Shown here piece by piece: positions 1 through 64,000 of a DNA stretch of 64,000 nt. Source of the stretch: a virus (taxonomy: Duplodnaviria > Heunggongvirae > Uroviricota > Caudoviricetes > Demerecviridae); the IMG/VR virus record IMGVR_UViG_651703040_000001; one strand, given 5' to 3'. The position numbers and the translations under genes are program-made. Numbering within the stretch: the stretch's first letter is position 1; each line of letters opens with the position of its first letter. The notes under the pieces were generated by a model. The model had not been told where the DNA came from, did no database searches, and was given only the letters and a program-made list of their open reading frames with translations.

Positions 1-4
1 CACT

Positions 5-364
5 ATGACCAAGATTGCTAACATCGTTGCCGCCAATAAGTCTGCCGTTGTAAACGCTGCAAAACTGGAAGCGGGTAAAATTGCACTAACTCAAATCACG
101 AAAGTAGCGGCTAAAAAAGCACCGTTCATGATCAAAGGCTATATTGATACGCCGGTTGGTCGTGTAGTGATCGCTAACCTGCTGAGTGTAGCGGTTGACC
201 AGTACGCCCCGAGTAACCAGAAAGCGAAAGCGGTAGCGGGGGCGGCTATGGAAGCGGCAATGTTGGAAATGGTCCAAAGTTTTAACATCGCTGAGATGAT
301 CGATGAAATGGTAAAAGGTATCGATATTTCTACTTTTACCAATAACACCGAAAACGAGCAATAA
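5..364 (+). CDS. hypothetical Ala-rich protein (119 aa)
   Basis: Intact ORF from an ATG at position 5. A rho-independent hairpin follows at 385-415. Confidence 0.55.
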   Translation: MTKIANIVAANKSAVVNAAKLEAGKIALTQITKVAAKKAPFMIKGYIDTPVGRVVIANLLSVAVDQYAPSNQKAKAVAGAAMEAAMLEMVQSFNIAEMIDEMVKGIDISTFTNNTENEQ

Positions 365-384
365 CTAGCCTATTGTAAAGTTTT

Positions 385-415
385 GTAAAGGTCGCCTTTT
401 ATGGTGGCCTTTTTT
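385..415 (+). terminator. rho-independent terminator
   Basis: AAAGGTCGCC...GGTGGCCTTTTTTG. Confidence 0.7.
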
Positions 416-479
416 GTTATAATGCCTTTACACCGTTTGAGGACGGTCGAAAATTTTCCCAAAAATTTGGAGGCTTAAA

Positions 480-710
480 ATGGTTGCTTTTTCTTCTTCT
501 GACGCTCTTTTCACTGGTAAAGGCTGGGTATCAAATCGCTGGATTATTCAAGAAATGGTCCAAGAATACGGCATTGCTAAAACTTATAACACCATCCAGA
601 CGCTTTATGATAATGATCAAATCGATCAACAAACAGCGGGCTTTTTGCTGGATACCCTGAAGGCGGAACATTGCACCAAAAAACAAGCTGCAAAAATTAT
701 CTTAATGTAA
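480..710 (+). CDS. hypothetical protein (76 aa)
   Basis: An SD (GGAGG) lies 8 nt upstream of the ATG. A terminator hairpin follows at 712-745. Confidence 0.55.
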   Translation: MVAFSSSDALFTGKGWVSNRWIIQEMVQEYGIAKTYNTIQTLYDNDQIDQQTAGFLLDTLKAEHCTKKQAAKIILM

Positions 711-711
711 T

Positions 712-745
712 TAATAACGGGGCGTTACTTTCGCCCCACTAACTA
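712..745 (+). terminator. rho-independent terminator
   Basis: ACGGGGCGTTACTTTCGCCCCAC. Confidence 0.7.
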
Positions 746-760
746 GGGGAGTATTAAAAA

Positions 761-940
761 ATGGTTATTTTTCGAGCTATTCTGGCGGGTATCTTGGGCG
801 CTATTTTGACCCTTTTCGCCACCGCTTACGGCATTCAAGATTATTGCGGTTTAGTAGTCACAAAACCAATGGTTATTATTGGCGCGGGTATCGCTGCATT
901 TTCTTATCTGCTGGGCTGCATGAATAGTAAAGGAGAATAA
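761..940 (+). CDS. small membrane protein (59 aa)
   Basis: Not in the ORF track (below 60 aa). SD GGGGAG upstream; two hydrophobic helices. Confidence 0.4.
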   Translation: MVIFRAILAGILGAILTLFATAYGIQDYCGLVVTKPMVIIGAGIAAFSYLLGCMNSKGE

Positions 941-942
941 AA

Positions 943-1155
943 ATGATTCGTAACGTTTCTCTTGCACGTTCGAAAGGTTTTAAGCTGGTGGATGCTAACA
1001 CATTCGAGCGTCCAGATTGTAAAATCGAATATGTAGCACGTAACAAAAACGCTTTTCGTGTTACTGAAAAGAAATTCGACAAGCGCGGCAACGTGATCCT
1101 TGAAACGGTTAGGCACTTTGCCACCTTTTACGCTGCGTTTCGTGGGGTACTATGA
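943..1155 (+). CDS. hypothetical protein (70 aa)
   Basis: SD AAAGGAG 7 nt upstream of the ATG. Confidence 0.5.
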   Translation: MIRNVSLARSKGFKLVDANTFERPDCKIEYVARNKNAFRVTEKKFDKRGNVILETVRHFATFYAAFRGVL

Positions 1156-1278
1156 AAAGCGTTATTGTTATTGCCCTTGCAATGGCTGGCGGTTTTATCG
1201 CCACCTTATTTAAGAATGATCCTCTTTCGCTGGGGATCTTTATGTTATTATCGGGCTATCTGATCGGGAGGTTATAAA

Positions 1279-1623
1279 ATGGTTATTTATGAGGGAAATC
1301 GTTTTGTTGCTAACTGCCGCCCGGCATTATTAGCAAGCTATTTAAACCAGCTTTCGCCAGCATATAAGGGCGTTATTAATATTTATGAGGGTAAGGCGCA
1401 TTATAAAATCAATGCGGTCGTTGCCCGTGAACTAGCGTTTCAATTTTTAACCTTTGCAGCTTGCGACGTTCAGGTTATGGGTGAAGCATTAATTGCAGAA
1501 AATGAGGATGATTTTATTAATATTTTCCGTAAGGTGTGCACCGAGCGCCTGATAATGAAAGGAGCATATATTCAATCCACGGCTGATAGTATTGAAACAG
1601 CGTTTCGAAAAATGGGTAAATAA
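1279..1623 (+). CDS. hypothetical protein (114 aa)
   Basis: SD GGGAGG upstream; the ORF fills the gap between its neighbours. Confidence 0.55.
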   Translation: MVIYEGNRFVANCRPALLASYLNQLSPAYKGVINIYEGKAHYKINAVVARELAFQFLTFAACDVQVMGEALIAENEDDFINIFRKVCTERLIMKGAYIQSTADSIETAFRKMGK

Positions 1624-1625
1624 TA

Positions 1626-1786
1626 TGGCTGTTTATATTGCTTTGCTAGGATATGCGTTATCCCTTATTGTTGGTATGGTTATTTATAACACAATCGGCA
1701 ATATTGTGTTATCCCTTGTTGTCTGCACTATATTAGGGCAGTTTTGCGGAATGTTCGTTATATATAAATTAATGCAAGGAAAATAA
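1626..1786 (+). CDS. small membrane protein (about 53 aa)
   Basis: Hydrophobic ORF. Start chosen at the ATG just after the stop of the previous gene. Confidence 0.4.
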
Positions 1787-1896
1787 TACTAATGAGATTA
1801 TATACTTTCGTTGGTAATAGTAAGGCCGCTAATGATTCCGCTGGGGGCGATAACGTTCGCCACTATTGGCAAAAATATATTTACTAGGGAGTTATT

Positions 1897-2091
1897 ATGA
1901 GCAATAAAATTGTTGTAACCAAAACTAGTACAATGGTTGATGTTTTTTACGTGCCCGATACGCCGGAAAACCGACAAGCGGTTGAGCGTGGCGAATATGA
2001 TAAAGTGATTTATGATCACGATGGTTATTATAAGTATTTGGTGGACTCATATGGGGAGGAGGAAAAGATCACGCATCGACTACCAGACTAA
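1897..2091 (+). CDS. hypothetical protein (64 aa)
   Basis: SD GGGAG upstream. A GC hairpin terminator follows at 2097-2125. Confidence 0.5.
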   Translation: MSNKIVVTKTSTMVDVFYVPDTPENRQAVERGEYDKVIYDHDGYYKYLVDSYGEEEKITHRLPD

Positions 2092-2096
2092 TAATC

Positions 2097-2128
2097 ACGG
2101 GGCGCAACTATCTGGAAGTGCCCCAATT
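2097..2128 (+). terminator. rho-independent terminator
   Basis: CGGGGCGCAACTATCTGGAAGTGCCCCAATTTT. Confidence 0.65.
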
Positions 2129-2347
2129 TTCAAATGATAATCATTCTCATTTGACCGCGCCCGCGATGGTTAGCCTGCTAATGATTCGGGTGTTACGTGT
2201 CGCCTTGTGTGATCGTTAGCGCGCTAACTAATTTTCAAGCCTCCTTCAATTTTGCCCTTGATTTAGTATCCCCACCAAAATTAAACGCGTTAGAATGCGT
2301 TTGAGAGCGTTTTAACGCTATATTAGAATTATTCACTGCGTAGGAAT

Positions 2348-2365
2348 ACTGTATATTTATACAGT
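2348..2365. repeat. perfect palindrome ACTGTATA-TT-TATACAGT
   Basis: Inverted repeat with 8-bp arms, read directly in the sequence. Confidence 0.8.
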
Positions 2366-2375
2366 AGGATAAGCT

Positions 2376-2455
2376 GTGGATAAGTCTGTTAATAACGCTT
2401 CAAAATGGCTAGGGTTTTGTCAAGTCAAATCGTGCTGTTGATAAGTCTGTGGATA
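2376..2455. promoter_or_regulatory. cluster of DnaA boxes
   Basis: TGTGGATAA (the reverse of TTATCCACA) at 2376-2384 and 2447-2455. A one-mismatch copy, TGTTGATAA, at 2436-2444. Confidence 0.7.
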
Positions 2456-2485
2456 ACTTAAATAACAGTGTTTCTCACTTCCGTT

Positions 2486-2640
2486 CTTAAATGCGAATCA
2501 TTATCATTTGCATTCCACTATCTAAATGAGAGTCATTCCACTTTTTAAATGAGATTGATTCTCATTTCACTTTCTAAATGCGAATTATTATCATTCTCAT
2601 TCCGCTTTTTAAATGAGAATGATTCTTATTATCATTCGTA
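2486..2640 (+). repeat. five imperfect direct repeats, core TAAATGMGA
   Basis: Core copies at 2488, 2524, 2546, 2575 and 2610. Flanking sequence (ATTATCATT, CATTCCACT) is also repeated. Confidence 0.75.
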
Positions 2641-2643
2641 TTT

Positions 2644-2667
2644 AGCGCAGGGCAATTGCCCTGCGCT
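2644..2667. repeat. 24-bp perfect palindrome AGCGCAGGGCAA/TTGCCCTGCGCT
   Basis: Reverse complement identical over 24 bp. Confidence 0.85.
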
Positions 2668-2713
2668 TTTGTGCAAAACCGACATTGCTCCACGGGTGTT
2701 ACGTGCGGGCGTG

Positions 2714-3408
2714 TATGTGCGAATCCGACAATTTTTGGTAGTGTGCAAATCCGACCCGAAAAATTTTTATAGTGTGCAAATCCGACAATGAATTTTCCCA
2801 AAAACTCCAGCAATCTCGAACTGCGTTCGAATCCTGTGGGGTATGTGCAAATCCGACACGAGTTTACTAGGAGACAGATTTATGGTTTCAGGAATATTTT
2901 TGTGACTTCGATGAGAGGGTGTGTGATTGTGTGGGTTTGGGGAGAAGTTGAGAGAGCGAGAGAAAATTAGGGGGGGAAGCTAGAGGGGCGCATGTTTGGT
3001 GCGGAGCACCTGATTTGTGGGGATTTTGGGGAAGAGTTGAGAAGATTTGGGTTAATTTGAGATTAGTGGAGATAAAGTAAAATTTTATTTGCTAAATGGG
3101 GCAAAATAGCTTGACAAGTGAAAATTTCTGTGGCTCTAAAAACTCAGGCAATCATGGGCCTTCGGCCCGAAATAATGCTGCCATTTTCAGGAGATTATAT
3201 GTTCATGAAAACTTAGGCAATTGTGCAAATCCGACCAGTTTTTAAACTTATGTCAGTGTGCAAATCCGACAATAATTTCTGAAAATGTGTTTTCAAAAAA
3301 TGTTGTCTAGAAATAACCGCCCTCCCCATAACCGCCCTGTATAGGAAAACCGGCCTAGGATATTTATGGTAGGTGAAAACTGCCCTAGAACATGTGCAAA
3401 TCCGATTT
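2714..3408 (+). repeat. seven copies of a 14-bp box GTGCAAATCCGACA
   Basis: Copies at 2717, 2743, 2775, 2846, 3223, 3258 and 3394, all in the same orientation. The 2717 and 3394 copies are variants. Confidence 0.8.
2890..3080 (+). repeat. polypurine (GA-rich) strand-asymmetric tract
   Basis: About 190 nt that are almost exclusively G/A/T on the plus strand. Internal GAGAAGTTGAGAGA and GAAGAGTTGAGAAG repeats. Confidence 0.6.
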
Positions 3409-3802
3409 AAAGTTTAGTGTAAACCCTAGAGTTAGTGTTCAACTATTCCTAGAAACTTAGGAGTCTAGAAGAAAGTGTTGTGCCATCCTAGCAGAAGAGC
3501 GGCAACAGGTGTATCATCTTGAACACAGATATTGCCTTTAAATATTTTTAGTTATTTAAAAGTAAATATACCCCCATTTCATAAGAGTTAGCCCCTCTAG
3601 GCGCGTGCGATTTGATACATCCTCCTAAGTCTCGGTGTGGAAGAACAATTGACGAGAACCTGTACCAGAACCGTCATCAAGTGTTTTCCTACGAGGAATG
3701 ATGTAAATCTACGGCCTAGAGGTAAAAACAAGTTGATGTTTTTAATCTATGAGATTATTATAACATACAGCTCAAATAATGTCAAGAATTTTTCGTTAAC
3801 GT

Positions 3803-4528
3803 TTATACATCGTGATTGACTTTGAGTATGACTCCTTTCGATGCCATGAAAAGGAATGTTGCTAAGTAAGATGACTCGGAATTTAGCGCAGAATAATCTA
3901 CACTTCCTCTAGGTCTAGTTTCTTGTTTAGTGTCAAGAATTGTTGATATATCAAACTTAACAGACTTAGCAACTTTTCTAGCTTGTTCAGGATCACGTAA
4001 AATTTCAAAGTGAGCAGCATCTAGAGTAGGGTTAGATGTTGTTGAGTCGTCAACTATACTTAGATGAACCTGCGCAAGTGTAGATACAATTCCTAGCTTT
4101 AACTCAGATAGAGAAGAATAAGGTGGTTCTACTTTCTTTGTAAGTCTAGGAAGATGATCATATTTACATTGCTTTTGCGGAATCATCAAAATGTTAGGAT
4201 AACATTCTAAACATGACTTTGCATTTCCTTCTTTAAAATGCGGGAGTTCTTTATCTGCAAAGACATGGAATGAATCTGCTGAGAATCCTTTAATAGTAGG
4301 ATCAACGGTTTGAATCAGACGACGTAAACTAATATAAGAAGGTGCTAGAGTAACTTCTCCTGCATCTTTATTATATTTAGGTTGTCCACTAGCATTAATG
4401 TACGCAGGATAGAACTCTGCACAAAATGCTACTGCATGTGCTTCTAGTTCATTAAGCTGAGAAACACATTTTCCATTACAAGCTCTAGCTAATTTAATAA
4501 TCTCTGCTAAATTCTTTTTAATACTCAT
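3803..4528 (-). CDS. hypothetical protein (241 aa)
   Basis: Long ORF, first gene of the minus-strand block. Overlaps the next gene by 4 bp. Confidence 0.6.
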   Translation of the reverse strand: MSIKKNLAEIIKLARACNGKCVSQLNELEAHAVAFCAEFYPAYINASGQPKYNKDAGEVTLAPSYISLRRLIQTVDPTIKGFSADSFHVFADKELPHFKEGNAKSCLECYPNILMIPQKQCKYDHLPRLTKKVEPPYSSLSELKLGIVSTLAQVHLSIVDDSTTSNPTLDAAHFEILRDPEQARKVAKSVKFDISTILDTKQETRPRGSVDYSALNSESSYLATFLFMASKGVILKVNHDV

Positions 4529-5013
4529 ATATCATCCGCCTGTCCACTAGCTGTTGCTGCTAATCTTCTTTCACGTTTCAAGATACCATTAATAATATCT
4601 TTTGCATCAGATTTATTCTTGGCTGTTCTCTTTATTAGGTCAAATAAGACTCTAGGATTAGGAACCTCAAACTCTTCCTCTCCCAGACATATAGTATACT
4701 CTTTCAAATGTAATTGAGTATACTTAGTAAGTGGGAAAGATTCTAGTATTCCAGTACTATCAACAGGAATATGTTCTTTCATAGGAATCACCGCACATTT
4801 CTGTTCCTTCAAGAAATTCAGGAATCCAATAGTTTGTACATCTTCTGAGTCATAAGAGACTTTTCTAATAGCTTCAATAAGCGTAATAGCTTCAAAAGTT
4901 AATACAGTTAAATAACGTCGTACATTTGCACCATCAGTTATTTGTAGAAAGTAAACCGACGAGTCCTCCGTCGGTTCAAACAGTATATTAGCGAATTTAA
5001 ATGCTTCTTTCAT
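4525..5013 (-). CDS. hypothetical protein (162 aa)
   Basis: Translationally coupled ORF. Confidence 0.6.
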   Translation of the reverse strand: MKEAFKFANILFEPTEDSSVYFLQITDGANVRRYLTVLTFEAITLIEAIRKVSYDSEDVQTIGFLNFLKEQKCAVIPMKEHIPVDSTGILESFPLTKYTQLHLKEYTICLGEEEFEVPNPRVLFDLIKRTAKNKSDAKDIINGILKRERRLAATASGQADDI

Positions 5014-5627
5014 TAATTACCTCTCTTATCTTCATTAAGAGCAGCTCCCAACGCCTCCATAATAGCATCTTCTAAACTTCCATGTTTACTAGGATTATTA
5101 AAATGAATAGTACAAACAGAACTCCTAGAAACTCCAGCATCCGCAGGTGCTACGCTTCGCATATCAGATTCAAAAGCTTCTTGAGTATGTTTCAACTGTA
5201 CAGAAGGGCCGTAATCTTCCGCAAACTTATATGACTGCGTACTACTTACCACACCCCCACAAGGAACATTGTGCAAATCCGACATTAATTTTTTATCGGA
5301 GTTATTCAGCATTGAGATTGTCCCTGACTGCCACGGATCTCTAATAGTCACTGGAGTACTGGGGCGGTTCACCTCAGTCTTCACAAGTTTGTACCCTGCA
5401 TCGATTAGTACATTAATCAAGTTATCAGCCGGGATGCGGGCCGTGCCAAAAATCTTACGAGCATCTTCGAGCTTACCTTCAAGATCTTTACAGGCTCTAA
5501 GGTCAGTGTGTGCAAATGTTAGCTTCATAGATTTGAATTGTACAGTAGCAGTTAAATCTTTAAAGCTATAATCCCATGTGTTCAGTTCATGATCCGGTAC
5601 TACTTGAATAGGTTGTTGTGTAAACAT
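5013..5627 (-). CDS. hypothetical protein (204 aa)
   Basis: ORF in an operon with the two genes downstream. Contains one copy of the 14-bp GTGCAAATCCGACA box at 5272-5285. Confidence 0.6.
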   Translation of the reverse strand: MFTQQPIQVVPDHELNTWDYSFKDLTATVQFKSMKLTFAHTDLRACKDLEGKLEDARKIFGTARIPADNLINVLIDAGYKLVKTEVNRPSTPVTIRDPWQSGTISMLNNSDKKLMSDLHNVPCGGVVSSTQSYKFAEDYGPSVQLKHTQEAFESDMRSVAPADAGVSRSSVCTIHFNNPSKHGSLEDAIMEALGAALNEDKRGN

Positions 5628-5812
5628 TATTTATTCTCCAGTTTGTCTAACAGTTTATGGGCTGCTAGATTATATTGTTTAAGTTCACGATTAAGGATTT
5701 GGTTTTCACACTTTAACTCTAAATTCTTATTATTAAGAACGTTGCAGATTAGTAGAAGTGCTAGTATTAGTAACAGAGAACCTACGAGCATTAAAAGAAA
5801 AAGAGTTTCCAT
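5627..5812 (-). CDS. small membrane protein (61 aa)
   Basis: N-terminal TM segment followed by a coiled-coil tail. Confidence 0.45.
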   Translation of the reverse strand: METLFLLMLVGSLLLILALLLICNVLNNKNLELKCENQILNRELKQYNLAAHKLLDKLENK

Positions 5813-6045
5813 TATTTAACTCCCGTGTAACGTTTGAGATATATGATGAAGTCTTCTGCTGTATGCGCTGCGCTACCTTGAGCTACGAATAGCTTGAGAG
5901 CTTCACGTTGTAGTTTGAGACCCGCTACCTCACCACGTAATTTTACTAGATCTTCTGCTAGTTCTCTAGCTCTACGCATAATAGCAAAAGATACAAGTAC
6001 TACGATGAATAACATAACTACTAAAATAATTGCTATGATTTCCAT
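5812..6045 (-). CDS. small membrane protein (77 aa)
   Basis: Hydrophobic N-terminus. Confidence 0.5.
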   Translation of the reverse strand: MEIIAIILVVMLFIVVLVSFAIMRRARELAEDLVKLRGEVAGLKLQREALKLFVAQGSAAHTAEDFIIYLKRYTGVK

Positions 6046-6323
6046 ATTAACATCCAGCTTTTATCACACATTTTGGCATGATCTATTAGTTCATTCATTG
6101 ATGTATTGTTATCATAAATGCACTCTAGTATATACCTTCTGTCAAATTCGTCAACCAAATATTCTACGCTATTTATTACTACTTTATACAGATCCGGGAC
6201 TAGAGAGCATGTATTTGGTATGGGGCGACTGCTTAAGTCTATTTCATTATAGCCCCACGTTGTTTTAAATAGTTTGTTACTAAGTGCTGCTAATGGATTT
6301 GACCATATAATATAGCTACTCAC
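6033..6323 (-). CDS. hypothetical protein (96 aa)
   Basis: ORF on the coherent strand. Confidence 0.5.
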   Translation of the reverse strand: MSSYIIWSNPLAALSNKLFKTTWGYNEIDLSSRPIPNTCSLVPDLYKVVINSVEYLVDEFDRRYILECIYDNNTSMNELIDHAKMCDKSWMLIWKS

Positions 6324-6864
6324 TACTTATCTCCATTCTTAACTTTGAAAACTTATTATACCAAACTATATGATTATCGTCAATTACAAATTTATGATAA
6401 CATGCTGGTACGGTATAAGTTCCATAATCCGTGACACGCTGCACAACCTTGTGTGCGCACAGTCGACAACCATGCCCTTCTAAATGAGATCTAGCAGTTT
6501 GCCAGTAATAACCTTCATGATCTGGACAATAGATCTCGACTTGCTGTTGCATTGTCTTATAATTTACCCGTTCATACCCAAAGAAAGCTCCATGAACTGC
6601 AACAGCTTTCTTGATAAATATAAGGTTTAGTGCTTCTTGTTGAAAGTCGGGGTGTAGCTGCTTAATCTTAGTTCTATTAATAGATCCATCTGATTTGATA
6701 AACCTATTTATTGGGAAGTTGTTAGCTTCCTCGATTAATAATTCATTTACTTTTTCTCTCATATTAGATATTCTCACAGCTAAGGTAGAAACATTCGTAA
6801 GCATCACCAGTAAACTCTTTATCTTGTAGTATACACTTAGCCTGGTCTTCTGGTACTCCAGCAT
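6316..6864 (-). CDS. hypothetical protein (182 aa), possible Cys/His metal site
   Basis: ORF. The start may be the internal ATG at 6762, which would avoid a 100-bp overlap with the upstream gene. Confidence 0.5.
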   Translation of the reverse strand: MLEYQKTRLSVYYKIKSLLVMLTNVSTLAVRISNMREKVNELLIEEANNFPINRFIKSDGSINRTKIKQLHPDFQQEALNLIFIKKAVAVHGAFFGYERVNYKTMQQQVEIYCPDHEGYYWQTARSHLEGHGCRLCAHKVVQRVTDYGTYTVPACYHKFVIDDNHIVWYNKFSKLRMEISSE

Positions 6865-6988
6865 CTAATAATTGTTGTTTACTTGGCTTTTCAGCGAATA
6901 CTTTTACAAAATACTCACCATCCTGATTATACTCATTTATATCTCTAGTAAGGACGTATACTTGCATTTGAAGTTCCTTGAAACACAA
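6764..6988 (-). CDS. hypothetical protein (74 aa)
   Basis: ORF. A bidirectional hairpin terminator at 6985-7018 lies just upstream of its start. Confidence 0.4.
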   Translation of the reverse strand: MCFKELQMQVYVLTRDINEYNQDGEYFVKVFAEKPSKQQLLDAGVPEDQAKCILQDKEFTGDAYECFYLSCENI

Positions 6989-7021
6989 AAGGCCAGAACA
7001 ATTAAGTCCTGGCCCCTAGAA

Positions 7022-7459
7022 TTAATGAAGTTGTTTACCACTTCTTAAAATAGTGGTCGTTTTCATAAGACTTAACGTTGTATCACGCTTTTTGATTTGT
7101 TTGTCGAGTTCATTGGTACGTTTGTCAATGTAAGCGTTAATAGCCATATTCATAGCGGAGGCGAGATCTTCTTTGGTTATCTCTTCATTATCTAAAGCTA
7201 ATTTAGCTAAAGAATCGAAAGTACTAGAAAGTCCTATAAGATCAGAAGCTTCCCCAGCCAAAATAGGGTTAACATTATCTATTGTTGCTTCTAACATGGA
7301 GTTAACAATATCTTTTCCGTCTACTAGACCAGATTCAATATCACTCTCCCATTCCTTCATCTGCTCCAGCAATGGATTTTTCTTTTCTGTCATGGTAAAG
7401 GTTTCCTGTGTCAGTTGGTAAGAAGGACGATTGAGCTTTAGGTGGATGTTGTTTAGCAA
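7022..7459 (-). CDS. hypothetical acidic protein (up to 145 aa)
   Basis: ORF. Probably starts at the internal ATG at about 7393 (SD AGGAAACC). Confidence 0.5.
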   Translation of the reverse strand: MLNNIHLKLNRPSYQLTQETFTMTEKKNPLLEQMKEWESDIESGLVDGKDIVNSMLEATIDNVNPILAGEASDLIGLSSTFDSLAKLALDNEEITKEDLASAMNMAINAYIDKRTNELDKQIKKRDTTLSLMKTTTILRSGKQLH

Positions 7460-7802
7460 TCCAGTTAAGAATCAGCACACGACTAGGGACAATATCGGTA
7501 TTATACCAGAAATCATGAACCCATTGACGAGCATCCTCAAACTTACCAAATTTATATGCTTTCTTAAACAATTCAAACCCAAAACAATCTGGTGTGAAGT
7601 CTACTTCACGATATTGAACTACTTTAGAACCAGTTAGGTCTTGGATCGCTGCATTAATTTCTGTATGCGAGAATTTTGTTTCGTGAAACTTATTAAAGAA
7701 TCGGTAGTTGAAGCGTCCGTTCGTTTCGACAAACAACTGGATGAAGAGATCGTTAAATTGGTTATCAAACCAGTAATTCTGTAGTTGTTGTAGTGCTGTC
7801 AT
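7341..7802 (-). CDS. hypothetical protein (153 aa)
   Basis: ORF. Confidence 0.55.
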   Translation of the reverse strand: MTALQQLQNYWFDNQFNDLFIQLFVETNGRFNYRFFNKFHETKFSHTEINAAIQDLTGSKVVQYREVDFTPDCFGFELFKKAYKFGKFEDARQWVHDFWYNTDIVPSRVLILNWIAKQHPPKAQSSFLPTDTGNLYHDRKEKSIAGADEGMGE

Positions 7803-7999
7803 TTACGAACTCCGTTAATTGCCACGATAATGCCTTCGTACATAAAAGGAAGTAGTTCAGAAGTGTAGAAGATATTTTCCGTTATTCCTAGATGTCGAAA
7901 AAGTATATTAAATAATGCTGTTAGAAATACAATCTGAGGCAGTAATACAAAATACTCAGTTACAATCTTTGGTGCCTGATAAACAAGACGTTTTATCAT
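7799..7999 (-). CDS. small membrane protein (66 aa)
   Basis: Hydrophobic ORF. Confidence 0.4.
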   Translation of the reverse strand: MIKRLVYQAPKIVTEYFVLLPQIVFLTALFNILFRHLGITENIFYTSELLPFMYEGIIVAINGVRK

Positions 8000-8098
8000 T
8001 GTTTTTAAGTCTCCTTATTACTTTGGCCTGCTCCACAATAATAAAAACTGCGAGCACTAATAGTGCTAGTAGCCCCGCAGTAATTGGTACTAAATCAA

Positions 8099-8425
8099 TC
8101 ATGGGAGACGCCATACGTAACTAGCTGTCTGTAGAGTCTTAGCAGTATCATCATGGTACATTACTACAGACTTTGGTGAATAGCTATCAGCTAGTTCTTT
8201 ACGAATCATTTCACACTCTTCACCAGTATCAATATTTTTAACTATCACTTTCATATTAAGTGGTGTTAATACAGAAAGTGGTTTCCAAGAGTCCTCAATT
8301 TCAATTCCTACCTTTTTCTCGATTAACATGAGAACTTCTAGTGTATCATCTGGAATACTAATATTATTATTCACAAACTGTAATATCTCATGTAAGGTAT
8401 TTAATTCATTAAAATTAAGCTTCAT
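8099..8425 (-). CDS. hypothetical protein (108 aa)
   Basis: ORF. Confidence 0.5.
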   Translation of the reverse strand: MKLNFNELNTLHEILQFVNNNISIPDDTLEVLMLIEKKVGIEIEDSWKPLSVLTPLNMKVIVKNIDTGEECEMIRKELADSYSPKSVVMYHDDTAKTLQTASYVWRLP

Positions 8426-8660
8426 CTTTAAGAATATCCTCTACCATATCACAAGACTGTTGCAATTCATCAGCAATACGTTTAATATCAGTTTTTGTTA
8501 TTTTACCAACTAACATCACCAGTAACATAGAAAAGATAATAAGTGGAACTGGAATAACAAATAAGGCTACCTTAACAACATTCTTTGGCGTCCATGTGTG
8601 GTATTTAGTAACCAGTACACTAACCACAATTAGATAAAACGCTAGAATAAACATCATCAT
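8415..8660 (-). CDS. membrane protein (81 aa)
   Basis: Two TM helices. Confidence 0.5.
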   Translation of the reverse strand: MMMFILAFYLIVVSVLVTKYHTWTPKNVVKVALFVIPVPLIIFSMLLVMLVGKITKTDIKRIADELQQSCDMVEDILKDEA

Positions 8661-8938
8661 TTTTTAATCTCCGTAATTATCTGTGCACGCATTACTTTAT
8701 TAGGTAGTTTTGTATTCCCAGCAATTGCTTCGATATTGTTTAGTTTTTCTTTTAGAATATCTGAGCGTCTCTGAGCTAGTTCAATATCTTGTTCTTGTCC
8801 TATTAAGCGGCAGTGGAGTCCACTATTAGTAATAAGCATACTCTCCATATTTTTTCGTAGGCTTACAATACCAATAACCCCACCAATCGCTGCTAGTGTC
8901 ATAAGCACTAGCAATCCGATGAGAATTTCAATTAACAT
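8657..8938 (-). CDS. membrane protein (93 aa)
   Basis: N-terminal TM helix plus a coiled coil. Confidence 0.5.
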   Translation of the reverse strand: MLIEILIGLLVLMTLAAIGGVIGIVSLRKNMESMLITNSGLHCRLIGQEQDIELAQRRSDILKEKLNNIEAIAGNTKLPNKVMRAQIITEIKK

Positions 8939-9098
8939 TAAATACCCCTACATTTTTCGTTATCCGGGACTAATTTACACATTTCTACTTTCAGTTCTTT
9001 TGCTGAGTTTTCTAGTTTAGAAACTTTATTGTGGATAAGTCCCAAAAATATCGCTTGGAAAACTACCATTATTGCTACTAATGCTAGTTTATTCTCCA

Positions 9099-9350
9099 TT
9101 ATTTCTTACCTTTCAGTTGCTTAACTTCACGCTCAAAGGATGCTGCACGGCGTTCGGCAGTTGCCTGATGCTCTTTCGCAAAACGTGCTTCCTGTTTTGC
9201 AAGGTTGAACGCCATAGCATTCTTATTCAGGGAATCATACATCTTTTTCATTGCCGGAATAGACATTTTCATCAGTTGCCCCTCAAATCCTTGCATATCG
9301 AGGAGAATTGCCAGAACGTTAGCCATTTCATTTTTAGTCATGTTTTCCAT
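9099..9350 (-). CDS. hypothetical protein (about 83 aa)
   Basis: The track ORF starts at 9368 inside the conserved promoter leader. The real start is probably the ATG 6 nt after the GAGAGGAAA SD. Confidence 0.5.
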   Translation of the reverse strand: MENMTKNEMANVLAILLDMQGFEGQLMKMSIPAMKKMYDSLNKNAMAFNLAKQEARFAKEHQATAERRAASFEREVKQLKGKK

Positions 9351-9367
9351 TAGAATTTCCTCTCTCA

Positions 9368-9425
9368 TTAATTTATGAACTTATTATACAGAATTTTAAG
9401 GCTTAAAGCAACTGAATTTTTTAAG
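9368..9425 (-). promoter_or_regulatory. early promoter-leader module
   Basis: Minus sense: TTGCTT, 17 nt, TATAAT, then CATAAATTAATGAGAGAGGAAATTCTA-ATG. Confidence 0.65.
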
Positions 9426-9428
9426 TAC

Positions 9429-9860
9429 TTACCAATCGTTAACAACGCCGGAGAACTCAGAAGCAAAAACTTTTTCAAATTTCTCTGCAATTTCAGGATG
9501 ATCTTTGCAGATCAGCTCAATACAGGCTTCTGGAGTCATTCCCTCATCTTCAGGATCACCGTAGTATTTATCCCAAAGATCATCAGGAATGATATGCTCC
9601 GCCAAATCTTGGAAAGAGATTAACTGATAACGTTCTGCCTCCTCAGGGATAAGAATTTCGCACAGATTTTTATCTATATCGCTACGATAATCCGCAATTA
9701 ATAGGGCATTGCAAGCATGACATTCCCAGACCATCAAACGTTCAGAGATAGGATTAGACTTATCCTGAACGTAAGACTGGAACAAGGTTCGGAAAGTTGC
9801 CTTAACTTGTTCAAACTTATCTGCTGCTGCGAAAACTAGAGCTTTATCAACTTTGTTCAT
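9429..9860 (-). CDS. hypothetical protein (143 aa)
   Basis: ORF with a promoter module at 9872-9925. Confidence 0.55.
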   Translation of the reverse strand: MNKVDKALVFAAADKFEQVKATFRTLFQSYVQDKSNPISERLMVWECHACNALLIADYRSDIDKNLCEILIPEEAERYQLISFQDLAEHIIPDDLWDKYYGDPEDEGMTPEACIELICKDHPEIAEKFEKVFASEFSGVVNDW

Positions 9861-10027
9861 TTTGATTCCTTCTCATCAATTTATAAAGTAATTATACAGA
9901 AACTTAAGCATTTTAGCAAATAAAACTTTTAATTAAAATGCCTAATCCCGTACCAATAGCAATACAAATGATTATAAGTATCGCTATCGCTTGTATGATT
10001 CGTTTAATAATAGCCTCAGCTATATAC

Positions 10028-10549
10028 TTAGACATCTAACATCCAACTAGTTTTATCATGCGAAGTGTACTTACCACCCATGATGTCTTCCAGGCGTACT
10101 GGTGATTTTGCATACTCGACACAAACGTTAATATAACGAGGATCTCCCATTAACTCAAAGTGAGTATGCCCATGTAAGTTCTTTTTACCTCTCAGCTCCC
10201 CAGGGTGTATTGGAGCATGGGAAAGCCAGAAGTTTTTATATTTAACTAGTGATTGTACGTTATCTACAACTCCTATTAAGTCTTTGAAAGATAATCCTTC
10301 TCGTTCTAAGTCGTGGTTTCCCAGAACTAACGTAGTTCTAACATTGCCAAAGAGTTTTTCGAACTTCTCCAAACCATTTCTAGATACAAATGCGTCTCCT
10401 AAAATATAGAATACTGTACGCTTATCTTTCATGGATGTAATAGTATCCATAATAAATTCATCATGCTCTTCCATAGTAGAGAAGATTGGTCTGAATTTAG
10501 TAATATTTGCATGCCCCAAGTGGAGATCACTCCAAAAGCGAACTTTCAT
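10028..10549 (-). CDS. calcineurin-like metallophosphoesterase (YfcE-like, 173 aa)
   Basis: Motifs DLHLGH, GDAF, GNHD and GHTH. The start overlaps the stop of the upstream gene (ATGA). Confidence 0.7.
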   Translation of the reverse strand: MKVRFWSDLHLGHANITKFRPIFSTMEEHDEFIMDTITSMKDKRTVFYILGDAFVSRNGLEKFEKLFGNVRTTLVLGNHDLEREGLSFKDLIGVVDNVQSLVKYKNFWLSHAPIHPGELRGKKNLHGHTHFELMGDPRYINVCVEYAKSPVRLEDIMGGKYTSHDKTSWMLDV

Positions 10550-11412
10550 TAAAGAATCCTCTGTACACCGCAGCTATCATTTTTGTCTGTGGTAAATGTG
10601 GTGATTTTGCCAGTTTCATCGTTAACTTGCGCAACCGTCAACTGCCCGTTGAAAACACCGCCAGTATCAAGATAAACACGGTTCTTATAAAGAAGTGGGT
10701 AAGGAACTCCAGTATGTCCGTGAAACACGAAATCTACCCCTTTAACTTCTGGCACTACGTTTATTAGTTCTTCCGGCATCCCTGCATACTTTTTAAAGTA
10801 TGGGTGATTTGCATCCTCAGACATATGGGAAAATACATCTTGAATAACATCACGATCCCATAGGTAGGCATCCATAAGATCCCCTAACTCATGACCTGTG
10901 GCATGTTCTAGTTGTACTACTAGATTGTCCCAATTAGGGATTTTTACTTCATTGCCACATTCTTTGTATTCAATTGGTACTGCGGCATGTGCTACACCAT
11001 ATTTTTTCCCTCTATGTAGCACAGTCATAAGTAGAGGCATTTTTTCAGCCATATCTTCGGCAATATTTTTAATGGTGTCTGCATCTAGTTCATTCATGGC
11101 CCACATACCACCATTATACATCCAATTAGCCCAATCTCCCACAATCATAAATTGATCATGATTACCACGTACACTGATAAAACGTGGATTATATAGGAAT
11201 TTGGCTAAGACTTGTAGGTTTTGTGTGCCTCGGTCAATTAAGTCACCAACACAGACAACATAGTCACGCTTTTCTTTATATCCTGCTAGTTTAAGAGCAT
11301 CTTCCAGCATATCATTACAGCCGTGAATATCTCCTACGAAGAACAGATTAGCATCGTCTGGTACTACTAACATTTCATGCAGGTTAAATTCTTTTTTCAT
11401 AATTATTCCCAA
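10549..11412 (-). CDS. Ser/Thr protein phosphatase (PPP family, 287 aa)
   Basis: Motifs GDIHGC, GDLIDRG and GNHD. Confidence 0.8.
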   Translation of the reverse strand: MGIIMKKEFNLHEMLVVPDDANLFFVGDIHGCNDMLEDALKLAGYKEKRDYVVCVGDLIDRGTQNLQVLAKFLYNPRFISVRGNHDQFMIVGDWANWMYNGGMWAMNELDADTIKNIAEDMAEKMPLLMTVLHRGKKYGVAHAAVPIEYKECGNEVKIPNWDNLVVQLEHATGHELGDLMDAYLWDRDVIQDVFSHMSEDANHPYFKKYAGMPEELINVVPEVKGVDFVFHGHTGVPYPLLYKNRVYLDTGGVFNGQLTVAQVNDETGKITTFTTDKNDSCGVQRIL

Positions 11413-11648
11413 ATAACAGTTAAAATAGTTGTGCCATAATCATTAGATAGTTGGAGAGTATAGCCCTCTTTATAGAGGGCTTTTATAGCTTCATAACTAA
11501 TTTCATCACGATTAAACTGTACAAAAGAACCTCCAATACCTACGGAAGAAACTATTCTCTTTTTAATATACTTATACGTTTTCTTCTTGCTCTTAAGGAG
11601 TGCAGCTCTATTTATCCTGGCTAAACGTTTTGCTTGTTCCGCTAACAT
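11403..11648 (-). CDS. hypothetical basic protein (81 aa)
   Basis: ORF. Confidence 0.5.
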   Translation of the reverse strand: MLAEQAKRLARINRAALLKSKKKTYKYIKKRIVSSVGIGGSFVQFNRDEISYEAIKALYKEGYTLQLSNDYGTTILTVIWE

Positions 11649-11652
11649 TTAA

Positions 11653-12030
11653 TTATCCCCATTGGTTAGTATGCTTCTCAGCTTCCTCATCGTTAGGCTC
11701 GAAGACAACATGGCAGTCAACTGCTTCCCAAAAAGCCTCACGGATTAAAGAGTTTTTAGCTGAAATGTCTAATTCTTCCCACTCTTCTAAAGTCTCTAGG
11801 TCTGTATCAACTTCGGTATCACAGCCAACCAGCCCCAAAGAAACAACAATAGTAACGCGATCTTCACGTTGTTCGGGATAAACATCAGCATATTCCCAAG
11901 CAGCTTCTTCAACATAATATTGTTGTTCCTTTTCTGGAAGTGACTTATACTTTTCTTCTGTAATACCCATCTCAACGGCGCGAGTACCACAAACTACATT
12001 GTTATTAATAATTAGATATGCATAGTTCAT
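11653..12030 (-). CDS. highly acidic protein (125 aa)
   Basis: D/E-rich ORF. Promoter module at 12036-12095. Confidence 0.5.
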   Translation of the reverse strand: MNYAYLIINNNVVCGTRAVEMGITEEKYKSLPEKEQQYYVEEAAWEYADVYPEQREDRVTIVVSLGLVGCDTEVDTDLETLEEWEELDISAKNSLIREAFWEAVDCHVVFEPNDEEAEKHTNQWG

Positions 12031-12128
12031 CGTAATACTCCTATCAATTTATATAAGTATTATACCAAAATTTTTAGCAAAAAGCAAGTAAAATAAAAGC
12101 CTGATCAGCTAAGATCAGGCTTTGTTTA

Positions 12129-12419
12129 TTAGTCCTCTGGATTATCATCCAGGAAATTTTTAATAGCTTCGTGCATAGTTTCTTTACGAAGCTGACGTCC
12201 AATCAAAATATGATTAGCTTCTACTCGACCATTAGGTAAGCGATCTGCCAGAACTACTACAGGAACTTGGCGCACACCAAATTTCTGCATTAATTCTGTA
12301 TTATCAGTCTCTTTGTGGACTTCCAAATTATAGTCACTGACTACTTTATCAAATACTGGCTCGAAAAGAGCACAAGGACGACACGTGGAACCTTTCAATA
12401 GATATACTAATTTACTCAT
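12129..12419 (-). CDS. thioredoxin/glutaredoxin-like protein (96 aa)
   Basis: CRPC redox motif near the N-terminus. A terminator hairpin lies downstream at 12097-12124. Confidence 0.6.
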   Translation of the reverse strand: MSKLVYLLKGSTCRPCALFEPVFDKVVSDYNLEVHKETDNTELMQKFGVRQVPVVVLADRLPNGRVEANHILIGRQLRKETMHEAIKNFLDDNPED

Positions 12420-12843
12420 AGTTATTAATGGCCTCTAAGAAGTTTTTCATGGTTTTTACTGTTGCGGTGCTCAGATCAAGATTTACACCCAAACACTCGG
12501 TTAATGCTTCCTGATAAGGAGCCTTTAATCTGCCTTCTGGGACTTCTACCTTCTTATATTCTTTATTTTTGACCTTTTTAATCATAGTCTCTAGTACAAG
12601 AAGCGGTAATTTAGCACCTTCAATATCAGTACCCAAAAGTTCAGTTAAAATTTTATTAAGATCAAGACGAGTTAACTTTTTGCCCTTAGACATAGATGCA
12701 CCTACCTTTGTATCAATAGATTTTTCCGCTTTCTTTTCGAGCTTTTTGTACTCAGGAGAGTCATGGTCACGGAGTGCAATGTTTAGCTCGTAATGTGGTA
12801 TACGAAAATGTTCCGCCATTTGAGTATAGAAACGATCAGACAT
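12412..12843 (-). CDS. hypothetical protein (143 aa)
   Basis: ORF. Confidence 0.5.
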   Translation of the reverse strand: MSDRFYTQMAEHFRIPHYELNIALRDHDSPEYKKLEKKAEKSIDTKVGASMSKGKKLTRLDLNKILTELLGTDIEGAKLPLLVLETMIKKVKNKEYKKVEVPEGRLKAPYQEALTECLGVNLDLSTATVKTMKNFLEAINNYE

Positions 12844-12918
12844 AATATATACCTCTCTTAACTAATTTATGTATATATTATACAATAACTAGGGCTAAAA
12901 GTCAACTACTTTTTTATC

Positions 12919-13335
12919 TTAATCTACTGCATGTATAAATCTTCTCCTAACTAGATACATAGTTATTGGGTAAATTGAGTACATAAGTATCGGGGAGAAA
13001 AGGGTGAAATACGCTGTAACTCCCCCAGCTAACATCAAAGGTATTAATGCTAGAATAAGGGCCATAAGAATCATGCCGAATGAAACAGCCAAAGCTATGG
13101 ATATAGGATTCTCTAGTTCCATCCATAACCAACAATATTTCGTATCTCTATGGCAATTGCATTTACAAACGCCGAATGAACCCATAATTATATACTCTAG
13201 TCCGTGAATAACCTTTATTAATAAGCTATTTCGGGTAGTTAATGCAAGGATAGTAAAGACTATCATTAAAACGAATACTACTAGACTTATTTTCCAGATA
13301 CCCAGCAGCATCATAAGGAATAGTTCTGCAAACAT
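12919..13335 (-). CDS. integral membrane protein (138 aa)
   Basis: Four predicted TM helices. Confidence 0.5.
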   Translation of the reverse strand: MFAELFLMMLLGIWKISLVVFVLMIVFTILALTTRNSLLIKVIHGLEYIIMGSFGVCKCNCHRDTKYCWLWMELENPISIALAVSFGMILMALILALIPLMLAGGVTAYFTLFSPILMYSIYPITMYLVRRRFIHAVD

Positions 13336-13412
13336 GGCTTTCTCCTATCTTCAAAAATTATTAAAGCCCCCTTTGCCTAAAAAGGCGGGAATATTCCCGC
13401 CTCAGTTATTAA

Positions 13413-13826
13413 TTAAACTAGTTCTATGTGTGGTCCGTCAAAAGTACCTCGTTGGATTTCATCCTTATAACTTCCATTTTGGTTCCAATCACCACCCCAT
13501 CTAATCTTTACTCCTAGCTCTTCGGCTGCTTTGAAGAAGGCATCTGCCACTAACTTGAAGGATTCTAGGTCATTCCAGTCAATCTTTCCATCCTTAAGTG
13601 GAGCAAAATCTACCGCCCTACCTTGAACATGCTTGGATTTGCTTGGGTCTTTTAAAAACGAGGTTCCATTAGCAATATTCTTAGCACTTTGCTCTAGAGA
13701 ACGAAGTCCTTCTGTAATCGTAAAATCATACGGGCTTAATTCTAAAGCCCTATGAGTTACTCTTACTAAGTCTGGATGAACACCTTTTAATCTATCTAAA
13801 CTTCTTTGACTAAATTTAAAACTCAT
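13413..13826 (-). CDS. endolysin, L-alanyl-D-glutamate peptidase (137 aa)
   Basis: Same length and close sequence similarity to the T5 endolysin as I remember it (LELSPYDFTI...NGTSFLKDPSKSKH...DGPHIELV). A terminator lies downstream at 13376-13393. Confidence 0.85.
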   Translation of the reverse strand: MSFKFSQRSLDRLKGVHPDLVRVTHRALELSPYDFTITEGLRSLEQSAKNIANGTSFLKDPSKSKHVQGRAVDFAPLKDGKIDWNDLESFKLVADAFFKAAEELGVKIRWGGDWNQNGSYKDEIQRGTFDGPHIELV

Positions 13827-14479
13827 ATTGATCTACCTAAAGATCTCTGTTGTGGGGAACAGAGCTTTGTTAAGTACTCGTTAAATTTCTCAGAATCGGC
13901 TGCATCTACAGGATTATCTTTCCAAGCAATACCAATATATCCAGCATAGATATTGTTTAGATTGAAATACGGACAAGTGTATATGTAATTAAAAGTAACA
14001 TTCTTAAACGCAGGTATATTTAACCCCATGTATTTATTTACTTTTACACTTAAGTCCGATGCGTAGTTAAAGCCGTCTAAGTGTCGTCTATATAGCTCAG
14101 ACGTTTTATTTACCGCTTTATCGGCCAAGTCAGTCCTATCTAATTGCGCATTGCTTTCCCATGCAATAATGTTAGAATAATCATTAACGGCATCGGGTTT
14201 ATACTTTACGACAAAAACAGCATCCGCACCCGTTTGGGAAAAAAGCACCATGCTCTTTTCTCTAGCTACGTTAGGAAAATTACTTATCCTTTGAGTTTGA
14301 ACATCCTGTAGAACCGCAGACGTGGAGAAAGTCTTTAAGAATGACATCACCTCACTAGTATTACTAACAAATAAGAAAATAATGACAGCAACTAAGATAG
14401 TTAGCAGACGTTTAAGAAGCGATGCTGGATCTTTCGCTTCTTGGAGCAGTACCGTTAATAATTGTAAGAACTTTTCCAA
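13823..14479 (-). CDS. holin (T5-type, 218 aa)
   Basis: N-terminal TM segment, 4-bp overlap with the endolysin start, same size as the T5 holin. Confidence 0.7.
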   Translation of the reverse strand: MEKFLQLLTVLLQEAKDPASLLKRLLTILVAVIIFLFVSNTSEVMSFLKTFSTSAVLQDVQTQRISNFPNVAREKSMVLFSQTGADAVFVVKYKPDAVNDYSNIIAWESNAQLDRTDLADKAVNKTSELYRRHLDGFNYASDLSVKVNKYMGLNIPAFKNVTFNYIYTCPYFNLNNIYAGYIGIAWKDNPVDAADSEKFNEYLTKLCSPQQRSLGRSI

Positions 14480-14597
14480 TTGTAACCTCCTCTAACCAGT
14501 ACCATTATACTAATTTTGGAGGAAAATTACAATGTGTTTTTAAAGATCTTATTTGGAGCATAAAATTTTGTCGTTGTCAAGAAGAATTTTAGATAAA

Positions 14598-14625
14598 AGA
14601 AAAGCCAGGGTCGTTAAACCCTGGC
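14598..14625 (-). terminator. hairpin terminator
   Basis: AAAAGCCAGGGTCGTTAAACCCTGGCTT. Confidence 0.65.
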
Positions 14626-14650
14626 TTAAAACTACTTACTCTTCATTATG

Positions 14651-15232
14651 CTACTCTGATCGAGATAACTGGGCTTTATTATATTGCTCAGATCGATATT
14701 TTGCCAAGATTTCAATACGCTTATGGATTTCTTTGCTATCTAGATAGATATTTTTATTGTCTTTTACCATCTCGTCGATTTCGTCTATTGAGAAGAACGG
14801 ATAGTAGACATCTAGCATCATATCTTCTACGAACTTGTTGTAAGATTCATAGGCTTTCTTGATTTCTTGACCCTTCTCACAGAATCCGCCAGAGAACGTG
14901 TGTCCCATTAGCGTAGCATGTGGGTGTACTACCCACCCATGACAGGATAGGAAAATTGTGCAGTAAGCAGAAGCACTAGGACCAACCAGATGTCCTATAA
15001 CTGTTCCACGGCAATTAGCAATTAAGTTAGATAACTGTGCAGCAGTATCAACATAACCACCCGGGCCATTAATCATCAGATTAATTTCGTCGTCCTCATT
15101 TGCTTGCATAAGTACCATTGATAAATCACGGTATTCATCCGGCGGGCCTAATTCTTCATCAAAGAAAAAGGTATACTCATTAGATTGGCGAATGGAGTGA
15201 AACAGGTTAGTCTTTTCTTTTTTATTAGTCAT
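14651..15232 (-). CDS. ClpP-like serine protease (193 aa)
   Basis: Motifs INGPGG, GHLVGPSASAY and a His in a ClpP-like arrangement. Confidence 0.6.
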   Translation of the reverse strand: MTNKKEKTNLFHSIRQSNEYTFFFDEELGPPDEYRDLSMVLMQANEDDEINLMINGPGGYVDTAAQLSNLIANCRGTVIGHLVGPSASAYCTIFLSCHGWVVHPHATLMGHTFSGGFCEKGQEIKKAYESYNKFVEDMMLDVYYPFFSIDEIDEMVKDNKNIYLDSKEIHKRIEILAKYRSEQYNKAQLSRSE

Positions 15233-15244
15233 AGCGATCCTTGA

Positions 15245-15997
15245 TTATCCAACTAGTGGTTCTAGCTCTAAGTCACAGAAGTTATAAACTTCTAGTTTAA
15301 GGTTATTGATACCATCGAATTTATTAACTAATTCGTGAGTAATATATTTTGCAGGAATACCACTTTCAGATGGATGATCTGATTTAATAGTGAACTTCTG
15401 CTCAGCTGGTACTACATTTACTATCAAAGAATCCATATCTAAATGGTTTGTTTCTCTGAGTAACTCTCCTTCATTGGGGAATCTAACATCTGTTATTACG
15501 GCGACGTCTGGGTCGTCTTTAGCGATGGATTGCTCCAGAATTATGAGCCAAATGCGTTCATGCACCAGCTGCCTTCCTAGCTCTGTTCCTACGAGCTGTA
15601 ACATTTTTCTCGGAGAAATAAATAAACTATAAAGTCCGTCCTCTTTATTCTCTGAGATAAGTTGTTGAGGATTAAGATATTTTTCCTCAAAAATAGGCCA
15701 AACGTACGAGAAGTCTTCAAACTTATCTATACCGTACTTAAACCACACATCTCTGGCTCGCTCCAATTGAGACTGTGTGACCGTAAACCATTGGTCAATC
15801 TCTTTTCCCCTGCGCTCTCCTAGAAACTCTGGAGTTACACCGAGGATTACGGATGCAAGTTCATAAACGGGCTTAGCAAAACTATAACGACGAGAAAAAC
15901 ACGTTGGATACGTGTCATTACACCAATCGATAATTAATTTTGCAACGGTATCTTTTCCCGAACCAGCTTCACCATGTAAACCGACTAATACTGACAT
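15245..15997 (-). CDS. dnk: deoxynucleoside monophosphate kinase (250 aa)
   Basis: P-loop GEAGSGKDT. Resembles the T5 dNMP kinase in size and sequence. Confidence 0.8.
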   Translation of the reverse strand: MSVLVGLHGEAGSGKDTVAKLIIDWCNDTYPTCFSRRYSFAKPVYELASVILGVTPEFLGERRGKEIDQWFTVTQSQLERARDVWFKYGIDKFEDFSYVWPIFEEKYLNPQQLISENKEDGLYSLFISPRKMLQLVGTELGRQLVHERIWLIILEQSIAKDDPDVAVITDVRFPNEGELLRETNHLDMDSLIVNVVPAEQKFTIKSDHPSESGIPAKYITHELVNKFDGINNLKLEVYNFCDLELEPLVG

Positions 15998-16350
15998 TAA
16001 TCTTTCCTATTGTTAATTGGTGGATAATATACTAAACAACGTTTTTCTTGCAAATCTTGGCGATAGAAGCAAACCATACTTGTCAGTCGTGAAATATATG
16101 AATATTCTGCCTCACGGCATTTTGCCAACATATTCCAATCTTTATATGGTACAACAACTACTACGCCATCTTCCCCATTTGTAGCTAATTTCTTTTCAAA
16201 CTTAAAGTCAAAGCTACAAGGTTGAAGTCCTTTAGGCCAGTCTACATGAGCTGTTGGTAGCTCATGTGTGGGTTCTGACTCTATTTCTTGTGCACAGCCT
16301 GTGATTGTGATTGCGGCTGCGAGCAGTATTCCAAGTTTCCAGTTAAACAT
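15997..16350 (-). CDS. lipoprotein (117 aa), possible o-spanin
   Basis: Signal peptide with an ITGC lipobox. Overlaps the upstream TM/coiled-coil gene. Confidence 0.5.
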   Translation of the reverse strand: MFNWKLGILLAAAITITGCAQEIESEPTHELPTAHVDWPKGLQPCSFDFKFEKKLATNGEDGVVVVVPYKDWNMLAKCREAEYSYISRLTSMVCFYRQDLQEKRCLVYYPPINNRKD

Positions 16351-16724
16351 GCTAATCTTTCCTCGAACTCCTTACTCTGCTTTTTAGCAATTAATGTTAC
16401 CAATCCAGGCTTTGCGGCTATAATATCTTGGCGGTTAAGTGCTTTATCAAGCTGACCAATTTTCTTATCTAAGTCTGCTTGAGAAATATTATTCATCGTG
16501 AAATACTGATTCATTCTAGTCTCACGAAGTTCGCTTTCAGCTTTCACCTTATTAAGGGAAATCTCTAGAGAAGAAATCTTTTTAGTAGCTACCGCAAGAT
16601 CTCCCGCTAAAGTCTCCACTTTATCTACTAAGTGATAAGTGCCGAACCCGATGCCTATCGCTAGACCTGCTCCCAGGATATACATCTTGTTATTCCAAAC
16701 TAAGTCTACAAACCCTTTCCGCAT
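16281..16724 (-). CDS. TM plus coiled-coil protein (147 aa), possible i-spanin
   Basis: N-terminal TM helix followed by a long coiled coil. Confidence 0.5.
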   Translation of the reverse strand: MRKGFVDLVWNNKMYILGAGLAIGIGFGTYHLVDKVETLAGDLAVATKKISSLEISLNKVKAESELRETRMNQYFTMNNISQADLDKKIGQLDKALNRQDIIAAKPGLVTLIAKKQSKEFEERLACLTGNLEYCSQPQSQSQAVHKK

Positions 16725-17221
16725 TAGCCTGTACTCGCAAACTCACCGTGGAGTTCTTTGAGTTTGGTATCCCGCCATTTTATAGCCTCTTCCAAACTCT
16801 TAAGTGTTTTCGAAACTTGCTTACCATGTTTGGTAATTCTTACTTGGTAAGTCCCATTTGTTTTTCTATGGATATTTTTAACGCCTAAATGGTTATCGCT
16901 TCTTACTTTTTGGTTACAAGCATTATCAGATCTTGTAGCAGGTCTTAGATTCTCAAATCTATCATTAGTTGGGTCTTTGTCCTTGTGATCAACTATTTCA
17001 GGCCATTCTCCAGTATGCCATGCATAGATTAATCTGTGCGCCCCGATAGCTAGGGAACCATTATATAGTTCAACTACTCTATGCCCTGTACTTTGTCTAG
17101 ATCCTGCTACTGTTCCGGCGAATATCTTATTAAAATGTTCGTCCCCTTCCCTGGGTTTCCAGATAAGATTACCATCTTCTTGGTAATCGAACATTCTTCT
17201 TAGCTCTTCCTTACTGATCAT
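16724..17221 (-). CDS. HNH homing endonuclease (165 aa)
   Basis: HNH motifs HRxxY...HxD...N. The C-terminal 60 aa are nearly identical to ORF 41869-42366. Confidence 0.75.
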   Translation of the reverse strand: MISKEELRRMFDYQEDGNLIWKPREGDEHFNKIFAGTVAGSRQSTGHRVVELYNGSLAIGAHRLIYAWHTGEWPEIVDHKDKDPTNDRFENLRPATRSDNACNQKVRSDNHLGVKNIHRKTNGTYQVRITKHGKQVSKTLKSLEEAIKWRDTKLKELHGEFASTG

Positions 17222-17898
17222 CTTTTCATATTCCTAAAAGAAGTAACAGTATCAAATCCATGTGCAGCTAAGCGATCCTTATCGGAAATCGTAATAGTAT
17301 TTGGTTCACCGGTTCCTAACACGCCCCAGATATATTGCTCGATCATCTGGTGTAAACGGTATAAGTTACTTTCAATTTCCTGCCACGGAATACCTGATAG
17401 GTGTAGACGCGGATTAGTTATAATCTTGAAGTATTTATTGTTATCTTTATCATTTGGAACTAATGAATCTAGAACTGCTAGCGGTACTCTTAGCTCAGAT
17501 AAGGCTTCTTTAGCTTTCGGGGTAACTTCTTCTTGCCACGATAAGATCGACTCTTTTGGCTTCCCTCTGTTTATGTCTAGCAAAGAAAACCCTGTTGACC
17601 ATCCCTTCTCATCTAAAATTTCTAACGCCTTGTCCAGACTGAAGGTTTTTACTTGGGTATCCAGTACATCAATGTGGTATAACCAGTAAATCTCCCCAGC
17701 TAGGAAGAAAGGCAAAATTTTAAAGTAGCCAATCTTCCCCTCAATACGAGCAATCCTACGTTCTTGCATGATCATATAGTTGCCATCATCTGGGGCTTTT
17801 ATTGTTAGCTCTTCAGTTTTACGTTCCCAAACACGATCTGCGTCAAATAAACTGTTCTGCAAATCATACACATCTACGAATTTAGAGATGATTTTCAT
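17218..17898 (-). CDS. hypothetical protein (226 aa)
   Basis: ORF. Promoter module at 17900-17960 and a terminator at 17976-18005. Confidence 0.6.
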   Translation of the reverse strand: MKIISKFVDVYDLQNSLFDADRVWERKTEELTIKAPDDGNYMIMQERRIARIEGKIGYFKILPFFLAGEIYWLYHIDVLDTQVKTFSLDKALEILDEKGWSTGFSLLDINRGKPKESILSWQEEVTPKAKEALSELRVPLAVLDSLVPNDKDNNKYFKIITNPRLHLSGIPWQEIESNLYRLHQMIEQYIWGVLGTGEPNTITISDKDRLAAHGFDTVTSFRNMKR

Positions 17899-17975
17899 AT
17901 TTAATCCTCTTGCCTCAATCTATAAACATATTATACAAAAGTTTGGGCATCTAAGCAACTAAAATTTTATTATAA

Positions 17976-18005
17976 AAATAGCCCAGTCGCAAAAGTGCAG
18001 GCTGG
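17976..18005 (-). terminator. hairpin terminator
   Basis: AGCCCAGTCGCAAAAGTGCAGGCTGGGCTTTG. Confidence 0.65.
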
Positions 18006-18052
18006 GCTTTGTCATTATTTGCTTTTGCTAGTAAGTTGATTTAGCATCAATC

Positions 18053-18433
18053 TTATATAATATTAGTTTCTCTAGCTTTGCGTAGTACCCCTGCATTTCT
18101 CCACAATTTGATGTCAGCAACTGTTTCTTTATATGGAGCAATGGTAGAACCAATTGGGCCAGCAACTAATAGTCCAAAGAACCCTACAATACGCATGTAG
18201 AACAAGCATTCTTTGGCTGTCATATTATTTACTGCTTTTTTCTGCTTTTCATCTTTAAACTCATGTTCTTGATTATCAATACGTAGATACTTAACAAACC
18301 ATTCAGCAGAGTATTCGTCCAAATGTCTAATAATAGCTATAGCATATCCAGCACCGATTAAAAACCAAGTTGTAATAAGAATTAGTAATATAGTCATATT
18401 ATCTCCAGTTAGGGCTAGCAGCCACCTCACCAC
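18053..18433 (-). CDS. membrane protein (126 aa)
   Basis: Three TM helices. Confidence 0.5.
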   Translation of the reverse strand: MVRWLLALTGDNMTILLILITTWFLIGAGYAIAIIRHLDEYSAEWFVKYLRIDNQEHEFKDEKQKKAVNNMTAKECLFYMRIVGFFGLLVAGPIGSTIAPYKETVADIKLWRNAGVLRKARETNII

Positions 18434-18507
18434 TTACCGCACTAAGGGGCACGACTCCCTTATCCGTAACAGTTGCAGGTGACGCAACTCGGTCCTACGC
18501 GAGTTCT

Positions 18508-18792
18508 TTAAATATTCCGCATTTCAGCTTTAAACTTTTTCATATTACGAGTTTTTCTATAAAAGAAAAACACAGATGTTGGGCCTAGAAGAATATCCAC
18601 AATAAATATCATAGATCTAGCACATCTGAGTAATGTTTTATCATCAAGAGGTGGTATGTCTAACGGTCGAGTTTTATGTATAACGTATAATATTACATCT
18701 TTATTCTTAGAAATATACAGATCATCAACCAAGCTATAAATAGCAACCACAGATCCGATGACGAACCAAAGAGCAAATGGAGAGATAATCAT
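18508..18792 (-). CDS. membrane protein (94 aa)
   Basis: Hydrophobic N-terminus. Confidence 0.45.
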   Translation of the reverse strand: MIISPFALWFVIGSVVAIYSLVDDLYISKNKDVILYVIHKTRPLDIPPLDDKTLLRCARSMIFIVDILLGPTSVFFFYRKTRNMKKFKAEMRNI

Positions 18793-19085
18793 TTCAGATC
18801 CTTTTCATTAATTAGAATATTAGTAAACAGTGGAGTAACTCCTAGACTCATAGTAGGTCCAAACGTATTCATGGCTACCCACAATTGCATAGTGATCATC
18901 CCATCTTTAATCTCTGGATCTTTATATTCTTCGATACGTTTTTTAGCAAAGGCAACTACATCTGGAGTACTACCGTTCTTTACAACATGATCATGCCAAA
19001 ACTGAGCGTTTTCACTCCGTAGGAATGTTAAAACATCCTTAGTTGCTGGAATCTGCACTGTGCTATTGATGTTTAGTCTTTTCAC
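18789..19085 (-). CDS. hypothetical protein (98 aa)
   Basis: ORF. Confidence 0.5.
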   Translation of the reverse strand: MKRLNINSTVQIPATKDVLTFLRSENAQFWHDHVVKNGSTPDVVAFAKKRIEEYKDPEIKDGMITMQLWVAMNTFGPTMSLGVTPLFTNILINEKDLK

Positions 19086-19482
19086 GTTCTTCTCTCCGAC
19101 GTTTGCGTTCTTTCATCATATGAGCTGCTACAACTTCATGGTAGTAGTCATTAATGTTACCTTCTGGCAAGAAATGCTTAATAGTCTCTAACTGACAAAT
19201 AACTCGATGAAGATGGTTATTTGGTAGACACAATTTTATACCTGCAACAAATCCAGAGAAGCCTGGAACACTGAACATGGGTTGGGCTTCTACCCTACCT
19301 TCAGAGTTGATATTAAGCTCAATTGAGATACCCATTTTCATACTATAAAGCTGGCAATATTCTCCATTACCAGACCTTGACCAAACAGTGAAATCCTCAT
19401 CAATTTGATCTTGGATTTCTGTAATTGCAAATTTAATTCTAGGGTCTAAATTATTCATCTTCACCTTCAAAGTCGCAATCAT
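19063..19482 (-). CDS. hypothetical protein (139 aa)
   Basis: ORF. Confidence 0.5.
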   Translation of the reverse strand: MIATLKVKMNNLDPRIKFAITEIQDQIDEDFTVWSRSGNGEYCQLYSMKMGISIELNINSEGRVEAQPMFSVPGFSGFVAGIKLCLPNNHLHRVICQLETIKHFLPEGNINDYYHEVVAAHMMKERKRRREEREKTKHQ

Positions 19483-19816
19483 AACGACAAGTAAAAGAAC
19501 TGGAGCTATTAGTACGTTGAGTGGTTATTTCACCGCGTTTGCTAATAGTAACGGCTGGAGTAGAGAAGTTTTTATTAGTATAGATTTCTACTTTACCATT
19601 ACGTTCCTTAACATCACGAACTTTACCATATTCGGTAATAATGCCGTTCTGTTGAACTTTAACATTACCATTTTTCATAGAAACTTTGGTAGATGCCATA
19701 GAACTGAAACTAACTGCGGAGATCATCAGTGCAATAATAAACTTATTCATCTTCATCCTCCCCACTACAATCACGACATACATCATAATCGTTGAAAGAA
19801 CGTTCGTGAGCTTCAC
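19451..19816 (-). CDS. secreted/periplasmic protein (121 aa)
   Basis: N-terminal signal-peptide-like segment. Confidence 0.5.
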   Translation of the reverse strand: MKLTNVLSTIMMYVVIVVGRMKMNKFIIALMISAVSFSSMASTKVSMKNGNVKVQQNGIITEYGKVRDVKERNGKVEIYTNKNFSTPAVTISKRGEITTQRTNSSSSFTCRYDCDFEGEDE

Positions 19817-20024
19817 ACCACCAAGAACAAGAATCGCAGAGAAACATTTCGGTTTTCTCCAGTGCTTGACCTAAAAGATCGTCAGCTTCCTCAGCAGTAA
19901 TCTTCAATCCGCACACATCTGCCACACGTTCTTTAATTAAACGACCTGCTTCGTGGTAAGACATGCAGGTTCCCGCAACATCATGTTCAAGAACATGAAC
20001 AGCACAGTCTAGACGAGTTTTCAT
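19743..20024 (-). CDS. Cys-rich zinc-binding protein (93 aa)
   Basis: Several CxxC pairs and an acidic tail. Promoter module at 20040-20100. Confidence 0.5.
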   Translation of the reverse strand: MKTRLDCAVHVLEHDVAGTCMSYHEAGRLIKERVADVCGLKITAEEADDLLGQALEKTEMFLCDSCSWWCEAHERSFNDYDVCRDCSGEDEDE

Positions 20025-20100
20025 TTCAAACCTCTCTCATCAATTTATAAACATATTATAGCAAGAAAAGAGAGGTTTAGCAAATGAATTATTTCAGAAT

Positions 20101-20448
20101 TTAGTCATAGCACCACCATAACCCACGTTTACGCATGTCATGATCGCGATTATAATCATAATTTTCTGGGTCTTTCATCACGCGGTGGAGTTCTTGACGA
20201 TTCCCTTGACGAACCATTTTATTAGAATGCCACTTAACATTCTTACTAATAGAATTCCAGTTATAACCATCCTTTTTCTCATTACGAATAGTTGCTTCCT
20301 TCATGTCTTTTTTGATATCGTCCCAGGATTTGGCACAAATAACACGAATCCAGTAGCCATTTTCTTTGAGGAAAGAATATTCTTGAGAGAAGTATTCTTT
20401 AGACTTCCACCACTGATCACCAGATTGTCTACGATAAGTACGGCTCAT
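20101..20448 (-). CDS. hypothetical Trp/Tyr-rich protein (115 aa)
   Basis: ORF. Terminator at 20528-20560. Confidence 0.5.
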   Translation of the reverse strand: MSRTYRRQSGDQWWKSKEYFSQEYSFLKENGYWIRVICAKSWDDIKKDMKEATIRNEKKDGYNWNSISKNVKWHSNKMVRQGNRQELHRVMKDPENYDYNRDHDMRKRGLWWCYD

Positions 20449-20569
20449 ATTACCTCCATTAAGTCTTTTAAATTAACCTAATGTGGATGAATTTTATTAT
20501 ACATATATTATGTACCTTTATACAGAAAAACCCCAGACTACTTATTCAATAGCTGGGGTTTGTTATTAA

Positions 20570-20857
20570 TTACAGATCGGAGCGTTCATCTTCGAACGCT
20601 ACAAAGCCATCAAATTCATCATTTGAGATGTCCGCAATCATTGCTTCCATTTTCCTGATCTCCGAGGTTTTCATACCTGCTTTACTATTCTTATAATATT
20701 TGCGAGGGTTCCCACACATCCAACAAGAACAGATGCAAGGAGTAGTAGTGATAATACCTAACCGCTTAGGGCTTTCCTCATGTGGAAAGACTGTCCAATA
20801 CTTCTTGCGGTTGTTCTTCACACGTTGCCGGTGATGGCGTCTTAATGCTCGATCCAC
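20570..20857 (-). CDS. basic Cys-cluster protein (95 aa)
   Basis: Contains a CICSCWMC motif. Confidence 0.5.
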   Translation of the reverse strand: MDRALRRHHRQRVKNNRKKYWTVFPHEESPKRLGIITTTPCICSCWMCGNPRKYYKNSKAGMKTSEIRKMEAMIADISNDEFDGFVAFEDERSDL

Positions 20858-20938
20858 ACATTTCTCCTAAAACTTGGGAGATAAATGGAGTTTGCTCGAC
20901 TACCTTGCGTAGCTGGGAGAAATCGTATCCAAACCCCA

Positions 20939-21307
20939 TTACATCGCCTGAGTAAATGTACGACTAATAACGTCGTTCTGTTGTTCACGAGTCAGTGCGT
21001 TAAATCGAACAGCATAGCCAGAGACACGGATAGTCAATTGAGGATATTTTTCAGGATGTTTCTGTGCATCCAAAAGCTGATCACGGCTTAACACATTGAC
21101 ATTTAGGTGCTGACCACCTTCGATTTGAGGGGCGACTTCCACCTTAACTTCACGGAAGGCTTCAGGATCGAATTGTGGTGTAATACCTTCTAGATTTTCA
21201 ACTAGAACTTTCTGTTTAAGTTCACCATTGTCGGAGTATAGCTGAATAATCTGATTTTCATGAACAAGGTTAATTACGCCAGATTTAAGATTTTGATATG
21301 CTTTCAT
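20939..21307 (-). CDS. grcA: autonomous glycyl radical cofactor GrcA/YfiD-like (122 aa)
   Basis: C-terminal [17 protein letters not shown] glycyl-radical motif, as in the PFL C-terminus and GrcA. Confidence 0.75.
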
Positions 21308-21326
21308 TAGATCTCCCCGATGTTAG

Positions 21327-21402
21327 AATTTGGTAGTTAGTAGTGGATTTGAACCACTGTAGTCGCTCCGTATGAAGGAGGTGCATAACCACTCTGCCAA
21401 CT
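21327..21402 (-). tRNA. tRNA-Met (CAT)
   Basis: Hand-folded: acceptor GTTAGTT/AACTAAC, T-loop GGTTCAAATCC, anticodon loop TTCATAC, 3' CCA encoded. Confidence 0.7.
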
Positions 21403-21502
21403 AACTGTTATGTTTTACTAGACTAAGTAAGTATTCTTTATACTCTTTAGACCAATTAGCTTTTTTAAACTTTCCTGGACGCATAGTCTTAGTTCCTAAA
21501 TT

Positions 21503-21579
21503 TGGTACTCCGGGAGGGATTTAAACCCCCGATCTCTCGGTTATCAGCCGAGTGCTTTAGATCGCTAAGCTACCGAAGC
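21503..21579 (-). tRNA. tRNA-Ile (GAT)
   Basis: Anticodon arm CTCGG-CTGATAA-CCGAG. Acceptor has two GU pairs. CCA encoded. Confidence 0.7.
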
Positions 21580-21580
21580 A

Positions 21581-21808
21581 TTAACATTTTACAGCAGAAC
21601 GTTTGCCATTTCTAGGCGCACCCGGAAGTCGTGCACGTTCTGCCATTCTTCGCTTAATCTTTGATATATTTTCTAGTGTTTGTTCTTCGGGCTTAATACC
21701 TGAAACACTACACCACTGATTACCATCCCATGCGGTAATGATCATAACACCATTACTCATGATCTTTTCTGTGAAAGTAATCCTCATTATAGCAACTCGT
21801 CTAAGCAA
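21581..21808 (-). CDS. hypothetical protein (75 aa)
   Basis: ORF between tRNAs. Confidence 0.4.
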   Translation of the reverse strand: MLRRVAIMRITFTEKIMSNGVMIITAWDGNQWCSVSGIKPEEQTLENISKIKRRMAERARLPGAPRNGKRSAVKC

Positions 21809-22080
21809 GAGGTATATTTAAATTTACCATCTTTATCTACTTTGATTTCAACCTCCGCTCGTGGTACTTGACGAACTACACCATGAATCATCTTATAGCG
21901 AATGCCTTTAGCTGGTTCACGATCTTTTGGAAAGACTTGCTTAACCGTTACTACCTTGTACCCATCACGCGGTGTTAGTACAACTACTTGATCACCTTCT
22001 TTGATTTTCCAAGAGCCAGGAAATTCGTAAGTATAACGTTGACCGCCAGTTTGGAACACAACAGAAAGATAACGTTTCAT
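21787..22080 (-). CDS. hypothetical protein (97 aa)
   Basis: ORF. Promoter module at 22080-22140. Confidence 0.5.
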   Translation of the reverse strand: MKRYLSVVFQTGGQRYTYEFPGSWKIKEGDQVVVLTPRDGYKVVTVKQVFPKDREPAKGIRYKMIHGVVRQVPRAEVEIKVDKDGKFKYTSCLDELL

Positions 22081-22154
22081 TTGGTTTCCCTCTCATTAAT
22101 TTATATAAATATTATAGCAATAAATAAGAGAGAAGGCAAATGAATTTTTAAATT

Positions 22155-22230
22155 TGGTGCTCCCACCAGGAGTCGAACCCGGTTCAGATGCTTACAAGGC
22201 AACTGCATCGCCAACAATGCTTTAGGAGCA
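22155..22230 (-). tRNA. tRNA-Thr (TGT), tentative
   Basis: T-arm CCGGG-TTCGACT-CCTGG. Anticodon loop CTTGTAA, with one mismatch in the anticodon stem. Confidence 0.55.
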
Positions 22231-22395
22231 AAAACCCGTTATTTCAACGGGATTTCTTTTTCAATAACAGGAGACTTATCAGTCATAACTGCCATTGCCA
22301 TTTGTTGTAGAAATTCAAAGGTGAAGGCTACACGTTCTTCACCAATCTCTACTTCTACACGTTTCTTTTGTTTATCGATCTTGACTTTTAGGTTA

Positions 22396-22647
22396 TCAGC
22401 CATTAGAGAGTACAGTACTGGTAGTTGGCAATACTACAGATGAAGCAACAGTGTTTAAATGCTTTCTCCAGTCTAGGTTAAATTGTTTTCGAAACTCTTC
22501 ATAAGGTTCTTCTGGATAAAAGCTAAAACCTCCTTTCTCGTCATTCAGGATAACAGAGCCGTCAGTTTGTTCGTATGCTCGGTATGTTTCTCCAATAACA
22601 ATAACGCGTTTATCGGTACTTTTATTACGAAATTCAAAAACGTGCAT
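22396..22647 (-). CDS. hypothetical protein (83 aa)
   Basis: ORF. Confidence 0.45.
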   Translation of the reverse strand: MHVFEFRNKSTDKRVIVIGETYRAYEQTDGSVILNDEKGGFSFYPEEPYEEFRKQFNLDWRKHLNTVASSVVLPTTSTVLSNG

Positions 22648-22663
22648 AATGATTCCTTAAAAT

Positions 22664-22740
22664 TGGTGCGGGATACGAGAGTCGAACTCGTGTCTACTGG
22701 TTGGAAGCCAGTTATTCTAGCCACTGAACTAATCACGCGT
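22664..22740 (-). tRNA. tRNA-Gly (TCC)
   Basis: Anticodon arm ACTGG-CTTCCAA-CCAGT. T-arm ACGAG-TTCGACT-CTCGT. Confidence 0.65.
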
Positions 22741-22745
22741 AAATT

Positions 22746-22819
22746 GGCAGGAAAGTAGGGATTCGAACCCTAACTAAGAGATTCAAAATCTCCAGTGCTA
22801 ACCGTTACACTACTCTCCA
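22746..22819 (-). tRNA. tRNA-Gln (TTG)
   Basis: Anticodon arm GGAGA-TTTTGAA-TCTCT. The acceptor has a U1-U72 mismatch, as expected for a GlnRS substrate. Confidence 0.6.
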
Positions 22820-22825
22820 ATTGTT

Positions 22826-22901
22826 TGGCTGGGATGCCACGGATTGAACGTGGAACCTTCGGAGTCAGAGGCCGACGATCTGCCAATTGATCTACATCCC
22901 A
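22826..22901 (-). tRNA. tRNA-Gln (CTG)
   Basis: Acceptor TGGGATG/CATCCCA. Anticodon loop CTCTGAC. Confidence 0.6.
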
Positions 22902-22913
22902 ATAATTTTTATT

Positions 22914-23108
22914 CTACGGAAAAATTGTTGTTGGCTCAGATTCTTCCAAACGTTTGCCTTCATGATCTACTCGAATAACTCCGCATCCCTCGCAAATCAC
23001 AACAGCACCGTAGCCTTCTTTAACTTCAGCTTCTGTAATCAAACCAGAAAGATCACCAGTATCCCTTCCCCACATATCAATGGAGCATTGTTTGCAGAAA
23101 TCAGCCAT
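22914..23108 (-). CDS. zinc-ribbon protein (64 aa)
   Basis: CxxC...CxxC motif. Confidence 0.45.
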   Translation of the reverse strand: MADFCKQCSIDMWGRDTGDLSGLITEAEVKEGYGAVVICEGCGVIRVDHEGKRLEESEPTTIFP

Positions 23109-23132
23109 ATTTTATTTCCTATTTAAGTTAAT

Positions 23133-23209
23133 TTGGGGTGGCTAGTGGAATTCGAATCCACATAGGCCTGATTCACAATCAGGATCATTAACCAATTATG
23201 ATATAGCCA
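23133..23209 (-). tRNA. tRNA-His (GTG)
   Basis: Acceptor GTGGCTA/TAGCCAC. Anticodon loop TTGTGAA. Confidence 0.7.
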
Positions 23210-23439
23210 CAATTGAAAACTCGCAGGGTTAGCGAAACCTTCCTCAATTAGCATGTTCTAGAATACTAATCAAGTTATCTCCTATTGCACGCAGCTCAAG
23301 ACGAGTACGAATTTTCAATTGTGGCGGCTCTCAGAAACTCTTCTACTCTAGTCTTAGCAGCTTACTCCCGAACGCATGTCGGGGAAGTCTTACCAAGAGC
23401 ATCAAATAGCACCGTTACACTTTGAGCCATAGATGTATC

Positions 23440-23565
23440 AAGAAGCAGGAGGACTTGAACCTTCACGAGATAGACCATTTATCTCAGCCGCTTTATGAGG
23501 TATGTTGCAAGGAGTGGATGTTCCCTGTAAACCTTTTAGGCAGCCCCGTCTACCGATTCCGGCAT
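23440..23565 (-). ncRNA. aberrant tRNA-Leu-like element (about 125 nt)
   Basis: Leu-type D-loop GGAATCGGTAGAC and T-arm GAAGG-TTCAAGT-CCTCC, with acceptor pairing in 6 of 7 positions. There are about 100 nt between the D and T arms. Confidence 0.35.
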
Positions 23566-23578
23566 ACTTCAAGAATTT

Positions 23579-23761
23579 TTATAACCCAGCAGAAGCCTCA
23601 TTCAAAGCATCAACGATAGCCTGCTGTTGAGTCCATCCTCTACCAGTAGAATTAACATGTGGAAGATATACTTCCCAATAACCGTCTTCTAGTAAGGTTA
23701 TTTGTGCACTAAACTCTGTGCCATCAGTTAGTGTAACCTTCACAGTTTTCGTTAAAGACAT
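23579..23761 (-). CDS. hypothetical protein (60 aa)
   Basis: ORF on the coherent strand. Confidence 0.45.
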   Translation of the reverse strand: MSLTKTVKVTLTDGTEFSAQITLLEDGYWEVYLPHVNSTGRGWTQQQAIVDALNEASAGL

Positions 23762-23777
23762 ATATTACCCTATAAGT

Positions 23778-23867
23778 TGGCAGAAGATAATGGAGTCGAA
23801 CCATCACCGTATCGCTACGGCGGGCTGGTTTTCAAGACCAGTTACGTACCACTACGTCCTATCTTCT
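23778..23867 (-). tRNA. tRNA-Ser (TGA)
   Basis: Class II tRNA. Acceptor AGAAGAT/ATCTTCT, anticodon loop CTTGAAA, long variable arm. Confidence 0.7.
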
Positions 23868-23873
23868 ATTGTT

Positions 23874-23953
23874 TGGCGGAAGAGGAGAGATTTGAACTCT
23901 CAAGCCGTTTTACCAGTCAGCCACTTTCCAAGCGGTTTTCGTCGCCAATTCGA
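23874..23953 (-). tRNA. tRNA-Ser (GGA), tentative
   Basis: Acceptor GGAAGAG/CTCTTCC, T-loop GAGAGTTCAAATCTCTC, long variable arm. Confidence 0.55.
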
Positions 23954-23994
23954 TTTGCTCTTCCAATAATAAGATGATGCCTCTATCACACCAG

Positions 23995-24080
23995 GCAGTT
24001 ACGCCTCGCTGGGATTCGAACCCATTAAAACAGCTCAACCGAGATAGTAGGTTTAATTTACTCTGACCATCAAATTTGGT
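23995..24080 (-). ncRNA. tRNA-like remnant
   Basis: GGGTTCGAATCCC T-arm, but I could not find a complementary acceptor stem. Confidence 0.25.
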
Positions 24081-24086
24081 GCGTGA

Positions 24087-24163
24087 CAAGGGATTCGAAC
24101 CCTCAAAACCCGACTTCTAAGGACGGTATGTATGCCCATTCCATCAATCACGCGTATTTGGTG
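24087..24163 (-). tRNA. tRNA, anticodon TAG (Leu-reading?), tentative
   Basis: Acceptor GCGTGAT/GTCACGC. T-arm GAGGG-TTCGAAT-CCCTT. Anticodon loop CTTAGAA, with one T-T mismatch in the stem. Confidence 0.45.
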
Positions 24164-24165
24164 GA

Positions 24166-24244
24166 GAATAACGGAATCGAACCGTTCTGATGTCCTCGGT
24201 GCAAGCGAGGTGTCCACTCCATGCAGACCCATTCCCCAAATTCT
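24166..24244 (-). tRNA. tRNA-Ala (TGC)
   Basis: Anticodon arm CCTCG-CTTGCAC-CGAGG. The Ala identity element G3-U70 is present in the acceptor. Confidence 0.65.
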
Positions 24245-24253
24245 TTAGTTTAC

Positions 24254-24440
24254 TAAGGCTATTAGCTCGGCGTAACTACAGCACCTTCGCTTCGAGCGGA
24301 AGGAACCGCGTCATCTCGCAAACCCGATACACTATTCAGTTGCCGCTGAATCTAGTGGACTAATCTAGAACTTCTCCCAAGTAGAAGGGATCGTGCTTTT
24401 TGGCAGCCAGTCCTAGGTCGAGCTAATACCTTAGTGAACT
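24254..24440 (-). ncRNA. structured non-tRNA RNA element
   Basis: A 23-bp long-range inverted repeat (24254-24276 against 24419-24440, 2 mismatches) encloses about 140 nt, including a CCTTCGC/GCGGAAGG hairpin. Confidence 0.35.
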
Positions 24441-24616
24441 AAATTGATGGATACCAGACTAATTTTGCTACGACGTTTATCCTGAGGATCTCTTTTTCGG
24501 TAGCTCTGCTAGTGTAGACGTCATACACCTGATATCTAGGCAGCTATTTTCGCATCAATTTATATAAATATTATAACAAGAAATTAAGCATCAAGCAACT
24601 GCGTTTTTCTTGAAAT

Positions 24617-24695
24617 TGGTAGATCGCCTGGGACTCGAACCCAGAACCTTCCGATTAAAAGTCGGATGCTACTAAACCTATTGAGCTAGCGATCT
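24617..24695 (-). tRNA. tRNA-Lys (TTT)
   Basis: Acceptor AGATCGC/GCGATCT. Anticodon arm TCCGA-CTTTTAA-TCGGA. Confidence 0.7.
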
Positions 24696-24884
24696 ATTAG
24701 TAACCATTGTATACTTCTTTAATAGAGTGAACTTTCAAGTAAGGGTGATTAGTATTAAATTCTACCATTACTTCATCCCAATTTTTACCATAATGAGCGA
24801 GTAAGGATTTTGATGTATTCTTACCTAACCGTTTGTCACTTACTACTAATCGAAATACTTTCATTTCGAAATCCCCTATTAAAA

Positions 24885-24962
24885 TGGAAGCGGGTGCAGG
24901 AATCGAACCTACCTCTTTCTAGCTTATGAGACTAGCGATCTCTACCAGAGATCTAACCCGCA
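24885..24962 (-). tRNA. tRNA with CAT anticodon (initiator-like or Ile2)
   Basis: Anticodon arm CTAGT-CTCATAA-GCTAG. Positions 1 and 72 are unpaired. Confidence 0.55.
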
Positions 24963-24968
24963 ATTATT

Positions 24969-25044
24969 TGGTCAGTGCGGCAGGACTCGAACCTGCGACC
25001 CGAAGCATCCAAGGCTCCCACGCTACCAACTGCGCTACGCACTG
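24969..25044 (-). tRNA. tRNA-Pro (TGG)
   Basis: Acceptor CAGTGCG/CGCACTG. Anticodon loop CTTGGAT. Confidence 0.7.
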
Positions 25045-25053
25045 TTAATTCTT

Positions 25054-25251
25054 TCATTGTGGGGGAATATTAATAATTCGTCCATCTACACAATAAACGG
25101 TACTAGGGATTGTACTGTATATGTAGAAATTCTTTATATTACTCTCTCCGCCACAGAAATTTTTAGCAAATTCATACTCTTTATTAATGGTTGAGTCAAG
25201 TTTAAAACAACCAGTAAGTAGGAATACAGATAGCAATAAAACTTTCTTCAT
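25054..25251 (-). CDS. small lipoprotein (65 aa)
   Basis: MKKVLLLSVFLLTGC signal peptide with lipobox. Promoter module at 25255-25320. Confidence 0.5.
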   Translation of the reverse strand: MKKVLLLSVFLLTGCFKLDSTINKEYEFAKNFCGGESNIKNFYIYSTIPSTVYCVDGRIINIPPQ

Positions 25252-25465
25252 TTTGCTTTCCTTCTCTTCACTTTATAAAATATATTATACAGATAATTAA
25301 GCAGAATAGCAAATGAATTTTTAATAAATTTACTTATTGTGTAGGCCACCTGGAGGCTACCAACCCCACGGCTGACAAAGAAGTTTGCGAGACCTCTCTT
25401 AAATGCCAGAATAGACCCGCCGATCTATCGGAACCTACATAATAAGTAAACTTTATAATGTCATT

Positions 25466-25700
25466 CTAGACAGGACTCGAACCTGCTATCACTTGTGCGG
25501 ACTTACGAGAACCATTCTTTCACTCGAATCGAACGAGCTTCTGCCCTAGCCAAGCTGGTTTCCCCATCAACCACGCTAGAATGTTTGATTGTTTTCAGTG
25601 CAAGAGTCCGAGTCTTGGACACGACCACTTTGCAAGTACATAGGCAGCTTATCATGAGTCAGCACTTCCGAATTGCTAGCTCCGTGTTCTGCACTGAAAT
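25466..25700 (-). ncRNA. tRNA-like / structured RNA region
   Basis: Two T-arm-like hairpins (CTCG-TTCGATT-CGAG and CAGG-TTCGAGT-CCTG) that cannot be folded into a cloverleaf. A 10-bp inverted repeat TTTCAGTGCA/TGCACTGAAA encloses about 100 nt. Confidence 0.3.
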
Positions 25701-25704
25701 TTTG

Positions 25705-26052
25705 TTAATTTAATAGTAAAGTACGATCTACTTCACCATTAATTGTTCGGCATTCTTCTGGGATTGCTGGTGTAGCCTTATATTCCCACCATTCAGAACC
25801 GTCGTATTCACCACGTTCTAACCAAGTTCCATCAGTAAACCACACGTTACCATAAAGCAATTGCCCACCGAAACCAGAGTCATATTTAAAGTCTAGATTA
25901 TTTAGAAAATCTTCAATATCTTTTTCTGTATAACCTACGGGTAATACCAAAACTTCTTTGTCCCCATAATAACCGAATTCTATCTTAATACACTTAACTT
26001 CAGAATCAGTATTCTTTAGGGCAAGTAACAACTCTTCTTTAGCATTAATCAT
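25705..26052 (-). CDS. hypothetical protein (115 aa)
   Basis: ORF. Confidence 0.55.
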   Translation of the reverse strand: MINAKEELLLALKNTDSEVKCIKIEFGYYGDKEVLVLPVGYTEKDIEDFLNNLDFKYDSGFGGQLLYGNVWFTDGTWLERGEYDGSEWWEYKATPAIPEECRTINGEVDRTLLLN

Positions 26053-26078
26053 AGCATATTTCTCGTGCTAGTTTAATT

Positions 26079-26154
26079 TGGTACACCCACTAGGACTTGA
26101 ACCTAGAACCCTCCGCTTAAGAGGCGGTAGCTCTAACCATTGAGCTATGGGTGT
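26079..26154 (-). tRNA. tRNA-Lys (CTT), tentative
   Basis: Acceptor ACACCCA/TGGGTGT. Anticodon arm CCGC-CTCTTAA-GCGG. Confidence 0.5.
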
Positions 26155-26331
26155 ATTAAATTACTTTTTCCAGTTCATCAGCTATGGCTTTGATTTTTTC
26201 AAAGTTTACATCACTTATACTGATACCTTCCAGTGACAGAGATATTCTAGCATTTTTCATAGTAGATTCTTTTATCTGCTCTATCTCTTCTGGAGTAAAC
26301 TCTCTACGTTCCATAGCTAACCTACCTTATT

Positions 26332-26408
26332 TGGCGCGACCGATGGGATTTGAACCCACATTCCCTCCCGTGACAGGGGAGTACCATTACCAAGCCAGCC
26401 CCGGTCGC
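26332..26408 (-). tRNA. tRNA-Asp (GTC)
   Basis: Acceptor GCGACCG/CGGTCGC. Anticodon arm CTCCC-CTGTCAC-GGGAG. Confidence 0.7.
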
Positions 26409-26417
26409 ATAATTCAG

Positions 26418-26603
26418 TTACTCAGCTTTGAGTTTTTCAATAGCTGCATTAAGTTCTTTAAGAAACTCTTTTCGTACATTAAGACGGTTGAGACTTACCA
26501 GTATATCATGTTTAAGTTCTTCGATGTATTTCTTCTCAACTTCAATATTGTTGATAGTGCTATCACGATGAACTTCTAACTGCGCAATTACATTCTTGGA
26601 CAT
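26418..26603 (-). CDS. hypothetical coiled-coil protein (61 aa)
   Basis: ORF. Confidence 0.4.
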   Translation of the reverse strand: MSKNVIAQLEVHRDSTINNIEVEKKYIEELKHDILVSLNRLNVRKEFLKELNAAIEKLKAE

Positions 26604-26705
26604 GCTTGTTTCCTCAGTTATTAATGAAAATGGTATCTGTGGCTGAATTCGATGTCAGCAATGATAGCTGGTTGGCTACCGGTTTACTTAACTCTACACA
26701 GAATT

Positions 26706-26788
26706 TGGCGGGCCGTGTAGGATTCGAACCTACGTTGTCTTTCGACATGGATTAACAGTCCACCGCCAAACCGCTTGGCTAACGACCC
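26706..26788 (-). tRNA. tRNA-Asn (GTT)
   Basis: Acceptor GGGTCGT/ACGGCCC. Anticodon loop CTGTTAA. Extended variable loop. Confidence 0.6.
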
Positions 26789-26797
26789 TAAAAAATT

Positions 26798-26873
26798 TGG
26801 ACGACCGCATGAGATTTGAACTCACATAAAAAGGATTTGCAATCCTTCGCCTAAGCCATTCAGCCAACGGTCG
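26798..26873 (-). tRNA. tRNA-Cys (GCA)
   Basis: Anticodon arm AAGGA-TTGCAAA-TCCTT. Confidence 0.65.
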
Positions 26874-26940
26874 ATTTATTATCTTTCATAATGTGTAGAT
26901 ACATGGTCGGAACCACAACACTTAAATCTAACTAATCGTT

Positions 26941-27183
26941 TCATTTAACGCGCTCCGGTAGATCTTCTAGTTTATATTCAGTAGCCACATTAGCAGCATC
27001 TAAAAGTAATCCCATGTGTTTAAGGATTTTAGTGATAGATTCGCCTTCGGCTTCTTCTACGAAAGAACGTAGATGAACAAAGTCAATTCCACCGTCCATA
27101 CCAGAGAAAATATTTAGTAAGCGAAGCATTACCAGCTTACGTTCATTCAATTCTTGTTCTGTCATGTTGCTTCTCCAGTTCAA
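26941..27183 (-). CDS. hypothetical protein (80 aa)
   Basis: ORF. Promoter module at 27184-27245. Confidence 0.45.
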   Translation of the reverse strand: MNWRSNMTEQELNERKLVMLRLLNIFSGMDGGIDFVHLRSFVEEAEGESITKILKHMGLLLDAANVATEYKLEDLPERVK

Positions 27184-27215
27184 TTTATGTAATTATTATA
27201 CAGAACTTTTGGAAA

Positions 27216-27503
27216 CTAAGCAACTACATTTTTTAAGAATTTGATGCCTTTCTTTTTCTTCTTATATTTCCACGTTAAGGGATTCTGTCGATTATGAACG
27301 CTTGAGATCTTTGTCTCGTCAAAGTTCTTCAATATCATATAATCACAAGATAATTGTTCTAATGGAATGTGATCACCGTCAAAAGCATATACATAAGGCT
27401 GTTGACTAGCACGATAATGATAGACTTTGTTAATTCTACGTTTCAGCGACTTATGCGCGCAGTAAATAAAGAAGTTTTCAGGATGCATTAGCAGCTCCTT
27501 CAA
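27216..27503 (-). CDS. hypothetical basic protein (95 aa)
   Basis: ORF. Confidence 0.45.
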   Translation of the reverse strand: MKELLMHPENFFIYCAHKSLKRRINKVYHYRASQQPYVYAFDGDHIPLEQLSCDYMILKNFDETKISSVHNRQNPLTWKYKKKKKGIKFLKNVVA

Positions 27504-27505
27504 AT

Positions 27506-27580
27506 TGGTGCACCCTGTTCGAATCGAACGAACCTCTCAAGCTCTTCAGGCAAGCGCTAATCCATCTCAGCTAAAGGTGC
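27506..27580 (-). tRNA. tRNA-Phe (GAA), possibly defective
   Basis: Acceptor GCACCTT/AGGGTGC and T-arm GTTCG-TTCGATT-CGAAC are good. The anticodon loop CTGAAGA is flanked by a stem with two T-T mismatches. Confidence 0.45.
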
Positions 27581-27586
27581 AGATTT

Positions 27587-27657
27587 TGGCAGGGGTAAAG
27601 GTATTCGAAACCTTTTCATGGGTTTTGGAGGCCCATTTGCAACCTATGCGTACCCCA
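27587..27657 (-). tRNA. tRNA-Trp (CCA), short (71 nt)
   Basis: Acceptor and 3' end closely resemble E. coli tRNA-Trp. Anticodon loop CTCCAAA. Positions 1 and 72 are unpaired. Confidence 0.55.
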
Positions 27658-27666
27658 ATTATTAAT

Positions 27667-27741
27667 TGGCACACCCAACGAGGATCGAACTCGTGTTCCC
27701 ACTGTGAAAGAGTGGTGTCCTAACCACTAGACGATAGGTGC
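27667..27741 (-). tRNA. tRNA-Glu (TTC)
   Basis: D-loop GTCTAGTGGTTAGGAC and anticodon loop CTTTCAC, both as in E. coli tRNA-Glu. Confidence 0.65.
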
Positions 27742-27748
27742 ATTAAAT

Positions 27749-27836
27749 TGGTGGGCGTTAATGGAGTCGAACCACTCGAGTCGCAATGACTAGGGATTTA
27801 CAATCCCCTCCGCTACCACTTACGGAATAAACGCCC
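27749..27836 (-). tRNA. tRNA-Tyr (GTA)
   Basis: Class II tRNA. Acceptor GGGCGTT/AACGCCC, anticodon loop TTGTAAA. Confidence 0.7.
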
Positions 27837-28034
27837 AAATTCTCTTTAAGGTAGCCAGTGTTACCGCACTGACTAGGAGTTATTGGTAAAATGGTGGGGG
27901 CCATCTGCCAAAAATTTACTCTGCTAAAGTAAGAACTACCTTAAAAAGAACTTTTCAAATTAGGAAACTATTATATCAAGTTTTAAGGCACTGAGCAAGT
28001 CAGATTTTAAAGAACTTGCTCAGTGCTGTATTAG

Positions 28035-28310
28035 TTAGTCGAACTTAGGAGTGACATTTAAGGAGAACGGAAGTTCGAAAACTTCTTCACCCTCATCACT
28101 AACAGTAATTACACGACCTTTAAGTTCAGACATTGAAATATCAATATCAGCTCTTGCATCTGGAGCCATGCCAGCTTCAACACATTTAGCTTTAATTTCC
28201 GGCAAAAGTTCTACATCATAGAAATAAAGCCATTCAATCTCACCTTCCCAGCCTTTCCAGGATTTACAGATTGCACTTTCAATACCAGTTGCTATAGCAC
28301 TATTTTGCAT
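28035..28310 (-). CDS. hypothetical protein (91 aa)
   Basis: ORF. Promoter module at 28311-28380. Confidence 0.5.
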   Translation of the reverse strand: MQNSAIATGIESAICKSWKGWEGEIEWLYFYDVELLPEIKAKCVEAGMAPDARADIDISMSELKGRVITVSDEGEEVFELPFSLNVTPKFD

Positions 28311-28400
28311 TCGTTAACTCCTTCATCAATTTATATAACTATTATACCAGAAATTTAAAGCAAAAGGCAAGTACATTTTTAAAAATTCTGTTTGGAGGAG

Positions 28401-28607
28401 CTAAACTCCAGATTCTTCAGCCAAGTCTAGACTAATAAGAGATATAGCCATAATTGCCGCTCCATGCTCTTTTTCTCCAGTCTCTTTAGCTAGAGTTATA
28501 ATGTCAAGAAATTGCTTATGAAAATCTGCAACCTCTTGAGTTATACCTGCCTCAGCAATCATGCCTTTAAGCATGAAACGTTGTGCTGTAATTTCAGGAT
28601 TAGCCAT
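28401..28607 (-). CDS. hypothetical protein (68 aa)
   Basis: ORF. Confidence 0.4.
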   Translation of the reverse strand: MANPEITAQRFMLKGMIAEAGITQEVADFHKQFLDIITLAKETGEKEHGAAIMAISLISLDLAEESGV

Positions 28608-28781
28608 GTTGTTTCTCCAGTTTCATCTTTAATAGTCTACAAATAAAATCAATATCTTCATCCGTGCCTAGATCTCTGTCTTCAAGAGTTGCCTTGAAGT
28701 TTTTAGTCAATTCCATAAGGATGACTTCCCTAGAACGACGTGTTGGCGGAGGTGGATGTCTATACATCTTATTTCCTTAGT

Positions 28782-28859
28782 TTGGTGGCTCCCCGAGGAT
28801 TCGAACCTACGTACCTTCCGGTTATGAGCCGGGTGCTCATACCATATGAGCTTGAGAAC
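28782..28859 (-). tRNA. tRNA with CAT anticodon (third copy), imperfect T-stem
   Basis: Anticodon arm CCGG-CTCATAA-CCGG. The acceptor has two GU pairs. The T-stem has only 3 clean base pairs. Confidence 0.5.
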
Positions 28860-28865
28860 CAAAAT

Positions 28866-28954
28866 CTGGCGGAAGAAGTGGGAATCGAACCCACAAGGCT
28901 ATATTTCAAACCGACAGATTAGCAATCTGCTGCAATACCGTTATGCTATTCTTC
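28866..28954 (-). tRNA. tRNA-Ser (GCT)
   Basis: Class II tRNA. Acceptor GGAAGAA/TTCTTCC, anticodon loop TTGCTAA. Confidence 0.7.
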
Positions 28955-28960
28955 CGAATT

Positions 28961-29015
28961 TATAAGATATATTATATTAGAAATTTAGCTTCATAGCAAG
29001 AAAATTTTTCAAGTT
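28961..29015 (-). promoter_or_regulatory. early promoter module driving the distal tRNA pair
   Basis: Minus sense: TTGCTATGAAGC...TATAAT...CTTATAAAT. Confidence 0.55.
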
Positions 29016-29546
29016 TTCGGTAGACATCTCATCCACATCTACGGGAGAAACAAAGCCGTTCAATTTTCTAGCAAATTTTTCACCTGCAGGATCATTATCC
29101 CCGACAGCTACCAATTTAAAAGGTAATAATTTCAGTTGCTTTAATAACGCTTTTCCTGGAGAAGAACCCAACATTGCTAGGGCTGGATAACCAGCGTTAT
29201 GTAACGCAACTGCCTTAAATACAGATTCAGCAATCAATACTACTTTTTCATCTCCATTGAGAGTTTCTAGTCCCCATACACACTGGGTAGTAGAATACGT
29301 AAAATACTTAGCTTCAAAGGGGCACTTACCATGACCTTTTGGAGCAGAAGGATTATACGTTTGATAGCCTCTCAACATTCCAGAGAAGTCATACAATGGG
29401 ACTGTTAGCCACCCTTCTGGGCTTAACCAGCAATGATATTTATCTGTATCAAATCCTCTAGATAAGAGGTGCTGTGTTAGTTCATCAACATTCATATTTG
29501 GTTCCTCTCTCAAATTTATAGATATATTATACAGAGAATTTAGCAT
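28977..29546 (-). CDS. Toprim-domain protein (189 aa as the track ORF; probably starts at 29495)
   Basis: IAESVFKAVALHNAG (conserved E) and VAVGDNDPAGEKFARKL (DxD), which together make a Toprim fold. Promoter module at 29515-29580. Confidence 0.55.
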   Translation of the reverse strand: MLNSLYNISINLREEPNMNVDELTQHLLSRGFDTDKYHCWLSPEGWLTVPLYDFSGMLRGYQTYNPSAPKGHGKCPFEAKYFTYSTTQCVWGLETLNGDEKVVLIAESVFKAVALHNAGYPALAMLGSSPGKALLKQLKLLPFKLVAVGDNDPAGEKFARKLNGFVSPVDVDEMSTENLKNFLAMKLNF

Positions 29547-29669
29547 TCAAGCAATCAAATTTTTTAACTTTTTATAGGAAAATCATAGGGCACTTAAGGG
29601 TAGCAGATAAGTGGTGAGGACCAAAATTTGTGACCCCACTAAAAATCCGGGGGCAATTTTTAAAGACCC

Positions 29670-29752
29670 CTTGACATTTTCGCTGGGGTAGTGTAAAGTG
29701 TATGTTATGGATGAGTGATCAAAGAGACACACATTTTTCTATATACTAGGAG
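29670..29752 (+). promoter_or_regulatory. sigma70-consensus-like promoter (TTGACA -35) for the plus-strand island
   Basis: TTGACA at 29683-29688. 17-nt spacer. TAAAGT/TAGTGT as -10 candidates. Unlike the TTGCTa early module. Confidence 0.5.
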
Positions 29753-29761
29753 GTGTCAAAA

Positions 29762-30751
29762 ATGACAGAAGAAGTAGCTAAGAGTCCTGAGACCGTCGCT
29801 AGCGTTGCAGCAGAACTGCACCGTCACGAGGAATCAGATAAGAAAAAGTGGGAGAAGGTCAGAGCCTACGAAGAGAAACATCGTGAACACGATGAAGATG
29901 ATGAAGAAGATGATGATGAACATTGTCATAAAAATGGAAAACATAAAATGCAAGAACCAGTAAACGTATTCACTAGTGGCTTCCCTGGCCTACTGGGTGG
30001 TTACCCAGCAAACGCAAGTGCTTTCGGTGGTGAAGGTATGGGACTATTCGGAGCTATCCTAATCGGTGCTCTATTAACGGGCGGATTCGGTGGTTTCGGT
30101 GGATTCGGCGGACGTGGTGTAGTTGGTGATGGTACTGCAGTTGATGCAGTACTTCAGAACCAAGATACCGCTAGTATTCTAGCAGCTATTAACACTACTC
30201 GTACAGAAGCTAATCAGGGTACTGGAGCTGTTTTAAGCGCAGTTAACAATGGTTTTAGCCAGACATCCCAAAACCAGAGCCGTGATACTCAGTCTGTACT
30301 AACTACGATCTATGGTACAGGTGCTAATCTGTCTAATCAGATCTGCCAGGAAACTCGCAACGTTATTCAGGGTCAGTTCGATCTTTCTCGCCAGATTGAT
30401 CAATCTTTCGCAGCTAACCAGATAGCTCGTGCACAAGATAAGTTTGATTCTGCACAGATCGCTTTCCAGCAGACTTTACAAACTAATAACCAGTTTGCCG
30501 CTGTTCAGGCTCAGATGTGTGCTAACCAGAACTCTCTGGAACGTCAGATCGCTGAATGTTGCTGTGAACTTCAGACTGCGATCGCGGGTGTAACTACTGC
30601 GCGTATCCAGGATGAGTTAGACGCGTGTCGCCTACGTGAAGCAATCGCTGCGGGTAGCGGTGCTAACGGTCAGGTAATTAATCAAATCGCTTTAAGTCTT
30701 GGTACTATCACTCAGACTCTGGCTGGTCTGCAGGCTAAACTGCCGGCTTAA
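29762..30751 (+). CDS. low-complexity membrane protein (about 330 aa)
   Basis: Strong SD TAGGAGGTG. N-terminal His-rich acidic segment, a glycine-zipper hydrophobic stretch (GFGGFGGFGG), and a Q/N/S/T-rich tail with a CCC cluster. Codons are high-expression-like. Confidence 0.7.
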   Translation: MTEEVAKSPETVASVAAELHRHEESDKKKWEKVRAYEEKHREHDEDDEEDDDEHCHKNGKHKMQEPVNVFTSGFPGLLGGYPANASAFGGEGMGLFGAILIGALLTGGFGGFGGFGGRGVVGDGTAVDAVLQNQDTASILAAINTTRTEANQGTGAVLSAVNNGFSQTSQNQSRDTQSVLTTIYGTGANLSNQICQETRNVIQGQFDLSRQIDQSFAANQIARAQDKFDSAQIAFQQTLQTNNQFAAVQAQMCANQNSLERQIAECCCELQTAIAGVTTARIQDELDACRLREAIAAGSGANGQVINQIALSLGTITQTLAGLQAKLPA

Positions 30752-30772
30752 TATTAAGGGGAGGAGCCCATT

Positions 30773-31192
30773 ATGAGTAAATATGGTTTTGTAAATAACG
30801 GACTTAATCAAAGTATGGGCTCCCAGCAGCCCGTTCCGGGTCTGGATAACCCCTACTTACAACAGTTGCAACAGCGTTTAGCAGAAGCGCAACAGATGCA
30901 GCAACAACTCCAGCAAAACCCTGGAAGTGTGAGTCCTATGCAAATGATGCAGCAAATGAGCGGGCAGTCGCAAATGCCTCAACAAACGCAGCAACAGATG
31001 CCGCAGCAGCAGCAAGTTCAGCAACAAACCCAACAACCGCAGGTTTCTGCGGAAGGACAGGCAGTACTAGCCCTTTTCGAAGACTTCGCAAAGACAGAGG
31101 ATGGGAAGCAGCTTGTATCACTTATGGGTAAGTTTAATAGCTTCTGCCAAAGCCAAATTGCAAAAGCTCAAAATAGTGGTAATAACTCCTAA
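30773..31192 (+). CDS. Gln-rich (prion-like) protein (139 aa)
   Basis: SD GGGGAGGAG. The Q-rich region spans about 60 residues. The C-terminal part looks folded. Confidence 0.65.
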   Translation: MSKYGFVNNGLNQSMGSQQPVPGLDNPYLQQLQQRLAEAQQMQQQLQQNPGSVSPMQMMQQMSGQSQMPQQTQQQMPQQQQVQQQTQQPQVSAEGQAVLALFEDFAKTEDGKQLVSLMGKFNSFCQSQIAKAQNSGNNS

Positions 31193-31201
31193 GGAGGAAT
31201 T

Positions 31202-31396
31202 ATGTGTTGCAGAAAATCTGTTTCGTGCTGCCCAATGCCTGTAGCACGTTGTTGCTCTCCAGCAATGTTTACGCAAATACCGGCGTTCAATCCGTTTGCC
31301 TTTAAGCCTACTCTTATCCTGCCCCCTAGAGTAGATTTTCAGTCAAGATTGGCCTCCCGTATGGGTGGTTGCTGTAACAAGAGTATATGGTTCTAA
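31202..31396 (+). CDS. Cys-pair-rich small protein (64 aa)
   Basis: SD AAGGAGGA. Four CC doublets (MCC..SCC..RCC..GCC). Terminators follow at 31412-31445 and 31456-31492. Confidence 0.55.
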   Translation: MCCRKSVSCCPMPVARCCSPAMFTQIPAFNPFAFKPTLILPPRVDFQSRLASRMGGCCNKSIWF

Positions 31397-31411
31397 AGAA
31401 CCAAACAATAA

Positions 31412-31492
31412 AGCCCCTAGTCGAAAGACTTAGGGGCTTTTTCTTTTGCCTTAAATACAGAAAAGCCCGCGCTCTCGGAGAAAACGCGGGCT
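31412..31492. terminator. pair of GC hairpins between convergent genes (bidirectional terminator)
   Basis: AAGCCCCTAG...CTTAGGGGCTTTTTC and AAAAGCCCGCGCTCTCGGAGAAAACGCGGGCTT. Confidence 0.7.
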
Positions 31493-31516
31493 TGGTTCGA
31501 AGATTACGTGTAACTA

Positions 31517-32464
31517 TTACTTGTTACGCATATCCATAATCATTTGGCCATCGTAGCCAGTGCCAACCACAGTCTGCGGAACACCACCTTGATACTTCTG
31601 AGCACGAATCATTTCAACTTCCAGTTGCTTCCAGCGAATCATCTCAGGAGTAATGGTACGTTGTAATGCGGCGTTAGCTTCAGCTTCTTTCTTAGCTGCA
31701 TACAGTTTAGCATCAGCGTCACGTTCATTGGCAATAGCTTGGTTGTTGCGAGCTTCACGATCTGCTTCTGCTTGTTTAACTTTCTGCTGAGCTTCTTGTT
31801 CAACACGAGCCAGTTCAGCTTTAGCAGCATTAACCTGTTCTTCACGAACTTTTGTATTCTGTACCTGTTCCATGATTACCGGTGGCAAAGTAATATCCTG
31901 AAGGAACACCTGCTTAACTGTGTAACCATATGGGCGTGCATACTCTTCAACTTCCTGTTGAATTGCAGTTTGCAATTGAGCCTGAATTTTAGCATCAAAC
32001 AAATCTTGTGCTTTAGGTACAGACTTACCAAACTCACGAATAGTAGACAGTAATTTTTCAGTTACATATTTGTCTAACGCTTGATCCTGAGTACCTGCGT
32101 TAATACGGTTAATCGGTGCCTTAGAACCATCAAACTGCAACATAACAGTCAGGTCAACAGTGGATTTAAACTTATCCTGACTAGGAACCTGAAGTTTATC
32201 TAATTTTAGAGCAATATCTTTAGTACTAAAAGTATCGAAAGAAGCGAAAGGATTTACAATATGAAAGCCGGGTAATACTGGGCTAGGGTCAACTTTACCC
32301 AGGAAAGTCTGGGTTTTAACAGTACCGTCTTGAACAACAGTATAAGAGTTAAGGGCCAGAACTAAACCTACCAAACCAACTGCAGCACCAATCCCCCAAC
32401 GTTTAATAGTACGAATTACTTTCTGCTCAGAAGTCAGTTCTTTCATATTTTTAGTATTAAACAT
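31517..32464 (-). CDS. SPFH/band-7 (HflC/HflK-like) membrane protein (315 aa)
   Basis: N-terminal TM helix, an SPFH core, and a long A/E/Q-rich coiled-coil C-terminus, matching the HflK/C architecture. Confidence 0.7.
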   Translation of the reverse strand: MFNTKNMKELTSEQKVIRTIKRWGIGAAVGLVGLVLALNSYTVVQDGTVKTQTFLGKVDPSPVLPGFHIVNPFASFDTFSTKDIALKLDKLQVPSQDKFKSTVDLTVMLQFDGSKAPINRINAGTQDQALDKYVTEKLLSTIREFGKSVPKAQDLFDAKIQAQLQTAIQQEVEEYARPYGYTVKQVFLQDITLPPVIMEQVQNTKVREEQVNAAKAELARVEQEAQQKVKQAEADREARNNQAIANERDADAKLYAAKKEAEANAALQRTITPEMIRWKQLEVEMIRAQKYQGGVPQTVVGTGYDGQMIMDMRNK

Positions 32465-32498
32465 ATATTTCCTTTGTTTTAGTTACAGTTAATAAAAT

Positions 32499-32573
32499 TG
32501 GCCGAGGTGACAGGATTCGAACCTGCATAAAGGAATTTAGAAGACTCCTGCCTCTCCCTTAGACTACACCCCG
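32499..32573 (-). tRNA. tRNA-Arg (TCT)
   Basis: Acceptor CGGGGTG/CACCTCG. T-arm GCAGG-TTCGAAT-CCTGT. Anticodon arm GGAGT-CTTCTAA-ATTCC. Confidence 0.65.
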
Positions 32574-33074
32574 TTTAAGTATTTTTAAGAACTCTCGTAA
32601 AAACTCTTAAAAATACAGACGATACCGGGAGAGTCATAAGTCTCACTCATTAAGTATTTCAAGACAAAATACGGTAACGTCTATTATTTTCCAGTTTAAG
32701 TCAGGGTGACTTAGTGGTTATGTCCTGCGGTATATTGAGGACTCGGTTAGGCTTGGGGTCATGACTTCCCGCCTTTTGCTGCTACTCAACAGGAATTATC
32801 GCGAATTACCTGTGCTATTGTGCACCATTAGTGACATCTCTCATGTCAGCATTTCCCACTTTGTGGATAGCTTGAAAAACTACTCCGATATGGAGAAAGA
32901 ACTTCACTATCCTAGAATACCTTCTAAAGTTCTTCTTTAGCCTGGACATAGTTAAATCGTAATAAAACTATTCAGCAGACTGGTTGGTTAGTCTGGAACC
33001 AACTACCGCGTGGTTTAGGCAGTGCGCAACTAACCTCGGAAGCTTTTACGTTAAAAGCATCAGTTATCCAGTTC

Positions 33075-33150
33075 TTACCGACCGTAGGATTCGAACCTAC
33101 ATCTTCCACCAGTTACGGCTTGATAATACCAATTATACTAGGACGGCAGT
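33075..33150 (-). ncRNA. tRNA-like element
   Basis: T-arm GTAGG-TTCGAAT-CCTAC and a plausible acceptor GCCGTCC/GGTCGGT, but no clean anticodon stem and no CCA. Confidence 0.3.
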
Positions 33151-33356
33151 GTTACTACATAAGTGATTTCCACACCCCACTATTTATAAATTAGAGAAGA
33201 GTTTAGGGGAGAGGTTTCAGACGCCTCATTTTACACGTTCTAGCCACTAACCGGGATTGCCGCCCCCTGTGTGCTAGTTTTACAACTAACCCACCGACTC
33301 TATTCAATGCGCTCCGGTTGGGATTCTGCATTCAGCGTAATCGGCCCGCTGTTCCC

Positions 33357-33415
33357 TAATTTATGAATATATTATACAGAATTTAAAGGCATTTAGCAAA
33401 TAAATTTTTAATTAA
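33357..33415 (-). promoter_or_regulatory. early promoter module in front of an ~800-bp non-coding stretch
   Basis: Minus sense: TTTGCTAAATGCC...TGTATAATATATTCATAAATTAGG. No ORF follows before tRNA-Arg. Confidence 0.55.
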
Positions 33416-33851
33416 ATTCGCCAGCAATCTGAGCAGCAGTACCACCATCATAACGCCCAGGAAATTCTTCCTTAATCGCTTTCATCAGCATACCTTTTGT
33501 AATTCCAGGGTTTAGCTTAACTAATTCTGCAAAGTATTTACGAATCTCAGTATCAGATAACTGAGGTGGCAGATACTCCTGCAACCACTTATTTAGAATG
33601 TATTCATATTGAGCAGACTGCAAACTATAACTATCAAGATCTTGACCATGAAGTTTAGCTTTCATCTGGTTAATGCTTTTTAGTTGAGCTTTGAGATAAG
33701 ACACAAATTGTTCAGAAGTGATGAAATCTTTATCAATACGCTGAAGATCCCCAATTATGGTCTGATAGCTTTTAGCGACTTCTTTATCAGAACCATTAAA
33801 CTTAGAATCCTGCAAAGCTCTGCGCAAAACATCTAAAATATTCTCTTCCAT
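33408..33851 (-). CDS. GatB/YqeY-domain protein (147 aa)
   Basis: The C-terminal half (YLPPQLSDTEIRKYF...GMLMKAIKEEFPGRYDGGTAAQIAGE) aligns, from memory, with E. coli YqeY. Confidence 0.65.
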   Translation of the reverse strand: MEENILDVLRRALQDSKFNGSDKEVAKSYQTIIGDLQRIDKDFITSEQFVSYLKAQLKSINQMKAKLHGQDLDSYSLQSAQYEYILNKWLQEYLPPQLSDTEIRKYFAELVKLNPGITKGMLMKAIKEEFPGRYDGGTAAQIAGEFN

Positions 33852-34025
33852 TATTTCATTCCTAACGCCTGGTTAAAAGATTGTTCTGTCATAACTGCTG
33901 AGACTTTGGCGAAATCAAACTTTTTAGGGTTCGTAGTGATTTCAGCAACGTTAGAAGTTTTAACAGTTTTCGTAGTACGAATACCGCGGGTGTTAACACC
34001 AATAATTACAACTGATTTCATATTT
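33852..34025 (-). CDS. small hypothetical protein (57 aa)
   Basis: Not in the track. ATG preceded by a GAGAGGAAGCG SD. Promoter module at 34026-34090. Confidence 0.4.
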
Positions 34026-34089
34026 CGCTTCCTCTCATTAATTTATGGAAGTATTATACGGAAATTTAAGTATTTAAGCAAGTAAATTT

Positions 34090-34557
34090 TTAAGTTTTAG
34101 TGACAACAGGTTTATAGAATGTATGTCCCTTAATCTTAGTTGTTTTCTTAAATTTCTTTGTCCAGTAAGGTTTATCTTTACCACTATGGAAGTATAGTGC
34201 TCCATATGTAGGATCTTGTGGTAAATCAACGTAGTATATCACTCTAGCTAAATTCTTAGCGGTTTGCCAAGCCTCATCAGTTTTATCAACTTTTGGTCTC
34301 TTAGATACCCAAGAGAACTGGTTAGACTGATATACTACTTTACAGTAGGAATCTGGGAATTTACCGGAGTTTACACGGTTTTTAGTAACATGTGCAATCG
34401 CCGTCATTCCCTTTATGCCCTCACCACGACTCTCGAAATAGATATTTTTAGCAATGCAATCTATTTCTTTTGCATCGTGCGATGCCTGACTACTAAAGCT
34501 GAAGGTAAGGGCAGCTACTAAAAGCAAAGCTGCCTTCATTCTTTTTACTCCTGCCAA
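34090..34557 (-). CDS. secreted SleB-like cell-wall hydrolase (155 aa)
   Basis: Signal peptide plus an SleB/Hydrolase_2-like domain. Confidence 0.6.
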   Translation of the reverse strand: MAGVKRMKAALLLVAALTFSFSSQASHDAKEIDCIAKNIYFESRGEGIKGMTAIAHVTKNRVNSGKFPDSYCKVVYQSNQFSWVSKRPKVDKTDEAWQTAKNLARVIYYVDLPQDPTYGALYFHSGKDKPYWTKKFKKTTKIKGHTFYKPVVTKT

Positions 34558-34862
34558 TCATATTCAACACGATTGGGATTTTCTTTATACCCTAAGTCAA
34601 GCAAATCATTACGCATATTTTGCTTAGCTACTGGGTTCGAGGTTACTAGTACCACTTTCTTTGGTCTCTGCCCAAATTCTAAGAGTAAACGAAGAATTTG
34701 ATAACCTTCCATACCATCTACAGCCAAGTCATTATCCATATAAACGAAGTGGCCGGTGGTATCAGTTTTATTCAGAAACTCTACAGCGGCTTCTGGGGTT
34801 CGAATGATAATGTCCATTCCGTGAAGATTACGCACATCATCAATCAAAATATGAAAAGTCAT
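34545..34862 (-). CDS. receiver(REC)-like small protein (105 aa)
   Basis: ILIDDV...DNDLAVDGMEGYQIL...VVLVTSN layout, resembling a CheY-like fold. Confidence 0.4.
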   Translation of the reverse strand: MTFHILIDDVRNLHGMDIIIRTPEAAVEFLNKTDTTGHFVYMDNDLAVDGMEGYQILRLLLEFGQRPKKVVLVTSNPVAKQNMRNDLLDLGYKENPNRVEYDWQE

Positions 34863-35304
34863 AATAGCCTCGTTTCATCAATTTAAAAATATATTATACA
34901 TATAATTTAGTAGATTAGCAAATACATTTTTAAATTGTGAAACTAGTAAACCGATAAACAGCCTAGAGGCGCCACAGGCCATATCTTATGAGCCATGTAC
35001 CTTTGATCTAGGGTTTGAATCATCAACGAATACTTTGCATCTTTTAGCTTTAGAAGTTTAGAAGTTTGAGTCCTTTAAACTTTTCAGCTTTCATACTTAA
35101 ATGTTGATCTTTGAAGTTGTGTCGGTAATATCAACGACGCTTTGTTCTTACGTGTCAGCTTAAAAGGCTGGTGTAATAAACATAATCTCCAATAGATTAT
35201 ACTTTATAGTATGGTCAGCGGTCCTATTTAACCTCGTATTTCAACCGCTGCTGCGAGGTAAGATGCTTGGGCTTTCGTCTACCGATTTACTAGCTTTTAA
35301 ATTA

Positions 35305-35943
35305 TTACTCTACTTCAATGAAGGTAGAGGCGTTAGACTCGGACAGAACAAAGTCAACATTTGTTGCAAAGTCCTGATATTCCTCGTCATGCTGCTTAAT
35401 CAGCTTTTCCAGTTCCAACGGATCAATCAAGAATGGAGTATTCTTGAGTTCCAGCAGGTTGAGCTGCATTTTAACTTCATCTTCGGAAGTTTTCTTATCG
35501 CGGGTAGCCATGCTATCCTGCAAACGCTCATATTTAGCATCAAACTGTGCTTTCTGCGTATTAAACTTAACCGTAGCGGCATGGAACTGCTTACGCATGT
35601 TAGCCAGCAGTTGAGCTTTAAGTTCCATAGAACGCTTAGCTTCAATTGCTTCCGCAACAGTCATCTTACGAGAGCCAATCTCAACGATTGTTTCCGCATT
35701 GCTTTTAATCAGAGCAGCTTTGATACGATCACGCTGAGACATCATATCCAGGAGAGATTGGAAATCTGCCTTAATACGAGCAGACAGATCGTCTACTTCG
35801 ATTGCAGCGCCAACTACAACCTTATTTTTATCCTTACCCTCACCAACAGCGATCAGAAGCTGCTGTTCAGTAGCTTTACGGATTTTAGCTTCCAGAGATT
35901 TGATGGTTGCCAGAGCACGAGTTTTAGAAATACGAGTAGTCAT
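35305..35943 (-). CDS. hypothetical coiled-coil protein (212 aa)
   Basis: ORF on the coherent strand. An antisense plus-strand ORF was rejected. Confidence 0.55.
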   Translation of the reverse strand: MTTRISKTRALATIKSLEAKIRKATEQQLLIAVGEGKDKNKVVVGAAIEVDDLSARIKADFQSLLDMMSQRDRIKAALIKSNAETIVEIGSRKMTVAEAIEAKRSMELKAQLLANMRKQFHAATVKFNTQKAQFDAKYERLQDSMATRDKKTSEDEVKMQLNLLELKNTPFLIDPLELEKLIKQHDEEYQDFATNVDFVLSESNASTFIEVE

Positions 35944-35995
35944 TGTTTCTTCCTTATATGAAGTTTAAGATTTGAATTTGTTTAAATTCGGTCTA

Positions 35996-36178
35996 TTACA
36001 GACCAATTGCCAGCAGAGTGCGCAGAACAGTATCGTTACTGTTATCAATTTTAGGATTAGCGCGATTTAGCAGATCAAAGATTTTCTGGATACCTGATTG
36101 ACGTTCAGCCATACGACGGATACCCAGATTACGAGTAGCTTTCTTACCATTTTTACGAACATTTTTAGATACTGGCAT
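35996..36178 (-). CDS. small basic protein (60 aa)
   Basis: K/R-rich ORF. Promoter module at 36180-36250. Confidence 0.45.
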   Translation of the reverse strand: MPVSKNVRKNGKKATRNLGIRRMAERQSGIQKIFDLLNRANPKIDNSNDTVLRTLLAIGL

Positions 36179-36248
36179 ATTTGTTTTCCTTTTATTGTTT
36201 TCTCAAATTTATGAATATATTATACAGAATTTTGGAGCCGGAAGCAAA

Positions 36249-36950
36249 TCAAATTTTCATTTTTTCGATCATAGCTGCAACACAATAGCTTTCAACTAAG
36301 GCATCAAATGCAGGATCATGCTTAACCGGATAGATCCCATAACGAATAGTGTCCATCTTCTCCATTTTAGCTATTGCCCAGCTAATACCTTCGGTCTCTA
36401 GAGCCTTATAACTGTATCCAGCTTGCATCCAGAGATTACGAAGAGATCGAACATTACCCAAATTCCAGAATTTCCACGGAACTACCTCTTCATTGGTTCC
36501 AGCATGGAACGTGTTTGCAGAGTAGATAGTCATATCAAACTCTGGGCCATTGCCATAATACAAAGCATTTTCGCCTAGAGCCAACTCCATAATATTTTGA
36601 GCCATAGAGAAGGCAGCATAGTTAGAGCCGAGTTTATTAGTACAATGATGTTTACCGTTTTGGAAGGCAATCAGTTTTGGATTACGTTCCTTCATAGCTT
36701 CCATAATGTGGATAGCAGACGGGCTATTTTTAGCTTGATCCATCCAGAATGCTAGAGTAGATGCTGTAACTTTGGCACCAGAATTAAGCTGATCCTGCAC
36801 ATCCAAAGTAACAAATACTAGATCAGGGTCTTTATCAATCCCATGCATAGCCACAAAAGCGAAAGAAGGCATTGCGATATGAGTAGTACCACAATCTCCT
36901 GGGGTTCCTAGAGATTCAATATCTAGCATACCAAATGGTTTTACTTTCAT
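36249..36950 (-). CDS. DEDDh 3'-5' exonuclease (DnaQ-like, 233 aa)
   Basis: Exo I motif LDIESLG and Exo III motif HDPAFDA. Confidence 0.7.
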   Translation of the reverse strand: MKVKPFGMLDIESLGTPGDCGTTHIAMPSFAFVAMHGIDKDPDLVFVTLDVQDQLNSGAKVTASTLAFWMDQAKNSPSAIHIMEAMKERNPKLIAFQNGKHHCTNKLGSNYAAFSMAQNIMELALGENALYYGNGPEFDMTIYSANTFHAGTNEEVVPWKFWNLGNVRSLRNLWMQAGYSYKALETEGISWAIAKMEKMDTIRYGIYPVKHDPAFDALVESYCVAAMIEKMKI

Positions 36951-36978
36951 AACTTATCCTTTATTGTGTAGAAAACTA

Positions 36979-37215
36979 TTAAAGAGCTGTCTCTTTAATA
37001 GACTCCCACTTCTTGGGGTCTTTAAAACCAGGAAGCATATCCTCACTGACATCCCAGTTTTCTTCCATATAGAAGTCCGGCCATTCATTCCAGCTACCTT
37101 CCAGCTCTTCATAGCAGGTGTCCATTACCTCATGACTAGAAAGTCGTGTATAATCTCTAGCTGACTTATGAGTGCTAGCACGGTTAAAATCGTTCTTTGC
37201 TACAAAATTACGCAT
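36979..37215 (-). CDS. acidic small protein (78 aa)
   Basis: ORF. Terminator at 37231-37248. Confidence 0.45.
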   Translation of the reverse strand: MRNFVAKNDFNRASTHKSARDYTRLSSHEVMDTCYEELEGSWNEWPDFYMEENWDVSEDMLPGFKDPKKWESIKETAL

Positions 37216-37256
37216 AGTTTCTCCAAATAAGAGGGGCTTTCGCCCCCTGATTTAAA

Positions 37257-37473
37257 TCACTTGCCCAGCAGTTTAAGGATATTTTCCATAATAGTTTGGG
37301 CAGATTTTTCACTCTTGTTAGTTTCAGCCAACTTTAAAGCGAGTTCTTCCTGCTGTTTCTGAATATCCGCAGCAATTTTTTTGATCAGCCTCAATACGAG
37401 CTTGAAGCTCATCAGTGATAGTGGTAAAGGAAGCAACAATTTCAGTAACAGAACGTGGTTTCTTAGAGAACAT
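37257..37473 (-). pseudogene. small ORF split by a +1 frameshift at an A7 tract
   Basis: Frame A (MFSKKPRSVTEIV...EADQKN) and frame B (IAADIQKQQEELALK...LLGK) meet at AAAAAAA near 37376-37385. Confidence 0.4.
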
Positions 37474-37537
37474 AAAAAATATCCTTGATTAGTTAGAGAA
37501 TTAGTCGATTGTAGGGGCTTTCGCCCCTATTTATCTA

Positions 37538-38053
37538 TTACTTCGCTTTACGCTTGCGAGCTGGTTTAGCAGATTTACGAGCAGAATCACCCGTGAACTT
37601 AATGCCTACACCGTAACACAGAGCACGAACATTATCTTTACTATACTCTACGCCAAAGATATTTGGCTTAACAGAACCAAACTGTCCACGAGTATCACGC
37701 AATACATCTGCTGTTGGTTTACGCTTCTGGTTAACTGCCTTCTCATAGTCTTTCATAGACATACCATTACGAGAGAACAATTCAGCCCCAGCGTTAAAGC
37801 TCAGGGAAACTGGGACAGATTTGTGGCCGTAATTTTCTACATACATAACCATTTTGTAGGATTTACGGGTGGCATTTTTAGCTTTAGGCTTCTGACGAAT
37901 CGGAGCCGGACTATTCAGTGCTTGCGCAGCCTGAGCATCGGTAGGATGCTTACGCAGGTGGCGTTCCAGACGAGCTTTGCGATTAGCCTCGGTCTGTGGG
38001 AAAGTTTTAACTGCCGGAGCTGCTTGAGTTTTTGCGTTTTTCTGCTTAGCCAT
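37538..38053 (-). CDS. basic nucleic-acid-binding-like protein (171 aa)
   Basis: K/R-rich termini. Promoter module at 38054-38125. Confidence 0.55.
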   Translation of the reverse strand: MAKQKNAKTQAAPAVKTFPQTEANRKARLERHLRKHPTDAQAAQALNSPAPIRQKPKAKNATRKSYKMVMYVENYGHKSVPVSLSFNAGAELFSRNGMSMKDYEKAVNQKRKPTADVLRDTRGQFGSVKPNIFGVEYSKDNVRALCYGVGIKFTGDSARKSAKPARKRKAK

Positions 38054-38136
38054 TATTTATTTTCCTTTTTGTTTATCAATTTATGAAGTATATTATACGA
38101 GAATTTGAAGCGTTTAGCAAATGAATTTTTTAAAAA

Positions 38137-38415
38137 TTATCTACCAACCATCTTAGCTTGTTCGGCATCTGAGACATATTGATACGCTCCTTTATTATAC
38201 GCCGGGGCAGTACACATTTTCTTACGCTCAATCTCTTCTTGAGCTTTTCTTTCGCGTTCAGCTAATTCTTCGTCCAGGTAAACTAAACGTTGCTCTGGAG
38301 GAGGTGGAAGACGTGTTTCTGGCTCACCAATATTAGCCTTTCTTATTTGACGAGGTGATTGTGCACGTTTTCTCAATGGTTTAAATCCTAATGAATTTGA
38401 GTTATAAATCCGCAT
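38137..38415 (-). CDS. hypothetical protein (92 aa)
   Basis: ORF. Promoter module at 38415-38480. Confidence 0.5.
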   Translation of the reverse strand: MRIYNSNSLGFKPLRKRAQSPRQIRKANIGEPETRLPPPPEQRLVYLDEELAERERKAQEEIERKKMCTAPAYNKGAYQYVSDAEQAKMVGR

Positions 38416-38491
38416 AAAGCCCTCCTCACTTTCAATACTAATATTATACTAAATTAGAGAGCTTTAAGCAAGAGAATTTTTAATTTATTTA

Positions 38492-38980
38492 TTACATCTC
38501 AGCCATTTCAGCTTCAGTAATAACTGTGTTACATAAGGCATCTACAGCTTCATTACCACTAATACCAGAATGTCCTTTAACCTTAATAAAGGTAGGGTTA
38601 GTGTTATGAAAGTTGATATACTGCTGTGTTAATTTAAATGCTTCCTGCCAAAGTTCTAGATTAAGAGGAACTTCACCATCTGCTTTCTTCCAGCCTTTCC
38701 TTTGCCAAGAAAACATCCAACTTTCCATGCCATTTTTGCAATAAGCAGAGTCAGTATAGATAGCAATTGGTCTATTATCTTTTTTAACAGACCAACGTAG
38801 AGCTTCTACAATAGCTGTGAGTTCCATCTCATTATTTGTAGTTTTAGGATTATAACCAGATTTAGAACCTAAACGATCGTCGTTATCATCATAGACAATA
38901 AAACCCCAAGCACCTGGACCTGGGTTAGACTTACAAGCACCATCTGTGTAAATGTGGAAAACCGACATTATACCTCCCAA
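38492..38980 (-). CDS. rnhA: ribonuclease H (162 aa)
   Basis: IYTDGACKSNPGPGAWG...TNNEMELTA...DSAY...H motifs of RNase HI. Confidence 0.8.
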   Translation of the reverse strand: MGGIMSVFHIYTDGACKSNPGPGAWGFIVYDDNDDRLGSKSGYNPKTTNNEMELTAIVEALRWSVKKDNRPIAIYTDSAYCKNGMESWMFSWQRKGWKKADGEVPLNLELWQEAFKLTQQYINFHNTNPTFIKVKGHSGISGNEAVDALCNTVITEAEMAEM

Positions 38981-39249
38981 CTAATTTTAAGACCCATGTC
39001 TACAAAGGCGGCTTCTCGGTAGTATTGAGAGATATGATACCCCTTATCCGATAAGGTTTTTAGTACTGATTTAGCTGCTCCTGACATTTCTCTAGGATTA
39101 TATAGCCACCTAGCGTAAGGATTATCTCGAATAATTACTTCTGTATTTCCAGACTTAGCAGCTTCTACAATCTTTTCTTCTATAAACTTTAGAAATGCGG
39201 GTACTTCTGTTAATCCTGCAAGTTCTTGAGCTTCTTTGGCTGAAATCAT
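38968..39249 (-). CDS. hypothetical protein (93 aa)
   Basis: ORF. Promoter module at 39250-39310 and a terminator at 39321-39340. Confidence 0.5.
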   Translation of the reverse strand: MISAKEAQELAGLTEVPAFLKFIEEKIVEAAKSGNTEVIIRDNPYARWLYNPREMSGAAKSVLKTLSDKGYHISQYYREAAFVDMGLKISWEV

Positions 39250-39342
39250 TATATACCTCCAATTTATAAAATATATTATATTTAAATTTCACTAAATAAG
39301 CAAATGAAATTTAAATATAATAGCCCCGAAGGGCTATTTAAA

Positions 39343-40197
39343 TTACACAGTGAATGGATATGCAATAGCAGGATGGTGTTCGTAGCCACGAACAGTAAAA
39401 TCATCCTTGCTTACCCAGGTCAATACATCCTCCAGAGTTCTGATATTTGGATTGATTTCTAGAGTAGGAGGTGCAAAAGGTTTACGATCGAATTGCTTAT
39501 GCTCCATCAAAACATTATACTGATCCTCATAGATATGAAGATTGATAATCTTCTGGCGTGCAATTCCTGGTTTAAGGCCTGTAATCTGAGCCATTAATGC
39601 TAGAAGCGTATAGCACTGAACCATGTTAAATACTTGGCCTAACAGGAAGTCATTAGATCTCTGGAAAGAGTTCAGGTATAATGTATCTCCCAAAATAGAG
39701 AACTGATGAGTGTGCATACATGGACGTAAGCAACCCTTTGAGAACTCTCCCGGATTCCAGAAGGTTAGAATTTCCCCACGATCATCAATGCCCTTTTTCA
39801 GATTATGATAAATCTTGGCTAGTTGGTCAAACATAAGACCATCGGAATTAGTCCACTGACGTCCTTGAACACCATAGACTCGTCCCATATCATCCTCACC
39901 TTTACGGTATGGATTGTCTAGCCAAGCTGAGTTTTCATTTGCATTAGCATTCCATGTGTTAACACCAATAGCGCGGAATTGTGCTGCTGAGTCATACCCA
40001 CGTAGATACCCAATCATTTCCATTATTGCTTGTTTTGCAAACGCCTTACGAGTAGTAATAAGGGGGAATTCCCCTGCACCTACGTTAAAAGTAAAGTCTG
40101 CATCAACAATAGTGAGGCAACGAACCCCTGTTCTAGGATTCGTTACCCACTGACCATCTGATAGAATACGTTTTCCAACTTCGATATACTGATCCAT
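39343..40197 (-). CDS. thyA: thymidylate synthase (284 aa)
   Basis: Active-site [10 protein letters not shown] and other conserved ThyA blocks. Confidence 0.85.
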
Positions 40198-40730
40198 TAA
40201 TAAGTAACCAATTCCTGTACAAATCGCAGGCTGTTATCACTGTTTGCGCCAGTTGCGTAAACTAAACGAGTAGATTCATAGTTGTAATCTAGAATCGTAT
40301 TATCCAGATGTACATCTGCCTCTAGTTTTTGAGTACTAAAGATCGTGGATACAAAAGCACTTTCAATATGTCCATGAATATACATTTCGTACAGTAATGT
40401 TGCACCACCTAAAACCACTGTCTGTTGATCTTTTAAGAATGTAGGTAATGTATCCCCAATCTTTGAAATTGGGGTATAGATACCCTGTTTAACATCATCA
40501 GGCAGAGGACGATCCGCACGAATAAAGAGGTCGGATTCTCCAATCATACGTTGCCGAACAACTTCTGGAAGTGCTAAATAAGTACCCGCACCAATGATGA
40601 TGTTATCTGGATTCAACACGTCCAGTTGAGAATAGAAAGCATCTAGTTCTTCTTTGAAGGAACCCCATGGAAGTTTACCGCGGAGGCCGAACTCCCCATT
40701 CGGCCCAACTGCATACATTGCTGTAATCAT
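40197..40730 (-). CDS. folA: dihydrofolate reductase (177 aa)
   Basis: N-terminal [22 protein letters not shown]. Sits in a Td-DHFR-nrdB arrangement. Confidence 0.75.
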
Positions 40731-41872
40731 AAGAAATCTCCAAATTCATTACCCAGATCTTTCAGAGTATCAGTAGAGGTCTCAGTTACCTGACCTACAC
40801 GGTAGGCTGCACCAATCTGGATTTCTTGTGGAGCAGGCTGTAGAGAAGTAGTATCCAACCAGTTCATGATCCACGGAATAGGGTTTTTGGTGATTACTGG
40901 TAAGTGACTAGGCCATTTTACACCGATGTGCATAAATGCATTACGCCCCACAAAATATAGGTACTCTTCTAGAAGTTCTGCGTTCAAACCAATCAGACTA
41001 CGACCTTTGAAAATGAAATGACCCCATTCAATTTCAGTTTTCAGAGTTTTCAGGAGCTGTGCTGGTGCTTTAGCCACTGCTTCATTTACCAGATCTTTGT
41101 CAAATTGCTGAAACATAATCTGGATGATTGCTTTGGACATCTGAGTGTGCAGAGCTTCATCTTTAGCGATTAATTGCAGATTTTTAGCAATACCTTGCAG
41201 AATATCGTTCTCTGCTAATGCAAAGGTACATGCAAAGGATGCGTAAAACTGCATTGCTTCCAGACCATAGATCGCAAAGTAAGCGTCTAATAGTTTAGCC
41301 TGAGTTTCACGTTTAACTTCAGGGAACTCAGTTTCTGGATATGTATTGTCGCCACGATGATCGCGTACTGCGATGAAATACTGACCTAACTGGTACAGTT
41401 CATCGAATAGTTCAACAGAATCAGCGATGCGCGCGAATGCTTCTTGGTTTTTGGTTACAGAATCAATAAATTCTGCTGGATCAGTCAGCACATTACGAAT
41501 AATATTGCTATAAGCACGACTATGCAGGTCTTCAAAATAGCTCCACTGTTTGAGCATACCTTCCAATTCTGGACGACTTACAAGCGGCATAATAGCTGCT
41601 TCAGGGGCACGACTGATAAAGGAATCAGTTTGAGTTTGCCATGCTAAGTTCAGGAGTGTAATTTCCTGAATTTCTCGTGGGAGATTACCCCACTGCTTTT
41701 TATCAGCTTCAAGACTAATTTCAGTTTCAGTCCAGAACTGGGAACGCTGCAACAGAGCTAATCGCTCTAGTTCGGGGTGTGCCACACGCACATAATCTGC
41801 GATACCCAAAGAATCACCGAGGAAAAGATCAGCGTTAGTATGATCCCATTCTAAGTTAAGTAAAGTAGTCAT
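40727..41872 (-). CDS. nrdB: ribonucleotide reductase class Ia beta subunit (381 aa)
   Basis: Ferritin-like di-iron ligand pattern (E...EALH...E...H) and an acidic C-terminal tail. Confidence 0.85.
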   Translation of the reverse strand: MTTLLNLEWDHTNADLFLGDSLGIADYVRVAHPELERLALLQRSQFWTETEISLEADKKQWGNLPREIQEITLLNLAWQTQTDSFISRAPEAAIMPLVSRPELEGMLKQWSYFEDLHSRAYSNIIRNVLTDPAEFIDSVTKNQEAFARIADSVELFDELYQLGQYFIAVRDHRGDNTYPETEFPEVKRETQAKLLDAYFAIYGLEAMQFYASFACTFALAENDILQGIAKNLQLIAKDEALHTQMSKAIIQIMFQQFDKDLVNEAVAKAPAQLLKTLKTEIEWGHFIFKGRSLIGLNAELLEEYLYFVGRNAFMHIGVKWPSHLPVITKNPIPWIMNWLDTTSLQPAPQEIQIGAAYRVGQVTETSTDTLKDLGNEFGDFL

Positions 41873-42366
41873 TTAGCTTCTCCGTTGTTTGCAAAGTCCC
41901 CATGAAGTTCTAGTAGTTTGATGTCTCTCCATTCTATAGCTTCTTCTAGGGTTTTAAAAGTTTTTGTATAAGATTTGCCGTCTTTGCCTATCCTAACCTG
42001 AAATGAAGTGCCTTTTACACGAATATTTTTCATTCCAAGCTGGTTATCCGCTCTTGCACACGAGTTCATAGAATTTTGAGAACTCGTGGCTTCACGGAGA
42101 TTATCCCAGGCACAATTGGACGGATTAGTATCTTTATGGTCGATTTTTCCTTCTGGTATTTCTCCAGTCATATACAAGAAGGCTAGGCGATGAGCTAAAT
42201 ATTGAACTCCTTCAACTTTTATACGAAGATACCCTAATTTATCGTAGGTTCCTGCTTTAGCGTTCCATAAATGCTTTGCTAAAGTTTTTCTTGGGAGCCA
42301 GGTAAATTCGCCAGTTTCAGGGTCATAGGAGATTAGCTCTTTTAATCTACTCTGTGTTAATTTCAT
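41869..42366 (-). CDS. HNH homing endonuclease (165 aa), free-standing between nrdA and nrdB
   Basis: HNH motifs. Paralog of ORF 16724-17221. Overlaps the nrdB start by 4 bp. Promoter module at 42367-42420 and a terminator at 42418-42443. Confidence 0.75.
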   Translation of the reverse strand: MKLTQSRLKELISYDPETGEFTWLPRKTLAKHLWNAKAGTYDKLGYLRIKVEGVQYLAHRLAFLYMTGEIPEGKIDHKDTNPSNCAWDNLREATSSQNSMNSCARADNQLGMKNIRVKGTSFQVRIGKDGKSYTKTFKTLEEAIEWRDIKLLELHGDFANNGEAK

Positions 42367-42447
42367 ATAGATATTATAGCAAATCTGGTAGCGATTAGCA
42401 AGTAAAATTTCAAAGAAAAAGGAGACCCGAAGATCTCCTTGTTTTTA

Positions 42448-44778
42448 TTAAATAGTACAACCACCGGATGCACAACCGGCTGCTTCTTCTCCAGCACCTC
42501 CACCATTTGCGGTATTGAAGTTAGCATAATACCAAGTTTTCCACCCATACTTAACAGCAGTCATGAAATCACGAACTACTACTGGGCCAGGAATGATTTC
42601 ATTCTCAAACTTGGTGTAGTCATAGTACATATTCGTACTGATAGACTGACTGAAGAATTTCTGCATAGTTGCTACCCATTTGATCCACTCGATACGATCT
42701 ACATCATAAGCCAGTTTATAGCTCATTAACGTTTCCCAATCGGTTGCACCTGGAGCAATTGCAATTACTTTATTCACTGCACTACCCTTGATAGATACAA
42801 TCTTACGAGGTGGTTCGATAGAGTTAGTAACACCTAACAGAACAGAAGAACTTTCTCCCGGCATCTGAGCAGTCAGAACAGAGTTACGCATACCATATTT
42901 CAGAATATCTGCACGCAGAGACTCCCAATCCATTTCTAGACCTACGGATACCAGTTCATCAACAGTTTTCTTATACGTGTCGATTACTAGAATTCCTTTA
43001 GATGGTTTAGTACGATCAAACCACTCACATGCACCCTGTTCTTTAGCTAGGCGTACAGAGGCTTTGTGCAGGAAGTAAGATAGTTTTTCAGCTTCACGGT
43101 GGATCCAGTTACGGGCCTCAATGCCTTCGTAAGCCAGACCTTCTGCTGCCATTGCACCTGCTGCGTTCATCAGGCCAATACCAACATTACGACGTTTCTT
43201 AGCCGTATACTCCATAGTTGGGAACGGATAATCCTGAATTTCAATAATTGTATCAACGAATTTCAGAAGAATGTAGCAAGTTTTTTCCCACTCAGCCAGA
43301 GATTCCATGCGTCCAAGTACAACACCACCTAAGTTACACAGAGATACTTCACCAATATCCTCCGGCTTCATTTGATCAAGCTGCTCTTTTGTCTTGTACA
43401 GCTCTGTAATGTGATGGAACGGGCGTGTAGGCTGAGTAATTTCAACACAAAGGTTTGTCATACGGATCGGATCAAGGAAGTTACCGTGACGATTAGATTC
43501 CCCGATGTGATGAGCATACATACGTCCTGTTTCCATTCGGATACGTAGCCAAGTATCTAGGATTTCTTTTGCAGAGACTTTAGGAGCTGCTGGAACTGTT
43601 TTTCCTTCGTGGTCGATCTTTGTAAGAGATGCCACACGTTTCTCCGCTGCCACGTAGATTTCTTCAAATTTAGCCTCGTCATCACTATAAAACGCTTCAT
43701 GAACTTCTGGAGCATAGAAGTATGACATTAGCGTAATATCTTCGTTTTTCAGATAACGTTTTAACAAAAGATTGTTGAAGCTCAGAGAGTAATCCATCTT
43801 ATCGATTTTATTCTCATCTGTAGCACGTTGTTGCTTAACCTGCATCAATTGAATGATTTCAGGGTCGAAGTATGGATAAGACACTGTAGCAGAACCACCA
43901 CGAGTTTGCTGAGTATTGGCCTTTACTGAGCGGTCAATGTGTCGATAATATGGCAGTTTTCCGGAATGCGGGAATGCCCCATTTCGCACCGGATCAGCAA
44001 TTGATCGGCTTTCAAGATGATACCCGATTCCCGCTCTGGCTGCGACCATTTTGAAGACGATGTGCTCGGCGGTGTCGATTGAATCCAATGTGTCAGTGGA
44101 ATCCACGAGGCAGCAACTAGCAAATCCACGGTCACTAGAGCGCAGACCAACCAGTGGCGGCGTAGGAACGTTGATTTTGTGGAGTGACATTGCGTTGTAG
44201 AGGTCGATTGCATCTAGAATTGTCCAGTTAGGTTGAGATAGCATCGCCATTGCCATACCCATGTAGGCAAACTGCGGAGTTTCATAAATTTCACCAGTAG
44301 CTATGTTACGACGGGAATACTTATCAAAGAACTGCTTCAGCCCACCACTAGTAAAAAGACGGTCACGATCATGGTCGATAACCTGATTCAGAGCTTCAAA
44401 TTGCTCATCGGTAATCCATGCACTCATATCTTCCCATGCACCTACACTAACCATATGATCATGGAAGAAGCGTAGAGAAGGTGGTTCGAAAGAATCATAA
44501 AGGCGTTTACGCATTTGCGCAAGACGTAATTCCTTTGCTGGCACATCATATGCTGGATTATCTTTAATAAGACTTTCAGCAGCTTTAATTAATGCATCCA
44601 TCAGAGTGTCGGAATCTACAACCCCTTTAGGCAGAGTTTTTTGAGCAGCCATAGTAATGGCTGACCAACTTACATCAACTGTTTTGCAACCATACTCTGC
44701 CCAACCATTGAGTTTTTCAGGAGCAAAGTCTTCTACAGTACCGTCACGTTTAATTACTTTTTCAATGCGATGGCTCAT
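42448..44778 (-). CDS. nrdA: ribonucleotide reductase class Ia alpha subunit (about 777 aa)
   Basis: ATP-cone N-terminus, catalytic blocks, and a C-terminal CxxGGC...C tail. Start set at the internal ATG 44778 (SD AAAGGAAAG) rather than the track start 44883. Confidence 0.9.
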   Translation of the reverse strand: MSHRIEKVIKRDGTVEDFAPEKLNGWAEYGCKTVDVSWSAITMAAQKTLPKGVVDSDTLMDALIKAAESLIKDNPAYDVPAKELRLAQMRKRLYDSFEPPSLRFFHDHMVSVGAWEDMSAWITDEQFEALNQVIDHDRDRLFTSGGLKQFFDKYSRRNIATGEIYETPQFAYMGMAMAMLSQPNWTILDAIDLYNAMSLHKINVPTPPLVGLRSSDRGFASCCLVDSTDTLDSIDTAEHIVFKMVAARAGIGYHLESRSIADPVRNGAFPHSGKLPYYRHIDRSVKANTQQTRGGSATVSYPYFDPEIIQLMQVKQQRATDENKIDKMDYSLSFNNLLLKRYLKNEDITLMSYFYAPEVHEAFYSDDEAKFEEIYVAAEKRVASLTKIDHEGKTVPAAPKVSAKEILDTWLRIRMETGRMYAHHIGESNRHGNFLDPIRMTNLCVEITQPTRPFHHITELYKTKEQLDQMKPEDIGEVSLCNLGGVVLGRMESLAEWEKTCYILLKFVDTIIEIQDYPFPTMEYTAKKRRNVGIGLMNAAGAMAAEGLAYEGIEARNWIHREAEKLSYFLHKASVRLAKEQGACEWFDRTKPSKGILVIDTYKKTVDELVSVGLEMDWESLRADILKYGMRNSVLTAQMPGESSSVLLGVTNSIEPPRKIVSIKGSAVNKVIAIAPGATDWETLMSYKLAYDVDRIEWIKWVATMQKFFSQSISTNMYYDYTKFENEIIPGPVVVRDFMTAVKYGWKTWYYANFNTANGGGAGEEAAGCASGGCTI

Positions 44779-44920
44779 TTGGCTTTCCTTTTTATAGTTA
44801 TCAGGATTTAAGGAATATTCTACATTATTATTGGTCATTAGGCAAATAAAATTTTCTGATAGAAAAGGCCCGAGTATTTTCATACCCAGGCCCTGTATAT
44901 TACCAGTCTAGCTTTTTAGC

Positions 44921-45142
44921 TTATTCAATTACTTTAGCTCTAGCTACTTCTTTTAATAGAATATCTATGGAGGTGCTCAGCTCGTTATAATTGAATGGTT
45001 TATTTGGATTTGAGGTTACAATTTTCCACGCTAGGGTTGTCTTAGGACTTTCTTCCCCTTCCTTACGTGTAATCATATTAGCAGCACTCAGTGAAGTACG
45101 ATGTATTTTAGTTTTACGGCTCAGATGAACGACGTTTCCCAT
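44921..45142 (-). CDS. hypothetical protein (about 73 aa)
   Basis: Start set at the ATG with SD GGGGAAGG just after the phoH stop. Confidence 0.45.
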   Translation of the reverse strand: MGNVVHLSRKTKIHRTSLSAANMITRKEGEESPKTTLAWKIVTSNPNKPFNYNELSTSIDILLKEVARAKVIE

Positions 45143-45143
45143 A

Positions 45144-45908
45144 TTACACCTTCCCCATGTCTTTAAAAATATCATAGAATGCTTTAGACTCAACAGAACG
45201 AACGTTATCAATCAATTCGATCATTGAGAATGGGGCATTTTCGTATTTCTCATAGACTTCCATAAGGAGCGCTAGACCTGAGTCACCTTTAATGTCTTTC
45301 TGAGCTATATCTCCACAGATAATTAAACGGCAGTCTTGTCCTACACGAGTTAGGAGACAAATCATTGCCTCAACGGAAATATTCTGAGCTTCATCGACAA
45401 TTACATAGGAGTTGTTGAAAGTTCTGCCACGAGCATGTTCGATAGCCAAAAATTTAATTTTCTGACGTTCTACATATCCCTTATATGCATGATCGCCGAT
45501 GGCCCATTTCATACCATCAGCTATTGGCTCCAACCAAGGCTCTAGCTTTTCCGCTAGGTCACCAGGAAGCATACCAAGAGACTTACCTAGAGGTTCATTA
45601 GGACGTACGAGGATCACTTGCTCAATATTTGAGTGAATGTCTACGAGTTCCTGAGCTGCAAGAACGGACGGAATAAAGGTTTTACCAGTACCTGGCTCAC
45701 CGATACCCACAGTCACTGTATTGTTCTTGATCATATTGATATATGATTTTTGCTCGCGGTTTTTACCTACTAGGGATTTAGCAACTGGATTAGCGTAATC
45801 ATTAGAAAAATCAGCCTGAATTACGTTATTCTCATATTTGTTGCCACGCTTTCTTGAACCATTACGGTTCTCTCTTTTTTGACGTGCTTTTCCCATAAAT
45901 AATAACAC
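45144..45908 (-). CDS. phoH: PhoH-like ATPase (254 aa)
   Basis: Walker A GEPGTGKT and the DEAQN box of the PhoH family. Confidence 0.8.
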   Translation of the reverse strand: MLLFMGKARQKRENRNGSRKRGNKYENNVIQADFSNDYANPVAKSLVGKNREQKSYINMIKNNTVTVGIGEPGTGKTFIPSVLAAQELVDIHSNIEQVILVRPNEPLGKSLGMLPGDLAEKLEPWLEPIADGMKWAIGDHAYKGYVERQKIKFLAIEHARGRTFNNSYVIVDEAQNISVEAMICLLTRVGQDCRLIICGDIAQKDIKGDSGLALLMEVYEKYENAPFSMIELIDNVRSVESKAFYDIFKDMGKV

Positions 45909-46179
45909 TCCTATAGTGTACTTCGCTTCTAACAGAGGATCAATAAAAAGATCTTGTTTATCAACTTACAAATATATTATACCAATATATACAGTAAAAA
46001 GCAACTACAATTTTAAATAAGCCTATGATATTGCATTTAAATAAAAAATTTGCTTGCTTTTAGCATGAGATGTGTGATACTAGATAATCATTTTATATCG
46101 CGTGCACGAGTGCGTGATTATACAATTTTTAATAGAGGTTGGCAAATAAAATTTTTTGACTCAGATCATGTTACAGAAC

Positions 46180-46254
46180 TTTATAGTAAAATATTGTTGA
46201 CATCCGCCCTCGAATGAGTTATAATAGTAGTCTTAGTTAGAGAAGGAGAGTGTA
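46180..46254 (+). promoter_or_regulatory. early promoter for nrdD
   Basis: TTGACATCC...TATAAT...GAGAAGGAGAGTGTA-ATG. Confidence 0.6.
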
Positions 46255-48129
46255 ATGAATCGTAATGAAGAACTAAAATATAAAGAAATGCAGGCGTTAA
46301 TTAGAAACTGCAAAGAGATTATCGAAGGGTCAGCAGATGAAGAGCTACTGTTTAATAATGCCAATAAACCCTCAGAACGTTTCCCTACACAAAGGGATAT
46401 GCTTGCAGGTGAATTGAGTAAGTATCTGATTCTAGAAGAAATGCCAATTCAGATTCGAAATGCTCATATGATTGGGGATATTCATTTCCATGATGCTGAT
46501 TATGCTGCATTAGGCATGACTAACTGTTGCCTGGTAGCTCTGGAAGATATGTTAAAGAATGGTATGAAGGTTGGTAATGCTGAAATTAGCACTCCAAACT
46601 CTATCACTACTGCGGCGGCTATTACTGCTCAGATTATCACTCAAGTTAGCTCCCATCAGTATGGTGGTACTTCTGTAGATCGCCTTGATGAAGTATTAGC
46701 CCCTTATGTTCGTAAATCCTATGACAAAAATCATGCGTTTGCAAAGCGTTGGACTAAGGATGAAGCCAAAGCATCAGTAATGGCTACGGAGATGACTGAG
46801 AAAGAAGTCTATGACGCTTGTCAGGGTTTAGAATATGAAATCAATACCATGTTCAACTCTAATGGACAGAGTCCATTTATTACCTTTGGTTTTGGTCTAG
46901 GAACTTCTTGGGAAGCACGTCTAGTACAGAAAGCAATACTGAAAGTACGCATGGATGGTTTAGGTATCAATAAACGTACAGCTATCTTCCCGAAACTGGT
47001 ATTTGTACTTCGTGATGGCGTAAATATGAAACCAGGAGATGTTAATTATGACATCAAGAAGTTAGCTATGAAATGTACTGCTGAACGTATGTATCCAGAT
47101 TATATCAGCTATGATAAGGTTGTGGAAGTTACTGGTGACTATAAAGTTTCTATGGGCTGCCGTTCATTCCTAGCTGCTACAGAAGATGGTGAAACTGCCG
47201 GTCGTAATAACTTAGGTGTTGTTTCTGTAAACTTGCCTAGAATTGCTATCGAAGCTGAAGGAAATATTGATCTATTCTTTGATTTGCTTGAGCTACGTGT
47301 GGATACAGCGTTAAAAGCATTGGAGTGGAGAGTTGATCGCTTAAAATACATTCAAGCTAAAGCTGCACCCATCCTCTATATGTCAGGAGCCTTTGGGTTA
47401 CGCTTGGAGCCGGATGAGTATGTATTCGATCATTTCTATAACCGTGCTTCTGTATCTCTAGGGTATATTGGTTGCCATGAAATGCTACAGTTTATGTTTG
47501 GCAAAGATGTAGACACAATGTCCGAGACCTGCATCAAGTTTGTTCAGCGTGTATTGCAGTACATGCGGGATAGAGTCGATCAGAAGAAGGAAGAAACTAA
47601 ATTAGGTTATAGCCTGTATGCTACACCATCAGAATCCCTATGTGACCGTTTTTGTCGTCTAGACCGCGAATATTTCCCGGAGCATGAAGATATTCTGTCC
47701 AAAGGATACTACACTAACTCTCACCACCTTGATGTAGAACGTAAAGTTGCTCCTAACGTGAAATTTGATTATGAATCTAATTTCACTCCGATTGCTTCTG
47801 GTGGGTGCATTTCCTATGTAGAACTACCAGATATGAAACGATTCCCAGATGCACTGGAATGGGTTATTAATTATGCTGCTAGTAAAGTTCATTACTTCGG
47901 TATTAATACTCCAGTGGATTCTTGCGGTAAATGTGGATTCTTAGGTGAAACAATAGCATCCGAAGATGGATTTAAGTGCCCTATCTGTGGTAATCATGAC
48001 CCCGAAACTCTTGAGGTAACTCGTCGAGTTTGTGGGTATCTTGGAAATCCGGGTGCTCGTCCATTTAACCCCGGCAAACAGCACGAGGTTATGGGCAGAG
48101 TGAAACATCAGGATATTCGAGCTAAATAA
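46255..48129 (+). CDS. nrdD: anaerobic ribonucleotide reductase, class III (624 aa)
   Basis: C-terminal glycyl-radical motif RVCGYLG and the zinc cysteines CGKCG...CPICG. Terminator at 48137-48165. Confidence 0.9.
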   Translation: MNRNEELKYKEMQALIRNCKEIIEGSADEELLFNNANKPSERFPTQRDMLAGELSKYLILEEMPIQIRNAHMIGDIHFHDADYAALGMTNCCLVALEDMLKNGMKVGNAEISTPNSITTAAAITAQIITQVSSHQYGGTSVDRLDEVLAPYVRKSYDKNHAFAKRWTKDEAKASVMATEMTEKEVYDACQGLEYEINTMFNSNGQSPFITFGFGLGTSWEARLVQKAILKVRMDGLGINKRTAIFPKLVFVLRDGVNMKPGDVNYDIKKLAMKCTAERMYPDYISYDKVVEVTGDYKVSMGCRSFLAATEDGETAGRNNLGVVSVNLPRIAIEAEGNIDLFFDLLELRVDTALKALEWRVDRLKYIQAKAAPILYMSGAFGLRLEPDEYVFDHFYNRASVSLGYIGCHEMLQFMFGKDVDTMSETCIKFVQRVLQYMRDRVDQKKEETKLGYSLYATPSESLCDRFCRLDREYFPEHEDILSKGYYTNSHHLDVERKVAPNVKFDYESNFTPIASGGCISYVELPDMKRFPDALEWVINYAASKVHYFGINTPVDSCGKCGFLGETIASEDGFKCPICGNHDPETLEVTRRVCGYLGNPGARPFNPGKQHEVMGRVKHQDIRAK

Positions 48130-48228
48130 GCTAATCAGCCGGGTTGCTAGTCGACCTGGCTTTTATTTTATTTGCTTTCAGCCAAAAATTTATGTATAAT
48201 TGATTTATAAATTTGAGAGGAGAAAGCT

Positions 48229-48510
48229 ATGAGCGAGTTGCTTCCTAAAGTAGATGTCTCCCATCTTGGAGAGCCTAGTGAAGAACGTAAGGCTCTAGAT
48301 TGGTTGGGTGGATTTGATTATCGTCGTGTTGTTGCAACATGGAATGATAAGAAAGTTAAGAAGTTTCGGGTACATTATGTAGGTAAAGACAAGTGGCTCT
48401 GGATTGATTATGAAGAATCGAAGGGGTCTACTAAGGCTGTGAAAATTTATCGTATGTATGGGTATTATTATGCTCACTGTGATAAGAATGAGTTTACAGT
48501 ACAGAACTAA
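48229..48510 (+). CDS. hypothetical protein (93 aa)
   Basis: ORF behind the early promoter at 48170-48228. Confidence 0.5.
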   Translation: MSELLPKVDVSHLGEPSEERKALDWLGGFDYRRVVATWNDKKVKKFRVHYVGKDKWLWIDYEESKGSTKAVKIYRMYGYYYAHCDKNEFTVQN

Positions 48511-48519
48511 GGAACAAGA

Positions 48520-48723
48520 ATGAAAAACGTAAAACATCTTAAATATCGCTTAATTTACAACGGACGTATGGAAACAGAAGACCTGGCCCAGTTAGCTATT
48601 AATTCTAATGAGGTTACAGTGCGTGCGCTGGCAATTGAAAAGTTGCGTGCTTCTTATGAAAATCGTGTTATGGAACTAGAGGAGAAACTTTATGGACTTC
48701 TTGAATCAGAGTCTAAAAAGTAA
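48520..48723 (+). CDS. hypothetical protein (67 aa)
   Basis: ORF. Confidence 0.45.
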   Translation: MKNVKHLKYRLIYNGRMETEDLAQLAINSNEVTVRALAIEKLRASYENRVMELEEKLYGLLESESKK

Positions 48724-48886
48724 TCTAGAAAACATGCTTATTGAGCAATGGAACTCTGGTTATAATGCTGGTGTAGCTAGTTGTATTGCTGGATTGGATA
48801 TGCTTATTAAGCAAGAAAAGGTACGCCCGGAGGAAGCAATTTTACTCCGAAATATTATCGAAGGATTTAAGCGAGGAATCGTATAG
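48692..48886 (+). CDS. hypothetical protein (64 aa)
   Basis: ORF. Confidence 0.4.
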   Translation: MDFLNQSLKSNLENMLIEQWNSGYNAGVASCIAGLDMLIKQEKVRPEEAILLRNIIEGFKRGIV

Positions 48887-49701
48887 TGCGTAGGTTAATT
48901 ATTATTAGCGGTGCAGGTTTGAGTGTTGAAAGTGGTGTACGAGCTTTTCGTACTGATACTGCTAGTGGTAAAGCATTGTGGGATGATTATGATCTAGAAG
49001 AAGTGTGTAATATTCATGCCTTTCGTGGTAATTTTTACCATAAAACCCATATGTTTTACAACAAGCGTCGTGAAGAGCTAAAAACTGTTGAACCCAATCT
49101 TGCGCATTTGCGTATTGGTGAATGGTATAAACAATACCCAGGTCAAGTAGTAAACTTGACTACCAACGTTGATGACCTTATTGAGCGTGCTGGCGTTCCA
49201 CATAGTGACATTCTGCACATTCACGGATATTTAAAAGAGGTTGTTGTAGCTGATAGCTACAATAGTAGCAATAAACGGATTATTGATGTAGGATACAATT
49301 CTATTGACCCAGATGATTATAAATGGGTTAAACCTAATGTAGTCTTCTTTGGGGAGCATGCTCCAGCGTATGCAGAAATGTATAATGTTTTTGATGGTAT
49401 TACTAGTCAAGATATGATCATTGTGGTTGGTTGCTCTAACCAAGTAATTAACTTCTATTGGGAATTATTTCCTGTTCTTAATTTGACTGCTGCGAAACTT
49501 ATGGTTGTTAACTACTATGATAGGGTACTAGCGGCGGAACCGGGCTATCAAGGTATGACTCGTAGTGAGATGTACCAGCTAGAAGAACGTGGTATCCCTT
49601 ACTGGAGTAAAGGTGCAGTAGATGCTTTCAGTGATCCTGATTTTATTGCTCGTGTAGAAGCTCATTTAGAGGGTAGACCTTATGTGTCAGGAAATAAGTA
49701 A
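48886..49701 (+). CDS. Sir2-family protein without a zinc ribbon (271 aa)
   Basis: Motifs GAGLSVESGVRAFR, TTNVDDLIERAG, HIHG, VVFFGE and IVVGCS. No CxxC pairs. Probably a GTG start. Confidence 0.7.
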   Translation: MRRLIIISGAGLSVESGVRAFRTDTASGKALWDDYDLEEVCNIHAFRGNFYHKTHMFYNKRREELKTVEPNLAHLRIGEWYKQYPGQVVNLTTNVDDLIERAGVPHSDILHIHGYLKEVVVADSYNSSNKRIIDVGYNSIDPDDYKWVKPNVVFFGEHAPAYAEMYNVFDGITSQDMIIVVGCSNQVINFYWELFPVLNLTAAKLMVVNYYDRVLAAEPGYQGMTRSEMYQLEERGIPYWSKGAVDAFSDPDFIARVEAHLEGRPYVSGNK

Positions 49702-50194
49702 TACTCCAATTATTTTTCTAGACATTGATGGGGTGCTCAATTCGAGCATCTCCCACCATCATGCACCTGACGATGAAAAGATTTTCTTTGGAAGTGACTG
49801 GGTTTTCAAACCGCTTCTCAAGGCTTTTCAGGACTTTATTCGTCCTTCTCCGATAATGATTGTTGGAGTATCATCTTGGTTCTCTGTCAGAAATGAGATG
49901 GAGAACGTTCGGATTATGACCGGATTAGGTCTTATCGATCGTTTTCTTGGTACAACGGATTTTACTGGTGGTGGATTATCTAGGGGTAATTCTGTTCTTC
50001 GCTTCGTTGAAAAGCATAAGCTCAAACATTGGTGTGTGCTTGATGATGCGGGTGCTATGATGTATCAGTATCCAACGGTTATAGTCAACGGTAGGACTGG
50101 GATAAATCTTCAAGATTTAAAAGCTGTTAGCTATATGCTAGAATTTAGTCCAGATCTTGAAATGTGTAAAGCCCTACAGCAATTTAAGGTGTAA
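49682..50194 (+). CDS. HAD-superfamily phosphatase-like protein (170 aa)
   Basis: N-terminal IIFLDIDGVLNSS (the DxDGT/V motif I). Overlaps the Sir2 stop. Confidence 0.55.
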   Translation: MCQEISNTPIIFLDIDGVLNSSISHHHAPDDEKIFFGSDWVFKPLLKAFQDFIRPSPIMIVGVSSWFSVRNEMENVRIMTGLGLIDRFLGTTDFTGGGLSRGNSVLRFVEKHKLKHWCVLDDAGAMMYQYPTVIVNGRTGINLQDLKAVSYMLEFSPDLEMCKALQQFKV

Positions 50195-50196
50195 AT

Positions 50197-50625
50197 ATGT
50201 TCAATAATGTATTCTCTAAAGAAGCTAACCCAATTTTGGTTAACTTTTGGCGTACTCTCCCAGCTAGCCTGTATAATGAGGCTATTAACTCTTTGAAAAT
50301 ATGGTGTGAGAATAACGAAATCTCCTTTGCTTTTAAAGATGATATTGATGAGGCCCCCTGTATTGGTTTAATTGTTCAGGTAGAGGAGGGTCTTGAAGAG
50401 ATTGTGGGCTGGAAAGAGTTAGATGAAATGGGCTTAGTTTTTGCTTTAAATTATAAACTGTTTATGCCTGCTAAGCATCGCCTCGTTGTTAACTATAAAA
50501 CTAGTGAATCTCCGGGTTTTCAGGTTAATGAACGTTATGGTTGGTCTTACTCACCGGAAGAAGTAAATGAGGGGATTCAGAAACTTCGACGTTTCGGGTA
50601 TATGATCCCAGGTTTAACTGCTTAA
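50197..50625 (+). CDS. hypothetical protein, paralog A (142 aa)
   Basis: Shares the D(D/E)PCIG...W.ELDEMGL..ALN...IPGL blocks with the next ORF. Confidence 0.55.
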   Translation: MFNNVFSKEANPILVNFWRTLPASLYNEAINSLKIWCENNEISFAFKDDIDEAPCIGLIVQVEEGLEEIVGWKELDEMGLVFALNYKLFMPAKHRLVVNYKTSESPGFQVNERYGWSYSPEEVNEGIQKLRRFGYMIPGLTA

Positions 50626-50634
50626 GGAGGCAGA

Positions 50635-51027
50635 ATGGAACAAGTATATTGGCGTCAGATTGACCCTAGCTTGGTGAAGCGTGCGGAAAAGCTGCTACAA
50701 CGTTGGTTGGGGGTAAGGCAAGCCTCCTTCACTTTTCCAGAGCAGCAAATAGATGACCCCTGCATTGGTGTTTTCCTGTCTGGATATGCTAGGGAATGGG
50801 AGATGGACTGGAATGAATTGTCAGCTATGGGTTTAATTATTGCCCTAAACTTCTCTATATTCCATCCACGTGGTTTGGCCATATGTCGTGTGCTAGATGA
50901 CGGTTGTTCGCCCCATCTTTTACAGGTGGAAGATGATATTTGGGAGTACACTCCAGATATTCTCGCAGAAGCTAAAGAACAATTAAATCGTGTTGGGATT
51001 TATATTCCGGGATTAAGTGATGAATAA
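50635..51027 (+). CDS. hypothetical protein, paralog B (130 aa)
   Basis: Tandem paralog. SD GGAGG. Confidence 0.55.
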   Translation: MEQVYWRQIDPSLVKRAEKLLQRWLGVRQASFTFPEQQIDDPCIGVFLSGYAREWEMDWNELSAMGLIIALNFSIFHPRGLAICRVLDDGCSPHLLQVEDDIWEYTPDILAEAKEQLNRVGIYIPGLSDE

Positions 51028-51214
51028 GGAATTTTGGAAAATAAAAGGTAAGATTTCTAAGTGGAATACTACCGGGAAAATTAGTAAGTCTCTAGAGATA
51101 GAGATAGCTAGAATGTTTACTGATCCTGATTTTGATATAGGAAAACTAAGTAAAGTAGATGCTAAAAAAGTAGATAAGTATATAGAAGAGATTAGAAGTA
51201 TTTTAAGTGTCTAA
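51017..51214 (+). CDS. hypothetical protein (65 aa)
   Basis: ORF. Terminator at 51232-51256. Confidence 0.45.
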   Translation: MMNKEFWKIKGKISKWNTTGKISKSLEIEIARMFTDPDFDIGKLSKVDAKKVDKYIEEIRSILSV

Positions 51215-51289
51215 TCCACATAACCGAGTCATTTTGGCTCGGTTTTATCCGTACTCAAGACCAATGATAGCACCATCCGGAAAATTTTA

Positions 51290-51350
51290 CTTGCAGGATG
51301 CCCAAAATCTTGATATAATATTTATATTGAATTGAGAGACATTAGTAAAA
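51290..51350 (+). promoter_or_regulatory. early promoter module
   Basis: TTACTTGCAGG...TGATATAATATTTATATTGAATTGAGAGACATT. Confidence 0.55.
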
Positions 51351-51619
51351 ATTGATTTTGCTAATTTTTCTTGTTTACAATCCGCGATACGGAACAGTTA
51401 GGCTGCCCCATTAAGGGTTGTTTTAACTGTTACGTGTTAGTTTTTAAACAAATAGTTAATAGAATACTTAGCGATCTACATCCCGTAGGAACCCTGGTAA
51501 GGCCTCGAAGCAACCTAGTGTGAGGTGGTTGTGAAGTGAGACGGGAAGAGTGAAAAACTCTGAGAAGTGATGACGTAAGGTATACTGCATCTAGTATGAG
51601 CTAGTACATGAAGCATTAG

Positions 51620-54607
51620 GTGAGCAAATCTGGCTTAGCGGCCATCCTCAAGGATTTGTGCGGTATAGTGAAGCGGCAGTGTAGCGTGAAAGGGGAAGTT
51701 GCCACCCCCCTTCAGTATTTGCGATTAATTGTTGAGAAATTGACAGTAACAGTTGTTCTATTCTTTCTGAATAGTCCTAAAGAAAACTTATTTCATTTCC
51801 AACACAGGAGTATTGTTGTGTTCTCAATCCTACAAGGTCATGCAGGATTTCATCGCGATTTAGCCACAGGCAATTGGCGAGAAGTTAAAGCAGAAGATTA
51901 CCTTTTTGCTAAAAGATTTTCCTCAAAGCATCCTGAAGGTAAACCAGCTTCAATGCCCTTCAAATTTGATGTAATTGATGAAGTTGATCCTCAAACCCTA
52001 GTAGAAATGCTCCCTCTTATGAGACGTTTAACGTCTGACCCTCATATCGTTGCGGTACGAGGTCGATGTCTTGCACCTAAAAATAATGTGCGACGTAAGA
52101 AGGGCAACTTTAATGTATCTAATCCAAGTCATATAATTGCAATGGACGTGGATGGTATTGTAGATACAGGTGGTTGTAACAAGTTTGATCTTGTTGGCAT
52201 GGCTCGACATATTATTAGAATGTTAAATAGTATTAGTGAGGATATGTTTCCTCTTGATGCAGGGTTTATCGCTCATGCATCGTCTTCGGCTGGGCTAAAA
52301 CCAGGTATCCGAATGCACTTAATACTAGAATCTAATGTTAAAGTAACTCAGGGTCAAATCAAATTCTTATTTACATCTATCAACGAAAGTAGTAGACAAA
52401 AGTATGGCTTTGATATTGCCGACTTAGCTTATTACTCTTCCGTACAGCTCCATTATTTTGCAGATCCGTTATTTACTGATGGTATAGTAGATCCGTTTAA
52501 AGCGGAGGGTGCCTCACGTCTGGTATTTGTTAAGGGTTCTAAGGTAAACTTACCCAATAATCTGGTTGATTATGAAACAACTAGAGGTGAGTTTAAAGAG
52601 GAGTTTTACTCTTTACTCGATCAAATTAAAGGTAAAAAAGCCGCCTCCGATAAAGTAGAGGAAACTATCAGCGAACTAGAAGAAGCTGAGGATGGAGTGT
52701 ATCTACGTATCATACCTAAACTCTATCATAGAGCTTTAGAGGATGGTGTTGATTTTGCATGGCTAGAAAAAGAAATCCGTCCAGCCTTATCAGAATATAT
52801 TGCAACTAAAGATAATAGTCGTAATATTCAAGATTATTTTAATAACGGTCGTAAACAGGCTCTGAAAGCGTTTGTTAATAATTCTAAACGCGATATACCG
52901 GATGTTTTAAAAGGTATTCCACTTAAAAAGCTAGAAACTAATTCTCTAGAAACTGATAACTTCTTGAAATTAAATACTGTGCCACCAGAAGGTTATATGA
53001 CTTTTGTAAAAGCAAGTCTAGGTACAGGTAAAACTACGGCGGTTGTGCGTTGGTTAGATTCAGGAGTTATTAAAGGTAATTTCTTAGCAATTACCAACAC
53101 TCGAGCACTGGTATCTTCAAATGCTAAGAAATTTAGTGCAGGACAGTATGATAAGTCTGTAGATATGCTTAATTTTAAGCGTGGCGCTATTGACCGTATG
53201 TCCACAACTATTCACTCTTTGCATAAGTTCAAGAGTTTTATTGGTCAAATCGATGCAATCTTTATCGATGAATGTGACGCTGTAATGAATGACCTATTAT
53301 TCGCCCCGGTTGTTAAACAACGTCGTGAATGTATTCAGGTTCTTCGAGATATTCTTGCAACTGCAAAAATCATTATATTATCTGATGGGGATATTAGTGC
53401 AGAAACAATTGAAGCATATGGTTCTTTGATTGAGTTTGATAAACCGGTTGCATTTTATAATCATCACCGAAAAATGCTGTCAAAAGCTCATGCTTATGAG
53501 TTCCCTGATGAATCCAGTATTTGGGTTGCACTTCAGACTTCTCTAGAGATGGGGGAGAAATCTATCCTAGTATCTGACTGTGGCCCTGATGAACTTAATG
53601 AGAAGGGCATGGCATTGCGTCGTAATACGGGTGCGTTAGTTAAGGAAATTCACTCAAATTCTACGTCTGATGTAGATATTCGACGTATCCTGGATTACAC
53701 AACTAATGAGCTAATTGACCAACAAATTGATTGCTTATTATGTAGTCCATCAGTAACGAGTGGTGTTGACTTTAACTACTTTGATAACGTATTTGTTATT
53801 ACTAGAACTAGCAACCAAGCGCCAAACATGCGTTTCCAAGCAATCAGGCGCGACCGTGGTGCTCAGAACATTTATTATTTTATTGATAAATCTACGAGTG
53901 GATTCTCCGCAGGTTCTGAACAATATAACATTGATGAAGGTTGGCTAGAGTTAGCACAGCAATTATACGCACGTCGTAGGGAGCTGGAATCTAGGAATTA
54001 TACTAGTACTTTACGTTATTACTTGCTTGATCAGGGTGCAACTATTGATATTTTCAGTGAAAGCTGGGGAACTATCGAAGGTGCAGGAAAAGAATATACG
54101 GAAGAACGAATCAAAGCTATTTTGTATTCAACTCCTGATTATTGTGCTCCACGCCATGCAGATGCGTATGAAGCTAAACTACTTCTTGTTCGCTATTACC
54201 ATCTTGAATCTATTAAAGATGTAACAGTTGAGCATGTTGAACAATATATCGAGGATAAACCGAATGACCGAGCGGCATTCTTCCATAAAATGCACGAGAT
54301 GTTCTGGGAAGATATTAAGAAGTGTTCAAATGTCACTATCAAACCATTTATAGAAGCTCTGAAAGGTAAGAAGAAAGATTTCTTCCTTAAAACAGGTCAG
54401 AGTGCTAACCCAAAATATGCCAGAATGTATCTTGGTATGATGGGTATTGGTAAGGATATGAACACGGAGAATATTGTAGACTGGTACAGAACTTATTGTA
54501 AAATCGAGTGTATGCCAATCCCGTATAAGTTTATGACTGATGAGGAGAAACATATGCATGATGAAGCAATGGCAGAGCTAGGTGCTAGAAATGACAGTGA
54601 AGAATAA
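51620..54607 (+). CDS. large SF-helicase-like ATPase, putative replication-origin-binding protein (995 aa; the start may lie downstream)
   Basis: Walker A KASLGTGKTT and the DExx box IFIDECD. The first ~100 codons have odd composition, and a GTG start is assumed. Confidence 0.65.
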   Translation: MSKSGLAAILKDLCGIVKRQCSVKGEVATPLQYLRLIVEKLTVTVVLFFLNSPKENLFHFQHRSIVVFSILQGHAGFHRDLATGNWREVKAEDYLFAKRFSSKHPEGKPASMPFKFDVIDEVDPQTLVEMLPLMRRLTSDPHIVAVRGRCLAPKNNVRRKKGNFNVSNPSHIIAMDVDGIVDTGGCNKFDLVGMARHIIRMLNSISEDMFPLDAGFIAHASSSAGLKPGIRMHLILESNVKVTQGQIKFLFTSINESSRQKYGFDIADLAYYSSVQLHYFADPLFTDGIVDPFKAEGASRLVFVKGSKVNLPNNLVDYETTRGEFKEEFYSLLDQIKGKKAASDKVEETISELEEAEDGVYLRIIPKLYHRALEDGVDFAWLEKEIRPALSEYIATKDNSRNIQDYFNNGRKQALKAFVNNSKRDIPDVLKGIPLKKLETNSLETDNFLKLNTVPPEGYMTFVKASLGTGKTTAVVRWLDSGVIKGNFLAITNTRALVSSNAKKFSAGQYDKSVDMLNFKRGAIDRMSTTIHSLHKFKSFIGQIDAIFIDECDAVMNDLLFAPVVKQRRECIQVLRDILATAKIIILSDGDISAETIEAYGSLIEFDKPVAFYNHHRKMLSKAHAYEFPDESSIWVALQTSLEMGEKSILVSDCGPDELNEKGMALRRNTGALVKEIHSNSTSDVDIRRILDYTTNELIDQQIDCLLCSPSVTSGVDFNYFDNVFVITRTSNQAPNMRFQAIRRDRGAQNIYYFIDKSTSGFSAGSEQYNIDEGWLELAQQLYARRRELESRNYTSTLRYYLLDQGATIDIFSESWGTIEGAGKEYTEERIKAILYSTPDYCAPRHADAYEAKLLLVRYYHLESIKDVTVEHVEQYIEDKPNDRAAFFHKMHEMFWEDIKKCSNVTIKPFIEALKGKKKDFFLKTGQSANPKYARMYLGMMGIGKDMNTENIVDWYRTYCKIECMPIPYKFMTDEEKHMHDEAMAELGARNDSEE

Positions 54608-54824
54608 AAAATGGGAAACAAGGAAGTTCCCAGTAAAAGAACGTAAAGTTCCTGTTTACGACACTTCGGAAAAGCTATGTAGGGTGGTACCACACAGACT
54701 AGCTGGCATCCCTAACATATCCGAGTGGTTACTCAAACAACGGAAAACAAACGTGTCTCTTCGCATAGGCTTTGAGTTAGATAAAGTCTATGCTGAACTT
54801 GCTTCTTTGCTCAAGGAATCGTAA
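54582..54824 (+). CDS. hypothetical protein (80 aa)
   Basis: ORF overlapping the end of the large gene. Confidence 0.4.
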   Translation: MLEMTVKNKKWETRKFPVKERKVPVYDTSEKLCRVVPHRLAGIPNISEWLLKQRKTNVSLRIGFELDKVYAELASLLKES

Positions 54825-54825
54825 A

Positions 54826-54894
54826 AATTTATTTGCATAGTGCAAAAAATTTCTGTATAATAGATTCATAAATTTGAGAGAGAGGAGTTTAAAT
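54826..54894 (+). promoter_or_regulatory. early promoter-leader module
   Basis: TTTGCATAG...TGTATAATAGATTCATAAATTTGAGAGAGAGGAGTTTAAAT-ATG. Confidence 0.6.
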
Positions 54895-55599
54895 ATGGCT
54901 GGTTCTCGTAGAAAGAAACATATCCATGAAATCCCTGATGAAGTCTTTAAAAAGGTTATAGAGCATCTGGAGAACGGTGGTACTAAGAAAGCAGCATGTG
55001 AAATGCTCGGCGTATCATCTAATCCAACTATGGAAAGGATGATTGAAGAATGGCAAGACCGCCAGATTCAAGTTGCCGAAATGAAGAAAAAGAAACGTGG
55101 CACACTCATTGAAGGCATCGAGTTAGCTAACGTTATTGAGCAGTATTTGTCTGGTGATTCTTTTGAAGAAATTGCCGATCGTAATTACCGCTCTGTAGCA
55201 ATGGTTAAATCTGTTCTGGAACGCTATGGTGCTCTACTTCGTTTGAACGATATTGTAGATCCATTGAATCCTCCGATTATTCCTGATGATGCTGTAGCAG
55301 AAGAATTTGCAGTTGGTGAGCTTGTTTGGGTTCCTGGATATCAGTGTATAGGTGAAATCAAAAAAGCAATGGATAATCCTGTTGGTTGTTACCGCGTATG
55401 GCTTCTATCGGAAGGCAAACAACAGAACGTCCATTATATGAATTACGAGTTGGCCTCTGTTAAACATCTGGAAAAGCTAGGGGTTGACGTAAAATCTCTG
55501 GGATACAAGTGGACTCGTGAAGAAATTATTACGTTGATTAACGAAGCTGTTAAGGCTGCTCTAAAACTTGATAAAGAAAAAGGAAAACGCCGCGAGTAA
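54895..55599 (+). CDS. HTH-containing regulator-like protein (about 234 aa)
   Basis: AACEMLGVS helix-turn-helix. Start placed after the leader SD. Confidence 0.55.
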   Translation: MAGSRRKKHIHEIPDEVFKKVIEHLENGGTKKAACEMLGVSSNPTMERMIEEWQDRQIQVAEMKKKKRGTLIEGIELANVIEQYLSGDSFEEIADRNYRSVAMVKSVLERYGALLRLNDIVDPLNPPIIPDDAVAEEFAVGELVWVPGYQCIGEIKKAMDNPVGCYRVWLLSEGKQQNVHYMNYELASVKHLEKLGVDVKSLGYKWTREEIITLINEAVKAALKLDKEKGKRRE

Positions 55600-55843
55600 A
55601 CTAACAGATTTGCTGAAAGATGGTGAAACAAAAACCGTATATCGTAAAAGCTGGGATAACGATAATAACGGTTTAGTATTATTAACTTTGGATACTGATT
55701 TGGATGTAGTTACTCAACATACCTGGGTAGCTGGTAATTATCCCTATAGTGAGGTTGTTACGTTAACAGTATGCGAAGCTATTGCCGACGATTGGGAGAT
55801 TGCCAGCATTGATGATATGCTCACTGTTGGCCTGGTGGAGTAA
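55568..55843 (+). CDS. hypothetical protein (91 aa)
   Basis: ORF. Confidence 0.4.
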   Translation: MIKKKENAASKLTDLLKDGETKTVYRKSWDNDNNGLVLLTLDTDLDVVTQHTWVAGNYPYSEVVTLTVCEAIADDWEIASIDDMLTVGLVE

Positions 55844-55946
55844 CTACAGAAAAATTTCAGTTGCTTAATCCTATAATTCTTGATATAATATTCTCATAGT
55901 TTGAAAGAACTATTCTGTTTAATTCTTAATTAAGGAAATATAAAAT

Positions 55947-56357
55947 ATGACTACTCCAACTCAGTGGACTGATGAACTGTTCGAAAAAATGTCTTCCGAA
56001 TACGTTGCTCGTATGGAGCAATTCCCAGAGGATGAACGTCCGGGTGTTAGCATGGAAATTGTTAGCGAAATTGCCCAGGAAAATGGTGTAACTCCGAACG
56101 GTTTTCGTATGAAGCTAACTAAAGCAGGTGTGTATATCAAGAAAGCTGCTGGCTCTGCTTCTAAATCTAGCGCATCTACTGGAGAAAAAGCTTCTGGTGG
56201 TTCTCGCACTTCTAAAGCTCAAGCTCATGCCGACCTTCGTTCAGCATTCTCTGATGCTGGTCTAGCACCAGATTTTCTGGATGATGCAATTATCGACAAA
56301 CTGACCGGTAAAGCGGCTGCTCATCTGGCAGAAGCAATCCGAGCTATCACTAAGTAA
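55947..56357 (+). CDS. hypothetical protein (136 aa)
   Basis: ORF. Promoter TTGCTT (55860) / TATAAT (55884). Confidence 0.55.
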   Translation: MTTPTQWTDELFEKMSSEYVARMEQFPEDERPGVSMEIVSEIAQENGVTPNGFRMKLTKAGVYIKKAAGSASKSSASTGEKASGGSRTSKAQAHADLRSAFSDAGLAPDFLDDAIIDKLTGKAAAHLAEAIRAITK

Positions 56358-56394
56358 TTTTTAGATAAATCCACCAACAAAAGGAACTACAGTT

Positions 56395-56691
56395 ATGACC
56401 AAAGCTGAAATTATCGCACAATGTGAAAAATTTGGTGAGTTTTATCTTCATTACGAGAAACTTCGTCAGAAAGGAACCACGTACCTTCAGGGTACGATGG
56501 AATTTGATCCAGCCCAAGATAAATATCTGGCTGAGCGTATTAAACGTGAACGTATTCGTAAAGCGAAAGATGATGAGATCCTTGTCTTCTCTCGTACTAA
56601 TGATAGCTTCCGTTTTATTCCTGTCGAGAAAGTCCGTCGTGTGACTAGCCTCCAATCAGAGTTAGATCGTGCTTCTCCAGTAGGCCGATAA
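56395..56691 (+). CDS. hypothetical protein (98 aa)
   Basis: ORF. Terminator at 56700-56722. Confidence 0.55.
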   Translation: MTKAEIIAQCEKFGEFYLHYEKLRQKGTTYLQGTMEFDPAQDKYLAERIKRERIRKAKDDEILVFSRTNDSFRFIPVEKVRRVTSLQSELDRASPVGR

Positions 56692-56741
56692 GAAACCAAT
56701 TAGCCCCATATAGGGGCTTTTTGTGTACTTGGGATATGTAA

Positions 56742-57050
56742 ATGAGCGAACAGGTAAATCAAAACTATGAAGGACACGTTGATGATCAGTCCATCATACT
56801 TTGGGAGAAGGAGGGAGAACAAGTAAGATTAACAGTATCTGAATTTCGTGGGAATCTATACATGGGTATTCGTTACTGGCTTCTTGATATTAATGATGAG
56901 TGGTTTCCAACGAAATCTGGCTTCTCTTTTCCTTACACCCTAGAAACAACATCACAGCTTTTCTATGCGTTTACGCAGATTCTTAGCGAATCTGAGGTTT
57001 TACATGAAGTACAGAAACGAGCTGAAGAACTAAAAGCCAAGAATGCCTAG
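56742..57050 (+). CDS. hypothetical protein (102 aa)
   Basis: ORF. Terminator hairpin at 57035-57060. Confidence 0.5.
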   Translation: MSEQVNQNYEGHVDDQSIILWEKEGEQVRLTVSEFRGNLYMGIRYWLLDINDEWFPTKSGFSFPYTLETTSQLFYAFTQILSESEVLHEVQKRAEELKAKNA

Positions 57051-57135
57051 TTCTTGGCTTTTTCTTTATAAATGTATTTGCTTTCAGCTCAGTTTTGTTA
57101 TATAATATTTATATAAATTGATGAGAGGATCAATT

Positions 57136-57324
57136 ATGAACATAACACTTCCAAAAATTCAAGCAAAGTTAAACCTAGTATCAGCTGCTAGAAATAACTA
57201 TCTAGATAACTTTGGTGGAATCAACGATAAAGCGTACAAAGATGCGTGGTTGAAAGAAGCACAAGAGTTAGCCGATCTCGTTGCTCAGTATAATAAAGAA
57301 CTACAGGTAGAAATGAATGACTAA
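57136..57324 (+). CDS. hypothetical protein (about 62 aa)
   Basis: Start moved to the ATG after the leader SD GAGAGGA. Confidence 0.45.
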   Translation: MNITLPKIQAKLNLVSAARNNYLDNFGGINDKAYKDAWLKEAQELADLVAQYNKELQVEMND

Positions 57325-58288
57325 TGTAAAAAACTTTATTAAACGTTGTCAAGAAGCGTATTACCAGGGAATGTCTTTAATCTCTGACGAAGAATATGAT
57401 CGTCTGATTAAAAGATTTCCGTTAGAAGAAGAGATCGGGCCTAAGGGTGATATTCCACATCTGTATCGTATGTATTCTTTACAGAAAGTTTATTATAATC
57501 GTGGAGATAAACCCCCATTTAACCCATTAGGTCAGGTAGAAACCGATAAGTTAGATGGTTGTGCGATTTCTCTGTTATATATTAATGGAGAATTTGTTCA
57601 AGCACTAACTCGTGGTAATGGTATTCTAGGGAATGATGTCACAAGCAACGTAAGATTGCTGAACATCCCCAAAAAGATTTCCCAAAAAGTACCTACTCAA
57701 ATCACTGGTGAAGTTCTAATTACAAAAGAAGTAGAAAATAAACGTAACTTTGCCTCTGGTGCTATTAACCTCAAAGATAGCGATGATTTCGTACAACGTA
57801 TCGGGGAAGGTGGTTTAATCTTCGTTGCATATGGTATCCAGTGTTCTGCTGAATCTGTAGGTATTACAGAAGCGTATTTAAAAGATATGCTTTGGCTAGA
57901 GAATGAGAACTTCTTAACAGTTGTTAATGTGCGTTCTTTCTTTAAATGGATTCCGACGGATGGTAAAGTTGTTCGTATTAATGACAACAACAAATTCTTC
58001 CGAGAAGGCTGGACTAATAAATCCCCTCGTGGAGCATTCGCTATTAAAGAGGATGAAGAAGGCGAGATTACAACTCTTACTAAAGTTGAATGGGCGACAG
58101 GGGCATCCGGTAAAATAACTCCAGTTGGTTATTTTGAACCGGTAATTATTGATGATGCAGTTATTACAAAAGCTACCCTTAATAACGTTGATTATATTAA
58201 CTCTCTCGATCTAGAGATCGGTTGCCAGATTCGAGTGATTCGTGCTGGTGGTGTGATACCAAAGATTGTGGAAAGAGTTTATGATTAA
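57317..58288 (+). CDS. ligA: NAD-dependent DNA ligase, adenylation subunit (323 aa)
   Basis: LigA N-terminal Ia motif (YYQGMSLISDEEYDRL) and the KxDG adenylation motif (KLDG). Confidence 0.8.
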   Translation: MTNVKNFIKRCQEAYYQGMSLISDEEYDRLIKRFPLEEEIGPKGDIPHLYRMYSLQKVYYNRGDKPPFNPLGQVETDKLDGCAISLLYINGEFVQALTRGNGILGNDVTSNVRLLNIPKKISQKVPTQITGEVLITKEVENKRNFASGAINLKDSDDFVQRIGEGGLIFVAYGIQCSAESVGITEAYLKDMLWLENENFLTVVNVRSFFKWIPTDGKVVRINDNNKFFREGWTNKSPRGAFAIKEDEEGEITTLTKVEWATGASGKITPVGYFEPVIIDDAVITKATLNNVDYINSLDLEIGCQIRVIRAGGVIPKIVERVYD

Positions 58289-58487
58289 TACATAACCCTT
58301 TGCTACCCATCTACCATATCGGAATTATAAAGTGGTTATTGACATTTTCGCCGCTTAGGTATATACTATTATCATTCAGTTGAGGGATAGAAAGTTATGG
58401 CGAGGGTAAGCAAAGTTAGTTAAAATTGTAGTTGCTAAATGCTTAAATACTTGCTATAATATTTATATAAATTGATAAGGAAGAAAT

Positions 58488-59270
58488 TTGATGAAAATCG
58501 AAATTCCAACACAATGTCCCTCTTGTGGTTCTAAGCTAGATCTTGTCAACGGACAATTATTCTGTCGGAATAAGTCCAACTGTCCAGCGCAATCAAGTAA
58601 GTTAATTGAGAACTTCTGTACAAAAATGAAGTTAAAGGGCTTTGGCCCAAAAACTATTGAGAAGCTGGAACTGACGAAGATTTCAGAACTATTTTACCTA
58701 ACCGAAGAAGATTTGGTTAGAGCCGTGGGTAGCAAGGTTGCCGCTAAGTTAATTAGCGAATTAAATACTAAAGTTCGCGGAGACATTGACTTTGGTTCAG
58801 TTCTCGGTTCTTTAGGAATCCCTCTAATTGGAGAGGTTGCAGCAAAGAAATTATCCCAAAATTGCACTAGCTTCCACGATGTGAAGGTTGATGGCAAGGC
58901 TGGAGAAAACTATAAAGCCTGGCTAAATTCCCCACAAGGCAAGGATGTTATCGAACTACCGTGGAAATTCTCAACTGGTATTAAGGGTGCGAAAGCTGAC
59001 ATCATCATTACAGATGAATTAGTTGCCCAGCCAAATGGAATCGCGGTATGTATTACCGGATCTTTGCAAGATTTTGCAAATAGAACGGATGCAACAAACT
59101 ATTTAGAAAGTCTAGGGTATACGGTTAAGAAATCCGTTACTAAAGACGTCAAATACCTGATCTGTGAGGATGAATCAAAACGTTCTTCCTCATCTTATAA
59201 GAAAGCCGAAACGAATGGGATAGAAATCCTGTCGATTAAAGAACTATTGGAGAAAAATAATAATGTCTAA
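58488..59270 (+). CDS. ligB: NAD-dependent DNA ligase, second subunit with Zn finger, HhH and BRCT (260 aa)
   Basis: CPSCGS...C..C zinc finger, an HhH-like region, and a BRCT-like C-terminus. Promoter at 58420-58487. Confidence 0.75.
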   Translation: MMKIEIPTQCPSCGSKLDLVNGQLFCRNKSNCPAQSSKLIENFCTKMKLKGFGPKTIEKLELTKISELFYLTEEDLVRAVGSKVAAKLISELNTKVRGDIDFGSVLGSLGIPLIGEVAAKKLSQNCTSFHDVKVDGKAGENYKAWLNSPQGKDVIELPWKFSTGIKGAKADIIITDELVAQPNGIAVCITGSLQDFANRTDATNYLESLGYTVKKSVTKDVKYLICEDESKRSSSSYKKAETNGIEILSIKELLEKNNNV

Positions 59271-60030
59271 ACTGAACTGGAACGTAGAAGGTGTAACCGA
59301 GTCTCTGAAAGCAAAAGCCACTGCTCTGGGTGTTTCTGTAATCTCTCAAGAACAAGTAGCTGCTATCGCTGCTGAACTGGCTGCTGAAACTGGCAAAGAT
59401 GTTACTGCTCGCTCTGTTGGCTCTAAACTGCGTAAAGAAGGTTTTGAAGTACAGAAAGCTAATGAAGTACAGAAATCCCCGTGGGCTCCTGAGCAGGAAG
59501 CTGAACTGGTTGATTTCCTGAACGCTCATGCTGGTCAGTATACCTATGCTGAAATCGCTGCTGCTGTAGCTGGTGGTCAGTTCGGTGCTAAACAGGTACA
59601 GGGTAAGATCCTGAGTCTGGAAATGACCGCTTCTGTTAAACCAACTGAAAAGGCTGCTGCTGTTCGTTCCTTCACTCCGGATGAAGAAACTGATTTTGTT
59701 AATCAGGTTGTTGCTGGTGCTACTATTGAAGCTATCGCTGCTCACTTCGGTCGTAATATCAAGCAGATCCGTGGTAAAGCTCTGAGCCTGCTTCGTGAAG
59801 GTCGTATCGCTGCTATGCCGGTACAGGAAACCTCAAGTGCTAAAACTCGTGAAGATCTGTTAGAAGGTCTGGATCTGGTTAACATGACTGTTGCTGAGAT
59901 CGCTGAGAAAACTGGTAAGTCTGAGCGCGGTGTTAAATCTATGCTGTCTCGTCGTGGTCTGGTTGCTAAGGACTATGATGGTGCCGCTAAGCGTGCTAAA
60001 CTGGATGCAAAAGCTGCGGCTGCTGAATAA
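59263..60030 (+). CDS. DNA-binding protein with four tandem HTH-like repeats (255 aa)
   Basis: Four modules of the form xxAEIAxxxGxxxxxVxxxLxR. Strongly optimised codon usage. Confidence 0.55.
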   Translation: MSKLNWNVEGVTESLKAKATALGVSVISQEQVAAIAAELAAETGKDVTARSVGSKLRKEGFEVQKANEVQKSPWAPEQEAELVDFLNAHAGQYTYAEIAAAVAGGQFGAKQVQGKILSLEMTASVKPTEKAAAVRSFTPDEETDFVNQVVAGATIEAIAAHFGRNIKQIRGKALSLLREGRIAAMPVQETSSAKTREDLLEGLDLVNMTVAEIAEKTGKSERGVKSMLSRRGLVAKDYDGAAKRAKLDAKAAAAE

Positions 60031-60112
60031 TCTGGTAAATTAAACCTAAGGGGAGGGGGCTATGCTCCTTCCCCTTTTTGCATTTAGAAGGCACGAAAGC
60101 GTGCAAAGGAGA

Positions 60113-61585
60113 ATGACCTTGTTTAACGTGCAAGCTGTAGTGTTGAAGATGCTTCTAGCTTCCGAACAGAAGCAAATAGCATTGGAAACATTCTCAAAAC
60201 TGCATAAAGATCATTTTAATGACGCTTTCTCCTCAATTTACCAAGCCGTCCAGAATTATTATAAAAAACATAACACAATGCCGTCCATTGACGCACTTAT
60301 GCTTGAAGCTAATAGGAACGCCCGCCTTTCTCAAGCTCTAGTCGTCTTAGCTAACACTCAAATTCCAGAAGTGAGCATGGAACAGGCACTTGAAGTCCTA
60401 GAGGCCGAATATACACAGGATTTATTCCTGAAGCTTCTAGAAACAGACGTGCTTCAAGATTTAACAATGCTGGATCAGGGAGAAATTCTCAACCGAGTTG
60501 CCTCCCTTCACTTAAAATTAGAAGAGAAAGTAACGAATACTGGAAAAGTATTCAACGCAGATAACATGCGTATTTTCCAGAGAGAAGAAGATACCAAACT
60601 GAACTTAATCGCTCTTGGTATTTGTAATGAGTTCGACGCTCAAATTGGTTTAGCTCGCACAGAAACGTTACTGCTTGGTGGTTGGCGTGGTACTGGTAAA
60701 TCCATTATCTGTTCAAACATACAGGTTCAGCAATATTTGAATGGAGATATTGCTCCATACTTCTCAATTGAGATGAAAGAACATGAAGTATTTAGACGTA
60801 ATCTAGCCATGTTAGCTGGTGTATCCGCACTAGCAATGCGTAATAATACTCTAGAAGGTGCAGCTCTGTTGAGATTAGCCAGAACTAGAGCTAGAATGTT
60901 TAATGGTGGTGAAGAGCTTTTCGATAACTTCGTTAAACAGTACACAATGGCTAAGATGAGTGATTTCTACGATATGGAGAGTAAACTAATAGAAGGGTAT
61001 GAACTACATACTCCTATGATTATTGTTTATGATCCTGAACTGTCCATTACAACAGTTGACGTAGAATTAAATAAATTAGTTGCTAGATATGGAGATAAAG
61101 TTACAGTAGCTTTACTGGACTATATCAACCAAACCCGACTTCCAGACTCTAAAACCATTGATATGTATGACTGGAAAGAACAGATGGTTGTTAGCTCGTC
61201 TTTCAAATCTATCTGCCAGAAACATAACGTGGCTGGTGTAGCTCCTTACCAGATCGATCAAGATGGTAGAACACGTATGTCAAAGGGGATTCTTGATTCC
61301 GCAGACATGGCTGCTAATCTTAACGCTGCAAAAGCTGATAATGGTCAAGGTGCTATTATGTTTGACTTCGTTAAGACTCGTTCTTCTGATAGCGTGAAGT
61401 TTATGCCTAAAATGAACTGGGAAACCCTGCGGATGGATAACACTACCAACCTAGCAATGGAAGATATATCTCAAATGGAAGCTGAGTTCGTTATCCCTAT
61501 TGAGAAGGATAAGCCGGCTCAACCTAAACGTGCTAAGAAAGACAAAACTGAAAATTCAACAGGTGAACAGGCCAGTGATATATGA
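60113..61585 (+). CDS. DnaB-like replicative helicase (about 490 aa)
   Basis: Walker A GGWRGTGKS and RecA-like C-terminal blocks. Start set after the terminator-like hairpin at 60044-60080 and the SD AAGGAGA. Confidence 0.75.
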   Translation: MTLFNVQAVVLKMLLASEQKQIALETFSKLHKDHFNDAFSSIYQAVQNYYKKHNTMPSIDALMLEANRNARLSQALVVLANTQIPEVSMEQALEVLEAEYTQDLFLKLLETDVLQDLTMLDQGEILNRVASLHLKLEEKVTNTGKVFNADNMRIFQREEDTKLNLIALGICNEFDAQIGLARTETLLLGGWRGTGKSIICSNIQVQQYLNGDIAPYFSIEMKEHEVFRRNLAMLAGVSALAMRNNTLEGAALLRLARTRARMFNGGEELFDNFVKQYTMAKMSDFYDMESKLIEGYELHTPMIIVYDPELSITTVDVELNKLVARYGDKVTVALLDYINQTRLPDSKTIDMYDWKEQMVVSSSFKSICQKHNVAGVAPYQIDQDGRTRMSKGILDSADMAANLNAAKADNGQGAIMFDFVKTRSSDSVKFMPKMNWETLRMDNTTNLAMEDISQMEAEFVIPIEKDKPAQPKRAKKDKTENSTGEQASDI

Positions 61586-62472
61586 GTAGAATAACAGAAC
61601 TACTTGATCTGAAAGGCATTGAATATAAAGACACAGGTGGGGACATCCTCATCTGTTGTCTCAATCCAGATCATGACGATAAACACCCAAGTTTGCGTAT
61701 TGATCCTGAAACAGGTATTATGCACTGCTTGAGTTGTGGCTTCGGTAAAGGTATACCGAGCATTTACCATTATTTTAATGAGACTCAGTACCGACAGTCC
61801 CCAAGACTATCGCAGGTACGTAAAAAGATTTCAGAGATTAGGAATGGATCTACGAATCTTGCAATTCCTGAATCTGCTTACCTTTTCGAAGGTGATTTCC
61901 GAGGTATAAGTTCTAAGACCTTGAAGAAATATTTTGCTTTCCAACACCAAGCAGACTGGGAAGGCAGAATTGTATTCCCAATCACAGATGCTGTTGGACG
62001 CAATATCCTATTTTTGGGTCGTTCTATAAACAGTTCTGCCCCTCCTAAATACTTAGTAAAACCAAAACAAGTTTCACCACCGATTTTCCCTGTACGATAT
62101 AATACTCCAGTTCTTATTCTAGTTGAAGGTATCTTTGATATGCTGAACCTAGAGGATAATGGTATAGACTATGCTTCTTGCTGCTTTGGTACACATCAGT
62201 TTACCTCGGATAACATTGCAGATAAGTTCAGTCCTTATATTATTGCTGGTGTAAAAGTTGTTGTTATCTTACTAGATAATGATGCTTCTGGTAATAAGGC
62301 TGCACAAGCATTGGCCAAGTTAATTCGTACAAAAACGCGTTTAACACCTGTAGTTGCTAACTTTCTTCTACCCGAAGGCAAGGATCCGGGTGATTTAAAC
62401 AAAGATGAAATTGATATGTTAGCAAAACGTATTGAAATTTTAGTTGCTGAATCGCTTAAAGATTTGGTATAA
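61582..62472 (+). CDS. DNA primase (296 aa)
   Basis: N-terminal zinc finger CCLNPDHDD...HCLSCG and a Toprim domain (EGxFD...DNDASG). Confidence 0.75.
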   Translation: MSRITELLDLKGIEYKDTGGDILICCLNPDHDDKHPSLRIDPETGIMHCLSCGFGKGIPSIYHYFNETQYRQSPRLSQVRKKISEIRNGSTNLAIPESAYLFEGDFRGISSKTLKKYFAFQHQADWEGRIVFPITDAVGRNILFLGRSINSSAPPKYLVKPKQVSPPIFPVRYNTPVLILVEGIFDMLNLEDNGIDYASCCFGTHQFTSDNIADKFSPYIIAGVKVVVILLDNDASGNKAAQALAKLIRTKTRLTPVVANFLLPEGKDPGDLNKDEIDMLAKRIEILVAESLKDLV

Positions 62473-62535
62473 TATATTGGTAAGTTAGAGAAGAAACACT
62501 GAAGTTATACTTACTTACCAAGAGGAGATTAAATT

Positions 62536-64000
62536 TGAAAATCGCAGTAGTTGATAAAGCTCTAAATAACACTCGTTACGATAAACATTTCCAGCTATAC
62601 GGCGAGGAAGTTGATGTATTCCATATGTGTAACGAGAAGTTATCTGGTCGTTTGCTTAAAAAGCATATTACTATTGGAACACCAGAAAACCCATTTAATC
62701 CGAATGACTATGATTTTGTTATACTAGTAGGTGCTGAGCCTTTCCTGTATTTCGCAGGAAAGAAAGGTATTGGTGACTATACTGGTAAACGTGTAGAGTA
62801 TAATGGATATGCTAACTGGATTGCTAGTATCAGCCCAGCCCAGTTACACTTTAAGCCTGAAATGAAACCAGTTTTTGATGCAACAGTAGAGAATATCCAC
62901 GATATCATCAATGGTCGTGAGAAGATTGCAAAAGCTGGTGATTACCGTCCTATTACTGACCCTGACGAGGCGGAAGAATATATCAAGATGGTGTATAATA
63001 TGGTTATCGGACCTGTCGCATTCGACTCCGAAACCTCAGCACTATACTGTCGAGATGGTTATCTGCTTGGTGTTTCTATGTCTCACCAAGAGTATCAGGG
63101 TGTATATATCGATTCTGATTGTCTCACAGAGGTTGCAGTATATTATCTCCAGAAAATTCTGGATAGTGAAAACCACACTATTGTTTTTCACAACTTGAAG
63201 TTTGATATGCACTTTTATAAGTACCATCTGGGACTTACTTTTGATAAAGCACATAAAGAACGCAGGCTCCATGATACTATGTTGCAGCATTATGTTCTAG
63301 ATGAGCGTCGTGGTACTCATGGCTTGAAATCTCTAGCAATGAAGTATACCGATATGGGTGACTATGACTTTGAACTAGATAAGTTCAAGGATGATTACTG
63401 CAAAGCACATAAAATCAAGAAAGAAGATTTCACCTATGATTTAATTCCGTTTGATATTATGTGGCCTTACGCTGCAAAAGATACCGATGCCACCCTACGT
63501 TTGCACAATTTCTTCTTACCAAAAATTGAGAAGAATGAAAAACTTTGCAGTCTGTATTATGATGTTCTAATGCCTGGTTGTGTATTTCTCCAGCGTGTTG
63601 AGGATCGTGGTGTACCTATTTCTATTGATCGTTTAAAAGAAGCTCAGTACCAGTTAACTCATAATCTGAATAAAGCTCGTGAGAAGCTGTATACTTATCC
63701 AGAAGTCGTTCAGCTAGAGAAAGATCAGAACGAAGCGTTTAACCCAAACTCTGTTAAGCAGCTACGTGTTCTTCTGTTTGATTATGTTGGGTTAACTCCA
63801 ACAGGTAAATTGACAGATACTGGAGCGGACTCTACAGATGCAGAAGCTCTGAACGAACTGTCTACGCAGCATCCAATTGCTAAAACTCTGCTAGAGATTC
63901 GTAAGCTGACTAAGCTGATCTCTACTTACGTTGAGAAGATTCTTCTGAGCATTGATGCTGATGGTTGCATTCGTACTGGCTTCCACGAACACATGACTAC
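62536..64000 (+). CDS. family A DNA polymerase, N-terminal part (runs past the window end)
   Basis: TTG start after the SD AAGAGGAG. 3'-5' exonuclease motif Exo I VAFDSETS. No stop codon before position 64000. Confidence 0.85.

What the first reader, a model, noticed from the sequence alone, without database searches (positions are those of the whole stretch)
2100..3450. Non-coding region with DnaA boxes, palindromes and repeats, resembling a T5 injection-stop zone
This ~1.4 kb has no ORFs. It carries two perfect DnaA boxes plus a one-mismatch copy, several perfect palindromes (ACTGTATA-TT-TATACAGT and a 24-bp AGCGCAGGGCAATTGCCCTGCGCT), five TAAATGMGA direct repeats, a polypurine tract and AACCGCCCT-like repeats. 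It lies where small plus-strand genes give way to the minus-strand early genes. This matches published descriptions of the T5 first-step-transfer injection-stop region. How these elements act is still poorly defined.
Basis: partly seen in the sequence, partly recalled or inferred. Interest (0 to 1): 0.6.

Follow-up and report, generated by a model that had tools for sequence, protein, structure and literature searches.

The report
T5-type injection-stop and repeat-end region
This stretch is the already described non-coding "injection-stop" region at the end of the left terminal repeat of a T5-like Salmonella phage. Its conserved core turns out to be near-consensus binding sites for three host proteins (LexA, DnaA and Fur), which gives testable candidates for why T5 DNA entry pauses.

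Summary
The window is Salmonella phage Spc35, a Tequintavirus (100% identity). Window position equals Spc35 position minus 6437. The finding is real and is the orthologue of T5 "Repeat Region 3", the published injection-stop (iss) region, at about 87% identity with every named element in the same order. As a kind of feature it is already known.

The interval is composite:
- **iss core (2347-2670).** This holds palD, two DnaA-box pairs, the TAAATGMGA repeats, and a hairpin carrying the T5 nick motif CCCTGCGC. The published T5 shear point maps to about 2618.
- **Repeat boundary (2670-3420).** They flank the physical end of the terminal repeat at 3136/3137.

Two points appear in no T5 paper I could search:
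- **Fur boxes.** The TAAATGMGA repeats score 11-13 of 14 against the Fur consensus. There are seven sites against 0.11 expected. One site is identical to the E. coli mntH operator.
- **SOS box.** palD matches the LexA consensus at 19 of 20 positions, better than the host recA and lexA operators.

The LexA and DnaA module is conserved across all the Demerecviridae examined. The Fur array is present in most of them. No binding or function was tested. The mechanism remains inference.

The parts
2092..3802 (.). Whole non-coding gap between the last rightward pre-early gene (1897-2091) and the first leftward early gene (3803-4528)
   Evidence: ORF list and the Spc35 annotation
2099..2124 (+). Hairpin followed by AAUUUUC: likely terminator of the rightward pre-early operon
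   Evidence: RNA fold -14.2 kcal/mol, z = -3.2. An equivalent GC hairpin with a T-run is present in Epseptimavirus.
2132..2152 (.). Isolated Fur box AAATGATAATCATTCTCATTT (7-1-7 core at 2135-2149, 13 of 14)
   Evidence: Best Fur match in the window. Positions 2135-2154 are 100% identical to the E. coli mntH promoter, next to the palindrome AAACATAGCAACGGCTATGTTT, which I take from memory to be the MntR box. The same 21-mer occurs in an unrelated Phapecoctavirus.
2215..2228 (+). Palindrome GTTAGCGCGCTAAC followed by TAATTTTC, lying where T5 palindrome C / putative terminator aligns (T5 9194 maps to window 2218); the two sequences differ
   Evidence: The fold is weak (z = 0.4).
2262..2347 (.). 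Conserved block of unknown role
   Evidence: 71% of columns are invariant in six phages of two genera. A promoter-like site at 2301-2329 is not conserved in T5.
2347..2366 (.). palD, a near-consensus LexA (SOS) box TACTGTATATTTATACAGTA
   Evidence: 19 of 20 to the consensus. It is the only site within 3 mismatches in 64 kb, against 0.02 expected. E. coli recA has 4 mismatches and lexA has 5 and 6. The site is conserved in all T5-like phages checked.
2349..2479 (.). IRD'-spacer-IRC' equivalent (131 bp). Its inverted partner lies at Spc35 5393-5539, outside the window.
   Evidence: Coordinates mapped from T5. Inverted repeat of 80-84%. About 84% of columns are invariant in six phages (measured over 2334-2480).
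2375..2395 (-). DnaA-box pair 1: TGTGGATAA (perfect), 3 bp, TGTTAATAA (2 mismatches)
2436..2456 (-). DnaA-box pair 2: TGTTGATAA (1 mismatch), 3 bp, TGTGGATAA (perfect)
2488..2637 (.). The 7-1-7 cores start at 2492, 2550, 2579, 2585, 2614 and 2620.
   Evidence: Six sites of at least 11 of 14 against 0.11 in shuffles, 0 of 2000 shuffles reaching it. Genuine operators score the same. The half-site that was not used as an anchor emerges as ATT(C/A)TCA. The T5 shear estimate maps to 2618.
2644..2667 (+). Palindrome J: GC-rich hairpin followed by UUUUG, a + strand terminator
   Evidence: The right arm is invariant, while the left arm and loop vary but still pair.
2659..2666 (+). T5 major-nick motif CCCTGCGC (T5 nick 1, 7.9%)
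   Evidence: T5 annotation mapped onto the window. T5 nick 2 has the same 8-mer, and its orthologue is at window 15808.
2670..2857 (+). Direct repeat D copies 1-5 (TGTGCAAATCCGAC), left of the repeat end
2880..3080 (+). G-rich, C-poor tract. GGGTTTGGGGAGAAG at 2933-2947 resembles the first 25 nt of the genome.
3096..3200 (.). Conserved block holding the right end of the terminal repeat (3136|3137), which is the physical right end of the virion DNA
   Evidence: The last 60 nt of the Spc35 record match window 3077-3136. The cut falls at the same motif position in T5 and in My1. 80% of columns are invariant.
3222..3406 (+). Direct repeat D copies 6-8, right of the repeat end, in unique DNA
3313..3338 (+). 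ATAACCGCCCT, two copies
   Evidence: Conserved in six phages.
3757..3785 (-). Consensus sigma-70 promoter (TTGACA-17-TATAAT with TG) firing leftward into the non-coding region. It lies outside the finding's interval.
   Evidence: 12 of 12. TTGACA-17-TATCAT sits at the same place in T5-type phages.

Best explanation
**Identity (shown, about 0.97).** The interval is the Spc35 orthologue of T5 Repeat Region 3. This is the non-coding right end of the left terminal repeat, where first-step DNA transfer halts.

**Anatomy (shown).** It is a composite, read left to right:
1. Terminator hairpins that close the rightward pre-early operon.
2. A roughly 320-bp core (2347-2670) packed with near-consensus sites for pre-existing host DNA-binding proteins: one LexA box, two DnaA-box pairs, and five to seven Fur boxes.
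3. A hairpin/terminator that ends the core and carries the T5 nick motif.
4. Eight TGTGCAAATCCGAC repeats and a G-rich tract flanking the cut site that creates the end of the terminal repeat.

**Mechanism (inferred, about 0.35).** The core is the last DNA to enter the cell before the pause. Host LexA, DnaA and Fe-Fur need no new protein synthesis. I propose that they load on it and form a compact nucleoprotein complex. With the flanking terminators, this complex would hold the DNA at the entry site. It would also stop RNA polymerase on the rightward operon from reeling in the rest of the genome, until A1 and A2 act.

The repeats to the right of 2670 more likely serve recognition of the genome end (a terminase or pac-like role) than the stop.
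For: Identity and synteny:
- 100% identity to Spc35, whose 1-9573 is annotated as FST DNA and left repeat.
- 87% identity to T5, with all annotated T5 elements in the same order.
- The literature describes this region as the iss candidate and its mechanism as unresolved in 2026.

Position:
- The T5 shear estimate maps to 2618 and the nick motif to 2659-2666.

Host-factor sites:
- DnaA pairs.
- Fur boxes: 7 sites of at least 11 of 14 against 0.11 expected, with 0 of 2000 shuffles reaching that count.
- Five E. coli promoter regions long described as Fur-regulated (fhuA, fepA-fes, fepD-entS, fepB-entC, mntH) score 11-13 on the same scale. In 17.5 kb of ent-fep DNA only four sites reach 11, and three of them lie in those intergenic promoter regions.
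- One phage box is identical to the mntH operator. mntH belongs to the core Fur regulon.
- The phage boxes keep the G/C and T positions that Fur contacts.
- LexA box at 19 of 20.

Conservation of the order LexA box, DnaA pairs, Fur array, CCCTGCGC, D repeats:
- It holds in Tequintavirus, Epseptimavirus, Sugarlandvirus, Myunavirus and Erwinia phage KEY. Proteus phage PL1 (A1 only 42% identical) shows the same order with a degenerate nick motif and a variant D repeat, read from its sequence.
- The same Fur palindrome recurs in unrelated phages (Phapecoctavirus, and lambda next to cos). This argues for a host protein rather than a T5-specific one.

The D repeats straddle the repeat end in T5, Spc35 and My1.

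Davison reports that whole-genome ejection has been shown in vitro with FhuA proteoliposomes. This points away from the receptor and toward a cellular component.
Against: - No binding or function was tested here.
- Physically, proteins bound to DNA that has already entered cannot simply oppose capsid pressure. The complex may be an anchor or insulator rather than the brake.
- The Fur array is absent in Serratia phage Kamaji, where a different repeat replaces it, and in Vibrio phage D308. It therefore cannot be universally required.
- FhuA and FepA receptors are most abundant in iron-poor cells, where Fur is largely metal-free (my knowledge).
- T5 grows on recA strains (my knowledge). Removal of LexA by RecA-dependent cleavage therefore cannot be required for transfer to resume.
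- The 52-bp spacer and the block at 2262-2347 are as conserved as the boxes and remain unexplained.
Confidence: 0.55

Rival explanations
1. Structure-only stop. The palindromes, the 131-bp inverted repeat with its partner 3.3 kb upstream, and the nick at palindrome J form a hairpin, cruciform or knot. This cannot pass the tail or membrane channel. The host-protein sites are incidental.
For: - Dense palindromes, with a very stable hairpin at 2644-2667.
- The nick motif sits within about 45 bp of the mapped shear point.
- The long inverted repeat is present in Spc35.
- A structural block is among the classical suggestions.
Against: - Complete genome ejection has been shown in vitro with FhuA proteoliposomes, as cited by Davison.
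- Nick-less T5 mutants are viable (my recollection, not checked).
- Type 4 T5-like phages lack the upstream partner repeat.
- Structure alone does not explain why the palindromes match the LexA, DnaA and Fur consensus so closely.
Confidence: 0.2
2. Genome-end and transcription-boundary region only. The interval mainly holds operon terminators and the recognition sites for cutting the terminal-repeat end (D repeats, G-rich tract). The pause is set by the virion or the envelope, not by this sequence.
For: - The repeat end lies inside the interval, at a motif conserved out to My1.
- The D repeats flank it on both sides in T5, Spc35 and My1.
- Terminator hairpins are present.
- The block around the end is 80% invariant.
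Against: - The most conserved block (IRD'-spacer-IRC', 84% invariant) lies about 700 bp from the end. It has a second copy 3.3 kb upstream that is not near any end.
- The mapped shear point coincides with the core, not with the end.
Confidence: 0.2
3. Ordinary operators. The LexA, DnaA and Fur boxes regulate phage promoters. They would give iron-, damage- or growth-responsive expression of pre-early genes or of a small RNA, with no role in DNA transfer.
For: - In Epseptimavirus the isolated Fur box abuts the ribosome-binding site of the last pre-early ORF, and its GATAAT could serve as a -10 element.
- The upstream copy of the LexA/DnaA module lies between divergent pre-early promoters in T5.
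- Weak promoter-like sites overlap the array.
Against: - The array is 400 bp from the nearest upstream gene, and no gene follows for 1.1 kb.
- Promoter-like hexamers in and around it score 9-10 of 12 and are not conserved.
- A transcript starting in the array would meet the palindrome J terminator within 10-70 nt.
- No RNA family matches above threshold.
Confidence: 0.15
4. Look-alike sites for a phage protein. The TAAATGMGA palindromes are bound by a phage protein such as A2, and their likeness to Fur boxes is a coincidence of AT-rich palindromes.
For: - A2 is annotated as a DNA-binding protein and is needed for second-step transfer.
- Position 4 of the half-site is mostly G in the phages, where Fur prefers T.
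Against: - A 20-nt identity to the host mntH operator.
- The same palindromes occur in phages with no detected sequence similarity to T5 beyond the repeat motif itself.
- The scores equal or exceed those of genuine operators.
- The hexamer-shifted overlapping frames typical of Fur arrays are present.
Confidence: 0.12
5. DnaA-dependent replication origin in the terminal repeat.
For: A cluster of DnaA boxes lies next to AT-rich DNA.
Against: - Only one GATC in 1.35 kb. I did not search for oriC-type 13-mers.
- No IHF core site.
- The T5 origins map near the middle of the genome.
Confidence: 0.03

Closest known systems
T5 Repeat Region 3 / injection-stop signal (Heusterspreute 1987; Wang 2005; Davison 2015 and bioRxiv 10.1101/866236)
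   Same: Orthologous in position, order of elements and sequence. It has paired DnaA boxes 3 bp apart, the C/E and D repeats, palindromes D and J, the nick motif and the repeat end.
   Different: - Spc35 has one C-type repeat fewer and eight D repeats instead of nine.
- Its palindrome J is perfect, so the nick motif occurs on both strands.
- It has an extra isolated Fur box at 2132-2152 that T5 lacks at that place.
Fur operators of Enterobacterales (mntH, fhuA, ent-fep promoters)
   Same: The 7-1-7 core TGATAATnATTATCA is matched at 11-13 of 14. Frames overlap with 6-nt shifts, and one site is identical to the mntH operator.
   Different: These are arrays of five to seven sites with no adjacent gene or convincing promoter. 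The spacing is 23-35 bp rather than one compact operator.
SOS (LexA) boxes of recA, lexA and colicin promoters
   Same: CTGT-N8-ACAG within a 19 of 20 match to TACTGTATATATATACAGTA.
   Different: The site lies in a virulent phage and does not overlap a conserved promoter. It is always adjacent to a DnaA-box pair and is present twice per first-step DNA.
Chromosomal DnaA-box clusters (oriC, datA)
   Same: Several 9-mers of graded affinity lie in one orientation and are closely spaced.
   Different: - There is no GATC cluster (one GATC in 1.35 kb).
- There is no IHF core site.
- Replication of T5 starts elsewhere.
Lambda cos region (cosQ-cosN-cosB)
   Same: It is a non-coding genome-end region with repeated protein-binding sites and a host-factor site. 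Lambda carries a perfect Fur-type 7-1-7 palindrome 37 nt from its right end.
   Different: Lambda has cohesive ends, whereas these phages have a 9.6-kb direct terminal repeat. In T5-like phages the Fur array is about 500 bp from the end.
T7 stepwise genome entry
   Same: Only the leading part of the genome enters first, and further entry depends on events inside the cell (my knowledge).
   Different: In T7 transcription pulls the DNA in. Here, terminators and protein sites lie between the inward-facing operon and the DNA still to enter. This would do the opposite (inference).

Membership tests
T5-type iss region (Repeat Region 3) | Lies at the right end of the left terminal repeat, between the rightward pre-early and leftward early genes | tested here: met
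   Spc35 annotation and identity of the genome's right end with window 3077-3136
T5-type iss region (Repeat Region 3) | Sequence homology to T5 9194-10409 with the same order of elements | tested here: met
   87% mean identity, and all T5 features map onto the window
T5-type iss region (Repeat Region 3) | IRD'-spacer-IRC' with two DnaA-box pairs 3 bp apart, and an inverted partner upstream | tested here: met
   Pairs at 2375-2395 and 2436-2456. The partner is at Spc35 5393-5539, outside the window.
T5-type iss region (Repeat Region 3) | Cis-acting halt of DNA transfer at about 8% of the genome | not testable with these tools
   Position is consistent: the nick motif is at 7.7% and the repeat end at 8.1% of Spc35. 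No experiment is available for Spc35.
Fur operator | Match to GATAATGATAATCATTATC / TGATAATnATTATCA at the level of genuine operators | tested here: met
   11-13 of 14 and up to 16 of 19. Host operators score 11-13 of 14.
Fur operator | Conserved G/C and T contact positions with an AT-rich centre | tested here: met
   In 32 distinct boxes anchored only on [AT]AATG, the free half-site is ATT(C/A)TCA with C in 27 of 32.
Fur operator | Metal-dependent Fur binding and repression of an overlapping promoter | not testable with these tools
   No conserved promoter overlaps the array
LexA (SOS) box | CTGT-N8-ACAG palindrome close to the 20-bp consensus | tested here: met
   19 of 20, unique in the window. 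recA has 4 mismatches and lexA has 5 and 6.
LexA (SOS) box | LexA binding and damage-inducible control of a gene | not testable with these tools
   No conserved promoter was found at the site
DnaA-dependent origin (oriC-like) | DnaA boxes with an AT-rich unwinding element, a GATC cluster and an IHF site | tested here: not met
   DnaA boxes are present, but there is one GATC in 1.35 kb and no IHF core site. I did not search for oriC-type 13-mers.
Intrinsic terminator | GC-rich hairpin followed by a U-run | tested here: met
   2644-2667 with UUUUG, -24.4 kcal/mol. 2099-2124 with AAUUUUC, -14.2 kcal/mol. The simple scan missed both because of its loop and T-run rules.
Terminase recognition region at a terminal-repeat end | The cut site lies inside a conserved block flanked by repeated motifs | tested here: met
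   End at 3136/3137, in a block that is 80% invariant. D repeats lie on both sides, as in T5 and My1.
Terminase recognition region at a terminal-repeat end | Binding of the small terminase subunit to the repeats | not testable with these tools
   None

The most novel reading that the evidence does not exclude
The conserved core of the T5 injection-stop region is a landing pad for three host regulators that report cell state: LexA for DNA damage, DnaA for replication and energy status, and Fur for iron. Their binding to the last DNA to enter either creates or stabilises the first-step pause, or tunes when transfer resumes. If so, the long-sought host component of two-step injection is a set of ordinary transcription factors. 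The Fur and LexA parts of this reading appear in no T5 paper I could search.
Probability: 0.22. Interest if true: 0.85.

Novelty: already known. Interest (0 to 1): 0.45.

Why it matters
Why T5 DNA entry stops at 8% and how it restarts has been open since 1968. Papers from 2026 still call it poorly understood.

The region itself is not new. Reading its repeats and palindromes as consensus LexA and Fur sites beside the known DnaA boxes is new as far as I could search. It turns a catalogue of "repeats and palindromes" into three specific host proteins. Each can be deleted, depleted or footprinted, and each of its sites can be mutated one by one.

It also separates the iss candidate (2347-2670) from the genome-end elements (2670-3420). 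That split should guide deletion experiments.

The same Fur palindrome lies next to lambda cos and in a Phapecoctavirus. This hints that phages may use host Fur on non-coding DNA more widely.

Tried and rejected
- **Rfam scan of 1800-4000.** It gave only sub-threshold hits: PrrF at 29 bits against a gathering score of 90, plus rliI and Hrs12. All lie on the palindrome J hairpin region. I rejected them as chance or terminator matches.
- **IHF core consensus.** No site in 1900-3900.
- **CTAG enrichment in 3300-3740.** Not unusual: 9 per 450 bp against 8 elsewhere.
- **oriC-like features.** One GATC only.
- **Pfam on A1 and A2.** No families, so no clue to what they bind.
- **Promoters inside the Fur array.** Only 9 of 12 matches, not conserved, and aimed straight at a terminator.
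- **Fur titration to derepress host iron uptake.** I rejected this for T5-like phages, because host DNA is degraded within minutes. One entering copy also cannot titrate thousands of Fur molecules.
- **LexA cleavage as the restart signal.** I consider it unlikely. A2 mutants degrade host DNA yet do not transfer, and T5 grows on recA strains (my knowledge).
- **BLAST of the isolated Fur box against E. coli genomes.** It gave only short hits, but these were the ones that led to mntH and to the lambdoid cos regions.
- **Papers I could not read.** Heusterspreute 1987 and Davison 2015 are not held, and I did not attempt Wang 2005. Earlier mention of Fur or LexA cannot be fully excluded.
Full report
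**Source and setting.**
A megablast of 2000-3800 hits Salmonella phage Spc35 (Tequintavirus) at 100% over its whole length, and hundreds of T5-like phages at 80-95%. Window position equals Spc35 position minus 6437. Spc35 annotates 1-9573 as the left terminal repeat and first-step-transfer DNA. The last rightward pre-early gene ends at window 2091 and the first leftward early gene ends at 3803. The real non-coding gap is therefore 2092-3802.

**Checking the observation.**
- Two perfect DnaA boxes lie at 2375 and 2448, and a one-mismatch copy at 2436.
- The two palindromes lie at 2348-2365 and 2644-2667.
- Five TAAATGMGA repeats are present.
- ATAACCGCCCT occurs twice.
- DnaA boxes are not enriched across the window (9 against 7.8). 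They are strongly clustered here, in two pairs with 12-nt spacing.
- The "polypurine tract" is better described as a 200-bp G-rich, C-poor tract.
- "No ORFs" means no annotated or conserved ORFs. Three mechanical ORFs of 60-80 aa exist, and frame-breaking indels relative to T5 fall inside the longest of them.
It occurs eight times, all in one orientation (9 in the window against 0.01 expected).

**Identity.**
Alignment with T5 (AY587007) gives about 87% identity from about 2230 to 3450. T5's annotated features map cleanly.

| T5 feature | Window position |
|---|---|
| palC | 2218 |
| IRD' | 2349-2389 |
| IRC' | 2441-2479 |
| 7.9% nick | 2659-2666 |
| Repeat end | 3136 |
| Last D repeat | 3405 |

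Davison's preprint describes this region as Repeat Region 3. It calls it the probable iss, conserved in 25 T5-like phages, with paired DnaA boxes. It says the functions of the other repeats are "impossible to guess". Two 2026 papers still call the mechanism poorly understood.

**A composite region.**
In a six-phage alignment spanning Tequintavirus and Epseptimavirus, four blocks stand out.

| Block | Columns invariant in six phages |
|---|---|
| IRD'-spacer-IRC' | 84% |
| Block around the repeat end (3096-3200) | 80% |
| Palindrome J | 77% |
| 2262-2347 | 71% |

- The last 60 nt of the Spc35 record equal window 3077-3136.
- The cut falls at the same place in T5 and in the distant Pectobacterium phage My1, within the motif GGGGCAAAA..TTGACAA.TGAAAA..|AAAAAC.
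- The D repeats straddle this end in T5, Spc35 and My1. They are absent near the genome's left end.
- I therefore assign 2670-3420 to genome-end functions rather than to the stop. This is inference.
- The published T5 shear estimate (9618) maps to window 2618, inside the last TAAATGMGA unit.
- The right arm of palindrome J is CCCTGCGC. T5 annotates the same 8-mer at its 18.3% nick, and the orthologous copy is at window 15808.
- Palindrome J followed by UUUUG is also a strong + strand terminator (-24.4 kcal/mol, z = -5). A second hairpin at 2099-2124 closes the operon.

**The TAAATGMGA repeats are Fur boxes.**
I scored them against the 7-1-7 Fur consensus TGATAATnATTATCA.
- 2120-2640 holds seven sites of at least 11 of 14, and four of at least 12. 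The remaining 63.5 kb holds eleven and one.
- Dinucleotide shuffles of the region give 0.11, and none of 2000 reaches seven.
- On the same scale the E. coli fhuA, fepA-fes and fepD-entS promoters score 11, and fepB-entC and mntH score 13.
- In 17.5 kb of ent-fep DNA only four sites reach 11, and three of them lie in those intergenic promoter regions.
- Window 2135-2154 is identical to the mntH promoter sequence, beside the palindrome that I recall as its MntR box. mntH belongs to the core Fur regulon.
- When boxes from ten phages are anchored only on [AT]AATG, the free half-site comes out as ATT(C/A)TCATT. It keeps the C/G and T positions that Fur contacts.
- Many units contain frames shifted by 6 nt, as in classical Fur hexamer arrays.

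Distribution of the array among relatives:
- It is present, with changing copy number and sequence, in Tequintavirus, Epseptimavirus, Sugarlandvirus, My1, Erwinia phage KEY and Proteus phage PL1.
- It always lies between the second DnaA pair and the nick motif.
- It is replaced by another repeat in Serratia phage Kamaji and is absent in Vibrio phage D308.
- The same palindrome, including the identical 21-mer, occurs three to six times in a non-coding gap of unrelated Phapecoctavirus genomes.
- A perfect TGATAATCATTATCA lies 37 nt from the right end of lambda, and beside cos in lambdoid prophages.

**palD is an SOS box.**
- TACTGTATATTTATACAGTA (2347-2366) matches the LexA consensus at 19 of 20. 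It is the only site within three mismatches in 64 kb, against 0.02 expected.
- The next best 20-mer in the window has five mismatches. The host's own recA box has four, and its lexA boxes five and six.
- The box is kept with one or two mismatches, always with CTG-N10-CAG intact, in the nine relatives of Tequintavirus, Epseptimavirus, Sugarlandvirus, My1, Kamaji and KEY. PL1 and Vibrio D308 keep it with four mismatches.
- It lies next to the DnaA boxes in the Tequintavirus, Epseptimavirus, PL1, Kamaji and D308 sequences I compared.
- A second copy lies in the upstream partner repeat, with three perfect TTATCCACA.
- Neither "Fur" nor "LexA"/"SOS" occurs in Davison's preprint.
- No paper in the library links either protein to T5-like phages. 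The older subscription papers could not be read.

**Mechanism.**
What is shown is sequence only. My best inference (about 0.35) has four steps.
1. The core 2347-2670 is the last DNA to enter before the pause.
2. Pre-existing host LexA, DnaA and Fur load on it. This fits a stop that needs no new protein synthesis, as Davison describes.
3. It also fits a stop that does not occur with FhuA proteoliposomes, where the whole genome is ejected.
4. Together with the flanking terminators, the complex anchors the DNA. It also keeps RNA polymerase on the inward-facing operon from pulling in more DNA until A1 and A2 act.

Points against this reading:
- Bound proteins cannot by themselves resist capsid pressure.
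- The Fur array is missing in two relatives.
- Fur is largely metal-free in the iron-poor cells that display most FhuA.
- T5 grows on recA hosts.

The rivals are a purely structural block, a region concerned only with genome ends and termination, ordinary operators, look-alike sites for a phage protein, and a replication origin. They are listed separately with their tests.

**Verdict.**
As a kind of feature the region is already known. The added value is threefold: the split into an iss core and a genome-end part, the nick motif, and the Fur and LexA identities of elements so far described only as repeats and palindromes. These give a direct experimental handle on an old question.

Noticed in passing
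window 3757-3785 (- strand): A perfect sigma-70 promoter (TTGACA-17-TATAAT with an upstream TG) lies just downstream of the last leftward early gene. It fires into about 600 bp of non-coding DNA toward the repeat end. T5-type phages have TTGACA-17-TATCAT at the same place. The 230-300 bp downstream of it exists in two unrelated versions, shared in a mosaic fashion among the phages.
   Followed up: partly
L021 552-566 (lambda J02459 48451-48465); L014 about 1505-1527; L015 about 1501-1523: Phage lambda carries a perfect Fur-type palindrome TGATAATCATTATCA 37 nt from its right cohesive end, just upstream of GGGTCCT. Lambdoid prophages of O157:H7 and O68 carry GCAAATGATAATCATTATCATTTGC at the same place, between the lysis and terminase genes. 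I found no paper that mentions it.
   Followed up: partly
L003 1507-1590; L004 1424-1630: Phapecoctavirus genomes (anhysbys, phiWec188), unrelated to T5, hold three to six copies of the same Fur-box palindrome in a non-coding gap. One copy is the 21-mer identical to window 2132-2152.
   Followed up: partly
window 15808-15815: A second CCCTGCGC lies at 18.8% of the Spc35 genome. It is orthologous to the site T5 annotates as its 18.3% major nick. No exact copy was found near the expected 32.6% nick.
   Followed up: yes
window 5270-5283: A ninth, perfect TGTGCAAATCCGAC lies inside the leftward gene 5013-5627, far from the array.
   Followed up: no
window 2933-2947 versus L001 1-25: GGGTTTGGGGAGAAG in the G-rich tract resembles the extreme left end of the genome (GCCCAGTGGGTTGGGGGGAGAATAC). 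It may be a shared recognition motif for the two end cuts.
   Followed up: no
L012 1590-1640 (also L009, L011, L013): In Epseptimavirus the isolated Fur box lies immediately upstream of the ribosome-binding site of an 80-codon last pre-early ORF that Spc35 lacks. In Spc35 the box is orphaned, downstream of the operon terminator.
   Followed up: partly
L008 2130-2280: In Serratia phage Kamaji the LexA box, DnaA pairs and D repeats are kept. The Fur array is replaced by two copies of AATAACGTAAGGTGA(C/T)TAATGATT.
   Followed up: partly
L019 7088-7184 and 10192-10335: Vibrio phage D308, a distant T5-like phage, has five perfect TTATCCACA boxes in its pre-early region and no Fur array. One LexA-like box (7165) lies beside the first box cluster. 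A second LexA-like box (10939) lies about 600 bp beyond the second cluster. Some of the boxes lie under tiny annotated ORFs that may be spurious.
   Followed up: no
L009 2597: The left-repeat end annotated for phage saus132 falls in the G-rich tract, about 220 bp short of the conserved cut motif used by T5, Spc35 and My1. The annotation may be imprecise.
   Followed up: no
window 2397-2435 and 2459-2479: The spacer between the DnaA pairs, and the palindrome-like AAATAACAGTGTTTCTCACTT, are almost invariant in six phages. They match no site I could name.
   Followed up: no

What the first reader, a model, noticed from the sequence alone, without database searches (positions are those of the whole stretch)
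2714..3408. A 14-bp box GTGCAAATCCGACA repeated seven times in one orientation, with an eighth copy inside a gene at 5272-5285
The box is not a DnaA box or a sigma70 element. The copies are spread over 700 bp with irregular spacing, all on the same strand. That pattern suggests an array of binding sites for a sequence-specific protein, for example a phage pre-early DNA-binding protein such as A2, or a host factor. One further copy is embedded in coding sequence 1.8 kb away.
Basis: seen in the sequence. Interest (0 to 1): 0.65.

Follow-up and report, generated by a model that had tools for sequence, protein, structure and literature searches.

The report
Known T5 "direct repeat D" boxes
The repeated 14-bp box is real, but it is the already catalogued "direct repeat D" at the end of the left terminal repeat of T5-like phages, where DNA injection pauses and the genome end is cut; its binding protein is still unknown.

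Summary
The window is Salmonella phage Spc35, a T5-like Tequintavirus (window position = record position − 6437). The box GTGCAAATCCGACA occurs nine times with at most 2 mismatches, all on the + strand, against 0.38 expected by chance. Five copies lie at 2671–2858, three at 3223–3407 and one at 5271 inside a gene.

It is not new. The T5 GenBank record AY587007 annotates the same boxes as "direct repeat D copies 1–12", and Davison's papers call them DRD. No function has been shown.

Comparison adds several points:
- The core GTGCAAATCCGA and its orientation persist in Klebsiella, Serratia, Pectobacterium and Vibrio T5-like phages whose surrounding DNA no longer aligns.
- The array always starts directly after the injection-stop palindromes.
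- The physical end of the terminal repeat (window 3136|3137) lies in the gap between the two clusters.
- The in-gene copy is conserved as DNA in a non-homologous gene and a different reading frame.
- Proteus phages keep only the first copy, in altered form.

The boxes are therefore binding sites for a sequence-specific protein, probably phage-encoded. I favour pre-early protein A2 acting to restart DNA transfer (0.38) over the small terminase subunit acting at a pac-like site (0.30). A gel-shift assay would decide.

The parts
2671..2684 (+). DRD copy 1 (GTGCAAAACCGACA, 1 mismatch). It starts 4 nt after the CCTGCGC nick motif and terminator hairpin.
   Evidence: Homologous to T5 'direct repeat D copy 1'.
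2717..2730 (+). DRD copy 2 (1 mismatch)
2743..2756 (+). DRD copy 3 (1 mismatch)
2774..2787 (+). DRD copy 4 (exact)
2845..2858 (+). DRD copy 5 (exact). It is the last copy inside the left terminal repeat; T5's copy 6 has decayed in Spc35.
3223..3236 (+). DRD copy 7 of T5 numbering (1 mismatch). It is the first copy outside the terminal repeat, 87 bp right of the repeat end.
3258..3271 (+). DRD copy 8 of T5 numbering (exact)
3394..3407 (+). DRD copy 9 of T5 numbering (2 mismatches, GTGCAAATCCGATT)
5271..5284 (+). DRD copy 10 (exact), inside the minus-strand gene SPC35_0018 (5013-5627), antisense to codons (A)TG TCG GAT TTG CAC.
   Evidence: The same DNA lies in a non-homologous Slocum gene in another reading frame.
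2644..2667 (+). GC hairpin with a T run (T5 'palindrome J', terminator of the rightward pre-early operon). It contains the nick motif CCTGCGC (2660-2666), which corresponds to T5 major nick 1 at 7.9 %. It marks the left edge of the array.
   Evidence: Nick consensus taken from PMC3517423.
3070..3142 (+). Terminus element. It holds TTGACA (3111-3116) and GTGGCTC|TAAAAAC, with the left terminal repeat ending at 3136|3137. It is the most conserved stretch of the region and lies in the gap between the two DRD clusters.
   Evidence: left and right repeats identical over 9573 bp; the only piece of the query that matched most Klebsiella phage rows shown; annotated ends in T5, BF23, KpGranit, Slocum and My1; identity 0.92.
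2890..3060 (+). G-rich purine tract with GATTTGGG-type repeats between cluster I and the terminus element. A tract of this composition is present in the Klebsiella, Serratia, Pectobacterium and Vibrio relatives.

Best explanation
The boxes are the 'direct repeat D' (DRD) elements of T5-like phages. They are co-oriented recognition sites for a phage-encoded sequence-specific DNA-binding protein.

My preferred reading is that the essential pre-early protein A2 binds them. First-step transfer stalls with the DnaA-box, LexA-box and Fur-like palindrome block at the cell envelope. The next DNA to emerge is DRD copy 1, followed by four more boxes within 190 bp (five more within 225 bp in T5), three more about 365 bp further on, and one about 1.9 kb beyond those. 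A2, made from the DNA already inside and associated with membrane-bound A1, would capture these boxes one after another as they enter. That would bias the DNA inwards, as a ratchet or a handle, and restart second-step transfer.

Shown: the boxes exist, they are under selection as DNA, and their position and polarity are conserved.

Inferred: that A2 is the binder, and that binding drives the restart.
For: Identity with the known element:
- The window is phage Spc35.
- T5 annotates the homologous boxes as direct repeat D copies 1-12.
- The Moscow T5 record places cluster I inside its 'injection stop signal' feature.

Selection on the DNA:
- The core GTGCAAATCCGA is kept in Sugarlandvirus, Serratia phage Slocum, Pectobacterium My1 and DU_PP_V, three metagenomic lineages and Vibrio phages. 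Most flanking DNA in these does not align.
- All 81 matches with at most 3 mismatches in nine phages lie on one strand.
- Copy 10 recurs in Slocum in a non-homologous gene and a different frame.

Link to the first-step boundary:
- In every lineage examined, the first box directly follows the palindrome or terminator block that ends the first-step DNA.
- In three Proteus-phage genomes this first position is the only copy retained, in altered form (GTGCGTAATCGAC).

A2 as the binder:
- A2 is essential, DNA-binding, required only for second-step transfer, and has no known site (bioRxiv 10.64898/2026.04.02.716235; 10.1101/866236).
- Its model has a helix-turn-helix whose putative recognition helix carries VRSKL, followed by a basic linker.
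- VRSKL and HYVR are invariant in 10 array-bearing sequences but read VRTKL and HVVF in the Proteus lineage, where the box is altered.
- The putative N-terminal helix-turn-helix of the small terminase varies freely among array-bearing lineages.
Against: - No binding data exist.
- Clusters I and II and copy 10 all lie beyond the 7.9 % shear point. They are outside the cytoplasm while A2 is being made, so the model needs DNA breathing at the channel.
- The genome end falls in the gap between the clusters in every lineage with annotated ends. The A2 model treats this as coincidence.
- The covariation rests on a single array-poor lineage. The small terminase also has 5 positions that differ only there, against 7 in A2.
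- The box is asymmetric, although A2 is reported to be a dimer.
- The tandem pair in gene D13 at 64.9 % of the genome has no role in this model and is absent from Sugarlandvirus.
- The structure search gave no significant match, with every E-value above 0.7.
Confidence: 0.38

Rival explanations
1. The boxes form a pac-like packaging site. The small terminase subunit (SPC35_0142, annotated 'SciB') binds them on both sides of the conserved terminus element. It presents that element to the large subunit, which makes the sequence-specific cut creating the right genome end, that is, the right boundary of the terminal repeat.
For: - The annotated end of the terminal repeat lies in the gap between the two clusters in T5, BF23 (PhageTerm), Spc35, KpGranit (PhageTerm), Slocum (PhageTerm) and My1. 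It always falls about 18-22 nt after a conserved TTGACA.
- The terminus element is the only piece of the query that matched most Klebsiella phage rows shown, and it is the most conserved block.
- Cluster II lies outside the repeat, so the full clusters-plus-cut arrangement exists wherever the repeat adjoins the left unique DNA, including replicating DNA.
- SPC35_0142 is a small terminase by PHROG 3802 (E = 6.5e-91) and Pfam T5_Terminase_small.
- From general knowledge, the P1 and SPP1 pac sites have repeats on both sides of the cut.
- Two of the four unique major nick motifs have boxes 4 bp and 369 bp to their right.
Against: - There are no boxes at the other cut, the left boundary of the repeat.
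- The nearest boxes are 86-364 bp from the cut, and the distance varies between lineages.
- Proteus phages keep the small terminase and a terminus-like element but have lost the array.
- The putative helix-turn-helix region of the small terminase is poorly conserved among phages that share an identical box.
- Copy 10, about 2 kb away on the side that is not packaged, has no role.
- The packaging direction of T5 is uncertain. PMC3517423 states that the left end is packed first, whereas injection polarity suggests the opposite.
Confidence: 0.3
2. The boxes bind a host protein conserved across gamma-proteobacteria. They would be part of a landing pad of host-factor sites on the first-step DNA that holds the DNA at the envelope and so contributes to the injection stop.
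For: - The 12-bp core is unchanged between phages of Escherichia, Salmonella, Klebsiella, Serratia, Pectobacterium and Vibrio, although their A2 and small terminase proteins are only about 43 % identical. This resembles the invariance of DnaA boxes.
- The array abuts DnaA boxes, a near-perfect LexA box and Fur-like palindromes.
Against: - Proteus phages keep the DnaA, LexA-like and Fur-like sites but not the array.
- The boxes lie beyond the shear point, so they are outside the cell during the pause.
- I could recall no Escherichia coli regulator with this asymmetric motif. This rests on memory, not on a database test.
- The best fit to the DnaA box is 6 of 9 positions, by direct inspection.
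Confidence: 0.12
3. The boxes act as RNA, for example as a repeated protein-binding motif in leftward transcripts. Alternatively they have no function and only record a history of local duplication.
For: - A perfect sigma-70 promoter on the minus strand (3785-3757) fires towards cluster II, with no predicted intrinsic terminator in between.
- Cluster II and copy 10 would both be transcribed in the same antisense direction.
Against: - The D13 pair lies in a plus-strand gene and would be transcribed in the opposite sense, whereas the DNA orientation is uniform.
- Cluster I lies beyond the repeat end and just downstream of the terminator of the convergent rightward operon.
- No Rfam family matched.
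- A duplication relic is contradicted by conservation of the core where the spacers have diverged completely.
Confidence: 0.07

Closest known systems
T5 'direct repeat D' (DRD) of Repeat Region 3, the injection-stop region (Wang et al. 2005 annotation of AY587007; Heusterspreute et al. 1987; Davison 2015 and 2020)
   Same: The sequence, order, orientation and positions are the same. T5 has six copies in the left terminal repeat, three just outside it, one in the ORF019 homologue and a pair in D13. Spc35 has the same layout minus copy 6.
   Different: Nothing essential differs; Spc35 is simply another member. No function has been assigned in the literature.
pac sites of phages P1 and SPP1 and cosB of lambda (small-terminase binding repeats next to the cut; from general knowledge)
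   Same: Short repeats lie in two groups on either side of a sequence-specific genome-end cut.
   Different: The groups here are 86-470 bp from the cut rather than within about 100 bp. The spacing is irregular. The second cut, at the left boundary of the repeat, has none. Binding by terminase is untested.
Plasmid centromere parC of R1 and plasmid iterons (from general knowledge)
   Same: Co-oriented direct repeats lie in two clusters flanking a core element. DnaA boxes and A+T-rich repeats are next door, as at iteron origins.
   Different: Spacing is irregular at 26-136 bp within clusters (as little as 14-15 bp in other phages), not about 11 or 22 bp. No adjacent initiator or partition gene was recognised. 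Electron microscopy placed T5 replication origins near the genome centre (Davison).
Polar chromosomal motifs read by translocases (KOPS for FtsK, Chi for RecBCD; from general knowledge)
   Same: The motif has strictly one orientation throughout the genome relative to the direction of DNA entry.
   Different: There are only about a dozen copies, concentrated at one locus, rather than a genome-wide skew. No translocase partner is known.

Membership tests
T5 direct repeat D (DRD) | Sequence matches the DRD consensus (T)GTGCAAATCCGACA | tested here: met
   The same pattern finds the 10 annotated DRD copies in the T5 stretch fetched (AY587007.1 8500-13500) and 9 copies in the window.
T5 direct repeat D (DRD) | Located at the right end of the left terminal repeat and running into unique DNA, downstream of the DnaA-box inverted repeats | tested here: met
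   The left repeat ends at window 3136. Copies lie on both sides of it, and the DnaA boxes are at 2375-2456.
T5 direct repeat D (DRD) | All copies on one strand, with outlying copies in the ORF019 homologue and in D13 | tested here: met
Terminase recognition site (pac or cosB type) | Repeats lie next to the site where the genome end is cut | tested here: met
   The annotated repeat end lies between the clusters in six phages from four lineages.
Terminase recognition site (pac or cosB type) | Bound by the small terminase subunit and required for cutting or packaging | not testable with these tools
   Needs gel-shift or footprinting assays and box mutants.
Terminase recognition site (pac or cosB type) | DNA-binding region of the small terminase conserved where the site is conserved | tested here: inconclusive
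   The putative N-terminal helix-turn-helix region varies among phages with identical boxes. A downstream GFRN block is conserved.
Iteron-type replication origin | Regularly spaced direct repeats with an adjacent initiator gene, at a mapped origin | tested here: not met
   Spacings are 46, 26, 31, 71, 378, 35 and 136 bp. Neighbouring genes have no recognisable function. T5 origins are reported near the genome centre.
DnaA box | Match to TTATCCACA (TGTGGATAA on the other strand) | tested here: not met
   TGTGCAAAT against TGTGGATAA gives 6 of 9 by inspection. True DnaA boxes lie 220-300 bp upstream.
Binding site of pre-early protein A2 | Specific binding by A2 | not testable with these tools
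   Only indirect support. The helix-turn-helix model and the recognition-helix change coincide with the box change in Proteus phages.

The most novel reading that the evidence does not exclude
The DRD boxes are the missing cis-acting partner of A2. They would form a polar array of docking sites just past the injection-stop point, letting the A1-A2 complex grip and ratchet the stalled genome into the cell. That would be a sequence-encoded 'restart' signal for phage DNA entry, a kind of element not described for any phage.
Probability: 0.3. Interest if true: 0.75.

Novelty: already known. Interest (0 to 1): 0.4.

Why it matters
How T5 stops and restarts DNA injection has been open since the 1960s. 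How phages with long terminal repeats cut their genome ends is also unresolved. A 2026 preprint still calls the way A2 assists the restart "as-yet-unknown".

The DRD boxes are the only conserved phage-specific repeat at the exact place where both events occur. The comparison made here narrows the candidate binders to two small proteins, A2 and the small terminase. That turns the question into a simple binding experiment plus one box-scrambling mutant.

The feature itself is not a discovery, because it has been annotated in T5 since 2005.

Tried and rejected
- **Coding repeat:** rejected. The copies start in different codon phases, and relatives show indels that are not multiples of three.
- **Known RNA family:** none found. 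Only sub-threshold matches appeared, over the terminator.
- **Nicking signal:** rejected as a general role. Nick motifs at 18.8 % and 32.0 % of the genome have no box nearby, and a dedicated nicking-endonuclease family exists next to the large terminase.
- **Shared motif at both repeat boundaries:** Spc35's left boundary looked about 19 of 28 similar to the right one, but this is not kept in T5 or BF23, so I dropped it.
- **Synonymous-site test on the in-gene copy:** not significant among close relatives (P about 0.1-0.6 per pair). The Slocum comparison was the informative one.
- **D13 tandem pair:** it encodes VQILQVQIRQ and is absent from Sugarlandvirus D13. It is lineage-specific and I could not interpret it.
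- **Protein identity of A2 against the small terminase:** both are 43 % identical between Spc35 and a Vibrio phage, so this was uninformative.
- **Sequence and fold searches:** the sequence searches with A2 and the small terminase and the fold search with the A2 model found no significant solved relative.
- **ATAGAATGGTG repeats of Proteus phage 2:** these looked like a replacement array but are not conserved in two related genomes.
- **Exact 14-mer scan of IMG/VR:** single hits were scattered in unrelated contigs, as chance predicts. Every multi-copy locus came from a contig of 96-122 kb, the size of T5-like genomes.
- **Davison 2015 and Rhoades 1984:** neither paper was available.

Full report
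**What the window is.** Bases 2400-3800 match Salmonella phage Spc35 (HQ406778, genus Tequintavirus) at 100 % identity, and 448 other phage records match at lower identity. Window position equals record position minus 6437. The record annotates a 9573-bp left terminal repeat, which therefore ends at window 3136. I confirmed that the left and right repeats of the record are identical over all 9573 bp. The finding thus sits on the junction between the left terminal repeat and the unique DNA. It lies in a non-coding stretch of about 1.7 kb (window about 2090-3800) between the rightward pre-early genes and the leftward early genes.

**The observation.** GTGCAAATCCGACA has ten matches with at most 2 mismatches, against 0.38 expected. 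Nine belong together, and all are on the + strand:
- Cluster I, inside the repeat: 2671, 2717, 2743, 2774, 2845.
- Cluster II, outside the repeat: 3223, 3258, 3394.
- In-gene copy: 5271, inside the minus-strand gene SPC35_0018.

Otherwise the description is correct. I assembled the whole Spc35 genome from four fetched pieces. Beyond the right-repeat copies of cluster I, it has only one more locus: a tandem pair at record 76811/76826 in the D13 exonuclease gene, again on the + strand.

**It is already known.** The T5 record AY587007 annotates "direct repeat D" copies 1-6 in the left repeat, 7-9 just beyond its end (10139), copy 10 in ORF019, and copies 11-12 in exo2/D13. The same pattern search recovers these positions. 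Davison's preprint lists "nine DRD repeats" among the main repeat classes of "Repeat Region 3". It says the region overruns the repeat by 270 bp and assigns the repeats no function. The Moscow T5 record includes cluster I in its "injection stop signal" feature and places a major nick just before copy 1. A 2026 PNAS paper and a 2026 preprint still describe the stop signal and the role of A2 as not understood. The exact 14-mer appears in no paper of the searchable library.

**Conservation.** Among nine Tequintavirus and Epseptimavirus genomes the whole region aligns. Mean pairwise identity is:
- 0.86 for box columns;
- 0.73 for the other columns;
- 0.92 for the 80 bp around the repeat end.

The decisive evidence comes from distant relatives, where BLASTN aligns almost nothing. 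Only a 73-bp piece equal to window 3070-3142 matched most Klebsiella phage rows shown. The box array nevertheless persists in the same place and orientation:

| Lineage | Copies (cluster I + II) |
|---|---|
| Klebsiella Sugarlandvirus | 5 + 4 |
| Serratia phage Slocum | 4 + 2, plus an in-gene copy |
| Pectobacterium My1 | 6 + 4 |
| Three metagenomic lineages (A2 53-63 % identical) | arrays present |
| Vibrio phages (A2 about 43 % identical) | about 11 |

All 81 matches with at most 3 mismatches in nine phages lie on one strand. The derived motif is (A)T-GTGC-R-A-A-T-CCGA-Y-A, followed by a T-rich patch about 6 bp downstream. Arrays are found in 505 phage records. In IMG/VR, multi-copy loci occur only in contigs of 96-122 kb.

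**The in-gene copy.** Among close relatives its codons (TCG GAT TTG CAC) are invariant, but no more than the general similarity predicts. In Slocum the same DNA (CATT-GTGCAAATCCGATG) lies about 2.1 kb from the repeat end. There it sits in a 101-residue gene with no detectable similarity to SPC35_0018 and is read in another frame (HRICTM instead of MSDLHN). This shows selection on the DNA, not on the protein. The copy is not universal: Sugarlandvirus, My1 and the Vibrio phage lack it within the DNA examined.

**Anatomy shared by all lineages, from left to right:**
1. A LexA-like box and paired DnaA boxes.
2. A block of Fur-box-like palindromes.
3. In most enteric lineages examined (not My1), a GC hairpin carrying the nick motif CCYGCGC.
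4. DRD cluster I, starting within a few bases of the preceding block.
5. A G-rich tract of about 150-250 bp.
6. The terminus element TTGACA-N18-22-|(T)AAAAAC.
7. A short hairpin.
8. DRD cluster II.
9. ATAACCGCCCT repeats.

The annotated repeat end lies at the same homologous point, between the clusters, in T5, BF23 (PhageTerm), Spc35, KpGranit (PhageTerm), Slocum (PhageTerm, 2 nt away) and My1. Other records place the end elsewhere. For Seabear it falls exactly on the nick motif 4 nt before copy 1. The ends given for chee24 and Kenya-K38 are also not homologous. Nothing here shows how precisely any of these ends was determined. There are no boxes at the left boundary of the repeat.

**A lineage with reduced boxes.** Three Proteus-phage genomes (Novosibvirus) keep the LexA-like box, the DnaA boxes, the palindrome block, the nick motif and a TTGACA element. 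They have only one box, at the copy-1 position, in altered form (GTGCGTAATCGAC). A different repeat seen in one of them is not conserved in the other two. This argues against a host protein, because the host-factor sites are retained. It singles out the copy next to the first-step boundary as the most persistent one.

**Candidate binders.** Two small phage proteins fit.
- **A2** (PHROG 1725 "DNA binding protein", Pfam Phage_T5_A2). It is essential and needed only for second-step transfer.
- **SPC35_0142**, annotated "SciB". It is the small terminase subunit (PHROG 3802, E = 6.5e-91; Pfam T5_Terminase_small).

Both are 43 % identical between Spc35 and a Vibrio phage. An AlphaFold model of an A2 homologue (mean pLDDT 83.6) has an N-terminal helical domain. 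Helix 41-50, a turn and helix 55-64 (…VRSKLTSAK) resemble a helix-turn-helix. A basic flexible linker (KSDKPRKVGGGSS) and a helical C-terminal domain follow. The Foldseek search of the PDB gave no significant hit. The top, non-significant partial matches include TetR, Myb-like and homeobox DNA-binding domains.

In an alignment of 10 array-bearing and 3 Proteus sequences, 7 A2 positions are invariant in the former and different in the latter. These include S→T in VRSKL and Y→V and R→F in HYVR. The small terminase has 5 such positions. Its putative N-terminal helix-turn-helix region differs freely among phages that share an identical box. With one array-poor lineage this is only suggestive.

**Weighing the two.**

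For terminase:
- The genome end lies in the gap between the clusters in every lineage with annotated ends.
- The layout resembles the P1 and SPP1 pac sites (general knowledge).
- Two of four unique major nick motifs have boxes just to their right: 4 bp at 7.7 % and 369 bp at 64.6 % in Spc35, and 368 bp in T5.

For A2:
- Cluster I abuts the stop-signal block more tightly (0-10 bp) than either cluster abuts the terminus (86-364 bp, variable).
- The copy-1 position is the one that survives in Proteus phages.
- Copy 10 lies further along the direction of entry.
- The recognition helix is conserved.
- A2 must act on this DNA yet has no known site.

I put A2 binding with a role in restarting transfer at 0.38, terminase recognition at 0.30, a host factor at 0.12, and RNA or no function at 0.07. 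The remainder covers another phage protein.

The direction of packaging matters for the terminase model, and it is uncertain. PMC3517423 states that the left end is packed first. Left-end-first injection would normally imply the opposite.

**Verdict.** The element is a known, annotated repeat family of T5-like phages whose function is still open.

Noticed in passing
window 2347-2366: A near-perfect LexA (SOS) box, TACTGTATATTTATACAGTA, with 1 mismatch to the 20-bp consensus, lies next to the DnaA boxes. Equivalent boxes occur at the same place in Klebsiella, Vibrio (two copies) and Proteus T5-like phages. Davison's preprint discusses only the DnaA boxes and mentions neither LexA nor Fur.
   Followed up: partly
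window 2130-2152 and 2487-2636: The A+T-rich palindromes of the injection-stop block (AAATGATAATCATTCTCATTT and similar; T5 'direct repeat C' and palindromes E-I) resemble Fur boxes, with 3-5 mismatches to GATAATGATAATCATTATC. Five of the ten distinct positions matching this loosely in the whole 64-kb window fall here. T5 uses the Fur-regulated receptor FhuA.
   Followed up: partly
window 2375-2383, 2436-2444, 2448-2456: DnaA boxes (TTATCCACA on the minus strand; the middle one has 1 mismatch). These are the boxes Davison proposes as the stop signal.
   Followed up: partly
window 3757-3785, minus strand: A perfect sigma-70 promoter (TTGACA, 17 nt, TGtTATAAT) directly follows the stop codon of the last early gene and fires leftwards into the non-coding region. 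A small ORF (3597-3731) follows it and no predicted terminator lies beyond. The promoter is conserved in Klebsiella phage Roth50.
   Followed up: partly
window 3313-3323 and 3328-3338: ATAACCGCCCT is repeated twice, with a third degenerate copy at about 3346. The motif recurs right of the repeat end in Klebsiella, Serratia and Pectobacterium relatives, and up to five times in phage GEC_vB_N7. It is another conserved cis element of unknown role.
   Followed up: no
window 3156-3168: The hairpin GGGCCTTCGGCCC lies 20 nt right of the repeat end. In Klebsiella phages a different sequence (CACGGTG…CACCGTG) forms a hairpin at the same place, and Slocum has a smaller candidate (CGGC…GCCG). The structure may therefore be conserved rather than the sequence.
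   Followed up: no
Spc35 record 76811-76839 (locus L022 6812-6840), outside the window: A tandem pair of boxes (T5 DRD copies 11 and 12) lies inside the D13 (SbcC-like) exonuclease gene and encodes VQILQVQIRQ. It sits 369 bp right of the nick motif that corresponds to T5 major nick 4 (64.7 %). It is present in Tequintavirus and Epseptimavirus but absent from the Sugarlandvirus homologue.
   Followed up: partly
window 2660, 4069, 15809, 31466 (record 9097, 10506, 22246, 37903): Plus-strand occurrences of the T5 nick consensus (CCYGCGC) fall at 7.7, 8.9, 18.8 and 32.0 % of the genome. Another outside the window falls at 64.6 %. These match the classical T5 major nick map (7.9, 18.5, 32.6 and 64.8 %). 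PhageTerm placed the repeat end of phage Seabear exactly on the first one.
   Followed up: partly
locus L023 (Proteus phage 2), about 1690-1830 of the reverse-complemented spacer: About nine tandem copies of AATAATAGAATGGTG-like units lie right of the terminus-like element. They are not conserved in two related Proteus-phage genomes.
   Followed up: yes

What the first reader, a model, noticed from the sequence alone, without database searches (positions are those of the whole stretch)
29650..31500. Plus-strand three-gene island encoding low-complexity proteins, inside a minus-strand gene block
Within 26 kb of minus-strand genes, three plus-strand genes with strong SDs (TAGGAGGTG, GGGGAGGAG, AAGGAGGA) sit behind a consensus TTGACA-type promoter. 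That promoter is unlike the phage's repeated TTGCTa early module. The first protein has a His/acidic metal-binding-like N-terminus, a glycine-zipper hydrophobic segment (LFGAILIGALLTGGFGGFGGFGG) and a long Q/N/S/T-rich tail with a CCC cluster. The second is a Gln-rich prion-like protein. The third is a 64-aa peptide with four Cys-Cys doublets. Codon usage is highly optimised and GC is higher than in the surroundings. A bidirectional terminator pair ends the island, convergent with an SPFH gene. I know of no described phage function with this combination. Speculatively it could form membrane-active or condensate-forming assemblies, or be a modified-peptide precursor plus partner proteins.
Basis: partly seen in the sequence, partly recalled or inferred. 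Interest (0 to 1): 0.8.

Follow-up and report, generated by a model that had tools for sequence, protein, structure and literature searches.

The report
Dispensable three-gene T5 accessory operon
This is a real, conserved but dispensable three-gene operon of T5-like phages (T5.077-079), sitting in the phage's anti-defence island next to a known retron inhibitor; its products match nothing characterised, so it is a good candidate for an unknown host-interaction function.

Summary
The window is Salmonella phage SPC35, and the island is the T5.077-T5.078-T5.079 operon. It has its own non-early sigma-70 promoter (T5 "P12") and a bidirectional terminator.

All three ORFs are real genes. dN/dS is 0.1-0.35. 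The trio is conserved in about 220 T5-like phages, in distant T5-like contigs, and in Pseudomonas phage KPP23, where the third gene is annotated in the wrong frame.

The operon lies inside the viable T5 st0 deletion. It has also been deleted independently in other Demerecviridae. No product appears in the BF23 virion proteome. It is therefore accessory, not needed for replication, virion structure or lysis.

It sits beside Rad, a known retron inhibitor, in the experimentally defined anti-defence island.

ORF1 belongs to a large uncharacterised phage family: 175 clusters at 50% identity, and 284 IMG/VR contigs for the distant branch. The family has a glycine-zipper hydrophobic segment, a roughly 190-residue low-charge helix and a near-universal CCC motif. 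ORF2 is two conserved modules joined by a variable Q/P linker. ORF3 always begins Met-Cys-Cys.

No Pfam, NCBIfam, PADLOC, PDB or fold match exists. Best guess, at low confidence: a late-expressed, membrane-anchored, thiol- or metal-stapled assembly with a host-interaction or counter-defence role. The RiPP and prion readings are poorly supported.

The parts
29657..29699 (+). Promoter, equivalent to T5 'P12'. It has an A/T-rich TTTTTAAAG element, a -35 TTGACA (29671-29676), a 17-nt spacer and a -10 TAAAGT (29694-29699). It lacks the early-class ATATT discriminator.
   Evidence: Found by the scan and annotated as promoter P12 in T5. It is conserved in distant T5-like contigs L005 and L006, as TTTTAAAG..TTGACA..TA(A/G)AGT. 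It resembles T5 PK28b and late PJ5, not the early class.
29762..30751 (+). ORF1 (SPC35_0068 = T5.077; phrog_8119), 329 aa. In order: a conserved N-terminal helix (12-44), a His/acidic linker, a glycine-zipper hydrophobic segment (about 93-112), a Gly-rich linker, then a roughly 190-residue A/Q/T/N-rich low-charge helix (136-326) carrying the invariant CCC at 266-268.
   Evidence: AF2 model with 118 sequences: pLDDT 76.5, helix 136-326. KD hydropathy 1.72 over 19 residues. dN/dS 0.14-0.18. Fop 0.67, rank 5 of 108. SD TAGGAGGTG at 29747-29755.
30773..31192 (+). ORF2 (SPC35_0069 = T5.078; phrog_7894), 139 aa. It has a conserved N-terminal helix (YLQQLQQRLxEAQ), a variable Q/P-rich linker, and a conserved C-terminal domain (EGQAVLALFEDFAKTEDGKQLVSLMGKFNSFCQS).
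   Evidence: dN/dS 0.12-0.29, with alignment across T5-like, L005, L006 and KPP23 sequences. SD AAGGGGAGGAG at 30756-30766.
31202..31396 (+). ORF3 (= T5.079; unannotated in SPC35), 64 aa. The peptide starts Met-Cys-Cys, has four CC doublets, is P/F/S-rich and has almost no acidic residues. Its SD (TAAGGAGGAA, 31190-31199) overlaps the ORF2 stop codon, so the two genes are tightly coupled.
   Evidence: It is present in 222 phage records and annotated in T5. MCC...CC peptides sit at the same position in KPP23, L005 and L006. BLASTP against the KPP23 peptide gives E = 0.002. In-frame dN/dS is 0-0.43, the lowest of six frames. None of 50 shuffles gave an MCC+CC ORF.
31410..31449 (+). Intrinsic terminator of the operon: a 13-bp G+C-rich stem followed by TTTTTCTTTT.
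   Evidence: Fold energy -21.7 kcal/mol, z -5.3. T5 annotates it as 'efficient bidirectional rho-independent terminator' / ter1. It is retained in rutana after loss of the cassette.
31463..31493 (-). Intrinsic terminator of the convergent SPFH gene. Its stem contains the T5-type nick consensus GCGC (31469-31472).
   Evidence: searches (14-bp stem; -24.1 kcal/mol, z -4.8), and the T5 annotation of a major single-chain interruption at the homologous position.

Best explanation
Shown, with high confidence:
- The island is the autonomous accessory operon T5.077-T5.078-T5.079 of T5-like phages.
- It has its own non-early sigma-70 promoter and its own terminator.
- It is under purifying selection.
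- It is dispensable in the laboratory and has been lost repeatedly in nature.
- It has been exchanged as a unit with Pseudomonas phages.
- It lies in the phage's anti-defence / tRNA-rich island, directly beside the retron inhibitor Rad.

Inferred for the proteins:
- ORF1 is an abundantly made protein. It is probably single-pass and membrane-anchored, inserting through a glycine-zipper hydrophobic segment.
- ORF1 carries a roughly 190-residue (about 28 nm) low-charge helix that must oligomerise into a rod or bundle.
- The near-universal CCC triplet probably staples or charges that oligomer, by disulfide or metal.
- ORF2 (two conserved modules joined by a flexible Q/P linker) and ORF3 (a Met-Cys-Cys, Cys-doublet peptide) have no signal peptides. 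They are translationally coupled partners that probably dock on ORF1 through their cysteines.

Inferred function, at low confidence: the complex forms late in infection at the inner membrane. It modifies the infected cell's envelope or its interaction with competitors (counter-defence or superinfection-exclusion type). It does not serve replication, virion structure or lysis.
For: Identity and autonomy:
- The window is 100% identical to SPC35.
- T5 annotates promoter P12, T5.077-079 and the bidirectional terminator.
- The promoter is conserved in distant relatives and is unlike about 30 early promoters.
- It resembles PK28b and PJ5. PJ5 was validated as late, and all known early promoters carry ATATT, which P12 lacks (PMC7472727).

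Real genes:
- dN/dS is 0.14-0.18 for ORF1, 0.12-0.29 for ORF2 and 0-0.35 for ORF3.
- All three co-occur in about 222 records.
- The same trio occurs in KPP23, L005 and L006, including the MCC peptide.

Dispensable and accessory:
- The operon lies inside the T5 st0 deletion, 33667-41891.
- Rutana and AKFV33 show independent deletions with different boundaries. Rutana keeps the last 15 nt of ORF3.
- It is absent from the BF23 virion proteome.

Anti-defence context:
- The upstream gene is 99% identical to PhiSP15 ORF75, which is Rad.
- An anti-AVAST 2 activity of the island remains unassigned.

ORF1 architecture:
- Invariant Gly positions and CCC.
- Profile search found 175 representatives; 93 of 118 keep CCC and 76 of 118 keep the Gly-rich segment.
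- The AF2 model shows the long helix.
- Fop is 0.67.
Against: - No experiment or homology links the operon to any function.
- The retron screens credited only fragments F6 and F8 (tRNA-Tyr and Rad). It is not stated whether any fragment contained the cassette.
- Membrane insertion is predicted only from hydropathy (1.72, borderline). Topology is unresolved, because the charge bias is weak.
- The long helix shows no significant heptad periodicity.
- Late timing is inferred only from promoter resemblance.
- In distant family members the ORF1-like gene sits next to major-head and scaffold genes or tail genes, which hints at a morphogenetic role instead.
- ORF2 and ORF3 are confined to the T5/KPP23 clade, so the 'complex' is an inference from operon structure.
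Confidence: 0.4

Rival explanations
1. Morphogenesis or virion accessory. ORF1 would be a non-essential fibrous or decoration-type protein (like fibritin or head fibres), or an assembly factor. ORF2 and ORF3 would be its chaperones or partners.
For: - In two distant subfamilies the ORF1-like gene is adjacent to major head protein (phrog_11589, phrog_247) and scaffold (phrog_194) genes.
- In eiAU and Seuratvirus it directly follows the tail genes. In KPP23 it abuts the terminase and head genes.
- The promoter is late-like.
- Codon usage suggests high expression.
- ORF1 has a very long helix.
- The low-charge N/Q/T/S-rich composition is typical of phage fibres (own knowledge).
Against: - The BF23 virion MS/MS lists 18 proteins, including trace DHFR and Clp protease, but no cassette product. 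BF23 carries the cassette.
- T5 st0 lacks the operon yet is used as a normal infective stock. By my own knowledge it is also the standard strain for structural work.
- The hydrophobic glycine zipper is atypical for a soluble fibre.
Confidence: 0.15
2. Metal- or thiol-handling system. The His/acidic N-terminus, the CCC triplet and the Cys-doublet peptide would bind, store or buffer a metal (Cu, Zn or Ni), or act as a redox or electrophile sink during infection.
For: - His/acidic stretches recur in independent long-N-terminus family members, for example HHYHHHHHEHYE in P0008 and P0013, and KHKHKH types in P0046 and P0071. 18 of 118 members have at least 5 His in 30 residues.
- Where ORF1-like proteins lack the His-rich segment, the neighbouring gene is His-rich, as in eiAU gp09 and STP-SP5.
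- CCC is kept in 93 of 118 members.
- ORF3 has 8 Cys in 64 residues.
Against: - There is no match to any metal-binding family.
- The His-rich segment is absent in KPP23 and in the short members.
- CC and CCC are not classical chelating spacings (own knowledge).
- Outside the cysteines ORF3 is poorly conserved.
Confidence: 0.15
3. Envelope-fusion or lysis accessory, spanin-like or class-I-fusion-like. ORF1 would be anchored in the inner membrane, span the periplasm with its 28-nm helix, and perturb or fuse membranes at lysis.
For: - The architecture is a hydrophobic Gly-rich peptide followed by a long helix.
- 'GLFGAI' is identical to the start of the influenza HA2 fusion peptide.
- Profile hits against PDB, though insignificant (E 0.01-1), are dominated by HA2 and coronavirus S2 fusion-peptide/HR1 regions.
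- Cell-wall hydrolase or endolysin genes lie within a few kb in several contexts.
Against: - T5 st0 and the other deletion mutants are propagated and plated as normal viable stocks without the operon.
- ORF3 has no lipobox or signal peptide.
- There is no C-terminal anchor and no HR2.
- The E-values are insignificant and can be explained by composition.
Confidence: 0.08
4. One reading: a condensate- or prion-forming Q-rich system, or a ribosomally made modified peptide (ORF3) with partner proteins.
For: - ORF2 is Gln-rich and ORF1 is Q/N-rich.
- ORF3 is small and Cys-rich, like some RiPP precursors.
Against: - The Q/P tract of ORF2 varies in length and is nearly absent in L005, while the flanking modules are conserved.
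- ORF1's Q/N-rich region is a conserved helix predicted with confidence.
- No modifying enzyme occurs in or next to the cassette in T5-like phages, KPP23, L005 or L006.
- ORF3 has no conserved leader/core organisation.
Confidence: 0.07

Closest known systems
Phage 'moron' / anti-defence-island cargo. Examples are T5 Rad (PhiSP15 ORF75), the T5 tRNA-rich region, and the HK97 gp15-type superinfection-exclusion moron (the last from my own knowledge).
   Same: - It is a self-contained unit with its own promoter and terminator.
- It is dispensable in the laboratory and polymorphic among close relatives.
- It has been exchanged between unrelated phages.
- It lies inside the roughly 8-kb region whose loss sensitises T5 and SP15 to defence systems.
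   Different: - No anti-defence or exclusion activity has been assigned to it.
- Only fragments F6 and F8 rescued phages in the retron screens.
- It has three genes with no similarity to any PADLOC or known anti-defence protein.
Two-component spanins (lambda Rz/Rz1).
   Same: ORF1 has a hydrophobic anchor followed by a long helical, Cys-containing region. It is accompanied by a small (about 60 aa) Pro-rich, Cys-containing partner gene.
   Different: - ORF3 has no lipoprotein signal or lipobox.
- ORF1 has a 90-aa charged N-terminal domain.
- The operon is dispensable.
- There is no sequence similarity.
Class I viral fusion subunits (influenza HA2, coronavirus S2), and the phiX174 DNA pilot protein H (the latter from my own knowledge).
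   Same: A Gly-rich hydrophobic peptide (GLFGAI...) is followed by a very long N/Q/A-rich helix. These were the top, though insignificant, PDB profile hits.
   Different: - E-values are 0.01-1, so there is no evidence of homology.
- There is no second heptad repeat and no C-terminal anchor.
- The CCC motif and the partner genes have no counterpart.
PHROG families phrog_8119 / phrog_9288 / phrog_16490 (ORF1 family), phrog_7894 (ORF2) and phrog_25697 (the Seuratvirus MC..CC peptide).
   Same: ORF1 and ORF2 are full-length members of phrog_8119 and phrog_7894 (E 7e-204 and 7e-78). ORF1 shows weak links to phrog_9288 and phrog_16490.
   Different: All of these families are annotated 'unknown function'. 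ORF3 has no PHROG hit.

Membership tests
phrog_8119 / phrog_7894 (uncharacterised phage protein families) | Full-length profile match | tested here: met
   ORF1 matches with E 7.1e-204 over 1-329. ORF2 matches with E 7.1e-78 over 1-139.
Wider 'Gly-zipper + CCC' phage family (defined here) | A Gly-rich hydrophobic segment, a long N/Q/T/A-rich helix, and the motif A[EQ]CCC[ED]xK...TRxLI about 60 aa from the C-terminus | tested here: met
   Profile search found 175 representatives at E<=1e-3. CCC is present in 93 of 118 and the Gly-rich segment in 76 of 118. 284 IMG/VR contigs carry the distant branch.
Anti-defence island / tRNA-rich region cargo of T5-like phages | Location within the roughly 8-kb dispensable region that carries Rad and the tRNAs | tested here: met
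   The operon is inside the st0 deletion. It is adjacent to Rad, which is 99% identical to SP15 ORF75.
Anti-defence island / tRNA-rich region cargo of T5-like phages | Demonstrated inhibition of a host defence system | not testable with these tools
   Published screens credit only F6 (tRNA-Tyr) and F8 (Rad), plus F7 for Ec83. The anti-AVAST 2 determinant is unassigned. There are no PADLOC hits.
Two-component spanin (Rz/Rz1) | The o-spanin has a lipoprotein signal peptide with a lipobox Cys | tested here: not met
   ORF3 and its equivalents start MCC with no hydrophobic leader.
Two-component spanin (Rz/Rz1) | Required for lysis of Gram-negative hosts | tested here: not met
   The operon lies in the viable T5 st0 deletion, and the other deletion mutants are also viable.
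Class I viral fusion protein | Significant sequence or fold similarity, HR1 plus HR2, and a C-terminal membrane anchor | tested here: not met
   PDB profile hits have E 0.01-1 only. Foldseek PDB and BFVD hits all have E>0.9. The model shows a single helix with no C-terminal hydrophobic segment.
RiPP precursor cassette | A modifying enzyme gene in the cluster, and a conserved leader/core organisation | tested here: not met
   The cassette has only the three genes in T5-like phages, KPP23, L005 and L006. ORF3 is conserved only at MCC, the CC doublets and a few P/F positions.
Prion-like / Q-rich condensate protein | The Q/N-rich tract is the conserved, functional element | tested here: inconclusive
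   The Q/P tract varies in length and composition and is nearly lost in L005, while the flanking modules are conserved. Phase behaviour cannot be tested here.
SPFH operon partner (NfeD-like) | Co-inheritance with the SPFH gene; NfeD domain | tested here: not met
   There is no NfeD or other Pfam hit. The SPFH gene is retained where the cassette is deleted. The cassette occurs without SPFH in KPP23, L005 and L006.
Virion structural protein of T5-like phages | Detected in purified virions | tested here: not met
   BF23 virion MS/MS Table 1 lists 18 proteins and none is from the cassette. This is a literature result, for one phage only.

The most novel reading that the evidence does not exclude
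T5.077-079 would encode a previously unrecognised kind of phage-made membrane assembly. A glycine-zipper-anchored protein with a roughly 28-nm helix (founding a large dark-matter family marked by an invariant CCC) would be covalently or metal-linked through cysteines to a Q-linker adaptor and to a Met-Cys-Cys peptide. The peptide's exposed N-terminal Cys-Cys might be lipidated or metal-loaded. The assembly would be made late in infection to neutralise a host defence, for example the unassigned anti-AVAST 2 activity of the T5 anti-defence island, or to exclude competing phages.
Probability: 0.2. Interest if true: 0.8.

Novelty: categorically new. Interest (0 to 1): 0.6.

Why it matters
T5 is a classical model phage, and its tRNA-rich / anti-defence island is under active study (Rad, tRNA-Tyr, tRNA-Lys versus PARIS).

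- This operon is the largest protein-coding block of that island without any assigned role. It is strongly conserved where present, yet it has been lost independently in at least two lineages, which is the usual signature of a conditionally useful host-interaction module.
- The work gives three concrete leads:
  - a defined three-gene unit with exact boundaries, ready for deletion and complementation tests, including against AVAST 2;
  - a third gene, the MCC peptide, that is missing or mis-framed in most annotations;
  - a link between T5.077 and a large uncharacterised phage family (175 clusters at 50% identity, hundreds of viral contigs) defined by a CCC motif. One experiment in T5 could therefore annotate a wide stretch of phage dark matter.
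- If the function turns out to be mundane, the finding is still a useful annotation correction.

Tried and rejected
- Curated-library scans of all three proteins (Pfam, NCBIfam, PADLOC, PDB sequences): nothing above noise.
- First AF2 run with 12 sequences: pLDDT 47.5, unusable. The second run with 118 sequences gave a confident single long helix. Foldseek against PDB and BFVD then found only generic long helices such as vimentin, all with E>0.9.
- Heptad analysis: the top period was 3.7, no stronger than in shuffles, so I do not call it a canonical coiled coil.
- A Q-rich 140-aa neighbour in distant phage L027 looked like an ORF2 analogue. BLASTP found no alignment, so I rejected it.
- Neighbours of distant family members looked ferritin- or MazG-like by eye. 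Pfam gave no support, so I dropped the idea.
- Read-through or fusion of the three ORFs: they share a frame in SPC35, but this is not conserved in KPP23, L005 or L006 (coordinates). Rejected.
- Functional coupling to the SPFH gene: rejected, because the cassette and the SPFH gene are inherited independently.
- The SPC35 'Rz-like spanin' SPC35_0058 is a small lipoprotein that tells nothing about ORF1.
- The bacterial genome scan found one MAG contig only. A single search pattern was usable, so sensitivity was limited.
- Literature searches for T5.077/078/079 and T5p075-077 found no paper.
- The supplement of Klimuk et al. has no P12 data.
- Pairwise BLASTP of ORF1 against eiAU gp08 is not significant (E 0.61). 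That link rests on profiles and transitive hits only.
Full report
**Identity of the window and check of the observation**

The 2.1 kb around the finding is 100% identical to Salmonella phage SPC35, a Tequintavirus (T5-like). It is 90-98% identical to more than 200 other T5-like phages.

The three + strand ORFs are as described:
- ORF1: 29762-30751, 329 aa.
- ORF2: 30773-31192, 139 aa.
- ORF3: 31202-31396, 64 aa.

Each has a strong Shine-Dalgarno sequence. In the SPC35 and Lindwurm annotations they are the only + strand genes in a long run of - strand genes and tRNAs.

Other parts of the description also hold:
- GC is 0.46-0.49 in the island against roughly 0.36-0.40 around it.
- The promoter TTGACA-17-TAAAGT is at 29671-29699.
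- Both terminator hairpins fold far better than shuffles.
- The convergent gene is an SPFH/Band_7 protein.

One claim needs trimming. By a simple optimal-codon index, only ORF1 is strongly optimised (Fop 0.67; window mean 0.47, sd 0.09; rank 5 of 108). ORF2 and ORF3 are average.

**What is already on record**

In phage T5 the operon is T5.077, T5.078 and T5.079. All three are 'hypothetical protein'. The record annotates promoter 'P12' upstream, an 'efficient bidirectional rho-independent terminator' downstream, and one of the major T5 DNA nicks in the adjacent hairpin.

ORF3 is annotated in T5 but not in SPC35, Lindwurm or most relatives. No paper in the searchable library mentions these genes by any of their names.

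**All three ORFs are real genes and travel together**

ORF1, ORF2 and ORF3 are each found in 222-223 phage records.

Nei-Gojobori dN/dS values:
- ORF1: 0.14-0.18.
- ORF2: 0.12-0.29.
- ORF3: 0-0.35.

For ORF3 the annotated frame has the lowest ratio of the six frames.

The strongest evidence is comparative. Pseudomonas phage KPP23 is an unrelated 63-kb phage, yet it has the same three consecutive genes:
- a 320-aa protein whose C-terminal half is 59% identical to ORF1;
- a 143-aa protein with the same C-terminal domain as ORF2;
- a 60-aa peptide MCCNQPVPQCCGP...RCCKKFDCCS. It lies in a frame different from the annotated ORF072. BLASTP against ORF3 gives E = 0.002.

Two distant T5-like contigs, with ORF1 only 40-45% identical, also have ORF2 followed at once by a 63-69-aa ORF starting MCC with a second CC.

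In every one of these loci this is the only MCC-start ORF. In 50 shuffles of the 64-kb window no MCC-start ORF had a second CC.

**The promoter is a distinct, conserved class**

The window contains about 30 copies of the early module 'AAAAATTT..TTGCTW-N17-TATAAT-ATATT..ATAAAT'.

The cassette promoter is different. It reads TTTTAAAG-N4-TTGACA-N17-TA(A/G)AGT, and this is conserved even in the distant contigs L005 and L006.

It resembles T5 PK28b (TTGACATTTTCGCC..TATACT) and PJ5 (TTGACA-N17-TATACT). Klimuk et al. validated PJ5 and PG25 as late promoters in vivo. They also state that all known early promoters carry ATATT in the discriminator, which P12 lacks (PMC7472727).

Late or otherwise non-early expression is therefore an inference, not a measurement.

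**The operon is dispensable and polymorphic**

- GenBank AY734508 is the DNA missing from the viable heat-stable mutant T5 st0 (33667-41891 of wild type). The operon at 38064-39671 lies inside it. T5st0 is used as a normal infective stock.
- Other viable T5 variants also carry 'non-essential deletions' in this region: T5Mos, T5n and SP15m.
- About half of the Demerecviridae records have the two flanking genes but no cassette.
- The gaps have different boundaries. Rutana retains the last 15 nt of ORF3 plus the terminator, and AKFV33 has a larger gap. These are independent deletions from a cassette-bearing ancestor.
- Between SPC35 and T5, synonymous divergence is 0.47 in ORF1 but only 0.10 in ORF2 and 0.08 in ORF3. 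This indicates recombination within the cassette.
- The virion proteome of BF23, which carries the cassette, lists 18 proteins, and none is from the cassette (PMC10644984).

Together these exclude an essential role in replication, virion structure or lysis.

**Genomic neighbourhood**

The gene immediately upstream (28977-29546, - strand) is called 'DNA primase' in RefSeq. It is 99% identical to PhiSP15 ORF75, which is Rad, a retron inhibitor.

Azam et al. call the roughly 8-kb region an anti-defence island or tRNA-rich region. Its loss sensitises T5 and SP15 to retrons Eco2 and Eco7, and sensitises T5 to AVAST 2. The AVAST 2 determinant is unassigned.

Of nine cloned fragments, only F6 (tRNA-Tyr), F8 (Rad) and F7 (against Ec83) scored. 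The text I could read does not say whether a fragment contained the cassette.

**The proteins**

ORF1 has, in order:
- a conserved N-terminal helix (12-44);
- a His/acidic linker;
- a conserved 'M-x-EPVNVF' motif;
- a glycine-zipper hydrophobic segment (KD 1.72 over 19 residues);
- a Gly-rich linker;
- a region that AlphaFold2, with a 118-sequence alignment, models as one continuous helix from 136 to 326. Block-mean pLDDT is at or above 86 from about residue 160 to 300, with a peak of 98.

That helical region is A/Q/T/N-rich with 1% Lys, and it has no significant heptad periodicity. A 190-residue helix cannot stand alone, so an oligomeric rod or bundle is implied.

A profile search of 1.84 billion representatives found 175 relatives at E <= 1e-3. 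Most are 220-290 aa and lack the N-terminal extension. They share the Gly-rich segment (76 of 118) and the motif A[EQ]CCC[ED]xKxxIxxDGxxTRALI (CCC in 93 of 118). The distant branch occurs on 284 IMG/VR contigs, but on only one contig among 185,579 bacterial species genomes. Only one search pattern could be used for that scan.

Cultured members include eiAU gp08 and a Seuratvirus protein, both just after the tail genes. In the Seuratvirus a 69-aa 'MCGNACC...' peptide follows four genes downstream. In other branches the gene sits next to scaffold and major-head genes.

His-rich stretches recur, either as N-terminal extensions or in the neighbouring gene.

ORF2 is a conserved N-terminal helix and a conserved C-terminal domain with one Cys. 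They are joined by a Q/P tract of variable length.

ORF3 equivalents share Met-Cys-Cys, further CC doublets and P/F-rich, acid-poor sequence, and otherwise little.

Nothing matches Pfam, NCBIfam, PADLOC, PDB sequences or folds. The only pattern among the insignificant PDB hits is class I fusion subunits (HA2, S2), aligned over the hydrophobic peptide plus helix. I treat this as a resemblance of architecture and composition only.

**Interpretation**

What is shown:
- It is an autonomous, conserved yet dispensable, horizontally mobile three-gene operon.
- It has a non-early promoter.
- It sits in the anti-defence island.

What is inferred:
- ORF1 is abundant, membrane-anchored and oligomeric.
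- The cysteines of the three proteins link them, by disulfide or metal.
- The role is in host interaction (counter-defence, exclusion or envelope modification).

Topology is unresolved. Short-tail family members have fewer K/R before the hydrophobic core than after it (0.41 against 1.10). This is a weak hint of an N-out/C-in orientation, and it would fit the lack of signal peptides on ORF2 and ORF3.

The main rivals are listed with their tests:
- a morphogenetic or virion accessory, suggested by the synteny of distant relatives but weakened by the BF23 proteome and by st0;
- a metal- or thiol-handling system;
- a lysis or fusion accessory.

**Novelty and score**

The genes are in the databases as hypothetical proteins, so their existence is not new.

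What is new here:
- the demonstration that the trio is a conserved mobile unit;
- the conserved MCC peptide gene, which is unannotated in SPC35 and most relatives and mis-framed in KPP23;
- the link of T5.077 to a large CCC-motif family;
- the placement of the operon beside Rad in a dispensable island.

No known kind of system fits, so by distance from known systems I file it as categorically new. The function is unproven.

Interest is 0.6. It is a well-defined, testable unknown in a model phage and in a region of current interest, but no mechanism has been demonstrated.

Noticed in passing
window 28977-29546 (-): This gene is annotated 'DNA primase' (TOPRIM) in RefSeq. It is 99% identical to PhiSP15 ORF75, which is Rad, the retron inhibitor. 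The annotation is outdated. Homologues of SP15 ORF71-73 (the anti-retron Ec83 fragment) lie at about 28035-28767 (-).
   Followed up: yes
window 31469-31472 (within the - strand terminator stem 31463-31493): The GCGC motif sits at the position homologous to the annotated major single-strand interruption of T5 DNA (the 32.6% nick). The nick site therefore lies inside a terminator hairpin.
   Followed up: partly
L003 (Pseudomonas phage KPP23, AB910392) 6936-7118 (+): The annotated ORF072 (L003 6938-7132) is in the wrong frame. The conserved product is the 60-aa MCC...CC peptide in the overlapping frame.
   Followed up: yes
window, both strands (e.g. 29554, 28999, 33399, 34921, 36247 on the - strand): About 30 copies of a highly stereotyped early promoter module, 'AAAAATTT..TTGCTW-N17-TATAAT-ATATT..ATAAAT', precede most genes and tRNA clusters.
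   Followed up: partly
window 31517-32464 (-): The SPFH/Band_7 gene (T5.080, mislabelled 'lipoprotein') is itself strongly codon-optimised (Fop 0.64, rank 6 of 108). It is retained in phages that have lost the cassette.
   Followed up: partly
window ~32574-33300: This ORF-free stretch after tRNA-Arg corresponds to T5 'rnaX', annotated as a stable RNA of unknown function.
   Followed up: no
L031 (Salmonella phage STP-SP5, OR498732) 2934-3640: The ORF1-family gene appears split by a frameshift: an N-terminal Gly-rich part at 2934-3197 and the rest at 3068-3640. This could be a sequencing error, a pseudogene or a programmed shift. A 69-aa 'MCGNACC...' peptide (phrog_25697) lies at 4905-5114.
   Followed up: no
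window 29762-31396 compared with T5 (L004): Synonymous divergence drops from 0.47 in ORF1 to 0.10 in ORF2 and 0.08 in ORF3. This indicates a recombination breakpoint inside the operon.
   Followed up: partly
L045, L077 and related IMG/VR loci: Distant ORF1-family genes have a conserved set of unknown neighbours: a roughly 98-aa protein ('IRFQNTG..IY'), phrog_17879 and DUF7841. They often lie next to major head and scaffold genes.
   Followed up: partly
window 25054-25251 (-): SPC35_0058, annotated 'Rz-like spanin', is a 65-aa lipoprotein (lipobox LLTGC) with no obvious i-spanin partner nearby.
   Followed up: no
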